Below, piece by piece: positions 1 through 64,000 of a stretch of 64,000 nucleotides of DNA (positions are counted from its first letter, which is position 1; each line of letters opens with the position of its first letter). Below the pieces are notes generated by a model, which saw nothing but the letters and a program-made list of their open reading frames with translations, did no database searches and was not told where the DNA came from. A program made the translations under genes and the position numbers. This stretch comes from Candidatus Melainabacteria bacterium 17Bon1m (GTDB lineage Bacteria > Cyanobacteriota > Vampirovibrionia > Obscuribacterales > Obscuribacteraceae): NCBI GenBank assembly GCA_032128875.1, contig JAVLKG010000005.1, forward strand, positions 320,001-384,000, written 5' to 3'.

Positions 1-2
1 TT

Positions 3-476
3 TTTGCTCTTCGCTTTCGCTCTGTTGACGTAGCGAAAGAGCGCGCGTTAGAGCAGTTGACTGGTGGCAAACCTGCGCTCAAGTGCATTGAAGGTTTTCT
101 TGTGGAAGTTGCTCAGTGGACAGAGAAAAACCCTGAGCTTGCCGAAGTTTTGTGGCGTCACGGACCAGTGAGCGCAAAACGATTTCTCAAGGCTGAGATG
201 ATGGATGAGAAAATCACCGGCGCTCAGTCTAAGCGAAGCAACGAGTTCAAAGCGCCGCCAGGACCACCAAATCTGGTGCCGATTGAACTCGTGAAAAGTG
301 CGCAATGCGAAAAATCGCTTCGCTCAGACGTCGCTGCTGAGCGCCTTTCACACTACATAAATTTCATTCTGATTTACGGTCAAATGGAATGGCTGCGCGG
401 CGATCGAAAACAATCGCTCGACAAACATATGTTGGAAGAGCTGAAAATCGTTCTCGAAGGCATCTGCGCGCAATAG
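3..476 (+). CDS. 5'-truncated CDS, probable C-terminal part of a TetR-family regulator
   Basis: The frame of ORF 57..476 stays open to the window edge (FALRFRSVDVAKERALEQL...). The all-helical pattern (..ALKCIEGFLVEVAQWTEKNPELAEVL.., ..LKIVLEGI) resembles TetR ligand domains. The HTH would lie outside the window. Confidence 0.5.
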   Translation, partial: FALRFRSVDVAKERALEQLTGGKPALKCIEGFLVEVAQWTEKNPELAEVLWRHGPVSAKRFLKAEMMDEKITGAQSKRSNEFKAPPGPPNLVPIELVKSAQCEKSLRSDVAAERLSHYINFILIYGQMEWLRGDRKQSLDKHMLEELKIVLEGICAQ

Positions 477-601
477 TAGGCAATTGCAGCGAGCAAGTCT
501 TTGCATCTCAGTAATTTCCCTGTTGTTCTTTGGACACAATGTGGTTGTCTAGAGAGGTGCTGTAATGTTGGCTGCTTTCTCATTTTTTAAGGAGCATCAC
601 C

Positions 602-1117
602 TTGAAGCGAACTTTGGTTCTGATGTCGGCTTTGATTGTTTCTGCTGCATTCGCCTCAATACTTCTGATCGCACCTGCTCTTGCTGAAAAATTAGGTGTG
701 CAAAGTGGAGCGTTTGTTCAGTCAGATTATGAACGGCAAATGGAGATCGGTCGCAGAGCCACTGAGTCTGGAGAGTTTTCCAAGGCGCTGGCAGTGTTTC
801 AGGAAATGAGTCTGCGGCATAATGGTGATTCAAAAGTGATGCTGTCGCTTGCGCGCGTTTACTACCATCTTTCGAAGCGAGATAAAGCGGTGTTGTCAGA
901 AAAAGAAGCCGCGCTGGAATATGCTGAACAGAGTGATAAACAAAAACTAGAACAAGAAATCGCTGATTTGCGGAAGAGCGTCGCAATCAATGAGAAGTCG
1001 AAATCTGAGATTATGACTCGTTTCAGAAAGACCTTGCCAAAGTCTCATCCCTATTGGGAATTTGCGCCACCTGAGAACGAGAAGCAAGAACTCAATATAC
1101 CAAGCAATGCGTCTTGA
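602..1117 (+). CDS. Secreted TPR-like hypothetical protein
   Basis: AAGGAG RBS before TTG, signal peptide (..APALA|EK), TPR-like helices (GEFSKALAVF...LSLARVYYHL). Confidence 0.7.
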   Translation: MKRTLVLMSALIVSAAFASILLIAPALAEKLGVQSGAFVQSDYERQMEIGRRATESGEFSKALAVFQEMSLRHNGDSKVMLSLARVYYHLSKRDKAVLSEKEAALEYAEQSDKQKLEQEIADLRKSVAINEKSKSEIMTRFRKTLPKSHPYWEFAPPENEKQELNIPSNAS

Positions 1118-1128
1118 TTGTTGGTGCT

Positions 1129-2106
1129 CTAAATCCCGCTGATAACGTGCGGGACGTAGGGCTCTTCGAGCGCGGCAATGTCTTCTTTGCTTAGTTTCAA
1201 ATCCAAGGATTTCGCTGCGTCTTCGAGGTGGTGCGGTTTTGTGGCACCAACAATTGGAGAAACGACAGGAGATTTTTGCAGTAGCCATGCAAGCGCGACT
1301 TGAGCTCGTGGTGCGCCAAGGCGTTGAGAAACTTCAGTTAGTTTTTCAACAACTCGCTTATCTGCATCGACCTGAACTGCATACAATTTTTTGCCGAATT
1401 CGTCTGTTTGAGAGCGTTCGGTCTTATCGTCCCAATCGCGGGTCAGGCGACCACGCGCAAGAGGGCTCCAGGGAATTACGCCAACGCCTTCATCTTTGCA
1501 GAGCGGGAGCATTTCACGTTCTTCTTCTCGATAAATCAAGTTGACGTAGTTTTGCATGCTGATAAAACGCGTCCAGCCGTTTCGTTCAGACACGTGAAGC
1601 GCTTTTGCAAATTGCCACGCGTACATGCTGGATGCGCCTATATGGAGGACTTTGCCAGCTTTCACCAGATCGTGCAAAGCCTCCATCGTTTCTTCAATGG
1701 GAGTGGAGGCATCCCACCGGTGAATTTGATAAAGGTCAATGTAATCCGTTCCGAGCCTTCGTAAGCTTTGTTCGACTTCGTGCATGATTGATTTGCGCGA
1801 AAGTCCAACACCATGCGGACCTGGTCTCATGCGCCCGTTGACTTTTGTGGCGATGATTACGTCTTCGCGTTTTGCAAAATCTTTCAGTGCTCTGCCGACA
1901 ATCTCTTCGCTTGTTCCATCGGAATAAACATTGGCTGTGTCGAAAAAATTGATATCGAGATCCAGCGCTTGCTTGATGTATTTTCGGCTTTCGTCTTCCG
2001 GCAAAGTCCAGCTGTGGTTGCCTCTTTCCGGCGCGCCAAAGCTCATGCAGCCGACGCAAATCCGAGAAACTTTAAGCCCCGTGCGCCCCAGATTTGCGTA
2101 TTCCAT
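1129..2106 (-). CDS. Aldo/keto reductase (YajO-like)
   Basis: MEYANLGRTGLKVSRICVGCM, FFDTANVY, ATK, YIDLYQIHRWD and IPWSPLARG motifs. AGGAG RBS supports the ATG at 2106 rather than 2244. Confidence 0.95.
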   Translation of the reverse strand: MEYANLGRTGLKVSRICVGCMSFGAPERGNHSWTLPEDESRKYIKQALDLDINFFDTANVYSDGTSEEIVGRALKDFAKREDVIIATKVNGRMRPGPHGVGLSRKSIMHEVEQSLRRLGTDYIDLYQIHRWDASTPIEETMEALHDLVKAGKVLHIGASSMYAWQFAKALHVSERNGWTRFISMQNYVNLIYREEEREMLPLCKDEGVGVIPWSPLARGRLTRDWDDKTERSQTDEFGKKLYAVQVDADKRVVEKLTEVSQRLGAPRAQVALAWLLQKSPVVSPIVGATKPHHLEDAAKSLDLKLSKEDIAALEEPYVPHVISGI

Positions 2107-2123
2107 ATTGAGTCTCCTGCGTG

Positions 2124-3695
2124 TTAACGAGCAATTGCTTTGCGTACTAAGAAAACGCCGACTTCGTCTTTGCACTTCACTTCCCAATCTTTGCGCTGCG
2201 AGAGTACTTGTGCAATCTGCGCTTCGTTGGGAACCATCACCCATGTGAAGTTTCGCTTGTTGAAAATTTCTTCCCAGTTGTCTTGAGTGAGCAAAATTTT
2301 GATGTATTCCTCGATGAATTCTGGCGGAAGGAAGTCAGCCCAGTCATCGATGTACACAGTGCGTTTCAATTTAAAGTAGATGTAGCCGCCCCAGTTGTCG
2401 TAGTTGAAACCCAGCCCTGGCGGGTTTTCTTTCTGCAAACAATCGACAAGCTTTACCGGGATGCGCGTGGGATCGAAGTCCTTGACTTTGAACATGTCCA
2501 TCGACAAGAAAGCTACGCTCATCGCGACGGTAATGACGCCGTAAGCAACCGCAGGCTTCCAGCCCATTGGTTCATTGGCTTCGATTTCTGCTTCTTTCTT
2601 GGCCAGCTTCGCAAGCGCCTTTTCTAGCGGCTTTTGCGGTTCTGACGCAAGAAGTTTTGGTCTCCACAATTCCCAATAAGGACCAAGAAATGGAATTACC
2701 ATCAGGGCGCAATATGGAACAAAGCGCATGCTGACGAAACTTGCGAGGAAGAAAACGCCCATCACCGCTGTTTCGTGAAACTTCAATCCGCCTTTCGTTT
2801 TCCAAATCGCGACGATTGTGATGGCTCCAAGAATAAGGAAGAACCAGGCGCCGACTCCAGCGGTGATATCAAAAGAGCGCCACTCATCTGTTTTGCTGAG
2901 AACTACGGGATTGGAGATATACGTTAGAACGGTGTTGTAAAACGACAGCCCGCGTGGATTTATCGCGGTTGCGGCGGCGCCAACAACAAGGCAAGTTGCA
3001 AGTTCGATTGTACGTTGTTTTGATTTTTCGTCCGGTGAAATCGCTGCGAGCGGTAGGTTTTTCCCAACAAAGGTTTGAACCGTTGATGCCACAGCGCTGA
3101 CGACAAGCATCACAATTCCAACTGTGTAGCTGCCGTGTAAGTTCGCCCAAAGGCACATAACTAGTGCTGTTGCGACCGCACGTATCCAGAGTTTGTGTTC
3201 GCTTATGAAAAGCAAATAGTACAAAACGAGAAACGGCAAATAGGTATAAACGTGGCAGCGTGCTGACCAATGCATCCCGACGGCAGGCATGACGAGAAGC
3301 ACTATGAGCAAGCCCGCGAGCAGACCCATTCCGCGTGCGCGCGCCATTTGATAGCTCCACATCAGTCCAAGCGCGCCGACAATACTGAAAATGAGCACTA
3401 CGCCGGTCATGCCATATTGGCTGAATACTGTTCCGCTCGTGATGTCGCCGAGCCAGCAGCGCGTAAGGCAAGGTGAAGAATTGAAGATTGCGGAGGTGTA
3501 GTTGGTTGTCGGAAGAGCGTGATGCGCGAGCCAATATTCACCGTTAATGATGTGGCGACATGTACCGCCGTCCCAGAGAAACATGTCTGGTCGCATGAAA
3601 AGCATTCCGCCCAATAAATACACGAAGAACCACCCGCCTGATTGCGGGGCGAAAATGCTGAAGAGCGATGTGTTCTTGCTGGTTTCGGGGGGCAT
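2124..3695 (-). CDS. Polytopic membrane protein, probable GT-C-fold glycosyltransferase
   Basis: About 11 TM segments, first-loop D-x3-WD..RHIxxG, LWANLHG and DEW motifs, C-terminal soluble domain (FNYDNWGGY..VYIDD). Confidence 0.65.
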   Translation of the reverse strand: MPPETSKNTSLFSIFAPQSGGWFFVYLLGGMLFMRPDMFLWDGGTCRHIINGEYWLAHHALPTTNYTSAIFNSSPCLTRCWLGDITSGTVFSQYGMTGVVLIFSIVGALGLMWSYQMARARGMGLLAGLLIVLLVMPAVGMHWSARCHVYTYLPFLVLYYLLFISEHKLWIRAVATALVMCLWANLHGSYTVGIVMLVVSAVASTVQTFVGKNLPLAAISPDEKSKQRTIELATCLVVGAAATAINPRGLSFYNTVLTYISNPVVLSKTDEWRSFDITAGVGAWFFLILGAITIVAIWKTKGGLKFHETAVMGVFFLASFVSMRFVPYCALMVIPFLGPYWELWRPKLLASEPQKPLEKALAKLAKKEAEIEANEPMGWKPAVAYGVITVAMSVAFLSMDMFKVKDFDPTRIPVKLVDCLQKENPPGLGFNYDNWGGYIYFKLKRTVYIDDWADFLPPEFIEEYIKILLTQDNWEEIFNKRNFTWVMVPNEAQIAQVLSQRKDWEVKCKDEVGVFLVRKAIAR

Positions 3696-3774
3696 GCAGC
3701 AAGAATATCATTCTAAAACGTGAGTTGCTCGTGGATGGTAAGCTTGTTGTCGGGAAACGACTTGGAGCCTTTGC

Positions 3775-4845
3775 ATGAGCGTAATTATCGTCACAGGATC
3801 GGGAGGGCTGATTGGTTCAGCAGCTGCCGAATATTTTGCCGCCCTGGGGCACGATATCGTCGGTATCGACAATGACATGAGGCAGAAATTTTTCGGTCCG
3901 GATGCGTCTACAGTTTGGAATCGAAAACGGCTTGAGACAAAACTAGGCAAGCAATATCAACATTTTGAAATCGACATTCGGGATGTCAATGGAATTGGCG
4001 ACGTCTTTCAGAGATTCGGCAAGAATATTCAAGCGGTGATCCACACTGCCGCGCAGCCGTCGCACGATTGGGCTGCAACAGCTCCAGTCGAAGACTTTAC
4101 GATCAATGCCAATGGCACCATGAATTTGTTGGAAGCTACGCGGAAAGTTTGCCCCGAAGCTGTTTTTATCTTTACTTCCACCAACAAAGTCTATGGTGAC
4201 ACTCCCAATCGTCTGCCGCTTGTTGAGCTGGAAACGCGCTGGGAAATTGATTCTTCGCATACTTACTTCGGCGGTATCCGCGAAGATATGTCCGTCGATC
4301 ATTGCTTGCACAGCTTGTTTGGCGTGTCGAAACTGGCTGCTGATGAGCTTGTGCAAGAGTACGGTCGATATTTCGATATGCGCACCGCTTGTTTTCGCGG
4401 CGGTTGTCTTACCGGACCCAATCATTCAGGCGCTGAGCTGCACGGGTTTCTCGCATACCTGATGCGTTGTGCTGTCATTGGTAAGTCGTATAAGATTTAT
4501 GGCTACAAAGGCAAGCAAGTGCGGGACAACATTCATAATGATGACCTCGTGCGCGCCTTTCACGAAGTGATCAAAGATCCCAAAGTTGCGCGTGTGTACA
4601 ACATCGGTGGCGGTCGCACCAGCAACTGCTCGATGCTTGAGGCAATTAGCTTGTGCGAAGAAATTACGGGCAAAAAACTCGATGCGACATATGTCGACGA
4701 CTCGCGCATTGGAGATCACATCTGGTGGATCAGCGATAACGGCAGATTCATGGCTGATTACCCAAATTGGAAAGTCGAGAAAAACATCAAAGACATTCTC
4801 ACTGAGATTTACAACGTCAACAAAGAACGTTGGGTATCTGTCTAG
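3775..4845 (+). CDS. NAD-dependent epimerase/dehydratase, CDP-paratose 2-epimerase-like
   Basis: [29 protein letters not shown] (Phe where the SDR YxxxK Tyr usually is), [17 protein letters not shown]. Confidence 0.9.
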
Positions 4846-4929
4846 CTTTACGCTTTATCAGGCCTTGCGTTTTAATAGAAGCCAATATGTGTATGGTAAA
4901 TAGGCCTGAGTTGGCTTCAGTGGCGGATA

Positions 4930-5997
4930 ATGCGGATTCTCATTTCTGGTATTTGCGGTTTTGTTGGCAGTGCGCTGGCGCGTTATCTGCTTGAATCCCA
5001 GGCGGGCTTGAAGATTTGTGGTTTTGACAACTTTTCGCGAGCCGGCAGCCATCTCAATCGTGATGTTTTGAAAGCTTTGGGTGTTGAAGTTTTTCATGCT
5101 GATGTCCGTTTTGAAAGCGACATGGAGCAAATGCCCGCAGTCGATTGGATTATTGACGCTGCAGCCAATCCTTCCGTCCTCGCTGGTGTGGATGGTGTTT
5201 CCAGCCCGCGGCAGGTGCTTGACTCCAATCTCTACGGCACAATAAATTTACTTGAAAGCGCTCGGCGCCACAACTCCGGCTTCATCTTGCTTTCGAGCAG
5301 TCGTGTCTATTCGATCAACGCATTGAAGAAAATTCCGCTTAGGGAAGAGAATTCAGCGTTGGTCTTTGATAGTTCGAAACAAGCTCCTGCAGGGGTTTCT
5401 TCGAAAGGACTCGATGAGAGTTTTTCCACCCAGGCACCGATTTCTTTGTACGGCGCCACTAAGCTCGCATCTGAAGTCTTGGCGCTGGAGTATGCCGAAA
5501 CTTACAAGCTGCCGGTTTTCGTCAATCGGGCTGGTGTCATAGCTGGTGCCGGCCAATTTGGAAAACCAGACCAGGGCATTTTTACTTACTGGATCAATTC
5601 CTATTTGCGTAAGATGCCGCTCAAATACATTGGTTTTGGCGGTACCGGACATCAGTTGCGCGACGCGATGCATCCTAAAGATCTGGCGCTTTTGGTCAGA
5701 AGTCAGATGAGCAAATCGGGAAGTGATCAGAATGACATCATCAACGTGGGTGGCGGCTCGGATAATGCGATGTCGCTCAAACAGCTTTCTGATTGGTGTG
5801 AGAAACGTTTTGGAGCGCATACGGTTGATTCTGTGAAAGAAGACCGTCAGCTGGATATTCCCTGGGTCGTAATGGACAGCTCTCTTGCGCAACGCACAAT
5901 TGGATTTGAGATTACGATGAAACTTCCTGAGATTTTGGAAGAGATTGCGCGACACGCTGAAGCTCATCCTGACTGGCTTAAGGTGTCAGGCGCATGA
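4930..5997 (+). CDS. NAD-dependent epimerase/dehydratase, CDP-paratose 2-epimerase-like
   Basis: GICGFVG, DAAANPSVLAG, SSSRVY, YGATK, GHQLRD. Confidence 0.9.
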   Translation: MRILISGICGFVGSALARYLLESQAGLKICGFDNFSRAGSHLNRDVLKALGVEVFHADVRFESDMEQMPAVDWIIDAAANPSVLAGVDGVSSPRQVLDSNLYGTINLLESARRHNSGFILLSSSRVYSINALKKIPLREENSALVFDSSKQAPAGVSSKGLDESFSTQAPISLYGATKLASEVLALEYAETYKLPVFVNRAGVIAGAGQFGKPDQGIFTYWINSYLRKMPLKYIGFGGTGHQLRDAMHPKDLALLVRSQMSKSGSDQNDIINVGGGSDNAMSLKQLSDWCEKRFGAHTVDSVKEDRQLDIPWVVMDSSLAQRTIGFEITMKLPEILEEIARHAEAHPDWLKVSGA

Positions 5998-6839
5998 AGT
6001 CACCAAAGCCGATTCCGAGCACTATTAGAAACATCGCCATTGTGATTCCGGCTCACAATGAAGAAGGTTGTATTGAGCTGACTGTTAAACACTTGCATCT
6101 CGAGCTGACTACCAACAAGGTTCCGCATCAAATTGTAGTCGTTGATGACGGGAGCACTGATAGCACCTGGCAAATTTTGCTTGGGTTGGCGAAGGAAATT
6201 CCCACGCTCAAACCTGTGAAGAACATGGGACCGCACGGGTTTGGTCGCGCTGTCATTTGCGGCTTACAGAGTTTTGACGCTGACGCTGTGACGATCATGA
6301 TGGCAGACAACTCTGATGACGCGAACGATGTTGTTCAGTATTGGCATAAGCTCAATGAAGGCTATGACTGCGTTTTCGGCAGTCGCTTCATCAAAGGCGG
6401 CGGCGTCATCGACTATCCGATTCACAAACTGATCATGAATCGCATGGCAAATCTGTTTGTCAAAATCATGTTCAACATCTCTTACAACGACACGACCAAC
6501 GCATTTAAAGCGTATCGAAAGAGTGTGATTGACGGCTGTGCGCCGTTTATCTCCCCGCATTTCAACCTGACCGTCGAGATTCCACTCAAGGCAATGGTGC
6601 GGGGATTTAGCTGGACGGTCGTGCCTATCACCTGGAGAAATCGCCGCACAGGCATTTCAAAACTCAAGATCCAAGAGATGGGCAGTCGCTATTTGTTTAT
6701 TTGCCTCTACATTTGGCTTGAGAAGACGTTGACGCGTGATTACCGAGTAAAACCTGATGAGCCGCGAGTCACCGCTGCACAGGCTCCACAAGTAATTGAG
6801 CCAGCAAAAGTCGAAAGCACGGAGTCGGTTGAATCTTAG
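5994..6839 (+). CDS. GT2 polyprenol-phosphate glycosyltransferase (DPM1-like)
   Basis: VIPAHNEE, VDDGSTD, MMAD, GSRF, DTTNAFKAY. ATGA overlap with the upstream epimerase. Confidence 0.9.
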   Translation: MKSPKPIPSTIRNIAIVIPAHNEEGCIELTVKHLHLELTTNKVPHQIVVVDDGSTDSTWQILLGLAKEIPTLKPVKNMGPHGFGRAVICGLQSFDADAVTIMMADNSDDANDVVQYWHKLNEGYDCVFGSRFIKGGGVIDYPIHKLIMNRMANLFVKIMFNISYNDTTNAFKAYRKSVIDGCAPFISPHFNLTVEIPLKAMVRGFSWTVVPITWRNRRTGISKLKIQEMGSRYLFICLYIWLEKTLTRDYRVKPDEPRVTAAQAPQVIEPAKVESTESVES

Positions 6840-6841
6840 AA

Positions 6842-7954
6842 TTAGCTCTTGATGGGAGCTTCCTTTGTTTCTTCAGGTTCTTTCGAGCTCTCCTGTTCTT
6901 TTGGCAGTTCTGAAACTTCTGACGCTCCTGTCTTTTCTGGTTCTGGCGCACTGATGACGCTGAGGTCGTTCCTGTCTCTGCCTTTCATCATGAAGGGCTT
7001 TTCTATAAGATGCCAGCTTGCAAGCGCACACAACATTGATACCGGAGTTGATACCAGTGTTAGTACATTCGGGTCTGTAATTCCAGCTTTGAAGAACAAT
7101 TGTTGAATTGGAAAAGCGTATAGATAGACGCCGTATGAAAGATCCGAGTACTTCGTAAAAAACACCAGCTTGTTCAGTTCCAACTTCTTATTGAGTGCAA
7201 GAGCGAGTAAAACGTAAGTTCCTGGAATAGGCAAAATCAAATTAAGGCAGCGCCCCGACACACTTGCAACAACGATGGACAGTAAGGCAAGAACAATTAG
7301 CTTCGGTGTAAAGCGAATCTTTTGCAAGAACAAATAGAAAAGAACACCTGCAAAAAAGTGCGAGCCCAAGCGATTGAATATCTCACCTCCTGGACATAAT
7401 CCGAAGGTGAAAATCACAAATATTGCAACCGCAACGGGTACTTTGACAAGCTTTAGCAAGCCCATCATGGCTAGGATTGCGTACATAAACTCTTCGTAGC
7501 GAATCGTCCACAAAGAGCCGTTGATCATTCCCATGTAAGGATTTTTACTGCAAAACGCCGGGCACGGAATTTGCGGATCTTGCAATGTAATGGCGCGAAA
7601 TATCCACGTAAACACGGTTTGATCGGGAAGGACTACTCCGCCCAAAGGTCCGAATATAAAAGCAGAAACAAGAATCGCAGTGATGAAACCGGGGTAGATA
7701 CGGCGAATCCGTCGCATCAAATATTCTTTGAAGCTGCCCGATTTAAACCAACTGCCACAAACAAGAAAACCGCTTATGTTGAGAAAACAGTGGACAGCCC
7801 ATGTTCCGCCATCGAGCTGCCCGCGGGTAAACCAAAAGACTGGCTCTGTAGCCTGGCTGAGTTTAGTCAGCCAAAAAGAATGCGACCAAATAACAATCAA
7901 GGCGAGGCCCAATCTGATCGTCGAGAAGTTGTCGATGCGCCTCAGGCTTGGCAT
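6842..7954 (-). CDS. Acyltransferase family 3 (OafA-like O-acyltransferase)
   Basis: R-x-xLA..VIWSH, AVHCFLNISGFL, RRIRRIYP, NGSLWTI, SYGVYLY, SWHLIEKP. Confidence 0.9.
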   Translation of the reverse strand: MPSLRRIDNFSTIRLGLALIVIWSHSFWLTKLSQATEPVFWFTRGQLDGGTWAVHCFLNISGFLVCGSWFKSGSFKEYLMRRIRRIYPGFITAILVSAFIFGPLGGVVLPDQTVFTWIFRAITLQDPQIPCPAFCSKNPYMGMINGSLWTIRYEEFMYAILAMMGLLKLVKVPVAVAIFVIFTFGLCPGGEIFNRLGSHFFAGVLFYLFLQKIRFTPKLIVLALLSIVVASVSGRCLNLILPIPGTYVLLALALNKKLELNKLVFFTKYSDLSYGVYLYAFPIQQLFFKAGITDPNVLTLVSTPVSMLCALASWHLIEKPFMMKGRDRNDLSVISAPEPEKTGASEVSELPKEQESSKEPEETKEAPIKS

Positions 7955-8039
7955 TTTGTCGAAAGATTATCCGCAGGTTTCAATTAGTAATTTTATGCGC
8001 CTGTCTCTTTGTACCCGGATGGGCGTGGCTCCGCTCCGC

Positions 8040-9770
8040 TCAAGGCTGGGGAAGCTCGTACACGGTGACTCTGGCGAACTCTACCGCCGCTGGGTATTCA
8101 ATCTTCCGAACAACCTTGAACTTGCGATCCATGGCTGCAACCAATTCATCGATTAGCTTCTTTCGAGGCATTTTCGAAGACGAAAGCAGTTCCAGTTGCT
8201 TGTCTGCATCGCGCGACAAAGCTACGAACTTGTAGCCTCTCGAACGCAGATTTTCAATGTGCTTGAGCGTTTCCTCTATCAAATTGTCCTTCATCCACGG
8301 CTTGTCCATGACCGGAATATTGGCAGGAATTGTCGTATCTTCCCATTTCGCAAAACCGAACAAGCCGACGTTATGCGCTTTCCTCGCTGCTTCGGGAAGG
8401 TAGTAGCCCAACGTTGGTCCTAGCACGTCCGGGCAAATGACAAATGCAGTGTTGTCGAACTTGCCTTCGATGGCTTCTTGCGCCACTGTTTTCAAAGCAG
8501 AATTCGGCGCACCAGTTCGTAAAATAGCGCAGCCAATGTTCACTCCCGAAAATGCAATGAGAATCAGGGTCAGAGCCACTTGTGCTGCTTTTGTAGTCGA
8601 GCCGTCGCGATTCCAGAACGTAAAACTTACACATATCGCGAGCAAAACCCAGGCGGCAGAACAGAATGGATAAACATATCGGAAATAGCCTGCCCACCAA
8701 GTTGTGATATATCCCATGACGCAACACGGAATAATCGTCACGCATGCGAGCACGATTAAAATGTCAACGCTGAGATTATGACTTCTTGTGTCTGCGCTTT
8801 CATCTACGAGAGTAGCGGTTTCAGCGGATGCGTTAACAGATGATGCTTTTCGGAACTTTCGAATCAAGAAAGCAATGAGGAATATCGCCAGCAGCGCTGG
8901 TCCAAAGAAAATGTGTGTGGGCAGTAAATTCATCGAGTTGAAGTAAAAAACTTCGGGAAAGCGGCTCAGCGGTGTCCTATCCAAGTACAGAGCACCAGAA
9001 GTCTGACTCAAAACGGATGGCAACCATGGTCCGAACAAAGCGAATGCTAAAACGAGCGCACCAACGCATTTGCCGTAAGTCTGAAGGCTGTTTTTGCGGG
9101 CGTTTGCGTCACTAGTGCGCAAATAGTTTCGCACCAAGATGATCGTGCTCGCCAGCCCCAAGCATGGTATCAAAACGCAGCCTACGTACGCGGTGTAGCA
9201 CAATGCAGCCGTGGCGAATGCTGCGGTGAAAAACGCAATGACGGTGGCTTTTTTGTTCGCCTCTGCCTTTTGCAGAACAACATAGGCGGTCAGTGCGATA
9301 GTTGAGAACAGCCCAGCAAGTGCATAACCTCGACATTGCCCTGAAAGAAAAACGGCGAGGGGAGACATCGCGCAAAACAATGCAGAGAGCATCCCCACGC
9401 GCCTGGAATTGCAAACTTTCCCAAGCCAATACGAAGCCGGGATTGTAAGAAGCCCGAAGATAACGGACGGAATTTTTACTGAAAAATCCCCACGCCCAAA
9501 CAGTTTCATCCAGGTGTTGAGAACCACATAGAACAGCGGCGGATGGTAGTCGTCCTGGCGTCCAAAACCGTTGGTGATGACGCAGATGAAGTTGTCACCA
9601 GTGGAGCTGTTTATCGACAAATATTCGTCGAGCCATATGCCCATGCGCAGAGTCGGGTAGAGCACAATGAGCGCTACTGCCATCAGCGCCAGCAAAGCCA
9701 GAAGGACTAAATGAGAACGCTTCGAGTTTGTGTTTTTATCAAAAGACACTTTTGTGCTGGGCCTTGGCAT
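8040..9770 (-). CDS. GT-C (GT39/PMT_2-like) membrane glycosyltransferase
   Basis: WLDE, HPPLFY, ..KIPSVIFG, SP..VFLSGQCRGY, RY motif and many TMs. Start moved to ATG 9770 to avoid overlap with the divergent gene. Confidence 0.85.
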   Translation of the reverse strand: MPRPSTKVSFDKNTNSKRSHLVLLALLALMAVALIVLYPTLRMGIWLDEYLSINSSTGDNFICVITNGFGRQDDYHPPLFYVVLNTWMKLFGRGDFSVKIPSVIFGLLTIPASYWLGKVCNSRRVGMLSALFCAMSPLAVFLSGQCRGYALAGLFSTIALTAYVVLQKAEANKKATVIAFFTAAFATAALCYTAYVGCVLIPCLGLASTIILVRNYLRTSDANARKNSLQTYGKCVGALVLAFALFGPWLPSVLSQTSGALYLDRTPLSRFPEVFYFNSMNLLPTHIFFGPALLAIFLIAFLIRKFRKASSVNASAETATLVDESADTRSHNLSVDILIVLACVTIIPCCVMGYITTWWAGYFRYVYPFCSAAWVLLAICVSFTFWNRDGSTTKAAQVALTLILIAFSGVNIGCAILRTGAPNSALKTVAQEAIEGKFDNTAFVICPDVLGPTLGYYLPEAARKAHNVGLFGFAKWEDTTIPANIPVMDKPWMKDNLIEETLKHIENLRSRGYKFVALSRDADKQLELLSSSKMPRKKLIDELVAAMDRKFKVVRKIEYPAAVEFARVTVYELPQP

Positions 9771-9876
9771 TCCGGACCATAAGCCGTCCGGGCAGGGCAA
9801 TTGGAAGGGGTCTTTGAGTATTTTACATGCCTGGCGGGTATGATCTTGATCTATAGAGCCCTTACTAAAAACCAAG

Positions 9877-10974
9877 ATGACTAGCTCGGTAGTTACTAAA
9901 GAAGGCGTCAGCTTTAGATTCCCCTGGATGTTCGGGCGCGAGTACGACATTCTGTTCTTCTTTCTGCCCGTCATATTGGGCGTGACGCTCTTCTATTTCG
10001 TCCGATTTTCCCCGCTGGGTTTGTCGGCGCTGTGGTCAGTATTGCTACTGGAAGCTTTTGGCGCCGGTGCGTTTCACTGGGGACCTACCTGGTTCGCGTA
10101 TTTCGACAAGAAGAATCGTGAGTCATGGAAGGCTCAGCCTTTGAAATTCGCTGTTTTCTTTATCGCCCCCTTGATCGTGCTGCCGCTGTGCATTGTTGGA
10201 AGCATCTACATTCCGTGGTTAGTCACTCTCATCACGATGATCTGGGCTCTGCAGCATTTGATTCAGCAAAACGTTGGAATTGGGCTGCTCTACCACAATC
10301 AAAATCAAGGTGAAGCAATCGTCGACCGCACCACTGAGATGCGCAGCCAGCAAGCGCCCGCGATTTTCTTTGCGTCAATTCTGTATTGGCGTCACTTCTT
10401 CGGTTCGCCCTCCTTTTGGGTTTACAAGTTAATCGGCGTAATTCTGTTTGCCATTGCTGCTTATTTCGTTGTTAAGTACTTAATTGAATTCACCAGGCAA
10501 GTACGAGATGGCGCCGCAGTCAACGTTCCGTCTCTGGCATTCTGGGCGCTTTCGGTTCTTGCTTTCCTGCCTTGCGCGTATCTCGGCAACAGACCTGACG
10601 ATTGCTTTTTGATACCGTTGACAATGCACTGGTTCCAATACATCGGACTCAACTACATGCTGGTGCGCAACAAATATGTTGAGACATCGGACAATACTGC
10701 CAATTTGTCGATACCAAAAGTTTCTCCAGTGTTGCTTTTCTTTGTAACTGGAGCCGTTGGAATCGGAATTTTGATTTTGATAAAACTGGGCATGAACGTC
10801 AAGAACGTCAGCCCGTTAGCTATACAGGTCTTGGCTGGAACCTACATGGGCATTGCCAACCTGCATTATTTGCACGATGCATTTCTCTGGAGATTTAGAG
10901 AAGAGCATGCACGCAAGACGATTTTGCCGTTTTTGATGTCTTATCGGAAGAAGCGGCAAGCGACTTCTGCATAA
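9877..10974 (+). CDS. Integral membrane protein with four conserved His motifs (putative metalloenzyme)
   Basis: About 8 TMs; HWGPTWFAY, WALQHLIQQNVG, HWFQY, HYLHDAFLWRFR. Paralogue at 13673-14899. Confidence 0.75.
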   Translation: MTSSVVTKEGVSFRFPWMFGREYDILFFFLPVILGVTLFYFVRFSPLGLSALWSVLLLEAFGAGAFHWGPTWFAYFDKKNRESWKAQPLKFAVFFIAPLIVLPLCIVGSIYIPWLVTLITMIWALQHLIQQNVGIGLLYHNQNQGEAIVDRTTEMRSQQAPAIFFASILYWRHFFGSPSFWVYKLIGVILFAIAAYFVVKYLIEFTRQVRDGAAVNVPSLAFWALSVLAFLPCAYLGNRPDDCFLIPLTMHWFQYIGLNYMLVRNKYVETSDNTANLSIPKVSPVLLFFVTGAVGIGILILIKLGMNVKNVSPLAIQVLAGTYMGIANLHYLHDAFLWRFREEHARKTILPFLMSYRKKRQATSA

Positions 10975-11052
10975 CCGGGTAAGATCTCCAAAGTAAGTTG
11001 CCGACACGAGCGCTTGAGTTTCGTTCAAGCTCGTTTTTACTAGGAGGACAAG

Positions 11053-13560
11053 GTGACAAGTGGAGTTTCTGGCTCGAGTGGGTCCGGCAATAATCACGTT
11101 CCTCTTCTAATCGCCCTCTGCGCCGTGGCAGCTTCGACGATGATTGTCGAGATCGTCATCGTCAAATTTATTGCGTTCAAAGTTTTCCACCACTTCATCA
11201 ACATGATTGTGAGCACCGTTGTGCTCAGCTTTGCTGCTGCCGGCACCTACCTCTATTTGAAGGGCAAGAATGAGGCCGACCCGGCGAGTTCGTGGCGCAA
11301 TGCCGCACGAGAAGCGCTTTTGTATTCGATAACCTTGATGTTGTCAATCCTTCTTTTTTGCTGGATTCCGATCGATCCTTACAATGTCAATTTGAGCCCA
11401 ATCGTTCGCATTGGCTCCTTGCCGATTTATTTTGGAATTTTGGCAGTACCTTTCTTTTTCGGCGGACTCTGCATTAGTCGTGTGCTTGCAGAGAGCAGCC
11501 TGCAGCCCAGTAGAGTTCTCTTGTTCGACCTTGCCGCTGCTGCAATTGCAGCCGCAGCCGCTCCGGCTATGCTGGAAGTTTTGAACGGCTACGGCGAAAT
11601 AGCACTAGCTGCCGCGCTCGGCTTTGTCGCATATCTTGCGTTCTTAAAAAGCGCGGGGGATTTAAAAGCAAAACCTGTTGGTATCGGGTTTGCGATTTTC
11701 CTTCCTATCGTCGCGGCCACGCTCGCTTATCCTGGTTGGGCATTCAACACTTATGGGCTGGACATTCGCACCTACAAGGGTGAAAACCTCGAGCGAATTG
11801 CGCTCAAAGAGCTCAATGGAATTAGCAGAACCTACTGGAATGCGCTCGCGCGTATTGATGTCTCGAATGTCGGCTTTTCCAATGACGAGATGTTTTTCTA
11901 CGGCTTCGTCGATTCGAAAGACAAGAAAGAAGGACGCCTAATTACTGTCGACAAAGGCGCCAACACGAGACAGTTTGCAAACAAAGGCAAGCTTGAAGAT
12001 CAGAAATTTTTTGGCGACAGCGTCGTTGCAATCCCCTATATTGCGCACAAAGAAAACCCAATCAAGAATGTGCTGATTATCGGTGGTGGCGGCGGACTGG
12101 ACATTACTGTTGCCAAATTCTTCAAGTCGCCTAATGTAGATGTGCTTGAAATGAATCCGATGACGTACAAGCATGTCTTGCTTGGCGAGGGTGATCCCAA
12201 TCGAGATCTGTTTCAACCGTGGGTGGCTAGTGACGCGACGAGCCAGATCAATATTTTCAATAAAGAAGCTCGTCACTTCTGCTCCTCGGCTCCTCCCGGC
12301 GGATACGACGTCATTCAAGCCACGGGCGTCGATACTTTCACTGCCATTGCATCCGGTGCGTTAGCATTCTCGGACAATTATTTGTACACCTATGATGCAG
12401 TGAAGAGCTATATGCGTCTTCTCAAGCCAGGTGGCGTTCTTTCGTTGGCTTATTGCCGCGAACCCGAAGCCTTGCCGATCCGGATTTTTGCATCTTATCT
12501 GGCTTGCCTGGAAGAAAACGGTGTAAAAGAGCCGTACAAGCACGTGATGGTTGTTGGCAAGGATATGTCCGATATCCTCGTCAAGACCACGCCATTTACA
12601 CCGGAAGAATTACAGAGCGTACGCGATTGGTGTAAGCGCACCGGCGCGGTGTTGGTGTTCGACCCTGAGAGGAAAACCGCAGACACACCCGGTCTGCGTC
12701 CACTCGAAGTTATGTATACAAAGCTCGGCTTTGCCGATACTGCTACGCGTCAAAGTCTGATTGACACTTACGAGAAAAACATTTTCCCTGCGACCGACGA
12801 CAAGCCTTACTTCTACCAAACTGATCGCAATGAGAGCTTTATTTTCTCGTCCAATTACTCGTACTCTCCCAATCTAGCGGTCATGCTGATTGCGATTTTT
12901 TGCCTGGTGCTTATTGCTTTGCCTATTCGCAAAGCCGGTATCAGCGCCATGTCCGGGCCACTTCTTGCGCGGGCCGTATATTTCGCATTTTGTGGTTTTG
13001 CATTTCTTCTGTACGAGGTCGCTATCGTTCAGCTCTTTACTGTCTTCGTCGGCGGACCCGCGTATGCATTGGCGGTGGTATTGGTGGCGGTGCTAATCGG
13101 ATATTCTCTGGGGTGTTTTGCGGTTTCTAAATTGCCTGTGCGTAGCTCGACCTTTGTGGCCATTGGGCTTTTGCTGTTTGGCACAAACATGTTTGCTTGC
13201 TTCGCTTTGCCGGGCATCATTTCGTCTCTTCTCAGCATTGGCTTCACCGAGCGTATTGTGTTCTGCGCGCTAATCACCACGTTGCTGTCCTGTTTTACGG
13301 GACTTTCCGTACCGCTAGCGATGGAAGCCGCAAAGGCGGATTCTGCGCGCGAGATTTCCTGGTTCTGGGGAATTAGTTGCTCTTTCAACGCTCTGGGAGC
13401 CGCATGTTTCCCGCTTATTTCCATGCAAATCGGAATCAAGGCAACACTTGCGGTTGTCGCTGTTTTGTACTTGGTGGCAAATCTACTTTTCGCGAAGTTG
13501 CTTCAGGGACAAAGCCGCACTACCAATGACCAGCAGAGCACGCCGGCGCAAGCCGCCTAA
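11053..13560 (+). CDS. Membrane-fused spermidine-synthase-like class I SAM-fold protein
   Basis: N- and C-terminal TM bundles around VLIIGGGGGLD, DVLEMNP, EARHF, YDVI, LKPGG and PATDDKPYFY. GGAGG RBS. Confidence 0.85.
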   Translation: MTSGVSGSSGSGNNHVPLLIALCAVAASTMIVEIVIVKFIAFKVFHHFINMIVSTVVLSFAAAGTYLYLKGKNEADPASSWRNAAREALLYSITLMLSILLFCWIPIDPYNVNLSPIVRIGSLPIYFGILAVPFFFGGLCISRVLAESSLQPSRVLLFDLAAAAIAAAAAPAMLEVLNGYGEIALAAALGFVAYLAFLKSAGDLKAKPVGIGFAIFLPIVAATLAYPGWAFNTYGLDIRTYKGENLERIALKELNGISRTYWNALARIDVSNVGFSNDEMFFYGFVDSKDKKEGRLITVDKGANTRQFANKGKLEDQKFFGDSVVAIPYIAHKENPIKNVLIIGGGGGLDITVAKFFKSPNVDVLEMNPMTYKHVLLGEGDPNRDLFQPWVASDATSQINIFNKEARHFCSSAPPGGYDVIQATGVDTFTAIASGALAFSDNYLYTYDAVKSYMRLLKPGGVLSLAYCREPEALPIRIFASYLACLEENGVKEPYKHVMVVGKDMSDILVKTTPFTPEELQSVRDWCKRTGAVLVFDPERKTADTPGLRPLEVMYTKLGFADTATRQSLIDTYEKNIFPATDDKPYFYQTDRNESFIFSSNYSYSPNLAVMLIAIFCLVLIALPIRKAGISAMSGPLLARAVYFAFCGFAFLLYEVAIVQLFTVFVGGPAYALAVVLVAVLIGYSLGCFAVSKLPVRSSTFVAIGLLLFGTNMFACFALPGIISSLLSIGFTERIVFCALITTLLSCFTGLSVPLAMEAAKADSAREISWFWGISCSFNALGAACFPLISMQIGIKATLAVVAVLYLVANLLFAKLLQGQSRTTNDQQSTPAQAA

Positions 13561-13672
13561 GACTCCAGCGGTTTTGGAAGCGACTTCCAAAGATCCGGAA
13601 TACGTCGGAATATCCGGAATACTTGGCTCACGAAGACTTCGGTAGCTCGGCAAAACGCTGCGTTTCGAAGCC

Positions 13673-14899
13673 CTAGGACACCAGCAATTTGTTTATCACT
13701 GGGTCGCGCAGCTTCCAAATGAAAGCGTCTGTCCAAAAGTGTTGAATGTTCAGAAACACCCAGATGGAGATAAAACAAAGCGCTTTGTCTGCGATACCAA
13801 CTTGAGTCATCCAGGTCGGAAGTGAAAACGCCAGGAGAAAACCTACAGCGAAGACAATTCCGAAATAGAGCATGCCGACCTTGGTGAACAGCATACGTCC
13901 AATCTGATGGAAGCTAACGTTCTCAGGTAAGCCTCTTTCTTTGAAATAGAAAGCTGACGTGACAACTAGATATTGGCTTGAATGGAAGAACCATTGCGAG
14001 AACATGTAATAGAGCAAAGCGAAATGCGTGCCTGCAATGAGCGGCAAAGCTGTAAGCGTCATGATTACGAGAAGCGCAGGCACCGGCATCAAAGCTTTTT
14101 CTTTGATGTATTTGCGAACTACCATGCCGACAAAAGCCAGTACAGAAACTTGCAGCACAACCAGTGAGGCAGTGCAGAGCCATTCCGGCAGAATTGCGTA
14201 GAACGGCACGTCGTAAAGGTTGAGCAGCTTGAAAGTGCCGAAATCTTTGAGCGCGAACATGCGAATGATCAAGTAGACCATGGTGGCATCTACCATGAAC
14301 TTCATGATTTTCTTTTCGATGTTGTTGAGCATGTATTTGCGCTTGTAGCAGTACACGAGCGCAATTCCGTACGATTGAGCAAGCTGGTGCTGGAAGCCCC
14401 AGGCAAGAACGAGCTTGATAAAGAAAGTGGTTGTGGCGTGAATGTAGAGCGTAGAAAGACCAGCCAGCAGTGCGACAAATGCGATTACCGCGACTGGCTT
14501 GCCGATCGCTTCACGTGTGACTTTGCTTCCGTAGACGCGGAAGAGGGTCGCAGGTTGGTGTCCATCGCCAAAGATGTGCAAACCAATCACACTGAGAGCG
14601 AAGAAGGCTTGAGCGGTTGTGTTGCCGTCGAAGCCATAGCCGAACTTGGTTAGAGACAAACCTGCATAGCAAAGCCAGAATGCGCCACCGCAGACGAAGA
14701 GCAAGTCGATGACGGGATTTAGAATCCAAGGATATGGACCGAGAGCTTTTGCCGTGGCGGCCGCGGACTGTTCGGAAGTTGGCTCAGTGAGTTTGGCGGC
14801 TTCTATTGCAGGCGCCGGCTGTTGATATGATGCCGGTGCGGATGCAGGCACGGTGCCAGGTGCAGCGGTTTCAGCCGTGCGAAAACTGACTTCGTCCAC
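13673..14899 (-). CDS. Integral membrane protein with four conserved His motifs (paralogue of 9877-10974)
   Basis: HQPATLFRVY, WGFQHQLAQSYG, HSSQY, HFWTDAFIWKLR. GGAGGGAG RBS before GTG 14899. Confidence 0.75.
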   Translation of the reverse strand: MDEVSFRTAETAAPGTVPASAPASYQQPAPAIEAAKLTEPTSEQSAAATAKALGPYPWILNPVIDLLFVCGGAFWLCYAGLSLTKFGYGFDGNTTAQAFFALSVIGLHIFGDGHQPATLFRVYGSKVTREAIGKPVAVIAFVALLAGLSTLYIHATTTFFIKLVLAWGFQHQLAQSYGIALVYCYKRKYMLNNIEKKIMKFMVDATMVYLIIRMFALKDFGTFKLLNLYDVPFYAILPEWLCTASLVVLQVSVLAFVGMVVRKYIKEKALMPVPALLVIMTLTALPLIAGTHFALLYYMFSQWFFHSSQYLVVTSAFYFKERGLPENVSFHQIGRMLFTKVGMLYFGIVFAVGFLLAFSLPTWMTQVGIADKALCFISIWVFLNIQHFWTDAFIWKLRDPVINKLLVS

Positions 14900-15210
14900 A
14901 GGGTCTCCCTCCAATACGCCTTAGTAACTGGGAAATCTTCTAAAGAGAAGGATCAGAATAGTTCTGAAATTCTGATATCCCATTATTTATATGCCCGAGA
15001 AAATCGGTATATAAACCATTCTAGAGCATGTAAGCACTGCTCGAAAGCTTGATGGGCAGCCAATATTTAGACAGATGAAGTAATGGTGGTCGCAACCGCG
15101 AATGACGGATGCGCTGCTCCCGACATTGCTTCCGTGTCGATCTCCACAGGCGCTGGGTTTCTAAATTTGGACAAAGTCGTCTCATAGACTCATTCGGCGT
15201 GAGAAAACAC

Positions 15211-15257
15211 AAAAAAGCGGGTCCACGCCCTACAGACAGGCACGTGGCAACCCGCTT
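15211..15257 (-). terminator. Intrinsic terminator with a long bulged stem
   Basis: AAGCGGGT..CCACG..loop..CGTGG.ACCCGC followed by TTTTTT on the minus strand, downstream of the small ORF. Confidence 0.65.
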
Positions 15258-15299
15258 CAGAAAGTCCGAAGGCAATGTTGTGCTGATTAGGTTATGCGA

Positions 15300-15521
15300 T
15301 TACCTTACGATGGCTCTGGAAAGCCAGAAGGCGCGCAGTCCGCGGTACATTTTCACCATGTCTACGCCGGGTTTGTTGACCGTGGAGACTGCTGGTGCAA
15401 TTTTTGGTGCCGCTGTTGGTCCAAGTATGATTGGGCCGCTTGCAAAGCTGCTTGTGGCGAATAGGCCGAAGCTAAATACGCCAGCTAATGCTGCTGCAGT
15501 AAGTACTTTACGAGTTTTCAT
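15300..15521 (-). CDS. Small secreted protein (73 aa)
   Basis: MKTRKVLTAAALAGVFSFGLFATSSFA|SG signal peptide, GGAGG/AAGGA upstream, terminator downstream. Confidence 0.7.
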   Translation of the reverse strand: MKTRKVLTAAALAGVFSFGLFATSSFASGPIILGPTAAPKIAPAVSTVNKPGVDMVKMYRGLRAFWLSRAIVR

Positions 15522-15714
15522 TTTTCCTTTGATACCTCCGACTTCTGGAATCCTACAGCCTGAGTCATTTCTAGCTAGATAATGTCTATCATAGAAGATA
15601 AGCGCGGATGTGGATCTTGACAATATAATATCACGATAGGGAAAGATTAAAATCTAGGAATTTTCCTAAAATCTCGAAGCTAATAATTGAGTAAAGTAAC
15701 ATCAGAGGTCTGCT

Positions 15715-16767
15715 TTGGGCGATTTTTTCATAGTCATGGGGTGCGGGATTCTTGGGCTGATGGCCCACGGAGCCACAACTCGCCCATGGCTGGAGTGGAC
15801 TCTCCGGTTCATTATCGTAATTGTTTTCCTGGGAGAAGGATTGATCGCTGCCGGCGCCCTCGTCGACTCGGGTCAAAATACCTGGCAGGGGGGCATTGCA
15901 ATCGGCACAGCCGTCGCCACAGGCATCTGTTTAGTCTTTTACGGGCGTAAGCTCTACTCGGCTGTTTTTAGTTTCCTAGACAATATTTTTTCCGGAGCGG
16001 CCGCTGTCGCGCTCTACAAGAAAGCGTCCGTGTACGACGTTTTCACCAAAATCCATGTGTTCTTGCCAAATTCCATCCCGCACATGGTCGGGCTATTCAT
16101 CTATATAAGTACATTTGCAACACTGCTGGGCGCGGTCGACCCCGAAAGTCTGGTCGGAGGCCCTGATGGGCTGAAGCTGCCGAGTTTGCCGCTGCCTATT
16201 CCGGTGCCAATCGACACTCTCTTCTCGTACAACGGGCTGGGATTGGTTTTGCTCTCATTTTGCGGCGTCGGTATTTTCGTCAAGCGTGATTTCAAAAGTG
16301 TTTTGGACCGTTTGGGCTGGAAGAAGCCATCGGGCAAGCAAGTCGCTATCGGGCTTGGTTTGGTAGTCTTCAGCTTCCTGTACGACTATCTCTGGTCGCT
16401 CTACACCCACAACACCGGCACCGACATGGCAACGAAGTTGGCGGTGTACAACTCAGGAACCTTCAGCGTTGTCGGTGGTGCCGAAAAGTCCCTTATCCTT
16501 GCCCTGGCAACTGCCATCTTTGCCGGTGTTGGTGAGGAAACATTGATCAGGGGCGCATTGCAGCCAGTGTTTGGAATATTTCCTGCGGCAGTTTTGCATG
16601 GAATTTTGCACGCGCAATTCAACCATGCACCCATACTCATCATTCAAGTCGCGCTCTGGTCTTGCGTGATGGGGCTCGTTCGCAAGTACACCAATACGAC
16701 GACAACTATCATTGGTCACGCCGGATTCAATTTCCTAACCACGTTTTTGTTCGCGTTCAATCCGTAA
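15715..16767 (+). CDS. CPBP (Abi/CAAX) intramembrane metalloprotease with N-terminal TM extension
   Basis: GVGEETLIRG, HGILH and HAGFN motifs. Confidence 0.9.
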   Translation: MGDFFIVMGCGILGLMAHGATTRPWLEWTLRFIIVIVFLGEGLIAAGALVDSGQNTWQGGIAIGTAVATGICLVFYGRKLYSAVFSFLDNIFSGAAAVALYKKASVYDVFTKIHVFLPNSIPHMVGLFIYISTFATLLGAVDPESLVGGPDGLKLPSLPLPIPVPIDTLFSYNGLGLVLLSFCGVGIFVKRDFKSVLDRLGWKKPSGKQVAIGLGLVVFSFLYDYLWSLYTHNTGTDMATKLAVYNSGTFSVVGGAEKSLILALATAIFAGVGEETLIRGALQPVFGIFPAAVLHGILHAQFNHAPILIIQVALWSCVMGLVRKYTNTTTTIIGHAGFNFLTTFLFAFNP

Positions 16768-16814
16768 GCGCGGATGATACAGCGATGGTGTTAAAGTCAG
16801 GTTCTGACTCACTC

Positions 16815-17426
16815 TTAGCTCGGCATTCCTGAGCTTTCGTGAATGATGTTGTCCAGGCTCTCAATGGTTTCGGTCAATGAAAGACTCATAAGCTCTGCGC
16901 GCACTCTCTCATTGTTCTGCACAAGAGATGCAAGGTGCAATGAAGCGGCGGGTGCTGTAGCTCCGAGTTTCAACTTGTGTGCCATATTCATCGAAAGAAG
17001 TTGACACGCCATCTCGACGCCTTCAGAAAGCGGATATTTGTCTCCCACTTCAGTTGCGCTCGGAATTGCATAGAGTTTGTCCGACAAACCAATAGATTGA
17101 AGAATAAAGATCTTGAACCACTCAGGCGGGTCGGCCTGAGCTTCGGCGTGCTCGTAAAGCGCCAGCCAGATTGAAAAACACAGCAGCTCCTTCACTGCTT
17201 CTGCAAATTCTTCTTGTGTCACTTCCGGCAGCGGAACATTCTTATTCGCTTCATTGGCGTGGAATTCTTGCTCGCAGACATTCATGTACTCGCGAAGCAG
17301 ACGAGTACTTTCCATTCCATTGATGGTCGCGAAAAACAAAGCTCTTTCCGCGGACTCCCGCTCCGTCGCCGGTGGTTTTGCTTGACTCGGCACGATTTTT
17401 TGAAAGGCGGGGAGCTGACTGTCCAT
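16815..17426 (-). CDS. Hypothetical protein
   Basis: 203-aa helical ORF, GAGG RBS, fills the intergenic space. Confidence 0.7.
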   Translation of the reverse strand: MDSQLPAFQKIVPSQAKPPATERESAERALFFATINGMESTRLLREYMNVCEQEFHANEANKNVPLPEVTQEEFAEAVKELLCFSIWLALYEHAEAQADPPEWFKIFILQSIGLSDKLYAIPSATEVGDKYPLSEGVEMACQLLSMNMAHKLKLGATAPAASLHLASLVQNNERVRAELMSLSLTETIESLDNIIHESSGMPS

Positions 17427-17765
17427 TTAGTCCTCGTTTCCAGGCTGAACCAATTCTAGCAGCGTGAACTTGCCCAGTACGAAATTTATGGGCTTCGACG
17501 GTTTCCTGCAAGATTTAAGGTTCGACTACGTATTTTTCCCAATGACAAGTTCATCTTTCGTAGGCATTATTATCGTTACGCCGGTTTCTGTACCCACAGC
17601 CGCTGGCCCTCCGGTTTATCTTCCCCGTAAATAAGGTATATAGGTAGAGGCTGTAAAGCCCGCCAGAGTCCATTATTGCTTGGACATATTCGCCGTGGCT
17701 GGTACGACGAATGTAACGAGCTCAACCACTACGTTTGCGTATAAACGACGTTCAGGAGAGTTACT

Positions 17766-19325
17766 ATGGCTGACAGACCCATCGAACCAGGCAAGTACGA
17801 CCCCAAGCAGACACCAGAAAGAAACGCTTCAGTCGATTCGACAGCTATTGTCGACAAATACAAAACTGATGGAGCGGAAGCTGCTTATCAAGCATTGCAG
17901 AAGGAATTAGATCCTCAGCAGCTCGCACAAAGAGGTGTCACCGACCAGCAAAGAACCGCTTATCAAACTAAGTTGGTTGAACAACTTCAAACCGCCGGTG
18001 TATTGCCGGAAATCTCGATAGCCGCTGTCAAAGACAGAGCCGCTAAACCGGCAGATCAAGGTGGCAGCGACCTTCAAACAAACAATCAATACGACATCAA
18101 CAAGATCAGAGCCGCACGTGATGCGGCCACAAATCCTGTCGACAAAGCGCTCTACACCGCATTCTCCGATAAGTACAACGATCTGCGCAATGAAAACCGC
18201 AGTGGTCGTGCTTATGCGCCGATTAACGATGCCGCATTGACTCGTCACATGGACAAGACGAACGCTGCAGCAAGAGAAACTGCTCAGAATGAACAGTTCA
18301 AGAAAGATATCTCCGTTCTGGCAACAAACCCGAAAGTGTTCGATGCAATCGACAAAGCCGGAACTGAAACTACCAACCGCGCTGGAGTAGTTCCAGAGAA
18401 GACTGACGGCAAGATAACCGAAGAGAATATCGCCGCCTTCGACAAGAAGTGGAACGATCCAAACGAGACAGAGCGCAAGAAATTCCGCGATGGTTTCGGA
18501 ACGCAGGAGCAACAGGACCAAGTCGACAGAGCTGTTAAGGCATTGAAGGGTGGTCTTGAACAACCCAACCTGCTGAAAAACAACATGGTCGAGGGACGTT
18601 GGAATCCGCTAAACGAAAATGGCATAACTAGAGACACTCTTACGGCCGGATTGGGCGGACCTGAAGCTGTTGCTAAATACAAGCAGCAAGAAAATACACG
18701 TCCTGACGGCACAGTCAGACCTGAAGTTGCTGCTGCTCAGAATTTTGCCGACAGCAAGCTGAACCGCGGTGAAGGACCGTGGCACGTTGCCAACCAAATG
18801 ATTAAGGGGCAAGAGGGTCAGTTCCAAGATCCAGCCAAAGCACAACGCGACCTCACCAAGGCACTTCAAAATTCCTTTACGGATCGCCAGGGTGCAGAAC
18901 AGCTAGCTAATGGCGGACGTGACAAGGTTCGCGAAGAAATTCGCAAGAGCGGCAACACCGAACTTCTTAACTGGTTCGACAAGCGTTATCCAAAACCGGA
19001 AGGACCTGAACAACCTGTTGCTAAGCCTGAACCTACAGCAGCGGCAGATTTCAGCAGCACCAAACTTAAGGACAAAAACGACGGACCAAGAGCTATTGCA
19101 GGTCGCATGACTCAAGGGCAGGAGCAGTTCTTCGCTGATCCAGCCAAGGCTACTAGAGATCTCGCCAAAGCCATCGGCGTAGAATCCGGTATCCACAATT
19201 CTAAGCAAGGCGCCGAACAAGTCACCAAGGAGAATTATGACAATGTGATCAAGAGCATCCAAGCAACTAACAATGCTGAGTTGCTCGCATGGTTCCAAAA
19301 ACGCTATCCAAAACCGAAAGCATAG
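17766..19325 (+). CDS. Hypothetical protein with two C-terminal ~95-aa repeats
   Basis: AGGAG RBS; repeats end NTELLNWFDKRYPK and NAELLAWFQKRYPK; paralogue downstream; own terminator. Confidence 0.85.
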   Translation: MADRPIEPGKYDPKQTPERNASVDSTAIVDKYKTDGAEAAYQALQKELDPQQLAQRGVTDQQRTAYQTKLVEQLQTAGVLPEISIAAVKDRAAKPADQGGSDLQTNNQYDINKIRAARDAATNPVDKALYTAFSDKYNDLRNENRSGRAYAPINDAALTRHMDKTNAAARETAQNEQFKKDISVLATNPKVFDAIDKAGTETTNRAGVVPEKTDGKITEENIAAFDKKWNDPNETERKKFRDGFGTQEQQDQVDRAVKALKGGLEQPNLLKNNMVEGRWNPLNENGITRDTLTAGLGGPEAVAKYKQQENTRPDGTVRPEVAAAQNFADSKLNRGEGPWHVANQMIKGQEGQFQDPAKAQRDLTKALQNSFTDRQGAEQLANGGRDKVREEIRKSGNTELLNWFDKRYPKPEGPEQPVAKPEPTAAADFSSTKLKDKNDGPRAIAGRMTQGQEQFFADPAKATRDLAKAIGVESGIHNSKQGAEQVTKENYDNVIKSIQATNNAELLAWFQKRYPKPKA

Positions 19326-19348
19326 GATTAGCGCATAAATAAAGTCTC

Positions 19349-19382
19349 AAGAGGAAGGTTCGCGCCTTCCTCTTTTGTTTTG
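19349..19382 (+). terminator. Intrinsic terminator
   Basis: AAGAGGAAGG-ttcgcg-CCTTCCTCTT followed by TTGTTTTT. Confidence 0.85.
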
Positions 19383-19692
19383 GAAGTTTCCATTCTTGCT
19401 TTGCAGATTTCTGTTTTTGTTTTTCGAGTTTTCTCCCAAGCTCTTTCACCTGTGTTTGGCCCAGTCGCGCCCCGCGTACTTTCCGCGCTGTCGGTCACGA
19501 AGCCGTCACGTTGGTGCGGAATAATCAAAAACATCCGAAGGGCAACGAAAGCCCGCTTTCCCCACAAGTAAAAAGAATCCTCGCCCTCCCCGGGCTGCGC
19601 TAAAAACTCTGCATTCCAGCCAGATGCTTTCAAAAGGAAAGATCTGAGGCAGGTCGCCGCGCGTCCAGCCGCTTTTCTTAGGAGAATTGACC

Positions 19693-21252
19693 ATGGCCGA
19701 AACAGCACAACTCTACGACTCCGCTAAAGGTCCGACAAAGGAAGCCGCGGCGGATGCAGCCACTGTCAGAACGGTGCTGGAAAAGGAAGGCTCGGATGCG
19801 GCAGTAACGAGGTTGCGAAGTGAGGTTGAGTCTGTCCCTGAGCGCGATCGTCAGGCGTACAACACGGCTCTCTTCAAGAACCTGACAGGTGATAGCAATA
19901 GGCTGCCAAACATTCTGCCGGACATGGCGATTGCATTTGGTATGCAGAATTCTGGTTCTTTCATGGAGCAAAACAAATGGAAATGGAATAGCGATGAGCG
20001 CATCGTCAACCCTGACAAACTTACTTCTGCGGCGTCCAAAGAAACGAATCCAATCTATCAGGAACTTTATCGGGAGATGTATAACAAATTCCGCACTATC
20101 AAGGCGGAAAACGGCGCTCATATTGATCCACTGGACTCGTACACTCAAGGCTCTCGCATTCTTAGAGATTATGTTGTGCCCGAAGGTCAGCTGAAGCAGC
20201 AGCTTGCCACTGATGCTGTGCGCGCTGACAATCGCCGACAATTTGGTGTCCTTGCCTCCAATCCTAAGTTGTTCGGTGCCATCGCTAGTGGTGGTGAGAT
20301 AACCCAAGACAGTCTCAAAACATTTAGTGAGAAATGGAATCAAACCGGCACCAGTGGTGCGGATTTCCGTAAGCAGTATGCTTCTACGCCAGAACAGCAG
20401 AGACAGATTGGGCAAACTCTCGACAATCTGAAATACGCATTTGACGATGACAGACACAAGGACAACAAGCCAGGCTCGGTCCTTCAAGACAACAAAGCTG
20501 GTTTTATAGCTAGACACGTCAACGACTACTTCCATGACTATGGCAAGATGACGCAAGAGAGTCTGTTAAATGGACTTGGTTACAAGTCTACGGAAGAAGC
20601 GAAACTTCGCCTGCCATCAGATGTTGGTGGTAAGCCGCTTTCTGATGTTGTTTCACTGAGAAGTTACGACAACACCAAACTGCGCAACCGACAAGATGGT
20701 CCAATGGACCTTGCTCGCAGAATGCTCTCCGGTCAGGAGAAACACTTTAAGGACGCACCGGGCGGTGCAGAACAGGCTGTGAAAGACTTGACCAATGCGC
20801 TTGCTCCGGCTGCAGGCACCTTCGTCGACAAAGCCGTCAATCAGGTTTCTCCTGAGAATCGCGACAAGGTAATTCAGAACATTGCTGCAACTGGCAACGA
20901 TAGACTGCGCGACTGGTTTGTCAGTCGTTATCCTGCCGACATGTCTGCTGCCGCAGCTGCTTCAACCGCTGACGCAGGACCGCTGGATAACTCATCGTCC
21001 AAAGTCGTGTCGAGACAAGGCTCAGATGCAGTCGCAACAAACATGCTGAAAGACGCTGGTCTAGGTCATTCAGAAATGAAGGCGCTCAGCAATGTCTTGT
21101 ACAAAGATCTGGGCATCAACTGGAATTCAGTGCACGCAGGCACGCCGCTAGTGACTGAAGAAAACCTCGAAACTGTCCGCGAAAAGATTGCCGCGAAAAA
21201 CAACGACAAACTCATTCAATGGTTTGACAGCAAATATCCGAAGAGAAACTAG
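19693..21252 (+). CDS. Paralogue of 17766-19325
   Basis: AGGAG RBS before ATG 19693; shared blocks (VLAxNPKxFxAI, ITxxxxxxFxxKWN); repeats end WFVSRYP and WFDSKYPK. Confidence 0.85.
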   Translation: MAETAQLYDSAKGPTKEAAADAATVRTVLEKEGSDAAVTRLRSEVESVPERDRQAYNTALFKNLTGDSNRLPNILPDMAIAFGMQNSGSFMEQNKWKWNSDERIVNPDKLTSAASKETNPIYQELYREMYNKFRTIKAENGAHIDPLDSYTQGSRILRDYVVPEGQLKQQLATDAVRADNRRQFGVLASNPKLFGAIASGGEITQDSLKTFSEKWNQTGTSGADFRKQYASTPEQQRQIGQTLDNLKYAFDDDRHKDNKPGSVLQDNKAGFIARHVNDYFHDYGKMTQESLLNGLGYKSTEEAKLRLPSDVGGKPLSDVVSLRSYDNTKLRNRQDGPMDLARRMLSGQEKHFKDAPGGAEQAVKDLTNALAPAAGTFVDKAVNQVSPENRDKVIQNIAATGNDRLRDWFVSRYPADMSAAAAASTADAGPLDNSSSKVVSRQGSDAVATNMLKDAGLGHSEMKALSNVLYKDLGINWNSVHAGTPLVTEENLETVREKIAAKNNDKLIQWFDSKYPKRN

Positions 21253-21279
21253 CTTTTTCACTGATGACGACGCAGGAAT

Positions 21280-21318
21280 GCCCGATTTAACTTCCTTCTG
21301 GAGCTGAGTCGGGCTTTT
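21280..21318. terminator. Hairpin terminator between convergent genes
   Basis: GCCCGATTTA..CTTCC-ttct-GGAG..TGAGTCGGGC then TTTT. Confidence 0.65.
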
Positions 21319-21320
21319 CG

Positions 21321-24300
21321 CTAGGGTGTTAGAGTGCCACTGCTGCCGCCATCTTCGGAATTTTTCTCTGTTTCCTTTTGCGTTGGAGTGCCGTTGTCGG
21401 CATCTTTATTATTTTCGGGCTTGCCTGTGCCTCCAGTGACGCCCTTCAGCCCTTGCAAGATTGACAGCGTTACTTCCCTCGGCTTTCCTACGAGTTTTCT
21501 TTCTTCCATGAGAGCAAGCTCGCGTGCGACTTCTTCGTCAGTGCGTTCCGGCTCTAGGATTGCAACTATGTCTCGGTAATAGAGCGTTTCTTTCTCCATC
21601 AGAGCTTCGGCGAGTTTTTGAACTTTGTCCTTATGTTGTCCTAGCAACTTGTTAACGCTTTCCTTGCAGTCATTGATAATTTGCATGGTTGCGAGTTCCA
21701 ACTGACGCTCTGTTTCTGGAGAAGGTCCGGCGGCATCCTCATGTCCAAACGCCACATTGGTATTGAAAGTGAAGTCTTTTGCCATGCCCCACTCCCGGAC
21801 CATTGCTCGTGCGCAGGAAGCTACATTCCTCAAATCCGAACTGACTCCTGAGGAAGTTTCCTTCAAGAACATGTTCTCTGCCGCCCAGCCGCCGAGTGCA
21901 ATTTCAATGCGCACCATCAAATCATGTCTGTCTCGATGGTTGCGATCTTCCTTACCGACATACCAGACGTATCCGAGTGCATAGCCACTTGGAACGACAG
22001 TAACGACCTGAATTCTGTCGCGCTTGTTGCGGAAATAGGCAGCTACAGCGTGTCCCGCTTCGTGTATTGCGGTAGCGCTCAATTCCTCCATCAGAATATG
22101 ACGGCTGTAGGACATACCGAAACTTTGCCTTTGAATAGCCTGAATTAGGTCTATCATCGTAATTTCTTTTCGCCCTTCACGAACGGCGATCAGACCTGCT
22201 TCATTGACGATGTTCGCAATATCTGCGCCTGAGTTCCATACAGTCATGCGAGCGATTTCGCGCAAATCGATTTTGCATTCCATCTTGAGCTTCTTGATGT
22301 AGTGCGTAAACATCGCCTCGCGCCCTTCAAGGTTCGGCATCGAGATGTTGATACGCCTGTCAAACCGACCTGGACGTAACAGTGCGGGGTCCAGCAAAGA
22401 AGCGTTGTTAGTGGCGCCTATAGTGAGTACTTTGTGTTTGCCGAAGCCATCAAGTTCGACGAGGAACTGGTTTAATGTCTGGTTTTGCTCTTGCTTGCCG
22501 CCGCCGCCGTAGTCACGGCCTCTATGACCAGCAATACCATCGATTTCGTCAATAAACACAATCGCAGGCTTGCCGCTGCGCCGTGCCTGTTCGTATACAG
22601 CTCTGACGCGTGCGGCGCCTAATCCTACCCAAACTTGTGCAAAATCGCTGCCGCTGAGTGCGTAGAATGGTACACCTGCTTCGTTTGCAATAGCTTTGGC
22701 AAGCATAGTCTTGCCGGTCCCCGATGGTCCTACTAGGAGAACACCCTTCGGTGCCTTGAGACCAACTTCTTGCACCAGCTCCATGTTTTTGATCAGGGCA
22801 ACTACTTCAGCAGCTTCTGCTTTTGCTTCTTCCATGCCTTTAACGTCGTCGAGTTTTACATCGACATCGGGCAGTCTGGCCATGTTAATGCCAGTCGTGT
22901 TCATCTTATGGCCGGCAGTTGCAGACAGCTTGGTAATTGCTTCTGCGAGGTCAGCTTCGATGAATTTCTTACGATTGTTTCTTACCGCAAGAATAGCCGC
23001 TTCGTTGACTGCGGCAGCAACGTCAGCACCGGCAAAGTTTACGCTCTGCTTCGAAAGTTCTTCTAGATCAAATTTACCTTCGTTCTTGATTTTGCTCATA
23101 TAGAGCTCGAACATTTTCTTGCGTGCATCGGAATCAGGGAGTCCGATGTAGATCTTTCGATCAAATCTGCCAGCGCGATAAAACGCAGGGTCCAAATTTT
23201 GTTCTTGGTTAGTCGCGCCGATTGTGAGAATATTGCTGCGACTAAAACCATCCAACTGAACGAGTATTTCGTTTAGTTCGCTTGTGCGGTTGTTTCCGAC
23301 ATCTGTCATAGTTCCTGCAATCGCATCTATTTCATCAATGAAAACGATTGCTGCCGGGCTCTTTCTTGCTTGCGTGTACAGCGCTCTGAGTCTCGCTGCG
23401 CCTTCTCCATCAAACATGCTTTTGAAATAAGATGCAGAGATTCCATAGAAGGGCACACCTGCTTCGTTTGCAATTGCTTTGGCCATCAAGGTTTTGCCAA
23501 CGCCAGGCGGTCCGATTAATAGAATGCCTCGCGGGACTTTCGCACCCATTTCACGCAGTTCCGAACCTTGGCGCAAGAATGCAATGACTTCAGAAACATC
23601 TTGCTTTGCGTCGTCGATTCCAATTACATGATCCAGTTTGACTGTCGGATCCGGATTTGGAATGACAATGCCTGAATCGACTAGAACACGATCATTGCCC
23701 ATAGAAACGCGGTCCAGAGCTTGCTCTAATATGTCTGTAGTGACACGGTTCGGACCGCCCGGACGCGTAGATACCAAAGCTGCTTCATTGACTATTTGGT
23801 AGATGTCCGCAGGAGAAAAGCCCTGAGTCAGACTCGCAATATGTTCAACATTTACTTCGGGGTCGTGCGAAACTCTTTCTAGATAGTATTTGAAAATCTT
23901 GACGCGCTCTTCCGGGTTGGGAATTTGAAAGTAAATGCGTCTGTCCATGCGGCCTGCACGAGTAAGGCCCGGATCGAGACCGCCATCAAGATTGGTGGCA
24001 CCAATGACTAACAAACGCGAAGCGTGAAACCCATCCATCTGCGTTAGCAGCGTATTGAGAGTCATGTTCATGTCAGACTGCCCGCCGAAGCCTCTGTCTT
24101 GCCTCCGGCGTGTTGCCATGGAATCAATTTCGTCTATGAACAATATCGCGCGATCATGGCGTTTCAGCTTTGCAAACAAGGTCTTTAACTTGAGTACTCC
24201 CAAACCAAAGATCAAGCCACTGATGCCGCCACCTTCTACAACATAGAATGGTGTGCCCACCTCGTTGGCAATGGCTCGGGCGAAGAGCGTTTTACCAACA

Positions 24301-24740
24301 CCCGGAGCACCGACGAAAAGCATTCCTTTTGGTAATTCAGCCCCTGAAGCAGAATACTTTTCTGGATTCTGAAGCATGTCTATTACTTCTTTGATTTCTT
24401 GCTTGGCTTGCTCATTGCCAATCAATTCATCCAACGTCTTCGGAGCCTTAGGATTAATCCTGGGCTTTTCGAACATGAATGGAAGTACCCGCTCCCAGAT
24501 AGGTTTTGGTGCCTTAGAGTCAGCTCGTGGCGGAAGCGGAAAGATGATTGACAGCAGTATGTACCACTGAATCAAAATCATTATGGCGCCGAACAGGGCG
24601 GCAGCAAAGGCAGACGTTACCGAATACTTGAGTAAAGCAGGAAAGGAGGCAAATGGGTTCCAGAATTGCGCTGTGCAGAGCAATAGCACCATCCACAGAG
24701 CCAAAACCGTCCATCTTGCCCAATTTTTCATAACTTTCAA
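21321..24740 (-). CDS. FtsH-like ATP-dependent zinc metalloprotease with three tandem AAA+ modules
   Basis: Two N-terminal TMs; Walker A GAPGVGKT, GPPGVGKT, GPSGTGKT; three FIDEID; SRH RAGRMDR, RAGRFDR, RPGRFDR; M41 HEAGH, GGWAAE and GVSSD. Confidence 0.92.
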   Translation of the reverse strand: MKVMKNWARWTVLALWMVLLLCTAQFWNPFASFPALLKYSVTSAFAAALFGAIMILIQWYILLSIIFPLPPRADSKAPKPIWERVLPFMFEKPRINPKAPKTLDELIGNEQAKQEIKEVIDMLQNPEKYSASGAELPKGMLFVGAPGVGKTLFARAIANEVGTPFYVVEGGGISGLIFGLGVLKLKTLFAKLKRHDRAILFIDEIDSMATRRRQDRGFGGQSDMNMTLNTLLTQMDGFHASRLLVIGATNLDGGLDPGLTRAGRMDRRIYFQIPNPEERVKIFKYYLERVSHDPEVNVEHIASLTQGFSPADIYQIVNEAALVSTRPGGPNRVTTDILEQALDRVSMGNDRVLVDSGIVIPNPDPTVKLDHVIGIDDAKQDVSEVIAFLRQGSELREMGAKVPRGILLIGPPGVGKTLMAKAIANEAGVPFYGISASYFKSMFDGEGAARLRALYTQARKSPAAIVFIDEIDAIAGTMTDVGNNRTSELNEILVQLDGFSRSNILTIGATNQEQNLDPAFYRAGRFDRKIYIGLPDSDARKKMFELYMSKIKNEGKFDLEELSKQSVNFAGADVAAAVNEAAILAVRNNRKKFIEADLAEAITKLSATAGHKMNTTGINMARLPDVDVKLDDVKGMEEAKAEAAEVVALIKNMELVQEVGLKAPKGVLLVGPSGTGKTMLAKAIANEAGVPFYALSGSDFAQVWVGLGAARVRAVYEQARRSGKPAIVFIDEIDGIAGHRGRDYGGGGKQEQNQTLNQFLVELDGFGKHKVLTIGATNNASLLDPALLRPGRFDRRINISMPNLEGREAMFTHYIKKLKMECKIDLREIARMTVWNSGADIANIVNEAGLIAVREGRKEITMIDLIQAIQRQSFGMSYSRHILMEELSATAIHEAGHAVAAYFRNKRDRIQVVTVVPSGYALGYVWYVGKEDRNHRDRHDLMVRIEIALGGWAAENMFLKETSSGVSSDLRNVASCARAMVREWGMAKDFTFNTNVAFGHEDAAGPSPETERQLELATMQIINDCKESVNKLLGQHKDKVQKLAEALMEKETLYYRDIVAILEPERTDEEVARELALMEERKLVGKPREVTLSILQGLKGVTGGTGKPENNKDADNGTPTQKETEKNSEDGGSSGTLTP

Positions 24741-24905
24741 CTTCCGTAATTATCAGTTGTTGCCCCAGTGTGGGAAATCTTCCACCTTGCCGCCGTTCGG
24801 ATCAGTAGCGCAGCTGTTCTTTCCAATGTCAGTCAATAACCGCACCCTGCGGTATCCGTCGACGAGCACCTCTTCAGCGATGACAACGTCCTGTTTGTCT
24901 AGCTG

Positions 24906-25031
24906 TCAGGGATAGCCCGGGACTGCAATGTCTGATATGCCAGTCTTTTCAGGTTCGCCTTTCAAGTCCATGCCGTTAAGCAGGCAGCTGACGCCCAGCG
25001 CAATGAATAACGTGACAAAAAAAGTCTTCAT
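24906..25031 (-). CDS. Small membrane/secreted ORF (41 aa; frame stays open past its UGA to 24753)
   Basis: Manual translation MKTFFVTLFIALGVSCLLNGMDLKGEPEKTGISDIAVPGYP*. N-terminus resembles that of the adjacent thioredoxin. AAGG RBS is weak. Confidence 0.5.
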   Translation of the reverse strand: MKTFFVTLFIALGVSCLLNGMDLKGEPEKTGISDIAVPGYP

Positions 25032-25233
25032 ACCTTGATGCTAAACCGGCTTGCTGTCGCTACTTAACTAATATTCCCTCTACCTACCAGCATTCTATAG
25101 ATTTTTGAGAGATGCTGCCAATTCCTTTTGCCTGTTGGCTTTCTAGGGTAAACCCGCCATGCCAGACATGCTGAGATTTCACGGGTTGGTTCGCTGGACA
25201 TGAGCACAAGGCAAGGAATTCAATGGTTCCTCC

Positions 25234-25731
25234 TTAGTCTGCCGCGTTTCCAGTTCCGGGTTTTTGACTTTCGAGATATGGCTTAACCATTGCAACTACT
25301 TGCGTCTTCGGCATGGCTCCAGTAGTGGAATATTCGCATTTACCTTCCTTGAAGACCATAAATACGGGAATCGAGGAAATTTGGTACTTCTGGGCTAAGT
25401 GGGGCGCACGTAAAACATCCACCCGTGCCACTTTTAGAGAACCTTGGTACTCCGTTGCCACTTCAGCCAAAATAGGCTCCATTTTCTTGCATGGTCCGCA
25501 AGTATCGGCGTAAAAGTCCACAAGGACCGGCGTCTGGCTGTCTATTACTTCGCTTTCGAAATTCGATTCGTCAACGGAAGCCATACTATTAAGTGCTTCT
25601 TCGGACGCTGTCTGCTGAGCTGCCTCTGGTGTTTGCTGTGGAGCACTTGATGTCGCGTCCACTTGCTGTGACCCGTTCCAAATACTGCCCACGATGAGAG
25701 CGATTACAAAGATGATGAATGCTTCTTTCAC
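25234..25731 (-). CDS. Membrane-anchored/secreted thioredoxin-family protein
   Basis: N-terminal hydrophobic segment, Q/A-rich linker, VLVDFYADTCGPCK, cis-Pro SIP. Confidence 0.9.
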   Translation of the reverse strand: MKEAFIIFVIALIVGSIWNGSQQVDATSSAPQQTPEAAQQTASEEALNSMASVDESNFESEVIDSQTPVLVDFYADTCGPCKKMEPILAEVATEYQGSLKVARVDVLRAPHLAQKYQISSIPVFMVFKEGKCEYSTTGAMPKTQVVAMVKPYLESQKPGTGNAAD

Positions 25732-25895
25732 GGCGCTTTTCCGCTCCCATTGCTTCCGATATATGCGTTCGATTACCTATATATTGGCACAGCAATTCTT
25801 GGACTGCACTAGGGATTAATCTAGGTTCCAATTTCCAGATGGCCACCCTTGCTTCCTGTATTCGCATAGCGCGCTGGATGTTTTGACCTAAAGAC

Positions 25896-25926
25896 AAAAA
25901 AATAGGGACGCATCTCTGCGCCCCTA
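25896..25926 (-). terminator. REP-like hairpin acting as terminator
   Basis: Minus strand GTAGGGGCGCA-gaga-TGCGTCCCTA then a T-run, after the fasciclin gene. Confidence 0.6.
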
Positions 25927-25950
25927 CCGATAACCTCATTTCCGGTCAGC

Positions 25951-26475
25951 TTATTTGCCGCGCTCAGGAATCAAAACGGTGTCGATGACGTGAACTACGC
26001 CGTTGGTGCAATCTTTGTCAGCTTGCGTGACGAGAGCGCCGTCAACAACTTGTGTGCCGTCTTTGTTGTCGAGCATCACGGATTCGCCTTCCAAGGTTAC
26101 GAGCGAACGGCGGCTTGCCAGATCGCTAGCAGAGTACTTCTTGGGAAGAACGTGATATTTGAGCACTGTTGCCAACTTCTTGTTATCAGCCATGAGGGCT
26201 TCTCTGTCGGCTTTAGGAATTTTGTTGAAAGCTGCATCGCTTGGAGCGAAGAGGGTGTAACTACCTCTTTGTCCGAGAGTCTTCATCAAACCGGTCTTGA
26301 CCAGCGCATGGTGGAGTGTCGACAACTCCTTGTTGCAGGCGGTCGAGCTCGAAACGCTCGGCTTGCCGCAGGCTTTCTTGTGGTGTCTTTTCGCATCAGC
26401 TGTAAGCTGAGACGAGCTAATCACCGCCAATGTCATTGCTACGACAACTGCGGCTACTTTCTTCGATTGCATCAC
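25951..26475 (-). CDS. Secreted fasciclin (FAS1) domain protein
   Basis: Signal peptide; YTLFAPSDAAF, LKYHV and NGVVHVIDTVL motifs. Confidence 0.93.
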   Translation of the reverse strand: MMQSKKVAAVVVAMTLAVISSSQLTADAKRHHKKACGKPSVSSSTACNKELSTLHHALVKTGLMKTLGQRGSYTLFAPSDAAFNKIPKADREALMADNKKLATVLKYHVLPKKYSASDLASRRSLVTLEGESVMLDNKDGTQVVDGALVTQADKDCTNGVVHVIDTVLIPERGK

Positions 26476-26630
26476 GATCTCCTTTGCCTGTCGCGAATCT
26501 AGTGATCTAAGTGATCCTACTGACGCGTATATACGATCTTCTTCAACCCTTACCCATAGCTGTCGCTAAAGCATGCGCCAGGCTATGTCTTGAATGCCTA
26601 AATTATGCCGGATCTAAGTTAAGTGCCCGT

Positions 26631-26652
26631 AAAAAGATCAGGTGCCCTGATC
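26631..26652 (-). terminator. Intrinsic terminator of trxA
   Basis: GATCAGG-gca-CCTGATC then TTTTT on the minus strand. Confidence 0.7.
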
Positions 26653-26658
26653 CACCTT

Positions 26659-26982
26659 TTATACGTGCTTGTTAATTGCCGTCGCGAGAGCTGATTTCGG
26701 TACAGCGCCGACTACCTGCTCGACAACCTGACCTGTCTTGAAGACATAAAGGCTTGGAATGCCGCGAATAGAATAGGCTTGCGCAGTTTTCGGATTTTCA
26801 TCCGTGTTCAGCTTCACAACCTTGAGACGACCTTCGTATTCTTTAGAAAGGTCTTCCACAACAGGCGCGATTGCTTTGCAAGGACCACACCAGGGAGCCC
26901 AAAAGTCGACCAGGACTGGAATTTCAGCCTTCAAAACTTCTTGCTCAAACGTGGCGTCGGTGACGTTCAACACAGCAGACAT
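26659..26982 (-). CDS. trxA: Thioredoxin
   Basis: [19 protein letters not shown], 107 aa, GGAGG RBS. Confidence 0.97.
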
Positions 26983-27370
26983 CTTCGGAATGGACCTCCC
27001 ATTTGGCGGGCTAGATAGCAGTCGTTATCAAACTTCTATGCTTCCGCATTATATAGACTCGCAACTTAGTTTCGCACAGATAGGACAATTTGTCTTAATC
27101 GTTGATCGTGTTGCCAAGCGAGTGACGTACCGCGGCATAGCGCATGGCAAGCCATAAGTAGAGGAGCTGTGTGACCGATAAGACTGGCTATTCCTCGAAT
27201 TCGCCCGTAGCCAATTGTCAAAGGGCTTTCTATTTCAGTTTAGAAAGTTCCGATATTTTTGTTGAAATCGGTATTTAATTAGATCGGGGAGCGCAATACG
27301 ACTTGAGCGTGCCTCTGTTCCTAAGTATTTTTCTAGTGCCTTAGCTACTCAGCCTTCAGAGGCAAATTCG

Positions 27371-28897
27371 ATGGGGCTCTTGGAGCGAATCTACAAGTGG
27401 ATGTTCAGAAGTCTGGCCAACCAGCTTCTGTTTACCTACCTGGTCATTATTGTGATTTCGCTCTTGGCTGTGAGCTTATGGGCGTTGTTTGCCATTAAAT
27501 CTGAATCTGTCACCGATTTGCGCAACTCGCTTGAAGTTGAAGCTGTGCACTTGGCTTTGGAAATTGACAACGACTTGGGCATGGATTCTGAGAAGTCCAG
27601 GCAGCGCATTCAAAGCGCGGTGGACCGTCACGCTACTAAGCTTGGCGTGGCAATCACAGTGGTCGATCGTGATGGACGAGTACTTGCAGATTCATCTACG
27701 ATCTCGCCAGCGCCGGATGGCGTCAACATCTCCAACGATTCTGAGATCAATGATGCGCTCGCCGGCATCGTTGCGATATACACGAGAAATGAGCGGACAA
27801 CAAACAGTAACTGGCTCTACGTCGCCTGTCCCGTGCGCGCCGCAGGTCAGACTACAGGAGTTATTCGAGTTGGAGTTCAGCTGACTGAAATCGAACAGCG
27901 TTTGCACCGCGACTTGATCATCTTTCTGGAAATTATTTTTGCGACTGGTGTAATGACAGTTCTCATCAGCCTTTGGCTGGCGCGACGAGTAAATAGACCG
28001 TTGCAAGAAATGAGCATGACTGCCAGAAAAATCGCTGCATCCGGTGACATGTCGGAAACGGTTCCGGTGAAACGACCTGATGAAGTTGGAGAGTTGGCGC
28101 GTTCTTTCAATCAAATGATTCGCCGTCTGCGTGAGCAAGAACGTTTGCGTCAAGAATTCATCGCCAACGCATCACACGAATTGAAAACACCGACAATGGC
28201 GATTGGTTCTGTTGTGGAAGCGCTTCAAGCGGGCGCTGCCGAAGATCCAAAGCTTCGCAATCAATTCCTCGAATCACTCGAAAGACTCGTTGATCGACAA
28301 GCGAATCTATTGCAAGACCTGCTCGATATCAGCCGATTGGATAGCGGACAGGATATGTCGTTGAAAAACGAAATCAATGTTCAGCAACTCATCAACGATG
28401 CTGTCTATCAAGTTCAGCCAAATGCTGAGAAAAAACAAGTTGAAATCAACGTAGATTCTGACCTTGACGGCGCAGTGGTTATGGGCAATTCCATACATTT
28501 GCAGAGAGCGTTGGTAAACATCCTAGGGAATGCTGTCAATTACACTTCTAAGGATGGAAACGTCGGAATTAAGGCAACTCTCGATGGAATCAATGAGGTA
28601 GAAATCAAAATTACTGATACCGGAATTGGTATCGATGCAGAAGACCTTCCCAAAATTTTCGAGCGCTTCTATCGTGCTGACAAAGCGAGAAGTCGCGCAA
28701 GTGGTGGCTCCGGACTTGGTCTAGCAATCACCCAAGAAATCATTGCCAGACATCAGGGTAGCGTTAGTGTTGAGTCTGAAGTCGGCGTAGGGTCTACGTT
28801 TGTCGTTCGCTTGCCCGTAAAGGTGCAAGCACCACCCGTGGAAAGACCACTGGAATCTGACGCGGACAAAGATGCTGTTTTAGGTAGCCATGAATAA
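27371..28897 (+). CDS. HAMP-domain sensor histidine kinase (PhoR-like)
   Basis: Two TMs, HAMP (DEVGELARSFNQM), ASHELKTP, NAVNY, DTGIGI, IFERFYR, GSGLGL. Confidence 0.95.
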   Translation: MGLLERIYKWMFRSLANQLLFTYLVIIVISLLAVSLWALFAIKSESVTDLRNSLEVEAVHLALEIDNDLGMDSEKSRQRIQSAVDRHATKLGVAITVVDRDGRVLADSSTISPAPDGVNISNDSEINDALAGIVAIYTRNERTTNSNWLYVACPVRAAGQTTGVIRVGVQLTEIEQRLHRDLIIFLEIIFATGVMTVLISLWLARRVNRPLQEMSMTARKIAASGDMSETVPVKRPDEVGELARSFNQMIRRLREQERLRQEFIANASHELKTPTMAIGSVVEALQAGAAEDPKLRNQFLESLERLVDRQANLLQDLLDISRLDSGQDMSLKNEINVQQLINDAVYQVQPNAEKKQVEINVDSDLDGAVVMGNSIHLQRALVNILGNAVNYTSKDGNVGIKATLDGINEVEIKITDTGIGIDAEDLPKIFERFYRADKARSRASGGSGLGLAITQEIIARHQGSVSVESEVGVGSTFVVRLPVKVQAPPVERPLESDADKDAVLGSHE

Positions 28898-29123
28898 TCT
28901 GATCAAAAAGATTCAATCTATTTTTGGAAAGAAAGATGCCCCGCCCGCTCCTGCTGAAGAAGAGGACGAGCTTTGTTGTGAGGGCAAAGTGCACATCGCA
29001 TACCGCGGAATCAGTGACGACAAAATGTACGTATCATACAACCGGCGATGGGATGAAGTGAAATTCTTCAAGCCCAACGGGCTGCGCGTCTTCTGCAACG
29101 TTTGCCGCCGCCGCTTGCTTTAG
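28890..29123 (+). CDS. Small Cys-containing hypothetical protein
   Basis: 77 aa, overlaps the kinase stop; CC...CNVC. Confidence 0.65.
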   Translation: MNNLIKKIQSIFGKKDAPPAPAEEEDELCCEGKVHIAYRGISDDKMYVSYNRRWDEVKFFKPNGLRVFCNVCRRRLL

Positions 29124-29797
29124 CTCGGCATTTCCCATTTGTAGCCTTGGCGGTGGATGGTTTTGATTGGTGAAGGCTGCCCTTCTGTCTCGATTTTTCC
29201 GCGCAATTTTGTGATGTGCACGCGAATAGTGTCAGGTGATGCTTCTGATTCTGCGGACCAAACCCGGTCGAGAAGCGCTTCTGGGCTGAATACTTGATTT
29301 GGATGGCGAAGGAAAAATTCTAACAGTGCAAACTCTTTCGGCAGAAGTGTAATTTCCTTTCCACCTTTGGTGACCTTGAATCCTTGCGGATCTAGCTCAA
29401 TGTCTCCGCAAGTCAAAATGTTTTGTTTCAATTCGCCAGAGCGTCTCAAAAGCGCTCGCACGCGGGCAGATAATTCGCGCGGATGAAAGGGTTTCGTCAA
29501 ATAATCGTCGGCTCCAGCGTCCAGCCCTGTTTCTTTATCGGTGATTTCCGACTTGCCTGTAAGCATCAGCACGGGCGTGTTTCCGCCCTTAGAGCGAAAC
29601 CGCTTGCAGATTTCGATGCCTGTAAGATCGGGCAATTGCCAGTCGAATATCAGCACGTCGTATTTGTCGAAGCGCAGGCGTTCTATAGCTTCGCTGCCTG
29701 AGTTGACGACGTCAATCGTATAGTGCTCATCGGTGAGCCAGTCGCTCACGACCTCGCACACTTCCAGGTCATCTTCGACCAATAGAATTTTGGCCAC
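29120..29797 (-). CDS. OmpR-family response regulator
   Basis: LLVEDD, DWQLP, GADDYLTKPF, winged helix (VHITKLRGKI, TIHRQGY). Confidence 0.97.
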   Translation of the reverse strand: MAKILLVEDDLEVCEVVSDWLTDEHYTIDVVNSGSEAIERLRFDKYDVLIFDWQLPDLTGIEICKRFRSKGGNTPVLMLTGKSEITDKETGLDAGADDYLTKPFHPRELSARVRALLRRSGELKQNILTCGDIELDPQGFKVTKGGKEITLLPKEFALLEFFLRHPNQVFSPEALLDRVWSAESEASPDTIRVHITKLRGKIETEGQPSPIKTIHRQGYKWEMPS

Positions 29798-29875
29798 TGC
29801 TGTTCCCTTCTGAATTTGCCGCCTTCGCCATTGAAATATAGGCTACTGTATACCAGCCGTCAAATCACCATTTCC

Positions 29876-31381
29876 ATGGCGCGTAAGTATAATTTCGGTA
29901 TTTCCTTTGATGGGCACGTCGAGGCGAAGCGGTTGCGATTTGATCTGAAACTTTCACAGAAGGGATTGATCCTTGTTGCAATTCCTTTGGCTTTTCAAAT
30001 CATTTTCTTTGTAGTGCTTGCAGGGCTGATTGCCGCTGCCGAACACGAGGAGATGATTGCGAAGCGTGGGGAGCGTATAACTTCACGCATTGGCAATGTT
30101 TCCAAGTATTTGATTGAGTCTGAAATGGCTTTGATCGGATATGGCTGTCGTCGCATGGAGCCTTTGCTGGCTGCGTATGAAGCGAACGATGCTCAGATTC
30201 CTCTTGTTTTTGAAGACCTGAAAAAGCTCACGAAGGAAGTTCCTGACACAGCGACGAGCATTACCAGCCTGGAGATTGCGGTCAATCAACTGCGAAAAAA
30301 CATGAGACAGTCGCTCAGCAACATCCATGGTGGCAATTGGATGCCCGCGGTGGTGCGGCTGGCCGGGCAAAGCACAAATTCCTATTTTACTGTGAAGCAT
30401 GAAATCGAAGCGATCACACGGCAAATTCGCAGAAGCTACATCACTGATCAGCAGGAAGAGCGCAATAAAATGCGGATCTGGGCTGCACTCATTGTGATGC
30501 TTATTTCAAACATCGTGATCACAATTTTGATGTCGCTCTATTTCAGCAAGAATGTGTCTGGGCGTCTGAAGATACTTTCGGAGAACACTTTGCGCGTTCG
30601 CGACAGAAAAGAACTCAATCCGCCGCTTGAAGGCAGTGATGAAATTGCAGAACTGGACCGCACTTTTCACTCAATGTCGGCTGCGCTGACAAAGGCAGAG
30701 CAGACCAAAGCAGAATTCATTTCAATGATAAGCCATGATCTGCGCAGCCCTCTGACCTCCCTGCAGTTCACTTTTGCGCTGGCAGAAAAGGGTGCTTTCG
30801 GTGAAATGAATGAAAAAGGAAAAGAGCGTTTCTCAAAGGCTGAACATACTGTTGACCGGCTAGTGAAGCTGATTAACGAACTCCTGGACATTGAGAAGAT
30901 GGAAGCGGGAATGTTGAGCATGGTTCCTGCTCCAGAAGAACTCGATGCCATCGTAAAGCGCGCATTTGACTCTGTGTCAGGATTGGCAGAAAAGAAATCT
31001 ATTGAACTCACTGCGCCTTTAAGCTCGCTCAAAGTCAATGTTGAGGGTGATCGCATTGTTCAGGTTCTGGTAAATCTATTGTCGAACGCTATAAAGTTTT
31101 CCCCGAACAATTCTCGAATTGTTGTCTCTGCCACTGAATTGCCGACCGGTGTAAAAGTGACTGTTGCAGACGAAGGACGCGGAATTCCAAAGGAAAAATT
31201 GAAAGAAGTATTTGATCGTTTTGCGCAGGTCGAGCATGCGGATGCCACCACTCATGGTGGTACTGGTTTGGGTTTGGCGATTTGTAAGGCTATCATTGAA
31301 GGGCACGGCGGAATTATTAGCGTCGACAGTGATGAAGGCGTCGGCAGCCGTTTTTGGTTCGTCATCCAAAAGGCGGAGTAG
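29876..31381 (+). CDS. Sensor histidine kinase (CHASE3-like periplasmic domain, HAMP)
   Basis: TM-periplasm-TM, SHDLRSP, NAIKFS, DEGRGI, GTGLGL. Start uncertain between 29816 and 29934. Confidence 0.93.
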   Translation: MARKYNFGISFDGHVEAKRLRFDLKLSQKGLILVAIPLAFQIIFFVVLAGLIAAAEHEEMIAKRGERITSRIGNVSKYLIESEMALIGYGCRRMEPLLAAYEANDAQIPLVFEDLKKLTKEVPDTATSITSLEIAVNQLRKNMRQSLSNIHGGNWMPAVVRLAGQSTNSYFTVKHEIEAITRQIRRSYITDQQEERNKMRIWAALIVMLISNIVITILMSLYFSKNVSGRLKILSENTLRVRDRKELNPPLEGSDEIAELDRTFHSMSAALTKAEQTKAEFISMISHDLRSPLTSLQFTFALAEKGAFGEMNEKGKERFSKAEHTVDRLVKLINELLDIEKMEAGMLSMVPAPEELDAIVKRAFDSVSGLAEKKSIELTAPLSSLKVNVEGDRIVQVLVNLLSNAIKFSPNNSRIVVSATELPTGVKVTVADEGRGIPKEKLKEVFDRFAQVEHADATTHGGTGLGLAICKAIIEGHGGIISVDSDEGVGSRFWFVIQKAE

Positions 31382-31474
31382 GTGCGAGGCTGCTTTCTCT
31401 GCTTTAACAACTCCACAACAAGAGTTATATAGAGTCCATTAGAACAACCGAACACCCCTCGCCGTGGAGTCCTC

Positions 31475-31855
31475 ATGATCACGACGACTTACACCCTGCT
31501 GCCTACAAAGAACGATCAGAAGAACGACGGTTCATCAAAAGGAAACGCCGTCGACGATTGGAAGTCTTATGCGATTGCATCCGCGATTGCCTTAAGTGGC
31601 GGATTTCGTGAAGCTTCGAAGCGAATGGTGAAACAGGCTAAGGAGAAGGTGTACGAGATTCCTCCGAGCGCCTATCGCGTGGTGGCAACGAATATTTGCG
31701 ATATGATTGTCGCTGCCGACCGCAAGCGGTTCGAACGAGCCGCGCTTTTAAAGCAAACAGCTATGGACGGCATGCGCTCTATCTCAGGCTCTGAAGCTAC
31801 CGAGCTGAAGGATGTCTTGGAGCAGGTTTGCGTTCATCTTGAACTAAAATCATGA
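31475..31855 (+). CDS. Hypothetical protein
   Basis: GGAG RBS, 126-aa helical ORF. Confidence 0.6.
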   Translation: MITTTYTLLPTKNDQKNDGSSKGNAVDDWKSYAIASAIALSGGFREASKRMVKQAKEKVYEIPPSAYRVVATNICDMIVAADRKRFERAALLKQTAMDGMRSISGSEATELKDVLEQVCVHLELKS

Positions 31856-31964
31856 GTTACACGCAAACGGTTGTCGAAAACTCGCCAATATCTCTAAACT
31901 CGTATGATTTCAGTAAACCTGGTCTATGCCATTTGAAAGTAGTCACTCCGAATTTCGCAGTTTT

Positions 31965-32055
31965 CCGTAGGGGCGGCATTAATGCCGCCCGCGCGAAAGG
32001 CGCATGCAATGCGCCACTACGCGAACAAGCGACGCATTGCGTCGCCCCTGCACGG
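31965..32055. repeat. REP/BIME-like cluster of three GTAG-family palindromes
   Basis: GTAGGGGCGGCATTAATGCCGCCC; GGCGCATGCAATGCGCCACTAC; GCGACGCATTGCGTCGCCCCTGC. Confidence 0.75.
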
Positions 32056-32073
32056 CTGACCTGTATCTAATTT

Positions 32074-33039
32074 CTAATGACGATGGCGGCGGTGATGGCG
32101 CTGCGGCGGATCTGGTGCGTCTTGCTGACGTACTCCTGCAAAACTGAAGTGATGCAAGTCACCTTTGATTGGTCCTTTGCTGTCACCTTGTCTCCAACCG
32201 TTTGCAAGCAAGGCGCGCTTTACGTCAGGGTCTTGCCAGTTGGACACATCCATCGCATTGCCACGAGTGTGATTGGAGAGTGTAGGTTTTCCAGCCGCGA
32301 AATCGCGTCCGTTTCTGCTTCTTGAGCGGATTTCGGTTTGTGTATCTACAGTCCTTCCCGCTCCATTTTTGTCAGAGACGATAATTGATTTGCCTTTCGC
32401 CGCGAGCTGTTCTTGCGCTCGAGCAAACGCTTGTGCCGCTGGACCTGAGAGCCAATAGTCCTGGGTTTCACCGCTCCTGTTGCGCGTTGATGTCACCAGA
32501 CCCTTCTGTCCGATGTATAGCGCGTCGGGTACGCGAGCTAAAATGTTTTGATCGCGGACGGGCTCAAGTAGCCTCTTTGCGTCGAGTCTGTTGAAGTCCA
32601 AATTGCCGCTTGGTGAGAGGCGGTCTCTCCCCTGGTTAATGTCAGGAAACGCAGTAGGCGGTAGTGATGCCCTTAGCTGGCGCGGTCCGAGTCCTGTCGT
32701 TTGGCGCTCCGGCAGCGGATTGATAGTTATCGTCTTGCCGGCGGCGAGTGCATTCCAGTCGATCAAAGAGCGTCCGCTAGCTTGATCCTGAAGCGCGGGA
32801 TACTGCATCCCGGGGCGTTCTGCCGGGCGCGCCGTCAGACCCAGCATCTCATTTAAATTCTGTCGGCTTATATCCGGCATAGACGCTGCTGTGATCTCGT
32901 TTTTCGTCCAGGCCGCGCGCGCAATGCTGCGCCAGGCTTCGCTTGCGTCATCTGCAGAGGCGGCGGCGAAATTCCTTTCGGTTGATTGTTCTTGACTCTG
33001 CGCAGCAAATCGCTGTGGGGGTGTTGCGGATTCCGTCAT
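32074..33039 (-). CDS. Protein with C-terminal M15 (D-Ala-D-Ala peptidase-like) zinc metallopeptidase domain
   Basis: AAQAFARA..GAGRT..SNHTRGNAMD (SxHxxGxAxD)..DLHHF; low-complexity N-terminal half; no signal peptide. Confidence 0.8.
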   Translation of the reverse strand: MTESATPPQRFAAQSQEQSTERNFAAASADDASEAWRSIARAAWTKNEITAASMPDISRQNLNEMLGLTARPAERPGMQYPALQDQASGRSLIDWNALAAGKTITINPLPERQTTGLGPRQLRASLPPTAFPDINQGRDRLSPSGNLDFNRLDAKRLLEPVRDQNILARVPDALYIGQKGLVTSTRNRSGETQDYWLSGPAAQAFARAQEQLAAKGKSIIVSDKNGAGRTVDTQTEIRSRSRNGRDFAAGKPTLSNHTRGNAMDVSNWQDPDVKRALLANGWRQGDSKGPIKGDLHHFSFAGVRQQDAPDPPQRHHRRHRH

Positions 33040-33348
33040 GGCGTTATTTCGAAATTCTTAGGGCGGTAAGTTGGGCTAGAAGGCTATGCGTCTCAATATC
33101 CTGGATGGACCTGATCGTGCCGTGGGCGCGGACTTTTGGTACTCGATTTTCTGGTAAGTGAAACGGAAAAGTTAACGGTAAGGCGGTTTTGAAGAAACGA
33201 ATAGGTGTGCGGCCTGAACTCGAGAGCTCAAGGCCGTTTTTCACGAATCGGATGTACTTATCTGGGGTCGGTGCTGGTCGACTCCAGGACGAAAGATCGT
33301 CCCACCCTAACGGTATGACAGGGAGGGTGACTTTTACGTGAAAAATCT

Positions 33349-34629
33349 TCACGGGACTCTCCTTTCGGATTTAAGGAGTTGGCGTAAATAGACATGGGTC
33401 ATCGCTCCGTGCGCGCCATCGCCCCTGTTGGTGAACTCGCTTCTTTTGAAAACGAAGCCGTGCTGAGCGATTGCGTCTGGGCTAACGAGTCCGGTGCCTC
33501 TGGCGTGGTCTTTATAGATGCTTTGATTACCTAAACCTGCTCGCGCCAACTGTTGCTCTACTCGCCCTTGCAAGCCGGTGCTCTGATTCGCTAAATGTCC
33601 GGTGTAGATCAATTGGAAGTGCTTATTTCCTGAAGCGAGGTCGCGAAGATTGCTCTTTATCCAACCGTCGTAGGCAGTCGGGTTGTACATTGAATCGAGT
33701 GCCGTCACCGAAGTGATTTTGTCCTGAAGTCCATTTTTGTAGAGCTGCGCGATTGAAGGGTTGTAGCCTGCGGAATGCGAGATGATGCCAATGCTTGCCA
33801 AATTGTCGACGTTCTTGCCTGCCAGTTCCGGTGTTTTCTTCATGATTTCGTTGAACATGTTGCGGTAGAAGTTGGGCTGATCAGAACGCCCGCGCGCGGA
33901 GCTGTTGGAGCCCGGGGACGCCTGCCATTCCGGAACGACGAGAATCGTTTGAGGATCTGCCGAGCGCATTTGTTCTCTCAACTCGCTGTAGCTGATAGCT
34001 GCATGTGCATCGGTTCGAAAGCCGTGGTTGTAAACGAGCATGCGCGTGGGTTTTTGCGGATCATAGCCTTGCGGAATGATCACGGATGCATCGACTTTGT
34101 GTCGGCCAGTATTGTTTTGGAGTTGGAATTCGTAGACCTTGCCCAGTCCACCTTCGGGCGCGACTATGCGGCGACCAGCTTCTCCTGCCCTATCCCCCTG
34201 GCCTCTTAGCTCCGGCTGACCGGTTCTACCCCGCTGGCCGGCTCGCTCCATTTGTATGTCCGGCAGTTTCACAATGGCGTTTCTTTGCCCTTCTGCACCG
34301 GTTGGGGAAATTCTTGTTTTGGGAAGAAGTCCACGGTTTTCCAGTTGGGCTTGCACATCGGGAGGCTGTATTCCTTGAAACTGCATTGCAGCAATTGGTG
34401 TGCTCAGACCAAGGCTGTCGCTCAGTGCCTTTGGCACGCTGAAGTCCATTGGTTTGCCGTTAGAGCCCACTGCGTCGCTTTTCGAGGAATCGCTGCTCCA
34501 GATTTTGCTGGCAATCGAGGACCAGGTTTTACTAGTTTCGCAGGACGAAAAATTTGAAACGGCATCCCCTGCCGGTTGCGCCGCAGAGCGTTCTGAAACA
34601 AAATCTGATTGCTGTGATGTTTGTGCCAT
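33349..34629 (-). CDS. Protein with C-terminal alpha/beta-hydrolase domain
   Basis: LVYNHGF oxyanion loop, SHSAG nucleophile elbow, ALDSMY acid, C-terminal His (AHG); no signal peptide. Confidence 0.75.
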   Translation of the reverse strand: MAQTSQQSDFVSERSAAQPAGDAVSNFSSCETSKTWSSIASKIWSSDSSKSDAVGSNGKPMDFSVPKALSDSLGLSTPIAAMQFQGIQPPDVQAQLENRGLLPKTRISPTGAEGQRNAIVKLPDIQMERAGQRGRTGQPELRGQGDRAGEAGRRIVAPEGGLGKVYEFQLQNNTGRHKVDASVIIPQGYDPQKPTRMLVYNHGFRTDAHAAISYSELREQMRSADPQTILVVPEWQASPGSNSSARGRSDQPNFYRNMFNEIMKKTPELAGKNVDNLASIGIISHSAGYNPSIAQLYKNGLQDKITSVTALDSMYNPTAYDGWIKSNLRDLASGNKHFQLIYTGHLANQSTGLQGRVEQQLARAGLGNQSIYKDHARGTGLVSPDAIAQHGFVFKRSEFTNRGDGAHGAMTHVYLRQLLKSERRVP

Positions 34630-34686
34630 AAGAGATTCCGTTAAAGAGCTTGGTGCGTGCGGAATGTGAAAGTGCTGGAAATGTGG

Positions 34687-35985
34687 CTATGTGCGGCCAT
34701 CTGCCGTTATCCTTTTTACTTGTGCGAGAAGTTCTTCTTTACCGTCTTTTCTCAAATTGCGTCTGGCATTGCCCCATGCTCGATCGGCTGGAATGCTTTC
34801 CACTGTTATTTCCATAGCTCTCGGCGTTGTGTCTTTCATGCCGATTGCGTTCGCTGCGCCGAGGGATATGTCCAGGACGCGGTTGTGGACCTTTTCACTA
34901 CCGTCTGGGCGAACTTCTTTCTTGCCCGCAAACGGTCCGTTATCAGTGATTACAACGCGTGTTTCTTTGCCGTTTTCAGGATTTCGCACTTTGAGAACAG
35001 TGCCAAAGGGAAACTCTCGGCTGGCAGCGGTGAGTTCGTTTTTGTTGAACCTTATCCCGCTTGCTGTGCTGCTGTCTTCCCAGTAAACGGAGGTAATGCC
35101 TTTGAACTTATCGCCTTCGCCATATTTGCGTTCGTAGGGACTCTTCCATTCACCTGGCTTTTCTGGCTCTTTCTTTGCAGGTTCCAGCCTTTCTTCCGGT
35201 TTTTTCTTCAGGTCTTCAGCAGATTGCTTTGCTTCTTTGTCTGCGTCGGTCCTGCGTTTGTCAGCCGTTTTGGTGTCTTTGCCACCAGGCTTGGTGCCCT
35301 CGCCAATTGTTTTTTCGTTGTCGGAAAGCCTGTCTAGTAAAGCAACTCCACGATTTTTATAATCAACAGCCTTGCCGTTTGCGTCTTTCTGCGGGGTCAG
35401 AGATCCGTCGGCGTTTTGTATTGCGCGTAGAGCATTCAGTTCGCCGCCATTCTTGCCTGAGACGTAGACACCAAGCATACTCCTGCCTTTGGAGATTTCC
35501 TCTTTCTCGAGCCTGACTTTGTTGATCGCGCCGTCAGCGCTTTGCACTGAAAAACTTGTTACGCCTGCGCTGACGAGTTCGCTAGCCGCTTTCAGTCGGT
35601 CTTGAGGATCAGCTTTTGAATTCATGACTGCCTCAGTGCGTTTTTTGTTGTCTCCTTGAAGAGCTTTAGGGGTGTCAAAACCTTCAGCTCGAGCTTCTGC
35701 TGTGACGCCCGCTCTTGTGTCTGCGCTGTCCTGAACGATGCTCAGGTCTGGAATGGTGCCGCCTTTAACCAGGTCTTGCTCTTTTGAGCCGCCAATTCCG
35801 AGTGCGTCACCGATTTTCTGCCCTGCTGAGGCGACGCACCCTTTGAGGTCGCCATTCCAGCACTGGCTAGCAATGTCAGACCATGTACTTGTTTTGGGCG
35901 GAGAAAAATCGACTGTATCGCTGACGACGGGCGCGGCCGGGCGCTCCGAAGCAGCACCCTGGTGTTGTGCTGTTTCTGCTGTCAT
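34687..35985 (-). CDS. Protein with C-terminal RlpA-like DPBB lytic transglycosylase domain
   Basis: TSVY..TASG..LTAASREFPFGTVLKVRN..VVITDNGPF..RVLDISLGAA. Start at ATG 35985 chosen by similarity to the neighbours' N-termini. Confidence 0.85.
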   Translation of the reverse strand: MTAETAQHQGAASERPAAPVVSDTVDFSPPKTSTWSDIASQCWNGDLKGCVASAGQKIGDALGIGGSKEQDLVKGGTIPDLSIVQDSADTRAGVTAEARAEGFDTPKALQGDNKKRTEAVMNSKADPQDRLKAASELVSAGVTSFSVQSADGAINKVRLEKEEISKGRSMLGVYVSGKNGGELNALRAIQNADGSLTPQKDANGKAVDYKNRGVALLDRLSDNEKTIGEGTKPGGKDTKTADKRRTDADKEAKQSAEDLKKKPEERLEPAKKEPEKPGEWKSPYERKYGEGDKFKGITSVYWEDSSTASGIRFNKNELTAASREFPFGTVLKVRNPENGKETRVVITDNGPFAGKKEVRPDGSEKVHNRVLDISLGAANAIGMKDTTPRAMEITVESIPADRAWGNARRNLRKDGKEELLAQVKRITADGRT

Positions 35986-36134
35986 AAATTTTCTGTTGTG
36001 GCTGTAGGGTGGGGGCTCGATATTTGGCGATGTTTCGACGCCGGTGAATCTCACCGCGTATTTGCTTTATTGGAAGGAAAGAACGTTAGTAAATTTCGCA
36101 TCAATAGCTTTCTCAAAAACATATCACTGGTGCG

Positions 36135-36990
36135 TTACCGGATCGTGACGTGCTGCTTGAGTTCGGCGCCGAACATTCTTTCGCGGAGTTCTGGAACGAA
36201 CCTTTGTATGGACAAATCTTCGGTTGCGTTGAAATCTCGCAGTCGATCTTGAATCTGCCTATCGGTGAGAAAGGCGCTGTAATTTTTTAGCGCAGGCAGT
36301 TTCTGCGTTTCAAAAAAATGCTGGTCGCGCGTCCAGTAGTGGTTGATACGGACCTGCTCTACACTGACATACGAAGAGCGGCTGCCGCTCATCGGAATCT
36401 TCTCTTCATTTACCTGTGTGCCGTGTTTTACATATTTTGCAAAATGCGGGTTGGTGACGCGTATTATCAGCTCCGGGCGGGAGATTGTTTTGACATGCAA
36501 ATTGTCCTCGTTGTTTGCTTCGGCGCAACGAGTCAGCATCTCAATCATGAGCTTATCTTCTGGAATTCCTTGGCAGTTTGATGTTCCAAACATTTGCCAA
36601 TTGACTGAGAGTCCGCCGAAATCTTCGTAATCTTCGAGAAGATCAGTAAGTTTCTCTTCTTTAGTCGGATAGAGATACTCATCTACATCTATTAAAGCCA
36701 GCCATTTTGCGGATTCTGCAGTTAGATCGACAATGCGTCTGTAAGCGCTGCATTGAATATTGTTGAAGTCTTCTTGCGATTTGATCTCAATTGGCCAGTG
36801 GTCAAGTTTGACAATGCCTGATTTTATGTATGGTTTGAGAACAGATTCAAAATCGTCTGTGCTCAAATTGTTGAACAAGTAAAAGCGTTCTACTCCAACG
36901 AGCATGTGGAATTCGAGCCATTCTTTCAGGAAGGGAGCCTGATTTTGAATGATGGCGCCAACGACAAGCTGGTTGGGATAACGCGGTCCA
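36135..36990 (-). pseudogene. GT92 (DUF23)-like glycosyltransferase domain, out of frame with the upstream GT2
   Basis: The domain begins YPNQLVVGAIIQNQAPFLKEWLEFH upstream of the first Met (36905), with no start codon in frame; WLALIDVDEY. Confidence 0.7.
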
Positions 36991-38530
36991 CGCGTGTTTT
37001 TTTGCTGCGTGTCTTTTGAGTTGTGCTTACTTGTGTGTTGGTTGCGGTGCTCGCTGTTGCGTTGCTTGTTGCCGCATTTTTTGATGAACTGTTTGATGAA
37101 CTGTTTGATGCGCTGTTCGATGCGCTGTTCGATGCGCTGTTTGATGAGCTGTTTGATGCACCTGTTGTCGAAGGCGCTGGCTGACGCGTCGATTGCTGAC
37201 CTGGCGCGCTTTGGCTACCTTTCGTTCTGCTGGTGTTAGCGCTGGGGCGATTCTTCTTGCCGAAAAGAACTTCCGGGGCGCGTTTTGGTGCAATTTGCTT
37301 TTGCAAAGTTCTGAAGTGTCGCGTCAATTTCCACGATCGACTTTTCAGAACTCGGCGAATTGACTGGCGTAAATATTGGATGTACTCTTCTTGCGCGTCC
37401 AGTGAAAGAGTGAATTCTTCAGTTGCCTTCTCATCGCCTCCGCTGCCGATGAGTTTGTTTATCTCTCTCAGGCTTCGCGTAAGTGTCCATGATGGAGTAT
37501 CCATCACGCGCCGAAGATCCGCTTCCAGTTCGCGAATTCTCAGCTCTCTTCGCAATGCGCCCATAGGAGTGTCCTCTCCATCGCCTGATTGGGCAAGCAC
37601 AAGCATCGTATGAAAGAGTGCTTCTTTGAGACCAAACATATCTTCGCGGCGAAGAAATTGGTCGTTGTGCAATTTCTTTTCGCTCAGCTCGCCAGTGTCG
37701 ATAAGGTTGCTTAGAGCGCAGGAGAGCCAATAAAGAGTTTCGCGGACAAACTTGTGGCGAGACTTGCCGATTTTTTTCAATGAGCTTTCCATCGCGTATG
37801 ACAGATGGACAATGTCGGAGGCAAGCCACAGTTGGGCATTATTGGCAGCCGTCGCACCGCTTGCATGTTTTCGGAAGCTGGCAAGTTCTTCGTTAATGAA
37901 GGCGTAGTCGCCTTTTTGCAAAATCCGAAGCCAGTACTCAATGTCACCGATATGGCGAAATTGCGTGGCGAAGCCGCTGCCTACGGAAGTCTTCCGGAAC
38001 ATCACCGTGCAGGGCTCGCCTATGATATTGCGCAATGGGTCGAGACTGTGGCTGATTATGTCTTCTGCAGCATAGAAGGGCTCCGAGCCGAAAAGGTCTA
38101 AGGCCGTGGCAATGCCTTCGTGAGGAATCGATCTCCCGTTTTCGTCGATTACTTTTCGACGCGAGCTTACTAAAGCAATCTTTGGGTTCTCTTGAAGAAC
38201 TGCGACCTGGCGTTCAATAAGAGTTGGCTCCCAGAGATCGTCCTGCGCGTGAGGCTTGATGTATTCGCCTTTTGCTCGCAGCAGGCATATGTTGTAATTC
38301 TGAAAGAGTCCCAGCCGCTGATCATTTTTTGAATACCGGATGCGGGGGTCATTCTTTGCATATCGCTCAATGATTTCAAACGTGGCGTCTGACGAGCCAT
38401 CATCTGAAATTATGAATTCGAAATTCTGGTAAGTTTGCCCAAGAGCGCTTTCGATTGCCTGAGGCAAAAATTCGGCGCCGTTATAAGTCGGCAAGCATAT
38501 TGAAACTAGGAATTCCACCAGGCTGCCCAT
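36926..38530 (-). CDS. GT2 glycosyltransferase with coiled-coil SWxLTR repeats and Ser/Asn-rich linker (5' part of a frameshifted fusion)
   Basis: VSICLPTYN, SDDGSSD, HAQDD, IGEPCTVMFR, DIEYWLR; SWTLTRSLR and SWKLTRHFR. Confidence 0.9.
   Translation of the reverse strand: MGSLVEFLVSICLPTYNGAEFLPQAIESALGQTYQNFEFIISDDGSSDATFEIIERYAKNDPRIRYSKNDQRLGLFQNYNICLLRAKGEYIKPHAQDDLWEPTLIERQVAVLQENPKIALVSSRRKVIDENGRSIPHEGIATALDLFGSEPFYAAEDIISHSLDPLRNIIGEPCTVMFRKTSVGSGFATQFRHIGDIEYWLRILQKGDYAFINEELASFRKHASGATAANNAQLWLASDIVHLSYAMESSLKKIGKSRHKFVRETLYWLSCALSNLIDTGELSEKKLHNDQFLRREDMFGLKEALFHTMLVLAQSGDGEDTPMGALRRELRIRELEADLRRVMDTPSWTLTRSLREINKLIGSGGDEKATEEFTLSLDAQEEYIQYLRQSIRRVLKSRSWKLTRHFRTLQKQIAPKRAPEVLFGKKNRPSANTSRTKGSQSAPGQQSTRQPAPSTTGASNSSSNSASNSASNSASNSSSNSSSKNAATSNATASTATNTQVSTTQKTRSKKTRVDRVIPTSLSLAPSFKIRLPS
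37079..37160. repeat. 12-bp tandem repeat (about 7 units)
   Basis: CTGTT(T/C)GATG(AA/CG/AG/CA) units encoding (A/S)SNS in the GT2 frame. Confidence 0.95.
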
Positions 38531-38974
38531 TCCATGGTAATCAATCGGACAATTATTACATGCCGATGGGTTGTGAATTCTCAGCTACAACAGTTAGACT
38601 TTCCTCATCGCGGCACGATCCTGCGGCCGGCGAGGCTTGAGCAGTCTATTGAAAAGCGCTAATAGTCACAATTTGAGCGAGCCCAAAACTATTGTCGCCC
38701 AATCCTTGCCGACCTGGCGGACCAGCTGCGTGATCGCATAAATATCGAGTTTGTCGTTGTGGCACCACCGGTAGTGTTTTCTCATGAGTGTTGGCGACAC
38801 TTTCTAGTTGGGTGCCAAAAGAAACACCATATTGGATACGTGGCTAGCATCTGCTCAGTAGAATGTATTTTGGCGTGGCATAATGTGCAAAGCCGTGTGA
38901 CAAAAGGTGGTTGTAAGATTGCTCAGTGACACGGATTGTCAGCACGGGAAGAAGAGGAAGCTTCTTAACCACTT

Positions 38975-39658
38975 ATGGCACGAGTTCTCTTTGTTGAAGA
39001 CGATAAAGACCTTGCAACAGCCGTAGAGATGGCGCTCGAGGCGCAAAATTTTGTCGTTGAAGTTGTGCATGATGGCAAGTCTGCTCTGGACCGGCTGACA
39101 TTCGGGCATTACGACGTGGCGATAGTCGATTGGATGTTGCCGCAAATGAGTGGATACGAAGTCTGCCAGGAATACAGGCGCAATGGCGGGCAAACGCCGA
39201 TTCTTTTCTTGACCGGGCAATCTGATGTAATGCATCGCGTGCAGGCGCTTGATACGGGCGCTGATGACTATCTGTGCAAACCTTTCGCGTATGCCGAATT
39301 GATGTCGCGCGTGCGTGCGCTGCTTCGCCGTTTTCCAAAAATGGAGAATCAGGTGATTAGCCTCGGGCATCTTGAACTTGATGTTCAGCGCTGCCGAGCT
39401 AAAGTCGAAGGCAAGGATGTAGACCTGGCACCCAGCGAATTTGCCTTGTTAGAACTTTTGATGAAACACCAGGGGCGTATTTTTAGTGCCGACGATTTGC
39501 TTGACCGCGTCTTTAAGCTCGATCGAGAGGCAACTGGTGAGGCTGTCCGCCAGCGCATTTTACGTTTGCGGAAGAAAATCGACCTTGTCGGCAAACCGTC
39601 ATTGATCAAAACTGTGAAAGGCCTCGGCTATTGCATGGAAGAAGCGGCTGAAAGTTAG
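38975..39658 (+). CDS. Orphan OmpR-family response regulator
   Basis: LFVEDD, DWMLP, GADDYLCKPF, RLRKKI, TVKGLGY. Confidence 0.96.
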   Translation: MARVLFVEDDKDLATAVEMALEAQNFVVEVVHDGKSALDRLTFGHYDVAIVDWMLPQMSGYEVCQEYRRNGGQTPILFLTGQSDVMHRVQALDTGADDYLCKPFAYAELMSRVRALLRRFPKMENQVISLGHLELDVQRCRAKVEGKDVDLAPSEFALLELLMKHQGRIFSADDLLDRVFKLDREATGEAVRQRILRLRKKIDLVGKPSLIKTVKGLGYCMEEAAES

Positions 39659-39827
39659 CAATTGGATGGACACAGCGGGTAAAGAACCGCACCAGATCGG
39701 CAATAGCGAGTGGCCAATATCCAGTCGCTGTTACTTCGGCAATTGCTTGCATCGCAGCTTGTTTAGACCGTTGCTGGTGCGATGCGCCTAACCTTGCCTT
39801 CCGGCAAGCTCCGATATGACCTGATCT

Positions 39828-39863
39828 AGGTGGTCTGAATTTCTCGAGAAATTCAGACCACCT
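39828..39863. repeat. Perfect 36-bp palindrome
   Basis: AGGTGGTCTGAATTTCTC|GAGAAATTCAGACCACCT. Confidence 0.95.
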
Positions 39864-39900
39864 GCAACCGCTCGCATTTACGGCCTGCCAGTCGGGAAAG

Positions 39901-39935
39901 AAAAAAACCCTGCTGGATCGCTCCTGCAGGGGTTC
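39901..39935 (-). terminator. Intrinsic terminator of murQ
   Basis: AACCCTGCAGGA-gcga-TCCAGCAGGG then a T-run on the minus strand. Confidence 0.75.
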
Positions 39936-39993
39936 TGTATTTCTATTGCATTCTCGCAACTGTTTGAGCAATGCGAGCCTATAGTCTATGCGC

Positions 39994-40944
39994 TTAGCAG
40001 CACTTTTCTGCTTGCGGCTTTGCGGAGCCCTCAGGTGCCGGAGAATTGGCGAGCGCTTTACGCAACGAGCCACCATACTTAGTGAGCAGCTCTTCAGCTT
40101 GCGCGCGGCCGAGTTTTCTCTTGGTCATCAAAATGGCCGTTTTTGCTTTGTTTTGCGATGCGACCAGCGCGCCTTCAGCGATGTGTCGTGGCACTTCGCC
40201 ACAGATCGAGATGATCGAAACAGCACGCTCTCTCAATTTCTCATTGGTCGGTTTGAGGTCAACCATGAGGTTTTCGTAGACTTTTCCGAGGCGAACCATC
40301 GTACAGGTCGTGAGAAGATTGAGAATCATCTTTTGAGCCGTACCGGCTTTCATGCGGGTTGAACCCGTCAAGGCTTCGGCTCCGACGACTGCAGTGATGG
40401 TCACATCACACAGTCCGTCCAGTCCGCCGAAGTTGTTGACGATACCGATTCTGGCTGCTCCAGCTTCGCGCGCTTGTTCGAGAGCGCCTATTACGTACGG
40501 TGTCCTGCCAGAGGCCGTGATCCCAACAACAATGTCTTTGTCTGTGATTTTTGCGGAGATTGCGTCTTGCTCGCCCATCTCTTTTGAGTCTTCGGCATTT
40601 TCGAATGAGCGGAACATCGCTTCTTTGCCGCCGGCAATGTGCGCTGCTACCAATTCTGAATCGATGCCGAAAGTCGGCGAGCATTCGGTGGCGTCCAGAA
40701 CGCCGAGGCGACCACTGGTGCCTGCTCCGAAATAAATGAGTCTTCCACCGTTGTGGAGTCTTTCTGTAATCAAGTCAACGGCTTTGGCGATGTCCGGCAC
40801 TGCGGCTTTTACCGCTTCGGCTACCGCGAAATCTTCGTTTTGTACTCGAGAGACCAATTCGGTCGTATCAAGAAGATCCAGGTCCATCGTGTGAGCATTG
40901 CGCTCTTCCGTGATCATCTTGTTGAACTCTTGCGTGAAACCCAT
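39994..40944 (-). CDS. murQ: N-acetylmuramic acid 6-phosphate etherase
   Basis: TEERN, GAGTSGRLGVLDATECSPTF, ASGRTPYV, GSTRMKAGTAQK, NLMVD. GGAG RBS before ATG 40944. Confidence 0.96.
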   Translation of the reverse strand: MGFTQEFNKMITEERNAHTMDLDLLDTTELVSRVQNEDFAVAEAVKAAVPDIAKAVDLITERLHNGGRLIYFGAGTSGRLGVLDATECSPTFGIDSELVAAHIAGGKEAMFRSFENAEDSKEMGEQDAISAKITDKDIVVGITASGRTPYVIGALEQAREAGAARIGIVNNFGGLDGLCDVTITAVVGAEALTGSTRMKAGTAQKMILNLLTTCTMVRLGKVYENLMVDLKPTNEKLRERAVSIISICGEVPRHIAEGALVASQNKAKTAILMTKRKLGRAQAEELLTKYGGSLRKALANSPAPEGSAKPQAEKCC

Positions 40945-41213
40945 GTCTGATCTCCAAATGTTCCCAGGCACCCCATTTCAATGAGTGTAGCGTACTTAAT
41001 GAGAATAAGAGGGTTACACGCTCGAAGGATTGGTGAATCCCCGCTTTTAATCAATCTCACGAATTGTCATGTGGTGCGAGACTGGCAACCTGTGGCGCTG
41101 CCGAGGTTTTGTCCTGATATCCGAACGGATACCGGATGTTGCAAGGTCGCAACAACTTTGGCTGTCCGGCTCAATTTGTGGCGAAGGTAACCAGGCTGAG
41201 CTCTGCGCTCGAT

Positions 41214-42629
41214 TTACTTGACGCAAGCAGTCTCTGGCTCATTGTGTTTGAGTGAAACCCGTCCGCGCTTGATAAACTTGCCGTCGCCGGCTTTGCCGAC
41301 ATATTTCTCGTTCTCTATGACGACTTTTCCACGTGAAAGCACTGTTTCCGTAACACCCTGAACCTCCATGCCCTCGTAGCAGTTGTAGTCCACGTTCATG
41401 TGATGGGTTTTGGCCGAAAGAATCATTTTTTTGTTAGGGTTGAAGATAACGATGTCAGCGTCTGAGCCGACTGCAATAGTGCCCTTTTTCGGGAAGAGTC
41501 CGAAGATTTTGGCTGGGCTGGTCGAGGTCAATTCCACAAAACGGTTTACCGAAATACGCCCTTGCACGACACCGCCGTTGTAGATAAGGCTCATGCGAGT
41601 TTCGACGCCTGGTCCGCCGTTAGGAATCTTGCTGAAATCGTCTTTGCCGAGTTCCTTTTGGTCTTTGAAGCAGAACGGACAGTGGTCAGTGGAGATGACT
41701 TGCAAGTCGTTCATTCGCAAACCGGTCCAGAGCTTTTCTTGATTCCACTTTTCTCGCAGCGCTGGCGTCATGACATATTTTGCGCCTTCGAAACCTTCTT
41801 TCTCATAGTGGGTGTAGTCGAGGAAAAGGTATTGCGGACAAGTCTCGGCGAATGCCGGAATGCCTTCATCGCGGGCTTCTACGACTTTCTTGAGGGCGTC
41901 ATAGCAGCTCAAGTGGACGATGTAAACAGGCGAATTTGCCATTTCGGCTAGCGCAATGGAGCGGTTGACGCCTTCTGATTCGGCCTGGGTCGGTCGCGTG
42001 AGCGCGTGATATTTAGGCGCGGTGTGTCCTTTGGCTAACGCTCGTTGCACAATTTCGTTGATAACGATGCCGTTTTCCGCGTGCATGCAAACAAGCCCGC
42101 CTTCGTTGCCGCAGAATTCCATGGCTCTGAAGATGGTGGCATCGTCGACCAGCAAAACCCCTGGATAAGCCATAAACATCTTGAAACTGGTTACGCCTTC
42201 ATCGTGAATCAGGCGTTTCAAATCTTTCGTGCGCTCATGTGGCAGGTCCGTCACGATCATGTGAAAGGCGTAGTCGATTGCGGTTTTGCCGGCAGCCTTT
42301 TCGTGCCAGGTGTCCAGAGCTTCCATAATCGCCTGCCCCTTAGTCTGGATAGCGAAGTCGATGATGGTTGTGGTTCCGCCGTGCGCAGCCGCCAGTGTGC
42401 CTGTTTTGAAATCGTCGGCCGATGTCGTGCCGCCGAAAGGCATGTCCATATGGGTGTGAGCGTCGATGCCGCCGGGTATGACCAGGCGATCTTTCGCATC
42501 AATGACCTTGTCTGCTTCCATATCCAGCGTTTTGCCAATCACTGATATGGTTTCGCCGTCTATCAAAATGTCGGCTACGTAATCGTCTACCGCTGTGACT
42601 ATGCGACCGTTTTTGATCAGTGTCTTCAC
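41214..42629 (-). CDS. hydA: Dihydropyrimidinase (D-hydantoinase)
   Basis: PGGIDAHTH, GGTTTIIDF, SFKMFMAY, HAENG, VHLS, TDHCPF, IPNG. Confidence 0.96.
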   Translation of the reverse strand: MKTLIKNGRIVTAVDDYVADILIDGETISVIGKTLDMEADKVIDAKDRLVIPGGIDAHTHMDMPFGGTTSADDFKTGTLAAAHGGTTTIIDFAIQTKGQAIMEALDTWHEKAAGKTAIDYAFHMIVTDLPHERTKDLKRLIHDEGVTSFKMFMAYPGVLLVDDATIFRAMEFCGNEGGLVCMHAENGIVINEIVQRALAKGHTAPKYHALTRPTQAESEGVNRSIALAEMANSPVYIVHLSCYDALKKVVEARDEGIPAFAETCPQYLFLDYTHYEKEGFEGAKYVMTPALREKWNQEKLWTGLRMNDLQVISTDHCPFCFKDQKELGKDDFSKIPNGGPGVETRMSLIYNGGVVQGRISVNRFVELTSTSPAKIFGLFPKKGTIAVGSDADIVIFNPNKKMILSAKTHHMNVDYNCYEGMEVQGVTETVLSRGKVVIENEKYVGKAGDGKFIKRGRVSLKHNEPETACVK

Positions 42630-43063
42630 TTGAACCACCTTTGTTGAAACGACGTCGTGTCTGGCTGGCGCCTGATTTGAGCAAATGTCAGGCTAAAACG
42701 CCCTCGACCCTTGCTGTAGTCAAAACTACCCAGTGCGCGAAGAACTGAAAACCCTGTGTATCGAAGTAGTAGGACCGCAGATCCGGAAGGATGCCTGGTG
42801 GATATGCGATCGGCTCGCGGTGTTCCGCTTAGAAACTTTGGCTTGAAGGTTAATTTCGAGGTGTTGGCTAAATAAGATCTGAGGTTGAAATCTGTAGAAT
42901 TCACCATTTCGCCCGAGAGGCTCACCGAGTTATAAAACTGGCACCCTCACATTGCAAAATGACTCCGAGCGCCTTAAACCGCAAGCACTGGAAACAAGCG
43001 CAAGCATGTCCGATGATCACCATCTAGTTGCTTTGCCCTGTTTGTCCGAGGAGTTTCCAGTCT

Positions 43064-44989
43064 GTGAAAGGTGTGACGCCTGAAGTAATTTCCGAAGTTC
43101 GCCACCGAGCGAACATTGTCGACATCATCTCCGAAACAGTCGTCTTGAAGAAAGCCGGCAAGGAGTATCGCGGGCTTTGCCCGTTTCACAACGAAAAGTC
43201 AGGGTCTTTTTACGTCAATCCGGACAAAGGAATTTTTAAATGCTTTGGCTGCGGTGAAGGCGGTGATGTTTTCGCTTTTCTGCAAAAGGCGAAGGGCAAC
43301 GATTTCATTGATACAGTGCGTGATCTTGCTAATCGCTATGGCATTCGATTGGTCGAAACGGTTGAGGAAAAACAGCATTACGACCGGCGCGCGCAATTTT
43401 TCTCATTAAACGACGCCGCCTGCAACTATTTCTGTCAATTGCTGCAAGACCCTACTGATGGCGCTACTGCCAGGGCCTATCTGGAAGGGCGCGGTATCAG
43501 CGAGGAAATAATCGCTCGTTTCAAACTGGGCTTCGCGCCAAATTCTTGGGACGGTCTGCTGCGTTATTTGAACAGCACGATGAAAGTTTCGGAAGCGACG
43601 CTTGAAGAAGCAGGGCTTGTCCGCCGCCGCGCGGAGTCGACTGGAGTGTATGACCTTTTCCGCAATCGTTTAATGGTTCCGATTATGGACGATCAGGGGC
43701 GTGTAGTGGCGTTTGGCGGACGTACTCTTGGCGACGATCAAGTGAAATATCTCAATTCCCCTGAGACCCCGATATACGTAAAAGGGCAGCACCTTTACGG
43801 TTTTAACCTCGCAAAAGAGGCAATCAAAGCTAAGGACTCAGTTATTGTTGTCGAAGGATATTTCGATGCAATCAGTCTCCACCAGTACGGATTCACCAAT
43901 TCCGTAGCGACTCTGGGAACAGCACTGACCGAGCAGCAAGCAAAAATGCTTGTTCGATACACCGATTCGAAACGTGTCTTTCTTTCATTCGATAGCGACC
44001 AGGCTGGACAGAAAGCCGTCGAACGCGGGGCTGAAGCCATCAATCAGATTGCCGAAGGCGTCGGTATCGAATTGCGAGTCATCCGCATTCCGGGCGGCAA
44101 AGATCCCGATGAGTGTTTGCGCAGCGAAGGCGGACCGGAAGCATTCGCAAGGGCAATGGATTCAGCGCCACCTTTTATCGATCACGAACTTCGGACCGCT
44201 CTAAAAGACGCCGACCTGACGACACACACCGGGCGATTGGAGGCGGCAGGGCAGATTGTTCCTATCCTTGCGCAGATCAAGAACCCCATGGTGCGTGGCG
44301 AGTATATTCGTTTGTTTGCAATGGAGATCGGAGCCAAAGAAGATGAGCTCGGGCATTCTGTCCGTGAACAAATGAAGCAAATCAGAAAGCCTTTCAAGCC
44401 GGACAGTTTCGGTAGCGGCGCCGCCAAAGTTATGAAAAGCCGCGGAACGGTTGGTACACCGGGCTCCGGTGGCTTGGCTGGAGTAATGGATGCAGAACGA
44501 AACTTGCTGGCGTTGTTGCTAACAAGCCGCGAAGACTATACGCAAGCATTTCCTGTTGTGATGAATATCGATTTCAATGTGCCCGCGCATCGTACTCTCA
44601 AAGACGCATTTGAAGGTGTCGGCGACCAGTTTGCCACTGTCCAGGACCTGAGCGATCGCGTCATGGACCGTGCCGCGCCTGACAAAGCCGCTTCGTCGGC
44701 GATGGTCGACGTTATTCTCAAAGTAGAAGAGTTTCGCAAGCAGCAGCGTCCGTCCGATGTGGTTATCAAAGATTCTTTCGCCAGGCTTATTAAAGAGCGC
44801 ATGGAGCTGGCCAGCCGCCAGATGCGCGCCACGCTGGCTTCAACTCTTCCTGAGGACGAGTTGATAGAGCTGCAGGGTAAAATATCCATGCTTCAGCGTC
44901 TGCAATCGAGCGATTTGCTCGCCGCCAGTTCTCTCGACGAACTCAACGAATTGACCTCAAAGATCAACGAAATAATACCGGTGAATTAA
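43064..44989 (+). CDS. dnaG: DNA primase
   Basis: CPFH..CFGC zinc ribbon, FRNRLMVPI, FGGR, KYLNSPET, VEGYFD, FDSDQAG, KDPDE. GAGGAG before GTG 43064. Confidence 0.98.
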   Translation: MKGVTPEVISEVRHRANIVDIISETVVLKKAGKEYRGLCPFHNEKSGSFYVNPDKGIFKCFGCGEGGDVFAFLQKAKGNDFIDTVRDLANRYGIRLVETVEEKQHYDRRAQFFSLNDAACNYFCQLLQDPTDGATARAYLEGRGISEEIIARFKLGFAPNSWDGLLRYLNSTMKVSEATLEEAGLVRRRAESTGVYDLFRNRLMVPIMDDQGRVVAFGGRTLGDDQVKYLNSPETPIYVKGQHLYGFNLAKEAIKAKDSVIVVEGYFDAISLHQYGFTNSVATLGTALTEQQAKMLVRYTDSKRVFLSFDSDQAGQKAVERGAEAINQIAEGVGIELRVIRIPGGKDPDECLRSEGGPEAFARAMDSAPPFIDHELRTALKDADLTTHTGRLEAAGQIVPILAQIKNPMVRGEYIRLFAMEIGAKEDELGHSVREQMKQIRKPFKPDSFGSGAAKVMKSRGTVGTPGSGGLAGVMDAERNLLALLLTSREDYTQAFPVVMNIDFNVPAHRTLKDAFEGVGDQFATVQDLSDRVMDRAAPDKAASSAMVDVILKVEEFRKQQRPSDVVIKDSFARLIKERMELASRQMRATLASTLPEDELIELQGKISMLQRLQSSDLLAASSLDELNELTSKINEIIPVN

Positions 44990-46038
44990 TGGAAGTAGGT
45001 GCGCCAGCCAATTTGTTGATGGGTGTCATTGCCGGCGCCACCATTTTTCTGGGATTGCCTGTCGCTTTTTTGCGTGGTGTTGGTGAGAAAACCCGCGGCA
45101 GCCTGACGATGGCAGCGTGCGGTGTGCTCGTATTGCTGATTGTCGATGTCGGCTACCACATGATCGAATCGCTCGAAAGAACCGCTATGGAAGCCAATTG
45201 GCACAAGCTCGGTATCATGTCGGCAATTGTTTTTCTGGGCTTGATGTACGGACTTGTCGGTCTGGCAAAACTCGAAGAAAGGCGTGGCGCAATGAAAGGG
45301 GAAGGCGATCCGCTTTCGATAGCCACGATGATCGCAATCGGTATCGGCTTGCACAATTTCGCAGAAGGGCTGGCGATCGGCCAGTCGTTCTCTGGCGGAT
45401 CGATAAGTCTTGGCGTGGTTCTGGTTGTCGGTTTTGCCATGCACAACGCCACTGAAGGTTTTGGAATTGCCGCACCGCTTGCCGGCAAACCTGTAAGCTT
45501 TTGGCGCATTGCGCTGCTTGGATTGATCGGCGGAGGACCCACAGCCATCGGTGCGCTTATCGGCGGTTTTTTCGTCAATGAGTACGTCACACTTCTTTTC
45601 CTCACGCTCGCTGTCGGATCTTTGATTTATGTCGTGAGAGAGCTATTGCGCTTGCGTTTTGCTTCTTTGACGCCTTCAGGAGCCATGCTGGCGCTTAGCA
45701 TGGGGCTTTTGTTTGGCATCTATACAGAAATTGCTGTCGAGGCAGCCACGAATTCGAGTCGTTCAACCACTGTGCAAAATGCTATCGAAATTGACTTTTC
45801 GCGCGCTACGGCGGGTAAATCAATGTCTGTGCCTGCCGGCTGCAACATTGTCATCAAAAACTCTGAATCCACGACATTGGAGTTTGAATCAGATGGACTC
45901 TTTGCAGGCGAACTCTTTTTGAAGTCAGGAGAGCAAGCTTCCGTCTCAGTTACAAACAAGGCCGGTGAATACAAATTGATTATCGAAGATACTGATTTCG
46001 CGCCGATCTCTGTAAAAGTAACACCGGTAAGCAAGTAA
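44989..46038 (+). CDS. ZIP-family metal transporter with C-terminal cupredoxin-like domain
   Basis: GIGLHNFAEG and AMHNATEG; about 90-aa beta-rich tail with EFES and AGEY. Confidence 0.88.
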   Translation: MEVGAPANLLMGVIAGATIFLGLPVAFLRGVGEKTRGSLTMAACGVLVLLIVDVGYHMIESLERTAMEANWHKLGIMSAIVFLGLMYGLVGLAKLEERRGAMKGEGDPLSIATMIAIGIGLHNFAEGLAIGQSFSGGSISLGVVLVVGFAMHNATEGFGIAAPLAGKPVSFWRIALLGLIGGGPTAIGALIGGFFVNEYVTLLFLTLAVGSLIYVVRELLRLRFASLTPSGAMLALSMGLLFGIYTEIAVEAATNSSRSTTVQNAIEIDFSRATAGKSMSVPAGCNIVIKNSESTTLEFESDGLFAGELFLKSGEQASVSVTNKAGEYKLIIEDTDFAPISVKVTPVSK

Positions 46039-46057
46039 GTTCTCTTTCTGAGCAGTA

Positions 46058-46489
46058 CTAATTGTGGCTGGAGTAAGGCGGTAACGCAACCGTCGAAAAC
46101 CAGTATTCGAGTATGTTTTTTGCCACTCGTTTGTATTCTTCGAAGCGAATAGGTTTCACAATATAGCTGTTGCAATAATTGTCATAGCAAAACGAAATGT
46201 CTTGCTCGAGGTTTGACGTGCTCAAGATAACTACTGGAATGCGGCGCAGCTGCGGGTGCTCTTTGAGACGTTTTAACATCTCGCGTCCGTCCATCTTGGG
46301 AAGATTCAGATCCAGAACGATGAGATCAGGTGTTGTTTCACCCTGATTTTGAATTCCTTCCTCCAGAACAATCAATGCTTTTTTAGCGTCATGAGTCACT
46401 TGTACTGAGGCTTCGATGCCTATGCACTCGAACGCTTCTTTCAATAAATCCGAATCAGCACGATTATCTTCAACGTGGAGGATGTTCAT
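46058..46489 (-). CDS. Single-domain response regulator (Rcp1-like)
   Basis: HVEDN, LDLNLPKMDG, IPVVILSTS, NSYIVKP, YWF..V.LP terminus. Confidence 0.93.
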   Translation of the reverse strand: MNILHVEDNRADSDLLKEAFECIGIEASVQVTHDAKKALIVLEEGIQNQGETTPDLIVLDLNLPKMDGREMLKRLKEHPQLRRIPVVILSTSNLEQDISFCYDNYCNSYIVKPIRFEEYKRVAKNILEYWFSTVALPPYSSHN

Positions 46490-48746
46490 TCGCTGAAGAA
46501 TCCCCCGTGGCATTTTGGGTTAATGGCAGTTGGACGAAGAAATCCGAACCTTTTCCAGGCTTTGATTTTACCCAGATGGCACCATTGTGCCGGTCTACGA
46601 TTCTTTTGCAAATTGCTAGTCCCATACCTGTTCCCGGATATTCATCGCGAGTATGGAGGCGCTGGAAAATGACAAATATTCTCTCGAAATGTTCTTCTTC
46701 CATGCCAATACCGTTGTCCTTGAAATCCAGCGTAAGAACGCCGTTTTCCACAGTCGGGCTGATTGAGATCTGCGGGGTTTCCTTCCTTCTGTATTTGATG
46801 GCATTGCCGATCAAGTTTTGAAAGAGAAGCAGCATTTGTGAGCGATCTGCCTGTATCTTGGGCAGTTTGCTCGCCATAACGATGGCATTGCTTTCTTCAA
46901 TTGCTATACGCAAGTTTTTTGTAGCGGAGAGAAAAACCTCTTCAAGATCGACTACTGTGAATGGCTTTCCGTGAGTGTCTACACGGCTATAATGCAAGAG
47001 GTCTTGGATCAAGGCTTGCATTCTTTCCGAAGACTCGGCAATTCGGTTGATGTATTTTACCGCCCGCTCATCGAGATTGGCAGCGTACCTGCTCGTTAGC
47101 AAATCGCTGTAATTCGCCATTGCTCTCAGCGGTTCTTGGAGGTCATGAGCGGCGGCAAAAGCAAACTGCTTTAACTCGTTGTTTGAGCGTTCTAAATCGC
47201 GAGAGAATTTTTTCAGTGCCTCTTCTGATTTTCTCTTTTCAGTGATGTCGCGTGATATGACGGAAATTTCTGTGATTTTGTCCTTTTCGTTTCGAATGCA
47301 AGAGATAGTTAAGGCAACTGGAATTTCCACCCCGTCTTTGCGTTTGTGGACAGCCTCGAGCATCTTTGGCGGTGTGCCTGCCATTACCATTGTTCTTATT
47401 GCTTCGGTCTCAGGCGTGGGTCCATCATCGAGAGTAATTGTGTAAATCGACTTTCCGAGAATTTCTTCTTGCGAGTATCCGTAGATTTTTTCCGCGCCGC
47501 TATTCCAACTCATTACATTGCTTTCGAGATCTACGCTGAAAATGGCATCGTTACTCTGTTCTACAATGTCGGCTAGCTTCAGTCTTTCTCTTTCGGCCGG
47601 CTCTAACTCTCTAATGCGCTCCTTAAGCATCATGTTGAGTTTTTGAATTTCCATTTTCCCGCGGCGACGCTCAACGATCTCTGCGATTAAATGCGCCGCA
47701 GAGAGCAATCTTTTCTTTGACTGCTCAATGATGAAAGGCGGGCGGCTGTGATACTTTTGCGATTGATTGGATAGCTCTTCGCTGCTTGTTTCATACTTAG
47801 CAGCGAGTTCGTCCAGCACACTTTTATCTTTAGGCGGATCTCCGTATCCAATGTTGATTGATCCGACAATGTCATTGCCGGCCTTGATAGGAACAGCAAA
47901 GATGCGGATGCCGCCGTTGCAAGGTTGGTCGACTGGCATACCGCTTGCGACTGCGCTCATCGAGGTTTCGCGGCAAGACTGGTTGCAATGCCATTTGCCT
48001 GAATCTATAGCCTGCTGGTTGTCTCCGGGCGCCAATTGCCTGGAGCGCTCATCCATGAAGCGGCACCACTTCGAGGCTTTGATGCTCAATGCGCAATCGC
48101 CGTTTGCTTCGAAAATTGCCGCTGAAGTTTCCAGCAGATTGAGTCCATCGTCCAAAATTTCTTTCAAAAGCGAGTCACCGACTGCCTCAAGAATTATGCG
48201 GCTAGTATTGAGCTCAGACAGATCTCCATAAGGTTGAGGCGCTCGACTGTCACTATCTGTGGTGCCAAGGCTTTTTTGCAATAGCCATTGAATTCGATTG
48301 AGCGCGTCGCGCGCTCCTGATTCGAGATCTTGCGACGGGGGATTTCCTTTGATGCGCATGCATGTCAGCGTCATCAGGTTTGTCGCCCTGTCCAGCAAGA
48401 CTTCAGTATCGATGCCCAGGTCTGCCGCTGTGCAGATGTGTTTGCAGACTTCACTGTTTAGCGATGTTATGGCTTTCAGGCACGGCTCGCTCTCGAAAAG
48501 AAGGCTTTCCAATAGCTCGCACAATACGACTGCGCAGTCCCGGGGCATCCTTAAGTCGGTAGAAAAGATCGCGTCGACAAAGACTTGAGCGATTGTCTGG
48601 AATAAGTCTTCTTTGCCCGCGATATAGAGGGACTTTGCCCTCAGCTTTTTCATCCAGCCGCCACTCACTGCTGCATCAAGAAGACCGCGTCGAAGCTCAC
48701 TGACGCTGTTTTCAACAGGCTGAGTACTACTGGTTGAGTCTCGCAT
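46470..48746 (-). CDS. Cytoplasmic histidine kinase: PocR-like domain + PAS + Cph1-type kinase core
   Basis: WCRF..WHC..C..CNGGIRIFAVPI (PocR-like); WNSGAEKIYGY (PAS); AHDLQEPLR, NAIKY, IFQRLH, GTGMGL. Confidence 0.9.
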   Translation of the reverse strand: MRDSTSSTQPVENSVSELRRGLLDAAVSGGWMKKLRAKSLYIAGKEDLFQTIAQVFVDAIFSTDLRMPRDCAVVLCELLESLLFESEPCLKAITSLNSEVCKHICTAADLGIDTEVLLDRATNLMTLTCMRIKGNPPSQDLESGARDALNRIQWLLQKSLGTTDSDSRAPQPYGDLSELNTSRIILEAVGDSLLKEILDDGLNLLETSAAIFEANGDCALSIKASKWCRFMDERSRQLAPGDNQQAIDSGKWHCNQSCRETSMSAVASGMPVDQPCNGGIRIFAVPIKAGNDIVGSINIGYGDPPKDKSVLDELAAKYETSSEELSNQSQKYHSRPPFIIEQSKKRLLSAAHLIAEIVERRRGKMEIQKLNMMLKERIRELEPAERERLKLADIVEQSNDAIFSVDLESNVMSWNSGAEKIYGYSQEEILGKSIYTITLDDGPTPETEAIRTMVMAGTPPKMLEAVHKRKDGVEIPVALTISCIRNEKDKITEISVISRDITEKRKSEEALKKFSRDLERSNNELKQFAFAAAHDLQEPLRAMANYSDLLTSRYAANLDERAVKYINRIAESSERMQALIQDLLHYSRVDTHGKPFTVVDLEEVFLSATKNLRIAIEESNAIVMASKLPKIQADRSQMLLLFQNLIGNAIKYRRKETPQISISPTVENGVLTLDFKDNGIGMEEEHFERIFVIFQRLHTRDEYPGTGMGLAICKRIVDRHNGAIWVKSKPGKGSDFFVQLPLTQNATGDSSANEHPPR

Positions 48747-49071
48747 ATACCTTTAGCTTAATCTTTTCCAGTTTAAGTTGGAGCGGCCTTTCGAGTGATC
48801 TCGATGTGTATTTTGTGCCCCAAATTAGTGATTTAACTGTTGAAGAAGCTCAAAAACAACGAGAGAGGGTTCCCCCCCTCTCGCCCCTCCGATATAAATT
48901 CTTTCCTCACTTGCCAGGTGGGCTTTCAGCCGCGACAGGCGTTCGTTTGAGGATGTTTCAAATATAAGGCGAGTTTTGCCCGGAGTTGTTATCAACTTGT
49001 AAACGAATTCGATAATGCACTGCTCTGTCGCCTGAGATGCTTGCCAAGGTTGTGTTTGGCGCAGTTTTGGC

Positions 49072-49506
49072 TCAATTGCCTTTTCGGCGCTCTAGCCAGG
49101 CTACGCGACCCTTTAGCTGTCTGGTGAAAGGCACTAGCGTGACGTTCAGAATTGCCTCATTTGCATGCGTAGACGGCACTCCGGGTTTTTTACTTACAGT
49201 AATGTGTAAGGTGCCGCCGTCGAAAGGTCTCTCGCTCGAACCGTCGATTGAGACGACCAGTACCTGAATTTCCTCATTTACGGAAAAGCCTCTCGTTTCA
49301 AACTGGAGCGAGTCTCCAACGCAGCGCCCTCCCGGTATCCAGTCTGGCGAAAATGCCTCGCCATTGTGCGTGTAGGCAAGCGTTACGTGGTGGGCTCGCA
49401 CCTCTTCGTAGAGAGCGAGCTCCCGCACTAATTGGCGGCTGTCTTCGTCCAGCTCAACAGCCAAATACTTGCTTTCGTCATTGCTTTGCGAGTATGGGGC
49501 GCTCAT
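49072..49506 (-). CDS. 2H-phosphoesterase-like protein
   Basis: Two HxT motifs (HHVTL, LHITVS) about 65 aa apart; ATGA overlap with the upstream gene. Confidence 0.65.
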   Translation of the reverse strand: MSAPYSQSNDESKYLAVELDEDSRQLVRELALYEEVRAHHVTLAYTHNGEAFSPDWIPGGRCVGDSLQFETRGFSVNEEIQVLVVSIDGSSERPFDGGTLHITVSKKPGVPSTHANEAILNVTLVPFTRQLKGRVAWLERRKGN

Positions 49507-49790
49507 TCCTCAAGCCACTCCAGGACTTCTGCCTGACGTTTTATCTCTTCTATCATCTCGTACAACGAAGAAGCGTCCTGAGCCGGAACAGAGCCCGTTG
49601 GTACGGTTATGACTTTGACCGTGACGGCTCGAGAGCCCAATTCCAGATGGACCAGGTCGCCATCTTTGAGTGTCAGCGATGATTTGGCGGGACGATCATT
49701 GACATAAACTCGATTCTGATCGCAGGCCATTTGCGCCACGGTACGGCGTTTTATCAATCTGGAGACTTTTAGCCACTTATCTAGTCGCAT
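49503..49790 (-). CDS. rqcP: S4-domain RNA-binding protein (RqcP/YabO, Hsp15 family)
   Basis: MRLDKWLKVSRLIKRRTVA..CD..RVYVN..AKSS..LKDGD, 95 aa. Confidence 0.85.
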   Translation of the reverse strand: MRLDKWLKVSRLIKRRTVAQMACDQNRVYVNDRPAKSSLTLKDGDLVHLELGSRAVTVKVITVPTGSVPAQDASSLYEMIEEIKRQAEVLEWLEE

Positions 49791-49882
49791 TGAGAAAACT
49801 CTATCTCTGTATAAAACCGAAAACGCGGATTATATCTGAGCGTGTCTCGAATTAGCTGTTTGTGTGGCGCTCGGTTAAGCAG

Positions 49883-52765
49883 CTAGTAAACAGAATGCTT
49901 TGCAGCAAAAGGATAAGCCGTCAGGCTTGTGATTTCCAATCGCACATTCTCGAACTGGCAACTAGAACGCTGCATCTCTTCCGGCTCGACAGGACGCGTC
50001 AGATTGTGAAAGATAGGACTGAGAACATGCATGCGCACTTCCACGGAATTGAGTTTTCCTGGAAACGCCCGCGGTGTAAGCGGGCACGCTACATCGAATT
50101 GGCGCCATTCATTCGATGGAGGCAATACTTTCGGTGCCCATGGCGCATTGTAGGAGAATTCATCATTTTTCTCGGATGACTTGGTGATTACTTCCACGCC
50201 TGGCGAGAGTTTGCCTTTTGTTTTATAACGCCCGGATACTCGAATCATCCACTGATCTCCGCTGGAATAATCCGGTACCGGACTCAATTTCATCGTTTTG
50301 AAGATCTCGTTTGTCAGCGACAGCTTCGGTTCAACGTTTACTTCCTTGACTTCTTGAAAGGATAAAAGCTTTGATTGCTTTTGATTTTCGCCCGTTGGCT
50401 CAGGCAAAAGTAGTCGCACGTAGTGACCGGCGTCACCCTTTTGCGCATTTAGCTTGCGGTCGGTGCGGGGATCGCAAATTCCGCCTCGACGTTCTACTCC
50501 GTAGAAAGCTTTGTCCCAGCTGGAATATTGCCAGTCTGGCACAATCAGTTCAGCATCGTCGCGAGTCAGTGCTTTAAACAATCGCGTGCGTCCGTGAGTC
50601 GTTCGTTTCACTGTTATCCGCATGGAATGGCTGCCTTCCTGGCTGGCACGAGAACCAGCCATCAGTGACGGCTCTGTCTCGGCCGGAATAGCAACGAGAA
50701 ACCATTGCCGAACATCATTATTGCCAACGCCGACTACGCTGGAAAAGCTCTCGAAGCAACATTCGGCCACACGTGTGAGTTCGTTGCCACGCCTTTCGAA
50801 ATTGTCTTGATCGTCCAGCAATGAAAGTCCCGGGACATAGGGGCCAGTCAAACTCTTGCCATCGATTGTAATGGAGAGCCCATTGGTAAGGCTATCCAGA
50901 CTTTCGGAATCGACCATCAAATAAGCTTTGCCGTCCCGCACGTACTTAGCCACTGCAGGTGGTGCTACTAGTTCGAATGTGACTCCGTCTCCTGCTCTGT
51001 TGAATGTGACCGCACGCTCAAACCATCTGCCATTGGCTCGTACTGGTAAGCAGAGCGATGAGAACGTAAGAATCATTATGCTGAAGAGCAAAATATTAGT
51101 CAGCGAGCGGGAATACGATCCTGCTTGCCTCTTATTGATAAGTACATAGGTCATGCCGCCGAGAAAGAGAAATAGAACGATCTTCAGTCCAATCGTGGTC
51201 ATAATGCCGATTTCGGCGGCGCCACGTTCGCCAAAAGCATTGACCAGCATCGCTAACGGATCGGCCAATACAAAGATAGTAAAGAGCAAATAGATGGATG
51301 GATAAGCCAGTTCCAGAACATCCGTCTTTTCCCTGTTCAAATTTCCTAAATGCCTTAGGCGGCGTAATCCCCAGGCACCAAAGACTATGAGAAACGGCAT
51401 GGCTGTAAGGTTATATCGTCCAACCGTGATGAAAAACATGTATGGCAAATGCATCAGCAGTACGAGCACCATAAAGATGACACCCGTCATGCGTCCTCTC
51501 CACTTATTGGTTTTTTCTTTGACGCCGTCGAGACTGAGAATTATTCCTGCAGCAGCAAAAGCAATGATGAATTGATGCAATACGTCTTGTGCAGGCGGCG
51601 AAAAGAGCCCCAGCCAGGTTTTGAAATCGTTCCAGCCGCACTTGAATAGTCGAGGAATTTTGTCCTGCAAGAGCCATAGAAATGGAAGGGGGTCATCAGA
51701 TAAATGAGTGATCAACTGCAGGTTGACCGTGCGGTCCATAATCGGTTTGAAGTGCAGCGGGAAGCCCGTCCATCCTTGCGTTTGGGACGACGTGCCCAAG
51801 CCGAAATTGAGACGACTGACACGATCTATAACTAGGTTGGATTCCCCGACAATCAATTCTTGTGCTGCAAACCACGGCATGACGACAAGAGCAAATCCAA
51901 CCACGAAGGAAGCCAGTGACCCAATTCGCATTTTGCCGTTCAGTCTGAAAAACAGCATAAGGAATACAACAGCAGACAAGGGCAAAAGGGTTGTGCGTGC
52001 CAGCGACAGGCAAGCTGCGACACATCCGAGAAAAATTGCAGCGGGAAGGATTTTTAGAAAAAGAAGTCTTTCTCCAGTCCTTTCTTCTGACGAACGATTT
52101 TGAGTTTGCGCGACAAAAAGGAAGACGTAGGAGAACAAAACAAGCAAAAATGCAGCATAGGTTTCTGTGCAAGCGCGCCCGCAATTGATAATAAACGGCG
52201 GGTAAATTGCAGCTATGGCACCAGCCATAACGCCGGTCTTGCGGTCGAAGAGCTGACGTCCAATTGCCGCGACAAGAACAACCATCACAGACGAAATCAT
52301 GCACTGCGCTGCTACTGGCTTCACCCAATCATTGGGATCGTAAGCAGACATCGTCAAAATATTGGAAAGGACAAGAAAAACTGGATAGGAAGGGCCCGAC
52401 AACATCAAAGGTTGTAATGCCGATAATCTTTCGTGCACATATGAGGCAACAGCCGCATTAGCACTGCCAGTCAGCAATGCCAGGCAGTCTTTCGCGAAAC
52501 TTGCAGGAAGAGTGTTAAGCTCGGCAATTGCCTTAGCAGCATTTATATATCCAACCGCATCAAAGCCTGCATATGCATTGATGTGAGTGTGGAAGAAGCA
52601 GAACCAGAGACGAATCAGCAGCGCGATGGCGAACAACCAAAAGAGCGCGCCGCGCACACCCTGCTTGGAGATATCTCCTTTATCTTCCTGAGGCAAAAAC
52701 GGCTCAGAATCTTCGTTTGTAAGCAGTCGATACACTGATATGTCGGGTTCGCCAATCGGGCGCAT
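49883..52765 (-). CDS. Large GT-C (GT39/ArnT-like) membrane glycosyltransferase with extracytoplasmic C-terminal domains
   Basis: DAVGY, PSYPVFL, AAIYPPF, TE and RY motifs, more than 12 TMs, about 380-aa beta-rich tail. Confidence 0.75.
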   Translation of the reverse strand: MRPIGEPDISVYRLLTNEDSEPFLPQEDKGDISKQGVRGALFWLFAIALLIRLWFCFFHTHINAYAGFDAVGYINAAKAIAELNTLPASFAKDCLALLTGSANAAVASYVHERLSALQPLMLSGPSYPVFLVLSNILTMSAYDPNDWVKPVAAQCMISSVMVVLVAAIGRQLFDRKTGVMAGAIAAIYPPFIINCGRACTETYAAFLLVLFSYVFLFVAQTQNRSSEERTGERLLFLKILPAAIFLGCVAACLSLARTTLLPLSAVVFLMLFFRLNGKMRIGSLASFVVGFALVVMPWFAAQELIVGESNLVIDRVSRLNFGLGTSSQTQGWTGFPLHFKPIMDRTVNLQLITHLSDDPLPFLWLLQDKIPRLFKCGWNDFKTWLGLFSPPAQDVLHQFIIAFAAAGIILSLDGVKEKTNKWRGRMTGVIFMVLVLLMHLPYMFFITVGRYNLTAMPFLIVFGAWGLRRLRHLGNLNREKTDVLELAYPSIYLLFTIFVLADPLAMLVNAFGERGAAEIGIMTTIGLKIVLFLFLGGMTYVLINKRQAGSYSRSLTNILLFSIMILTFSSLCLPVRANGRWFERAVTFNRAGDGVTFELVAPPAVAKYVRDGKAYLMVDSESLDSLTNGLSITIDGKSLTGPYVPGLSLLDDQDNFERRGNELTRVAECCFESFSSVVGVGNNDVRQWFLVAIPAETEPSLMAGSRASQEGSHSMRITVKRTTHGRTRLFKALTRDDAELIVPDWQYSSWDKAFYGVERRGGICDPRTDRKLNAQKGDAGHYVRLLLPEPTGENQKQSKLLSFQEVKEVNVEPKLSLTNEIFKTMKLSPVPDYSSGDQWMIRVSGRYKTKGKLSPGVEVITKSSEKNDEFSYNAPWAPKVLPPSNEWRQFDVACPLTPRAFPGKLNSVEVRMHVLSPIFHNLTRPVEPEEMQRSSCQFENVRLEITSLTAYPFAAKHSVY

Positions 52766-52839
52766 ACGATGCGCCGCTACATCATCTGGTTATAACGCAC
52801 TTCACAGAATAAGCGCCCAGTCTACTTCTTTGATAGTGT

Positions 52840-54342
52840 ATGCTCATAACTGGCGGTCAAACTATTTTTAGTGCTTGTCCGCAATCGGAGACTCTAATGT
52901 GCAGACAACACCTCATAAATACGCCTCGTGAAGGTTCGATTCAAGGTGTATCTAGACCCGGCAATTTCCTAGCCAGTGTTTTTCTTTCGGTAATTGCTGT
53001 CGTGAGCCTTTCTTCTTGCGGCACCAAGAGCGATTCTGCGGATGCATCGCTTTCCAATCATTCAGTCCCGTCCGGTCCGAAATTAATAAAAGTTAGTGAG
53101 AAAGTTGCACAGCAAATAGATATCCAGCATGAGGTCATTGAGAAACGGTCGCTGACTATTCCCATGCATGTGACTGGAAAAATCGAGCCCGATCTCGGCA
53201 AGGAAGTTGATGTCACCAGCCGTATTAGCGGCCGCGTGAAAGAGATTCGCGTTGCACCCGGTCAAGAGGTCAAACGCGGGCAAATTATGGCTGTTCTCGA
53301 CAGCCAAGAAATTTCCGACCTGCAAGCTGAACTCATTGAAGCAAAAGCCAAGTTGAATATCGCCGAGGCTCACGAAGAGCGAGAGCGGATGATTTACGCT
53401 GAATTGTTGGTTCGTCCCAAGTCGCTAATCGAGGCTCAAACTCAATTTGATGCCATCCAAGTCCAGAAGGATTTAGCCGAGACTGAATTTCACCGTCAGG
53501 AAGGTTTGTACAAAGAAAAGATTTCCGCTCAAAAGGACTACCTGGCAGCCAAAGCTGCGTCGGCGACCGCAAATGCCAACTACGAGCAAGCCCTCATCGC
53601 TTACGAGCGCGAAAAGAATTTGTTCAAGAACAAGGCAATGCTCAGAAAAGACTTGCAGTTGGCAGAAGCAGAAACTGCCAAGGAGAGACAGCACTACAAC
53701 ACGCTTAAGCAAAGACTTGATTTCTTGGGCGCCGATGTCAGCATCCTTTCAAATGTATTGAGTACTGGGCATATCAGTGGACTTGTCCGTATCGTAGCTC
53801 CGGTCTCTGGAATCGTAAGCCACCATGATCTGGCAGTAGGAGAGCTTGTCCATCCAGACAAGAGCATTTTCAAAGTCACCGATTTATCCTCGGTCGCTGT
53901 GAAGGCGGACCTTCCGGAAGTAGATATCTCGCGTGTCAAACTTGGCGGCAAAGTGAAGGTCAACGTGCCGAGCTACCCGAACGAACAGTTCTACGCAACG
54001 GTCAGTTTTATTAGTGAGCACGTTAATCCAGAGACCCGCACAGTATCGGTGCGTGCGCGCTTGCCTAATACAGCGCGCAAGTTCAAATTGCAGATGTTCG
54101 CAGAAATTGACCTGGAAGGGGCGGCACGAGATTTGCTCGCCTGTCCGAAATCAGCCATTCAAGAACTCGATGGCAAGCCGGTAGTCTTTGTCAAAAGGGC
54201 GGAAGGCTATGAAGAAAGACATATCAAAACCGGTGTCGATACAGAAAAGTATGTCGAGGTTCTCTCAGGATTGGAGCAAGGTGAAGACGTGGTCACGCAG
54301 GGAAGTTTGATGCTTCGCACGGAGCTTACCTATAAGCACTAG
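52840..54342 (+). CDS. czcB: RND efflux periplasmic adaptor (CzcB-like), lipoprotein
   Basis: LSSC lipobox, SRISGRV..GQEVKRG, APVSG, VNPETRT, GLEQGEDVVTQG. True start probably downstream of 52840. Confidence 0.88.
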   Translation: MLITGGQTIFSACPQSETLMCRQHLINTPREGSIQGVSRPGNFLASVFLSVIAVVSLSSCGTKSDSADASLSNHSVPSGPKLIKVSEKVAQQIDIQHEVIEKRSLTIPMHVTGKIEPDLGKEVDVTSRISGRVKEIRVAPGQEVKRGQIMAVLDSQEISDLQAELIEAKAKLNIAEAHEERERMIYAELLVRPKSLIEAQTQFDAIQVQKDLAETEFHRQEGLYKEKISAQKDYLAAKAASATANANYEQALIAYEREKNLFKNKAMLRKDLQLAEAETAKERQHYNTLKQRLDFLGADVSILSNVLSTGHISGLVRIVAPVSGIVSHHDLAVGELVHPDKSIFKVTDLSSVAVKADLPEVDISRVKLGGKVKVNVPSYPNEQFYATVSFISEHVNPETRTVSVRARLPNTARKFKLQMFAEIDLEGAARDLLACPKSAIQELDGKPVVFVKRAEGYEERHIKTGVDTEKYVEVLSGLEQGEDVVTQGSLMLRTELTYKH

Positions 54343-54392
54343 CTCAATCAAAAAGAGACAGGTAGATTCAGGAGGGGGCTGAAAATTACTAA

Positions 54393-57300
54393 ATGATCGA
54401 CAAGATCATTACCTTTGCTATGCGGGAGCGACTCCTGACCATTGCTGCATTCGTTGGCATGGCCATGTTTGGAGCCTGGTGTACGCTGACTTTGCCTGTT
54501 GATTCGTTTCCGGACGTGAGTAACGTTCAGGTGCAAATCATCTCCGATTGCGAAACGCTGGCAACAGAAGAAGTCGAGAGCTTGATTACGTTTCCGATTG
54601 AAAACGGGCTGAATGGCTTGCCCAAGGTAAATAAGATCCGCTCCAACTCGAGTTTTGGCCTCTCGGTTGTTACTGTAATTTTTGACGACGACACTGATGT
54701 GTATTGGGCTCGCAATCTCGTTCAGCAAAGACTGAGCCAGATCGAACTGCCGGCATGGGCGCCTACGCCCCACCTGGGTCCGGTTGTATCTACTTTCAGT
54801 AACGTATTCAATTACTATCTTGTCTCCGATCGTCATGACATGATCGAGTTGCGCACCATCCAAGATTGGCAAGTGGCACGACGTTTGAAGTCTGTTCAGG
54901 GCGTTGGCAACGTTGTCAGCTACGGCGGCTTCGTCAAACAATATCAAGTGCTCGTCGATCCTAACGTGCTGAAAGGCTACGGGGTGACGATTCCCGACGT
55001 AAAAAATGCGCTCACCAATAACAATATAAATGCGGGTGGAAACTTCATTGAGCGCGGCGGCGAGGAAATTATTATTCGCGGGCTGGGGCGAATCGAAAAC
55101 GAAAACGACATAAAGAACGTTGTTTTGAAAACGGTTGGCGGTACCCCGGTAAAAGTTGGACAAGTGGCTCAGGTTGTTGTCGGACCAGCTTTCAGACGCG
55201 GTTCGGCTTCAATGAATGGCAAGGGTGAGGTTGTCACTGGCATGGTGCTCACTCGCAAGGGGGTTAACACAAAAGACGTTGTAGAGAAGGTTCGTCACCG
55301 CATCGAAGAAATCCGCAAAGAATTGCCGGCCGGCGTCACACTGCATGCGTATTACGATCAAACCGAGCTTGTAGAGAAGACGATTGAAACAGTAAAAGAG
55401 ATTTTGATGTTCTCTGGTGGTTTGGTTATCGTCATTCTGACCGCCATCATGTTGCACATTCCCAGCGGTTTGATCGTTGCTGTCATCATTCCTCTGTCAC
55501 TGCTTTTCTCCTTCATTCTTATGAAGTACACGGGACTCACGGCTAACTTGATGACCCTGGGAGCGGTTGATTTCGGTGTTATTGTCGACGCTGGGGTGGT
55601 CATGGTGGAAAACATATTCCGCCAACTTTCTATTGCCAATGAGCATAAGAAAGAAGGCGAGAAGATCAACCACTATCAAATAATCATCACCGCAGCGCGC
55701 GAGGTCGGGCGACCGATTGCATTTGCAGTCATTATTATTGTTTCTGTCTATCTGCCCCTTTTCACGCTTGAGGGAGTCGAGGGGAGGATGTTCCACCCCC
55801 TGGCACTCACTTTTATTTATGCCATCTTGGGCGCCTTGATCGCCTCTTTGACGGTCATTCCAATTCTTTGCTATTGGTTCTTGAGGGGAAATATCAAAGA
55901 AAAACACAATCCTGTGGTGGAGAAAATTCACCAGTGGCACGAGCCTTTGCTTGCAAAATCAATGGATCATCCATATTTCACTGTCCTGATTGCCGTCGGT
56001 ATTCTTATCGCCAGCTTTGCTGCAATACCTTTTTTAGGCTCCGAGTTCATTCCTACTCTGGATGAAGGTTCGATTCTGTTGCGTACCAAGCTATCGCCTA
56101 GCGTCGCGCACTCTGAGTCTATGCGCGTTGCCGGTGAAGTCGAGGAGATGATCAAAAAATTTCCTGAAGTTACCGTTGTCGTGTCTCGTATTGGTCGCTC
56201 CGGCATGGGCTCCGACCTTGAAGGCGTGGACAATGCGGATGTCTACATCGGTTTGAAACCGAAGAAAGAGTGGACTTCTGCGCATGATAAAGAAGAACTT
56301 GTCAATCTGATGTCGAAAGAGGTGGAAGGTATCCCAGGTCTTATCCACTCATTCTCTCAGCCGATTGGCGACATGATCGATGACCTTGTCGCCGGTATTA
56401 AAGCCGACCTTGGGATCAAAATCTTTGGCGAAGACTTGAAGGTTCTTGATAAAACCGCAAAGCAAGTTGAGAACATTGTGTCGAAGGTGCCTGGTGCGGC
56501 GGATATGCAGCGCGAGCATATCTTGGGCTTGCCGCAGATGACCATCAAGATGAAACGCGACGTAATCGCGCGGTATGGGCTGAATGTTGCTGACATTCAA
56601 GAAATTATTGAAACCGCGGTTGCAGGAAAAGTTGTCACCGATGTTGTTGAAGACAACAGGCGATTCGGGTTGCTAATTCGTTTGCCCAGCCAATTCCGTG
56701 ACACAGAAAACGATATCGAAAGTATTCTCATCGACACGCCGGATGGAGCCAAAGTGCCTCTTAAGCAATTGGCCGACATAAAGTTGCCGCGCGGAACCGT
56801 GATGATTAACCGCGAGGATGGTCAGAGAAGAACTGCTGTCTTAGCCAATGTGCGGGGCCGCGACTTGGGTTCTTTCGTTGAAGAAGCTCAACAGAGAATC
56901 AATCAGGAGCTTCAGTTGCCGAAGGGCTATCGCATTGTCTGGGGTGGACAATTTGAAAACCAACAGCGCGCCATGACTCGATTGGCGGTTGTTGTGCCGG
57001 TCGTCCTTCTGCTTATCTTCATTCTACTTTTTGCATCTTTCAATTCGCTTAAGAACGCCGCGCTCATTATGATGAATGTTCCGTTCGCTCTAATCGGCGG
57101 AATTCTAGCCTTGCTTATTTCGAGGCAAACGCTCTCCGTACCTGCGATTATCGGCTTTATCTCACTGTTTGGTGTGGCTGTGCAGAACGGGGTCATTCTT
57201 GTCAGCTATATCATGCAGCTGCAAAATCGAGGATATAAAGTTCGAGAGGCTGCGATGGAAGGAGTCACCGTGCGGCTGCGCCCGGTGCTTATGACCGCGC

Positions 57301-57488
57301 TCGTCGCCATTATGGGATTCATGCCGCTCATTCTTTCCCATGGAACCGGCGCCGAGGTGCAGCGTCCGCTCGCTACCGTCGTGGTCGGCGGGTTGGTTTC
57401 AGCGACTCTTCTGACTTTGTTCGTGCTGCCGACTGTTTACACACTCATCAATAAAGACAGTGATGAAGAGGAACAGCCGAGTGGCTAG
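54393..57488 (+). CDS. czcA: Heavy-metal RND efflux permease (CzcA type), copy 1
   Basis: LPVDSFPDVSNVQV, AVDFGVIVDAGVVMVEN, RLRPVLMT, GAEVQRPLA. Confidence 0.95.
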   Translation: MIDKIITFAMRERLLTIAAFVGMAMFGAWCTLTLPVDSFPDVSNVQVQIISDCETLATEEVESLITFPIENGLNGLPKVNKIRSNSSFGLSVVTVIFDDDTDVYWARNLVQQRLSQIELPAWAPTPHLGPVVSTFSNVFNYYLVSDRHDMIELRTIQDWQVARRLKSVQGVGNVVSYGGFVKQYQVLVDPNVLKGYGVTIPDVKNALTNNNINAGGNFIERGGEEIIIRGLGRIENENDIKNVVLKTVGGTPVKVGQVAQVVVGPAFRRGSASMNGKGEVVTGMVLTRKGVNTKDVVEKVRHRIEEIRKELPAGVTLHAYYDQTELVEKTIETVKEILMFSGGLVIVILTAIMLHIPSGLIVAVIIPLSLLFSFILMKYTGLTANLMTLGAVDFGVIVDAGVVMVENIFRQLSIANEHKKEGEKINHYQIIITAAREVGRPIAFAVIIIVSVYLPLFTLEGVEGRMFHPLALTFIYAILGALIASLTVIPILCYWFLRGNIKEKHNPVVEKIHQWHEPLLAKSMDHPYFTVLIAVGILIASFAAIPFLGSEFIPTLDEGSILLRTKLSPSVAHSESMRVAGEVEEMIKKFPEVTVVVSRIGRSGMGSDLEGVDNADVYIGLKPKKEWTSAHDKEELVNLMSKEVEGIPGLIHSFSQPIGDMIDDLVAGIKADLGIKIFGEDLKVLDKTAKQVENIVSKVPGAADMQREHILGLPQMTIKMKRDVIARYGLNVADIQEIIETAVAGKVVTDVVEDNRRFGLLIRLPSQFRDTENDIESILIDTPDGAKVPLKQLADIKLPRGTVMINREDGQRRTAVLANVRGRDLGSFVEEAQQRINQELQLPKGYRIVWGGQFENQQRAMTRLAVVVPVVLLLIFILLFASFNSLKNAALIMMNVPFALIGGILALLISRQTLSVPAIIGFISLFGVAVQNGVILVSYIMQLQNRGYKVREAAMEGVTVRLRPVLMTALVAIMGFMPLILSHGTGAEVQRPLATVVVGGLVSATLLTLFVLPTVYTLINKDSDEEEQPSG

Positions 57489-57555
57489 GTGTCCCGTTTT
57501 ACACACTATTCATCGGCAACCGCAAGGAGTTGTCTGACGACCGGCGGCGATAAAG

Positions 57556-60500
57556 TTGATAGACAAACTAATCACTTTTGCTATCACGCAGCGCTTACTC
57601 ACATGCGCCGCGGTCATTGTAATGGCGGCTTTTGGCGTGTTTTGCATGATGAGCTTGCCGGTCGACTCGTTTCCTGACGTAAGTAACGTGCAGGTGCAGG
57701 TAATCACCGACTGCGAAACGCTCGCCACCGAGGAAGTTGAAAGCCTCATTACTTATCCCATCGAGTATGTAATGAGCGGTTTGCACAAGGTGACCAATAT
57801 CCGCTCCAACTCTAGTTTCGGCTTGTCTGTTGTGACGGTGATTTTCGAGGACGATACCGATGTCTACTGGGCGCGCAATCTAGTCCAGCAAAGGCTTATG
57901 CAAGTGGAGTTACCTACCTGGGCGCCGACGCCGCAATTGGGTCCTGTGGTTTCCACATTCAGTAACGTTTACAACTATTACCTGAGGAGCGATCGTCACG
58001 ACCTTACCGAGTTGCGAACCATTCAAGATTGGTATCTGGCCAAACGCTTACGCGCAGTGCAAGGCGTCGGCAATGTCGTCAGTTATGGCGGCTATGTAAA
58101 ACAGTATCAAGTGCAAGTGAACCCGCGACTCATGGCTGGCTATGGAATCACGCTTCACGAGCTGGTTGTTGCACTGACCCGCAACAACATCAATGCGGGT
58201 GGCAACTTCTTAGAGCGAGCCAATGAAGAAATCATTGTGCGTGGAATTGGGCGTATCGAGACGACGAAGGACATAGAGGAAATTGTTCTAAAAGCTGTGG
58301 ATGGAACACCTGTGAAGGTAGGCGAAGTCGCGAAAGTCGTGATTGGTCCGGCATTCCGTCGTGGTTCGGCTTCGATGGACGGGAAAGGCGAGGTGGTCAC
58401 CGGCATGGTTCTCACTCGAAAGGGTGTGAACACGAAAGCCGTTGTCGAGAAAGTTCGCGAGCGAATTGAAGAACTGAAGAAAGAGTTGCCGCCTGGTGTT
58501 GAGCTTGTTTCATACTACGACCAAACCGAATTGGTCGAAAAGACCATTGAAACAGTAAAAGAGATATTGATGTTCAGCGGCTGGCTGGTCATTGTTGTTT
58601 TAACTGCAATCTTGCTGCATATCCCGAGCGGTTTGATCGTCTCTGTCATCATTCCGTTGTCACTTCTTTTCTCTTTCATCTTGATGAAGTACACCGGATT
58701 GTCTGCCAATTTGATGACTCTAGGCGCCGTTGATTTCGGCGTTATCGTCGACGCCGGTGTTGTTATGGTTGAAAACATCTACCGGCAACTGGCAATCGCG
58801 CACGAGCACGAAACGGAAGACCGCCATGCCAACCACTTTCAGGTAGTTCTCAACGCTGCCAGAGAAGTGGGACGTCCGATTGTCTTCGCTATCTTTATCA
58901 TTGTCTCTGTCTACTTGCCGCTCTTCTCTTTAGAAGGGATCGAAGGCAAGATGTTCCACCCTCTGGCGCTCACGTTTATCTATGCGATTCTTGGCGCGCT
59001 GCTGTTGTCTTTGACGATTGTACCTGTGCTTTGCTACTGGTTTCTTCGCGGCACCATAAGGGAGAAGCATAATCCATTCGTAGAGGCTGCAAAAAACCTC
59101 CACGAGCCTGCCCTTCAGCGGACGATGAAACACCCCTGGGCAACTGCTTTTGTTTGTATTGGTGCTCTGGTTGGAAGCTTTTGCCTTGTACCTTTTCTAG
59201 GCTCAGAGTTTATTCCAACACTCGATGAAGGCTCAATTCTCTTGCGAACCAAACTATCACCCAGCGTTGCGCACACTGAATCAATGCGTGTAGCGCAGCG
59301 TGTAGAAGAGTCGATGAAGAAGTTTCCGGAAGTGACGGGGGTTGTGTCGCGGATTGGTCGCTCCGGCATGGGCTCTGACCTTGAAGGTGTAGAAAACGCT
59401 GACGTTTATATAGGTCTCAAGCCGAAGGAGCAGTGGACGACAACTCATGATAAAGAAAAGCTCGTCATGTTGATGGCAAAGGAATTGGAAGGTATTCCGG
59501 GCTTGATTTTCTCTTTCTCCCAGCCGATTGCGGACATGATCGATGACCTTGTCGCCGGTATTAAAGCCGACCTTGGCATCAAGATCTTTGGTGATGATTT
59601 GGAAACTTTGGATAAGCTTGCTTCAGACATTGAAACTTCAATTTCGGCGGTGCCCGGTTGTGCTGATTTGCAGAGAGAGCACATTCTTGGCTTGCCTCAA
59701 ATGACTCTAAAACTGGACCGCAACGTGATGGCGAGATATGGACTCAACGTTACCGACATCCAGGATGTTCTGCAAAACGAAATTGCAGGCAATGTAATTA
59801 CCGACGTTATTGAAGGCAATATGCGGTTTGGATTGCTCACTAGACTGCCTGTACAGATGAGAGACACAAAAGAAAAAATTGAAGCGCTGATGATCGATAC
59901 TCCAACTGGAGCGCGAGTGCCGTTGAAGCAATTGGCGAAAATCGATTTGCCCAGAGGAACAGCGATGATCAATCGAGAGGAAACATATCGGCGTACTGCT
60001 GTTCTTGCCAATGTTCGCGGACGCGATTTGGGATCATTCGTAGGCGAAGCACAAGAGAGGATTAAGAAAGACGTGAAAATTCCCAAGGGCTATCGGCTCG
60101 TTTGGGGGGGGACATTTGAGAACCAGCAACGAGCTATGGTGCGGCTTTCGATTGTTGTGCCGATTGTTTTATTGCTGATTTTCTTGTTGCTCTATGCGTC
60201 CTTTAATTCGTTCAAGAACGCCGGACTAATCATGTTGAACGTGCCGTTTGCGATGATAGGCGGGATTGTGGCGCTGTTCTTATCGCATCAAACAGTATCA
60301 GTGCCTGCAATCATCGGCTTTATCGCATTGTTTGGCGTGTCCGTACAGAACGGTGTGATACTTGTGACTTATATCATGCACTTGCAGCGGCGGGGCGTGC
60401 CTGTTGCTCAGGCTGCTGTTGAAGGCGCTGCCATTCGTTTGCGTCCGGTTTTGATGACCGCATTGGTGGCAATTATGGGTCTAATTCCAAAAATCGTTTC

Positions 60501-60657
60501 TAACGGCACCGGCGCTGAGGTGCAACGTCCACTCGCTACAGTCGTTCTCGGCGGGCTTGTGTCGGCGACCCTATTGACGCTTGTTGTGCTGCCGACTGTT
60601 TATGCGCAAATCAACAAGGACGACGACCTGCCGCCAGAGCAGTCGGAAACCGTTTGA
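57556..60657 (+). CDS. czcA: Heavy-metal RND efflux permease (CzcA type), copy 2
   Basis: Same motifs, colinear with copy 1; TTG start. Confidence 0.95.
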   Translation: MIDKLITFAITQRLLTCAAVIVMAAFGVFCMMSLPVDSFPDVSNVQVQVITDCETLATEEVESLITYPIEYVMSGLHKVTNIRSNSSFGLSVVTVIFEDDTDVYWARNLVQQRLMQVELPTWAPTPQLGPVVSTFSNVYNYYLRSDRHDLTELRTIQDWYLAKRLRAVQGVGNVVSYGGYVKQYQVQVNPRLMAGYGITLHELVVALTRNNINAGGNFLERANEEIIVRGIGRIETTKDIEEIVLKAVDGTPVKVGEVAKVVIGPAFRRGSASMDGKGEVVTGMVLTRKGVNTKAVVEKVRERIEELKKELPPGVELVSYYDQTELVEKTIETVKEILMFSGWLVIVVLTAILLHIPSGLIVSVIIPLSLLFSFILMKYTGLSANLMTLGAVDFGVIVDAGVVMVENIYRQLAIAHEHETEDRHANHFQVVLNAAREVGRPIVFAIFIIVSVYLPLFSLEGIEGKMFHPLALTFIYAILGALLLSLTIVPVLCYWFLRGTIREKHNPFVEAAKNLHEPALQRTMKHPWATAFVCIGALVGSFCLVPFLGSEFIPTLDEGSILLRTKLSPSVAHTESMRVAQRVEESMKKFPEVTGVVSRIGRSGMGSDLEGVENADVYIGLKPKEQWTTTHDKEKLVMLMAKELEGIPGLIFSFSQPIADMIDDLVAGIKADLGIKIFGDDLETLDKLASDIETSISAVPGCADLQREHILGLPQMTLKLDRNVMARYGLNVTDIQDVLQNEIAGNVITDVIEGNMRFGLLTRLPVQMRDTKEKIEALMIDTPTGARVPLKQLAKIDLPRGTAMINREETYRRTAVLANVRGRDLGSFVGEAQERIKKDVKIPKGYRLVWGGTFENQQRAMVRLSIVVPIVLLLIFLLLYASFNSFKNAGLIMLNVPFAMIGGIVALFLSHQTVSVPAIIGFIALFGVSVQNGVILVTYIMHLQRRGVPVAQAAVEGAAIRLRPVLMTALVAIMGLIPKIVSNGTGAEVQRPLATVVLGGLVSATLLTLVVLPTVYAQINKDDDLPPEQSETV

Positions 60658-60897
60658 GTCGAACCTACGGAAATGGCGGCCCACACAATCGCGCGCGCCG
60701 ATGACTTCTTTGCGCTAGGGCCCCGGGCGACACTAGCGCACAGGCTTTACACGCCGCCCAGCGGGGCCGTCTCGTGCGAAGCAAATCTGTATATCGATTA
60801 TACATACAAATGTATGATGGTCAACTAAATTTGCGCAATTTGGGTGAAATTAAAGTATCGGATACGTCAAATTTGCTGCGAGGAAACTTTGATCTCG

Positions 60898-61518
60898 ATG
60901 TGCTGGCGCCCTCACCCACTGCTGCTCACATTTGCTCTAGGCGTCGCCGCTTCTTTTCAGATGGAAGCTGTCGCATTTAGGTATAAAACTCCGGAAAAAA
61001 CAGACTCTACTTTGGCCCGGGCAAAAACGCTTCTCGCTCACGAAGATATTGAAGAGGCTGCCAGAGAGTTTCGCAAACTGATCAAAAGCGAACCGCAAAA
61101 CTTCGAAGGCTATCTCGGAATTGCTGATTGTTCGTACCTCCAAAACGATTACCTGAAGGCTAGGGAGTCCGCCGACAAAGCTCTCAAGCTTAATCCCAAA
61201 TCCGCAGAGACTTTCAGAAGGCGCGGCAAAATCAATGAAAAGCTAAACCAGCTAGTTCCAGCTATCGAAGACTACACGCATGCAATTGCACTTTCGCCTA
61301 ACAATCATCTGTATTTGAGCGACAGGGCAGAAGTCTATAACAAGAAAGGCGAGTATTCAAAAGCAATTGCAGACTTAGACAAGTATTTGAAACTTGTGAA
61401 GAGCCCCAACCCGAGGACGTTTTATGCACGCTCGGCCCTCTATGCGAAACTGGGAAAGAAGGCTCAAGCGGATGCGGAAAGAAAGCGCGGCGACATGATT
61501 ATCGACAGGAATTATTGA
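60898..61518 (+). CDS. Secreted tetratricopeptide-repeat protein
   Basis: Signal-like segment; four to five TPRs (ALKLNP, AIEDYTHAIALSP, KAIADL). Start uncertain (60844 or 60898). Confidence 0.88.
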   Translation: MCWRPHPLLLTFALGVAASFQMEAVAFRYKTPEKTDSTLARAKTLLAHEDIEEAAREFRKLIKSEPQNFEGYLGIADCSYLQNDYLKARESADKALKLNPKSAETFRRRGKINEKLNQLVPAIEDYTHAIALSPNNHLYLSDRAEVYNKKGEYSKAIADLDKYLKLVKSPNPRTFYARSALYAKLGKKAQADAERKRGDMIIDRNY

Positions 61519-62482
61519 TCCCTGCTCCGACTGGTTGCTTCTCACTTGTTTGGATTTGAGATTGCACAGCAGCGGACTTATCCGGTTTCGGGCCGATTGC
61601 AAAAGCGGGCTTTTTCCTTTTCACCTGCGCGATTTGAACACCGGCAATGGTCAGAACTATTCCGAGAATTTGCCACATTGATGCGGGTTCGTTCAATACA
61701 ACAACTGCGAGAATCAAGAGCAGGGGGCGTTGCAGAAGCGATATTATCGAGACTCGTGTAGAGCCGATAAGAGCCATCGCACTCAGGAATGCGATGTTTG
61801 CCAGAGCAGCAGCCGAGCCGGTAATCGCTCCCACTTTGACTGCTTCAAAGGTGAGGGCCGGAGTGAAGAACATCAGTGGAATGCAATACATTGCACACAG
61901 TGGAAATTGATAAGACGAGATGGTGAGCGGTTTCATCACGCTTGTTGCTGTTTCCATATTGACTCGATAGATGCTCGACGAAACTACTGCCGCAAGCACT
62001 GCGAGAATTCCCATGGGCGTGCCGGACAAAGTTTTCACTTCCAGCATCAGGACTACTCCAAGCAGGCAAAGTGCGAACCCGCCCCAAAACTTCGCAGTCA
62101 GCTTGTCTCGCCCGATGACCGAGTTAATGATTGCCACCAAAGCCGGTGTCGTTGTAACTAACGTCATTACCACCACTGCAGGTACGAGAGTCAGCGACAG
62201 CAAGATCAATCCGTTTGTGCAGAACAGAAGAAATGCGAGAAACATTAGTCGCGGCAGGTTGTTCCAGCCCACCCACTTAAAGGCACGAGTGAGCGGCAGA
62301 ACAATCAGCGCAGCGCAGACGTTCTTCAAAACAAAAACTTGCAGAGGCGTAACGCCCGCTGAATAGCCGAGTTTCACAAAGATAGGCTCTGCCGAAGCGG
62401 CGAAAATTGCCGCTGTCAGCCACAACGTGACGGCAGCTTCGCCTTTAAGAATTGAGGAATCGAACCATTTCACTCTGGTCAA
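61499..62482 (-). CDS. DMT/EamA-family transporter
   Basis: Ten TMs in two EamA repeats (KLGY..VTP, TTPALV, RDKL, IGS..VS, LNEP). Start uncertain. Confidence 0.9.
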   Translation of the reverse strand: MTRVKWFDSSILKGEAAVTLWLTAAIFAASAEPIFVKLGYSAGVTPLQVFVLKNVCAALIVLPLTRAFKWVGWNNLPRLMFLAFLLFCTNGLILLSLTLVPAVVVMTLVTTTPALVAIINSVIGRDKLTAKFWGGFALCLLGVVLMLEVKTLSGTPMGILAVLAAVVSSSIYRVNMETATSVMKPLTISSYQFPLCAMYCIPLMFFTPALTFEAVKVGAITGSAAALANIAFLSAMALIGSTRVSIISLLQRPLLLILAVVVLNEPASMWQILGIVLTIAGVQIAQVKRKKPAFAIGPKPDKSAAVQSQIQTSEKQPVGAGINNSCR

Positions 62483-63719
62483 AATCTCCCAACCCGAGAC
62501 TTTCTAGCGTCCTGCCAGTTTTGCGGAAGTCCTCGCCGACGACGCATGTCGCAAGGCTAATCATCGAGCTCAGTATTGGAGTCTCTTTTCCTGCCAACCG
62601 TGCCAATTGTTCAAAAGGCACAAGACTGCAGGCAACGTCTTCATAGAAGAAGCGGTGATTTAGGGTTTTTGGAGACAGGCTATGTCTGTAATTCGGCACT
62701 GTTGTCATCGCCGAATAAAGGTCGCTCGCATCGCAACCGTAATAGCGATCGAGCAAGTCTTTCATTGGAATCAAATCGCATCCGTATGCTTTTGCAATGG
62801 TTCGAAACTCCTCTTCCATCTGCTCAAGAATAGCGACAGTGCGGGGCGTCATGCCCTGATAGTAGAAGAGAAATTCTTCGGCGCGGTCGATTGAGTGCAT
62901 GTTAGTCAATGCAATCGGCGCGTGCGCAAGCGCTCCAAAATCTGTTAGTCCTCTTTGAACTAGATTGGTAGCCGGTGTTAGACCCGGGAAGTAAGCATTA
63001 ATGATTGGTGCGCAGACTTCGGTTTGGGATTTCGTGACGGATGAAAAAAGCGTCCAGCGTTTGATGCCGCGTATCCAAACGCGCGAATCAGCAACTAGAC
63101 GGCATGCGAAAAGGGAGTCCGTTTCAACTATTTTCGGCAAATCGCTAAGACACTTCGCGAGCAATTGCAATTGAAACTCGCGAGCGCCTCCGAATTTTCC
63201 CGAAAAAAGAATTATCGTGTGCGAGCTGTTCAAGTAAGGTGCCAGGGTTTCCGCTACTTCTCGATAGGCGGTGGCGACGGTGGCTACAAAAATAGTTTTG
63301 CAATGCTTGGCGAAGTCGCGAGGGGCTGAATAAGCACCCTTGAGTTCAAACCTGCCCAGGATGCGATCTTCGGAATAAACGTGCCGAATGGAGTTGATGT
63401 GATCTGCTTTGATCGGGCTGCGGCTGTACATTCTTACATCGCAGCCAGCCGCTGAAAGATAGGATGCAAGCGCATGAGCGGAGTTGCCGGTACCCACGAT
63501 ACCGGTCGATAGAATAGATTTATCCGGATGAGCACGCAGTTCTGGAATCGCAATACCAGCAGCCGGCGATACGCAGGTCGTGCGGGTACTGAGCAACTCC
63601 GCAATTTGCCTTTGCGTTTCGGCGATTGTGGCCAAACGCGCTTCCAACGCGGAGACGTCGGATTGACTGCGGAGTTTTTGAGAAACTGCAAATGCTGAGA
63701 CGTCACCCATAAGACGCAC
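62445..63719 (-). CDS. NAD/NADP-dependent opine (octopine/nopaline) dehydrogenase family protein
   Basis: GIVGTGNSAHALA Rossmann motif, ETDSLFACR, G..AH, FYYQG, HRFFYEDV..LVP, GRTLESLGL. Confidence 0.88.
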   Translation of the reverse strand: MRLMGDVSAFAVSQKLRSQSDVSALEARLATIAETQRQIAELLSTRTTCVSPAAGIAIPELRAHPDKSILSTGIVGTGNSAHALASYLSAAGCDVRMYSRSPIKADHINSIRHVYSEDRILGRFELKGAYSAPRDFAKHCKTIFVATVATAYREVAETLAPYLNSSHTIILFSGKFGGAREFQLQLLAKCLSDLPKIVETDSLFACRLVADSRVWIRGIKRWTLFSSVTKSQTEVCAPIINAYFPGLTPATNLVQRGLTDFGALAHAPIALTNMHSIDRAEEFLFYYQGMTPRTVAILEQMEEEFRTIAKAYGCDLIPMKDLLDRYYGCDASDLYSAMTTVPNYRHSLSPKTLNHRFFYEDVACSLVPFEQLARLAGKETPILSSMISLATCVVGEDFRKTGRTLESLGLGDFDQSEMVRFLNS

Positions 63720-64000
63720 CTCAGTTTATAAAGCTTACCGCCAGCTAATCCAGTATATGTGACGCCTCTCACCATTGGTAATTAAATTCGAGGGTTAGCC
63801 ACTTCGATGACAAGCTGTCGCACATTCTTGTGCCGAAAGGTTTTTCGGAAATTGTGACGGGCGCCGATTCCCCGTCCATCGCATTCGCGCACTTGCTGAT
63901 TATTAGTCTTGCTTAAGCTTGGTTGGTCGGTATGACGACAATAAATTTACTGCCCTGACCAAGGACGCTGTCGACTGTAATCGTTCCTTTATGCGCATCG

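Follow-up and report, generated by a model that had tools for sequence, protein, structure and literature searches.

This locus raises the question of what an FtsH-type protease becomes when its motor is multiplied within one chain, and how such chains might assemble. FtsH, the universal membrane AAA protease, unfolds substrates only weakly and has a single motor ring. Canonical FtsH carries one AAA module per chain, whereas the reading frame studied here, located in a window of 64,000 nucleotides (the whole stretch of DNA that was analysed), encodes three. The original prediction described two transmembrane helices, three AAA modules and one M41 domain within 1139 aa, and Pfam, NCBIfam and hydropathy analysis bore out this order: a pair of hydrophobic helices at the N-terminus is followed by three complete AAA modules of the classical type and a single M41 zinc-protease domain (Table 1). 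Pfam assigned three PF00004 AAA stretches (E 8.4e-111), three AAA_lid_3 domains and a single Peptidase_M41 at aa 884-1060 (E 3.6e-40), with a PF01434 score of 138 bits against a cut-off of 29.9. The NCBIfam model TIGR01241 (FtsH_fam) reached 995.9 bits, summed over three stretches, against a cut-off of 600, and TIGR01243 (CDC48) gave 528 bits over a single stretch (aa 98-606), under its cut-off of 802.65. Current annotation of the protease reads only 'AAA family ATPase' or 'FtsH', labels that conceal the triple-AAA architecture.

Table 1. Positions in the window of the protease gene, its parts and the neighbouring genes
Feature	Positions	Strand	Remarks
Triple-AAA FtsH-like protease, whole ORF	21321..24740	-	1139 codons from TTG
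Hydrophobic helix 1 (aa 7-28), first half of membrane hairpin	24657..24722	-	Hydropathy
Hydrophobic helix 2 (aa 39-71)	24528..24626	-	Hydropathy
AAA1 (aa 98-352)	23685..24449	-	K150, D203/E204, N250, R261/R264
AAA1-AAA2 junction (aa 353-365, 13 residues)	23646..23684	-	AF2 pLDDT 52 for aa 351-360
AAA2 (aa 366-612)	22905..23645	-	K416, D469/E470, N511, R522/R525
AAA2-AAA3 junction (aa 613-626, 14 residues)	22863..22904	-	
AAA3 (aa 627-872)	22125..22862	-	K677, D731/E732, N778, R789/R792
Peptidase M41 domain (aa 880-1075)	21516..22103	-	H893-E-x-x-H897, E955, D969
C-terminal tail (aa 1076-1139)	21324..21515	-	Weak conservation
Thioredoxin, N-terminal hydrophobic anchor (165 aa, CGPC), upstream of protease	25234..25731	-	
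Fasciclin-domain protein, signal-like N-terminus (174 aa)	25951..26475	-	
Thioredoxin (107 aa)	26659..26982	-	
Two paralogous 519/521-aa proteins	17766-19325 and 19687-21252	+	26% mutually identical, no Pfam family

Each motif named in the original prediction was found exactly where it had been placed. Walker A (GxxGxGKT) starts at aa 144, 410 and 671 (window 24311-24288, 23513-23490 and 22730-22707) and Walker B (..FIDEID) lies at aa 199, 465 and 727; the sensor-1 ATN and an SRH arginine pair are present in all three modules, the pore loops of AAA1, AAA2 and AAA3 read LIFG, MFDG and VWVG, and the protease domain holds HEAGH at aa 893 (22064-22050) and GVSSD at aa 965-969. AAA3 is the classical module immediately before M41; it has Walker A/B and SRH, and its joint to M41 is FtsH-like. 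A soluble N-terminal adaptor domain is absent, as the 97 residues that precede AAA1 contain both hydrophobic helices. Helix 1 has a hydropathy peak of 1.85 in a 17-residue window and stays below 1.6 in a 19-residue window, and its region is modelled by AF2 as a helix of low pLDDT (aa 2-27); a two-helix N-terminal anchor of the FtsH type is thus predicted by hydropathy, with helix 1 recognized only in the shorter window. The loop between the helices (NPFASFPALLKY), almost invariant across homologues, is indeed very short, as had been noted: only about 10 residues separate the hydrophobic segments and there is no periplasmic domain between them. In four other M41 genes of the same genome, 70-95 residues lie between the helices. 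At the opposite end, the C-terminal tail has a median identity of 32%, and its pLDDT, approximately 77 over aa 1071-1080, is below 50 from aa 1102 onwards. The frame closes with the stop codon at 21321-21323, and its true start is probably the ATG at 24731, giving 1136 aa in place of the predicted 1139, because in sequence comparison the orthologues open with MKNWARW and a GGAAG lies 9 nt ahead of this ATG; the homologue P0002 has 1136 aa.

Such a frame could also result from mis-assembly, from a sequencing error that fused adjacent FtsH genes, or from the decay of a pseudogene. Of the 30 genomes of the order with a match, three do have a copy that is broken or split (7 stops in G088, two frames in G027, a single TAG in G067), and the copy in L019 is likewise interrupted. 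Against this stand a frame open over 1139 codons and single contigs of 39, 22 and 32 kb (runs X2, X3 and X6, from two studies) that cover 20800-25400 with no gaps or joints. In the 'RNA' runs, contigs are 20-40 kb long and do not show transcription. Since the modules are only 37, 41 and 50% identical pairwise, they are by this measure diverged copies and, as had been proposed, no assembly duplication. Furthermore, the complete architecture recurs in at least 120 protein clusters of approximately 1100-1200 aa, with identities of 61-99%. Considering these clusters, the spanning contigs, and the invariant residues and genome range described below, we give an artefact a negligible probability and rejected it for practical purposes.

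Conservation was assessed in 118 rows, consisting of P0001 and 117 of the 120 listed homologues, with three shorter than 1090 aa dropped. The Walker A Lys, the Walker B Asp, the sensor-1 Asn and both SRH arginines occur in 118/118 rows in every module, and the Walker B Glu in 118, 117 and 118 of 118. The zinc site, including the acidic residue that we take to be the third ligand, is equally invariant (H893, E894, H897, E955 and D969, 118/118), and the DGF motif and the arginine fingers are invariant or nearly so in all three modules. No degenerate module was therefore seen among these homologues; all three modules look catalytically competent throughout the set, and purifying selection is, on the evidence of these alignments, acting on all three ATP sites. 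Among the modules AAA3 is conserved best, and M41 is the fastest-evolving folded part (its median identity is 53%, that of the AAA modules 66-73%). The triple-AAA protease is 60-66% identical across the family, versus 74-90% for housekeeping FtsH in the same genomes, and by this comparison is evolving faster.

The range of the gene was surveyed in 151 genomes of the class, using a match beyond single-AAA length as the criterion. Matches were found in 28 of 30 sampled genomes of its own family (f1), besides the window's own genome, and in both genomes of the sister family f2 within the Obscuribacterales; 25 of the 28 f1 matches are whole stop-free frames, the others being one with a single TAG, one split in two and one multiply broken, and one of the two f2 matches is in two pieces at contig ends. 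In the remaining families of the class, matches extend only over aa ~620-1070, in frames of approximately 640 aa, and none of 400 other genomes sampled from the phylum matches at E<=1e-125. Twelve named Obscuribacterales/Melainabacteria MAG loci hold the gene with conserved upstream synteny. A phylogeny of the modules, one of the checks proposed with the original prediction, placed each AAA module in its own clade across the order (SH-aLRT 99-100); the triplication is therefore, according to this tree, older than the radiation of the Obscuribacterales, and all copies have been kept intact. The genome of the window encodes six further M41 genes, each with one AAA, so the triple-AAA protease is an additional enzyme, distinct from the housekeeping FtsH. 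It is a genuine and conserved membrane protease, found in non-photosynthetic relatives of cyanobacteria, and marks an unstudied proteostasis function specific to Obscuribacterales atop the normal set of FtsH paralogues. According to sequencing-run labels, Obscuribacterales are abundant in water systems and aquifers.

Comparison with known systems shows which parts of the design are familiar. Canonical FtsH and the related mitochondrial proteases (MEROPS M41; T. maritima 3kds, T. thermophilus 2dhr, E. coli 7vhp, YME1 6az0, AFG3L2 6nyy) likewise have an N-terminal membrane anchor, a classical-clade AAA with SRH (sensor-1 Asn and two Arg), an aromatic-hydrophobic-Gly pore loop, and an M41 HExxH with a third acidic ligand, and canonical FtsH chains match aa ~625-1065 with E down to 3e-104 among the best 60 of 242 matches in a PDB sequence search. 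Canonical FtsH differs in having a periplasmic domain where the triple-AAA protease has its short loop. Type II AAA ATPases (p97/Cdc48, VAT, NVL/Rix7, SPATA5 (55LCC) and NSF/Sec18) also join classical AAA modules in tandem through a short linker, and their D1-D2 protomer geometry is matched by both junctions of the AF2 model; they are two-tiered, have a soluble N-domain that serves adaptors and lack a covalently attached protease, whereas the chain studied here would have three tiers and carries a membrane hairpin and an M41 protease. The Ycf2-FtsHi chloroplast motor (8xkv, 8xks, 8xqw) is another FtsH-derived AAA machine of remodelled composition from the cyanobacterial/plastid lineage, and an FtsHi chain fits AAA3-M41 of our model with Z 27.0, but that motor is a hetero-hexamer whose chains are separate, carry one AAA each and are mostly protease-inactive, with no tandem repeat in one chain. 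In dynein and midasin six AAA modules of one chain close one ring, whereas the protease has three, of the classical clade. ClpAP and ClpCP follow the principle proposed below, in which two or more stacked AAA rings feed a self-compartmentalised protease, but belong to another AAA+ clade, keep the protease on a separate chain, have two rings and are soluble. We found no triple-AAA M41 chain in the literature searched or among the best 60 of 242 matches of the PDB sequence search, and the three-AAA FtsH protease is, as far as these sources show, an undescribed design, as the original prediction had supposed.

The design is not unique to this genome, as tandem-AAA FtsH-like chains are common among metagenomic proteins. 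Those of other lineages follow the order AAA(n)-M41 with an N-terminal anchor, which hydropathy detects in most of them; examples are P0126/P0276 ('AAA family ATPase', Thermoleophilaceae MAG), P0122, P0124 and P0125, the four-module P0123, and the two-module P0129, P0131 and P0141. Among these M41 chains, every module is intact in 4 of 9 three-module clusters and 25 of 39 two-module clusters. They are only 36-46% identical to the triple-AAA protease and by sequence comparison are independent duplications, some inside a canonical FtsH with a periplasmic-size loop; none was found characterised in the literature searched. A sister lineage contains a series in module number, P0141 with two, P0125 with three and P0123 with four. 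In the M41-proximal AAA they are 65-68% identical and in M41 55-62%, their N-terminal anchors are homologous, and their proximal modules form one clade (support 99).

Two assemblies had been suggested for the protease, six chains stacking three rings or two chains forming one planar pseudo-hexamer. The chain was modelled with AF2 from 125 aligned rows (mean pLDDT 83.1, pTM 0.69). AAA3-M41 (625..1063) superimposes on apo-FtsH (3kds_F; Z 32.9, rmsd 3.1, 421/426 residues); AAA1-AAA2 (101..605) forms one body resembling Cdc48 D1-D2 (8u9z_E; Z 27.4, rmsd 4.2, 469 aligned) and Rix7 (7t0v_F; rmsd 4.6, 493 aligned); and AAA2-AAA3 (364..874) resembles p97 (9ox9_A; Z 24.2, rmsd 4.8, 485/539) and VAT (5vc7_A; Z 21.4, rmsd 3.9, 495/544), the p97 D1-D2 sequence aligning unbroken to aa 380-857. 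In the model, both AAA-AAA junctions thus adopt the D1-D2 arrangement seen in p97, VAT and NVL. The junctions are short, 13-14 residues here against a median of 16 over 63 AAA-AAA junctions of M41-bearing chains, and A609, G610, K612, N614, G617 and D625 are near-invariant around the second. The stacked geometry comes from one AF2 chain, and AF2 may impose such geometry on any tandem AAA chain, because its training included p97, NSF and ClpB; a further model, built on 12 aligned rows, was of no use (pTM 0.37) and did not reproduce the arrangement independently. When four copies of M41 (aa 878-1078) were folded, the score was 0.59, against 0.36 for the best of three controls, with runs agreeing in at least 84% of contacts and partner pLDDT of at least 78, and the predicted interface connects one face to a different one in head-to-tail fashion, which a ring requires. 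The mark for self-association had been calibrated on solved structures (reached by 20/30 same-chain pairs and 1/23 single-chain proteins), from which this run differs in using its own alignment and four copies. The pass may reflect memory, because FtsH hexamers are already solved. The interface columns are no better conserved than the rest (mean top-residue frequency 0.62 versus 0.68), and 9182 of 10000 random column sets score as high.

Taking the AF2 junctions, the relatives with two, three and four modules and the head-to-tail M41 prediction together, the evidence favours stacking over the planar assembly. In the planar assembly the six AAA modules of two chains would lie side by side in a single ring, resembling a trimer of subunits joined covalently, with six ATPase sites, four membrane helices and two M41 domains below. 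This arrangement would suit a module number that divides six: among the chains counted 1, 2, 3 and 6 modules dominate, it allows chains of 2, 3 or 6, and M41-less six-module chains exist. It would also suit the trans-acting arginines, which need a neighbour and are kept in all three modules, the separate conserved pore loop of each module, like those of distinct hetero-hexamer subunits, and the unexceptional conservation of the M41 interface. Neither modelled junction is side by side, however, and both fit type II D1-D2 over 469-495 residues at rmsd 3.9-4.8. P0123 has four modules per chain with the same anchor and protease and therefore could not close a six-module ring, whereas any number can stack; in P0130 a second AAA follows M41 after approximately 10 residues, which fits a chain continuing down the axis; and M41 is predicted to self-associate head to tail, although the prediction may reflect memory. 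In FtsH the active sites are enclosed in an M41 chamber, and two isolated M41 domains would leave theirs unsequestered. We regard the planar assembly as quite improbable.

A stronger alternative, though still unlikely in our estimation, is that only AAA3-M41 works as an FtsH-like hexamer, with AAA1 and AAA2 as accessory modules powered by ATP (a gate, adaptor, membrane extractor or regulator) and not necessarily forming closed coaxial threading rings, or that the chain co-assembles with other FtsH paralogues. The degree of conservation of AAA3, its pore-loop W704 (invariant, 118/118) and its closeness to FtsH agree with this, as do the AAA1 pore loop (L-I/F-M/F/Y-G), which has no fixed aromatic in the canonical place, and the decay of M41-distal modules in other lineages (A-A-M41: o+ 12 versus +o 1, n=39; A-A-A-M41: o++ 2 and oo+ 3, n=9). 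Co-assembly would find partners among the six other M41 genes, and cyanobacterial FtsH hetero-hexamers are known. In the protease's own family, however, no module has decayed, the arginine fingers and DGF motif that make sense only in a ring of like neighbours are maintained in all three, the AAA2 pore-loop position is aromatic (F/W/Y) in 101/118 homologues, and the AF2 model sets all modules on one axis. The reading we prefer, and judge moderately probable, is a membrane-anchored, ATP-dependent zinc metalloprotease of the FtsH lineage in which six chains stack three AAA rings above an M41 ring.

The hexamer, the stacking, the threading path and the functional gain that we infer would take the following form. 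Six chains would build a tower of membrane hairpins, AAA1, AAA2, AAA3 and M41 rings, each chain descending it as a p97/VAT protomer passes from D1 to D2. Substrate would enter at the membrane-proximal AAA1 ring, be drawn through three coaxial pores and finally be cleaved inside the M41 chamber. AAA3 would be the feeding motor, because of its invariant Trp pore loop and FtsH-like joint to M41; AAA2 retains the canonical aromatic pore loop, and AAA1, with an aliphatic/Met loop, may not thread substrate, because the canonical aromatic residue is missing. The added rings would provide more grip, processivity or unfolding force than single-ring FtsH. To our knowledge, the well-studied stacked AAA machines (p97, NSF, ClpA/B/C and Pex1/6) all have two rings. 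We see an even chance that the protease is a machine with more than two coaxial motor rings from one chain type, a membrane-bound four-tier hexamer with 18 active ATPase and 6 protease sites, fixed in a whole order and belonging to a natural series of one, two, three and four tiers. It would then be a three-ring FtsH kept intact by selection over the entire history of that order, and the series would let one ask what each extra ring buys in grip, force and processivity, with two- and four-ring relatives on one chassis as a ready-made experiment on ring stacking and division of labour.

As described in the original prediction, two repeat-protein genes and two thioredoxin genes adjoin the protease gene. 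The suggestion that the repeat proteins are partners found no support, their genes being convergent to the protease gene and found in only 6 of 12 related loci. A functional link to the thioredoxins and the fasciclin protein found no support either: synteny in the thioredoxin/fasciclin block is conserved, but gaps of 180-490 nt and a strong terminator-like hairpin after the fasciclin gene (25928-25901) intervene. A distinct orthologue of the 165-aa thioredoxin lies directly upstream of the protease gene in 10 of the 12 loci, the fasciclin gene is present in 10, and the 107-aa thioredoxin, 85-100% identical, occurs in all 12.

A minus-strand frame of 1139 open codons encodes the triple-AAA protease, in which Pfam found AAA and the AAA lid three times each and Peptidase_M41 once, the NCBIfam FtsH model matched three stretches, and the NCBIfam CDC48 model covered AAA1-AAA2 as a single stretch. 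Every motif named in the original prediction was present where it had been placed, namely Walker A, the FIDEID Walker B, the ATN sensor-1 and the arginine pair in three copies each, the pore loops LIFG, MFDG and VWVG, and HEAGH and GVSSD. Two N-terminal hydrophobic segments (aa 7-28 and 39-71, numbered from the TTG start) are separated by about 10 residues. Since orthologues begin at the fourth codon of the frame, an ATG at 24731 with GGAAG 9 nt upstream, the true length is probably 1136 aa. Rfam gave no matches over the window and Tandem Repeats Finder no rows over 17000-25500, and the four sites from a promoter scan did not exceed shuffles (mean 5.5).

Coordinates of the triple-AAA protease, its domains and other genes mentioned in the text
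Feature	Position	Strand	Remarks
Triple-AAA protease	21321-24740	-	membrane hairpin, AAA1, AAA2, AAA3, M41
AAA1	aa 98-352
AAA2	aa 366-612
AAA3	aa 627-872
M41	aa 880-1075
CAAX-type protein	15715-16767	+	350 aa, multi-pass membrane protein; C-terminal Rce1-like CAAX protease domain (E 1.5e-8)
Repeat protein 1	17766-19325	+	519 aa; no Pfam family; 26% identical to its paralogue (E 4e-35)
Repeat protein 2	19687-21252	+	521 aa; no Pfam family
HlyD-type adaptor	52840-54342		precedes the two pump genes
AcrB-type RND pump 1	54393-57488	+	1031 aa, full-length
AcrB-type RND pump 2	57556-60657	+	1033 aa, full-length, adjacent to pump 1
L006, L007 (own genome, G000)	C18:24222-24752, C15:29024-29554		FtsH-like genes, about 770 aa
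Second long frame (genome G100)	C35:12386-14449		1115 aa

The triple-AAA protease is real and conserved. The gene and its flanks are covered without joints by single contigs 39, 22 and 32 kb long, one from each of three runs in two studies; these runs are labelled RNA, but contigs of 22-39 kb may be DNA. Of the 7999 matches in a word-indexed protein search, the best 120 clusters are 993-1206 aa long, 61-99% identical to the triple-AAA protease and, where they have a name, called 'AAA family ATPase' (Candidatus Obscuribacterales/Melainabacteria) or 'ATP-dependent metalloprotease FtsH'. Twelve loci with the gene come from named Obscuribacterales/Melainabacteria MAGs, NCBI taxonomy placing the order Obscuribacterales under Candidatus Melainabacteria. 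Among 151 genomes sampled across the class, matches far exceeding single-AAA length occurred in 28 of the 30 from its own family and in both from a sister family of the same order. Of the own-family copies, 25 were whole and unbroken; the other three comprise one with a TAG, one split between two frames and one with several breaks. In the sister family one match was in two pieces at contig ends, and the two own-family genomes with no match are 87-90% complete. The remaining families of the class had only frames of about 640 aa, matching aa ~620-1070, and a further 400 genomes from the phylum, with only two candidates scored in each, gave no match at E<=1e-125.

As originally predicted, the architecture appears to have no known description: a full-text search of the main texts of literature outside subscription journals found no paper on an FtsH carrying two or more AAA modules, and the best 60 of 242 PDB sequence matches, which were type II ATPases and FtsH chains 453-644 aa long, included no tandem-AAA M41 chain. 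FtsH is described with one AAA module in 10.1101/2020.02.28.969766, and Cdc48 D1 and D2 as one ring each in PMC7226402.

Conservation was assessed on 118 rows, made up of the window protein and 117 homologues; of the 120 listed, the three under 1090 aa were excluded. No row departs from the Walker A Lys, the Walker B Asp, the sensor-1 Asn, or the Asp and two Arg of the SRH in any of the three modules, and the zinc site (HExxH, E955, D969) is equally invariant; the Walker B Glu is kept in 118, 117 and 118 rows for AAA1, AAA2 and AAA3, and in AAA2 the Walker A Thr, present in 115 rows, is replaced by Ser in the other 3. Pore loop 1 has an invariant Trp in AAA3, an aromatic residue in 101 of 118 rows in AAA2, and Ile/Phe followed by Met/Phe/Tyr in AAA1, and the DGF motif behind pore loop 2 is retained in each module. 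On this pattern of residues, all three motors are under selection. Median identity to the window protein was 69% for AAA1, 66% for AAA2, 73% for AAA3 and 53% for M41; it was 46 and 57% at the junctions and 32% in the C-terminal tail. Far stronger conservation is seen in the family's housekeeping FtsH (AAA 94%, M41 80%, in 23 genomes), whose overall identity in shared genomes is 74-90%, versus 60-66% for the triple-AAA gene.

The own genome has six other M41 genes, with one AAA each. L006 and L007 are a divergent paralogue pair with weak M41 matches (E 6e-21 and 5e-16) and AAA modules on a long shared branch. Another own-family genome, G100, carries an additional long frame that shares 36% identity with aa 371-1061 and may represent a distinct second multi-AAA M41 gene.

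For the origin of the modules we built a quick IQ-TREE phylogeny of 89 AAA modules (LG+G4, SH-aLRT). AAA1, AAA2 and AAA3 of Obscuribacterales each form a separate clade (99-100), so the triplication predates the sampled diversity of the order; with 37-50% identity between modules of the one chain, they are diverged copies, as first proposed. The group holding these three clades (95) also includes other multi-AAA chains, AAA-M41 proteins of about 500 aa and L005, a paralogue from the own genome, and the other multi-AAA lineages are placed by the tree as independent duplications inside canonical FtsH. When 1.84 billion representatives were searched exhaustively with HMMER, the triple-AAA family fell into one 50% cluster (P0033). 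Sorted with HMMs derived from this family, the remaining 149 top-ranking representatives divided into 53 A-M41, 39 A-A-M41, 9 A-A-A-M41, 2 A-A-A-A-M41, 3 A-M41-A-M41, 1 A-M41-A and 1 M41-A-M41, plus M41-less chains with two (15), three (13), four (7), five (4) or six (2) modules, in a rough classification where some weak 'modules' are fragments. Of the M41-bearing clusters, 4 of 9 with three modules, one of the nine being from Thermoleophilaceae, and 25 of 39 with two are intact in all modules; a decayed module, where one exists, is nearly always M41-distal, and most multi-AAA M41 chains have an N-terminal anchor. Judged from these domain counts, the multi-AAA M41 design is widespread but unnamed. 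A search of the ESM Atlas gave only single-AAA FtsH-like clusters and one plant cluster of about 1030 aa.

Three representatives (P0128, P0130 and P0203) have the entire AAA-M41 unit doubled, the second AAA beginning about 10 residues past the first M41 in P0130 and P0203. Two M41-less proteins of 2055-2124 aa (P0134 and P0148) have six consecutive AAA-like modules with mostly decayed ATPase motifs, and look like six-module rings made by one chain within the classical AAA clade.

No AAA machine characterised so far is known to build a stack of three rings from a single chain. An AF2 model from 125 aligned rows had a mean pLDDT of 83.1 and a pTM of 0.69, and its inter-module geometry was read via structural alignments. 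Because of the FtsH/YME1 and D1-D2 superpositions, the modelled chain can be described as a column (D1-like, D2-like, D2-like again, protease), which in the model would be the protomer of a stacked assembly. The p97 D1-D2 sequence also aligned without a break to aa 380-857, and Foldseek TM-scores were 0.68-0.72 when normalised on p97/Cdc48 chains of D1-D2 only. Among the 50 matches listed in a wide structural search, none covered two modules of dynein or midasin, axonemal entries matching single modules only; as evidence on planar single-chain rings this gap in a list carries no weight.

Structural superpositions of module pairs from the AF2 model
Segment	Matched chain	Z	rmsd	Aligned residues
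AAA3-M41	apo-FtsH 3kds_F	32.9	3.1	421 of 426
AAA3-M41	YME1 6az0	30.6	3.0	431 of 439
AAA1-AAA2 (101..605)	Cdc48 D1-D2 8u9z_E	27.4	4.2	469
AAA1-AAA2	Rix7 7t0v_F	26.6	4.6	493
AAA1-AAA2	SPATA5 8rhn_K	21.7	4.9	497
AAA2-AAA3 (364..874)	p97 9ox9_A	24.2	4.8	485 of 539
AAA2-AAA3	VAT 5vc7_A	21.4	3.9	495 of 544
AAA2-AAA3	NVL 9bji_A	23.6	5.2	499

Of the two assemblies originally proposed, these superpositions and a series of related chains favour six chains stacked as coaxial rings, which we consider the probable arrangement, over two chains laying six AAA modules side by side in a flat ring, which we consider improbable. The representatives P0141, P0125 and P0123 share a homologous anchor and M41 but have 2, 3 and 4 modules, respectively, and the AAA module next to M41 is 65-68% identical among them and makes up one clade at 99; with four modules on the same anchor and M41, P0123 cannot form a closed six-module ring. 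AAA-AAA junctions are 13-14 residues in the triple-AAA protease, with a median of 16 elsewhere. Against the stack it counts that three divides six, that AF2 may force p97 geometry onto any tandem AAA chain, and that the first junction has a pLDDT of 52. The reading of AAA1 and AAA2 as accessory modules is rather doubtful. A second model, of aa 92-880 from a 12-row alignment of the loci (pLDDT 71.2, pTM 0.37), was too uncertain to provide inter-module geometry, which also counts against the stacked hexamer. When M41 was folded as four copies, head-to-tail binding was predicted with a score of 0.59 versus 0.36 for the best control (of solved structures, 20 of 30 homo-pairs and 1 of 23 single chains attain the score mark for self-association), with at least 84% contact agreement between runs and pLDDT of at least 78, in a set-up that departs from the calibration and for which the predictor may remember solved FtsH hexamers. 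A further point against the stack is that the predicted interface columns were not enriched in conservation (0.62 vs 0.68; a value as high came from 9182 of 10000 random sets), although with surface and core taken together this comparison is uninformative. FtsH is a weak unfoldase, and the mechanism of the triple-AAA protease is one that we infer.

Two related loci, L013 and L014, have flanking proteins 92-100% identical to those of the window, but a triple-AAA protein of just 67-68% identity. We did not retain a mosaic gene as the reading of this contrast, which is partly weaker constraint because the flank DNA is only about 80% identical. The discordance within the gene persists despite that explanation: over aa 61-240 the two loci are nearer the window than L009-L012 are (88-95% vs 83-91%), and over aa 241-1139 they are much farther (36-86% vs 56-100%), with the greatest divergence in the AAA3 lid and M41 (36-51%). 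These identities suggest either ancient recombination or an episode of rapid change at the protease end of the gene.

Upstream of the protease lie an opposite-strand histidine kinase (kept in 12 of 12 related loci) and then, on the same strand, a thioredoxin (12 of 12), a fasciclin protein (10 of 12) and a distinct anchored thioredoxin (10 of 12). A single operon is disfavoured by the gaps of 184, 220 and 494 nt in this same-strand series and by the one good terminator-like hairpin of a terminator scan, 3' of the fasciclin gene. The two repeat proteins downstream had been put forward as possible partners, a suggestion we reject because they are convergent to the protease gene and their linkage is not conserved (6 of 12 related loci, two of the loci ending too early to tell). 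Each ends twice in a '..L..WF..[RK]YP' motif, and they are 29-95% identical among close relatives and missing from more distant loci. In 6 of the 12 related loci the CAAX-type protein is conserved nearby. Elsewhere the window holds ordinary chromosomal genes, with a primase, the two AcrB pumps, glycosyltransferases and two-component systems.
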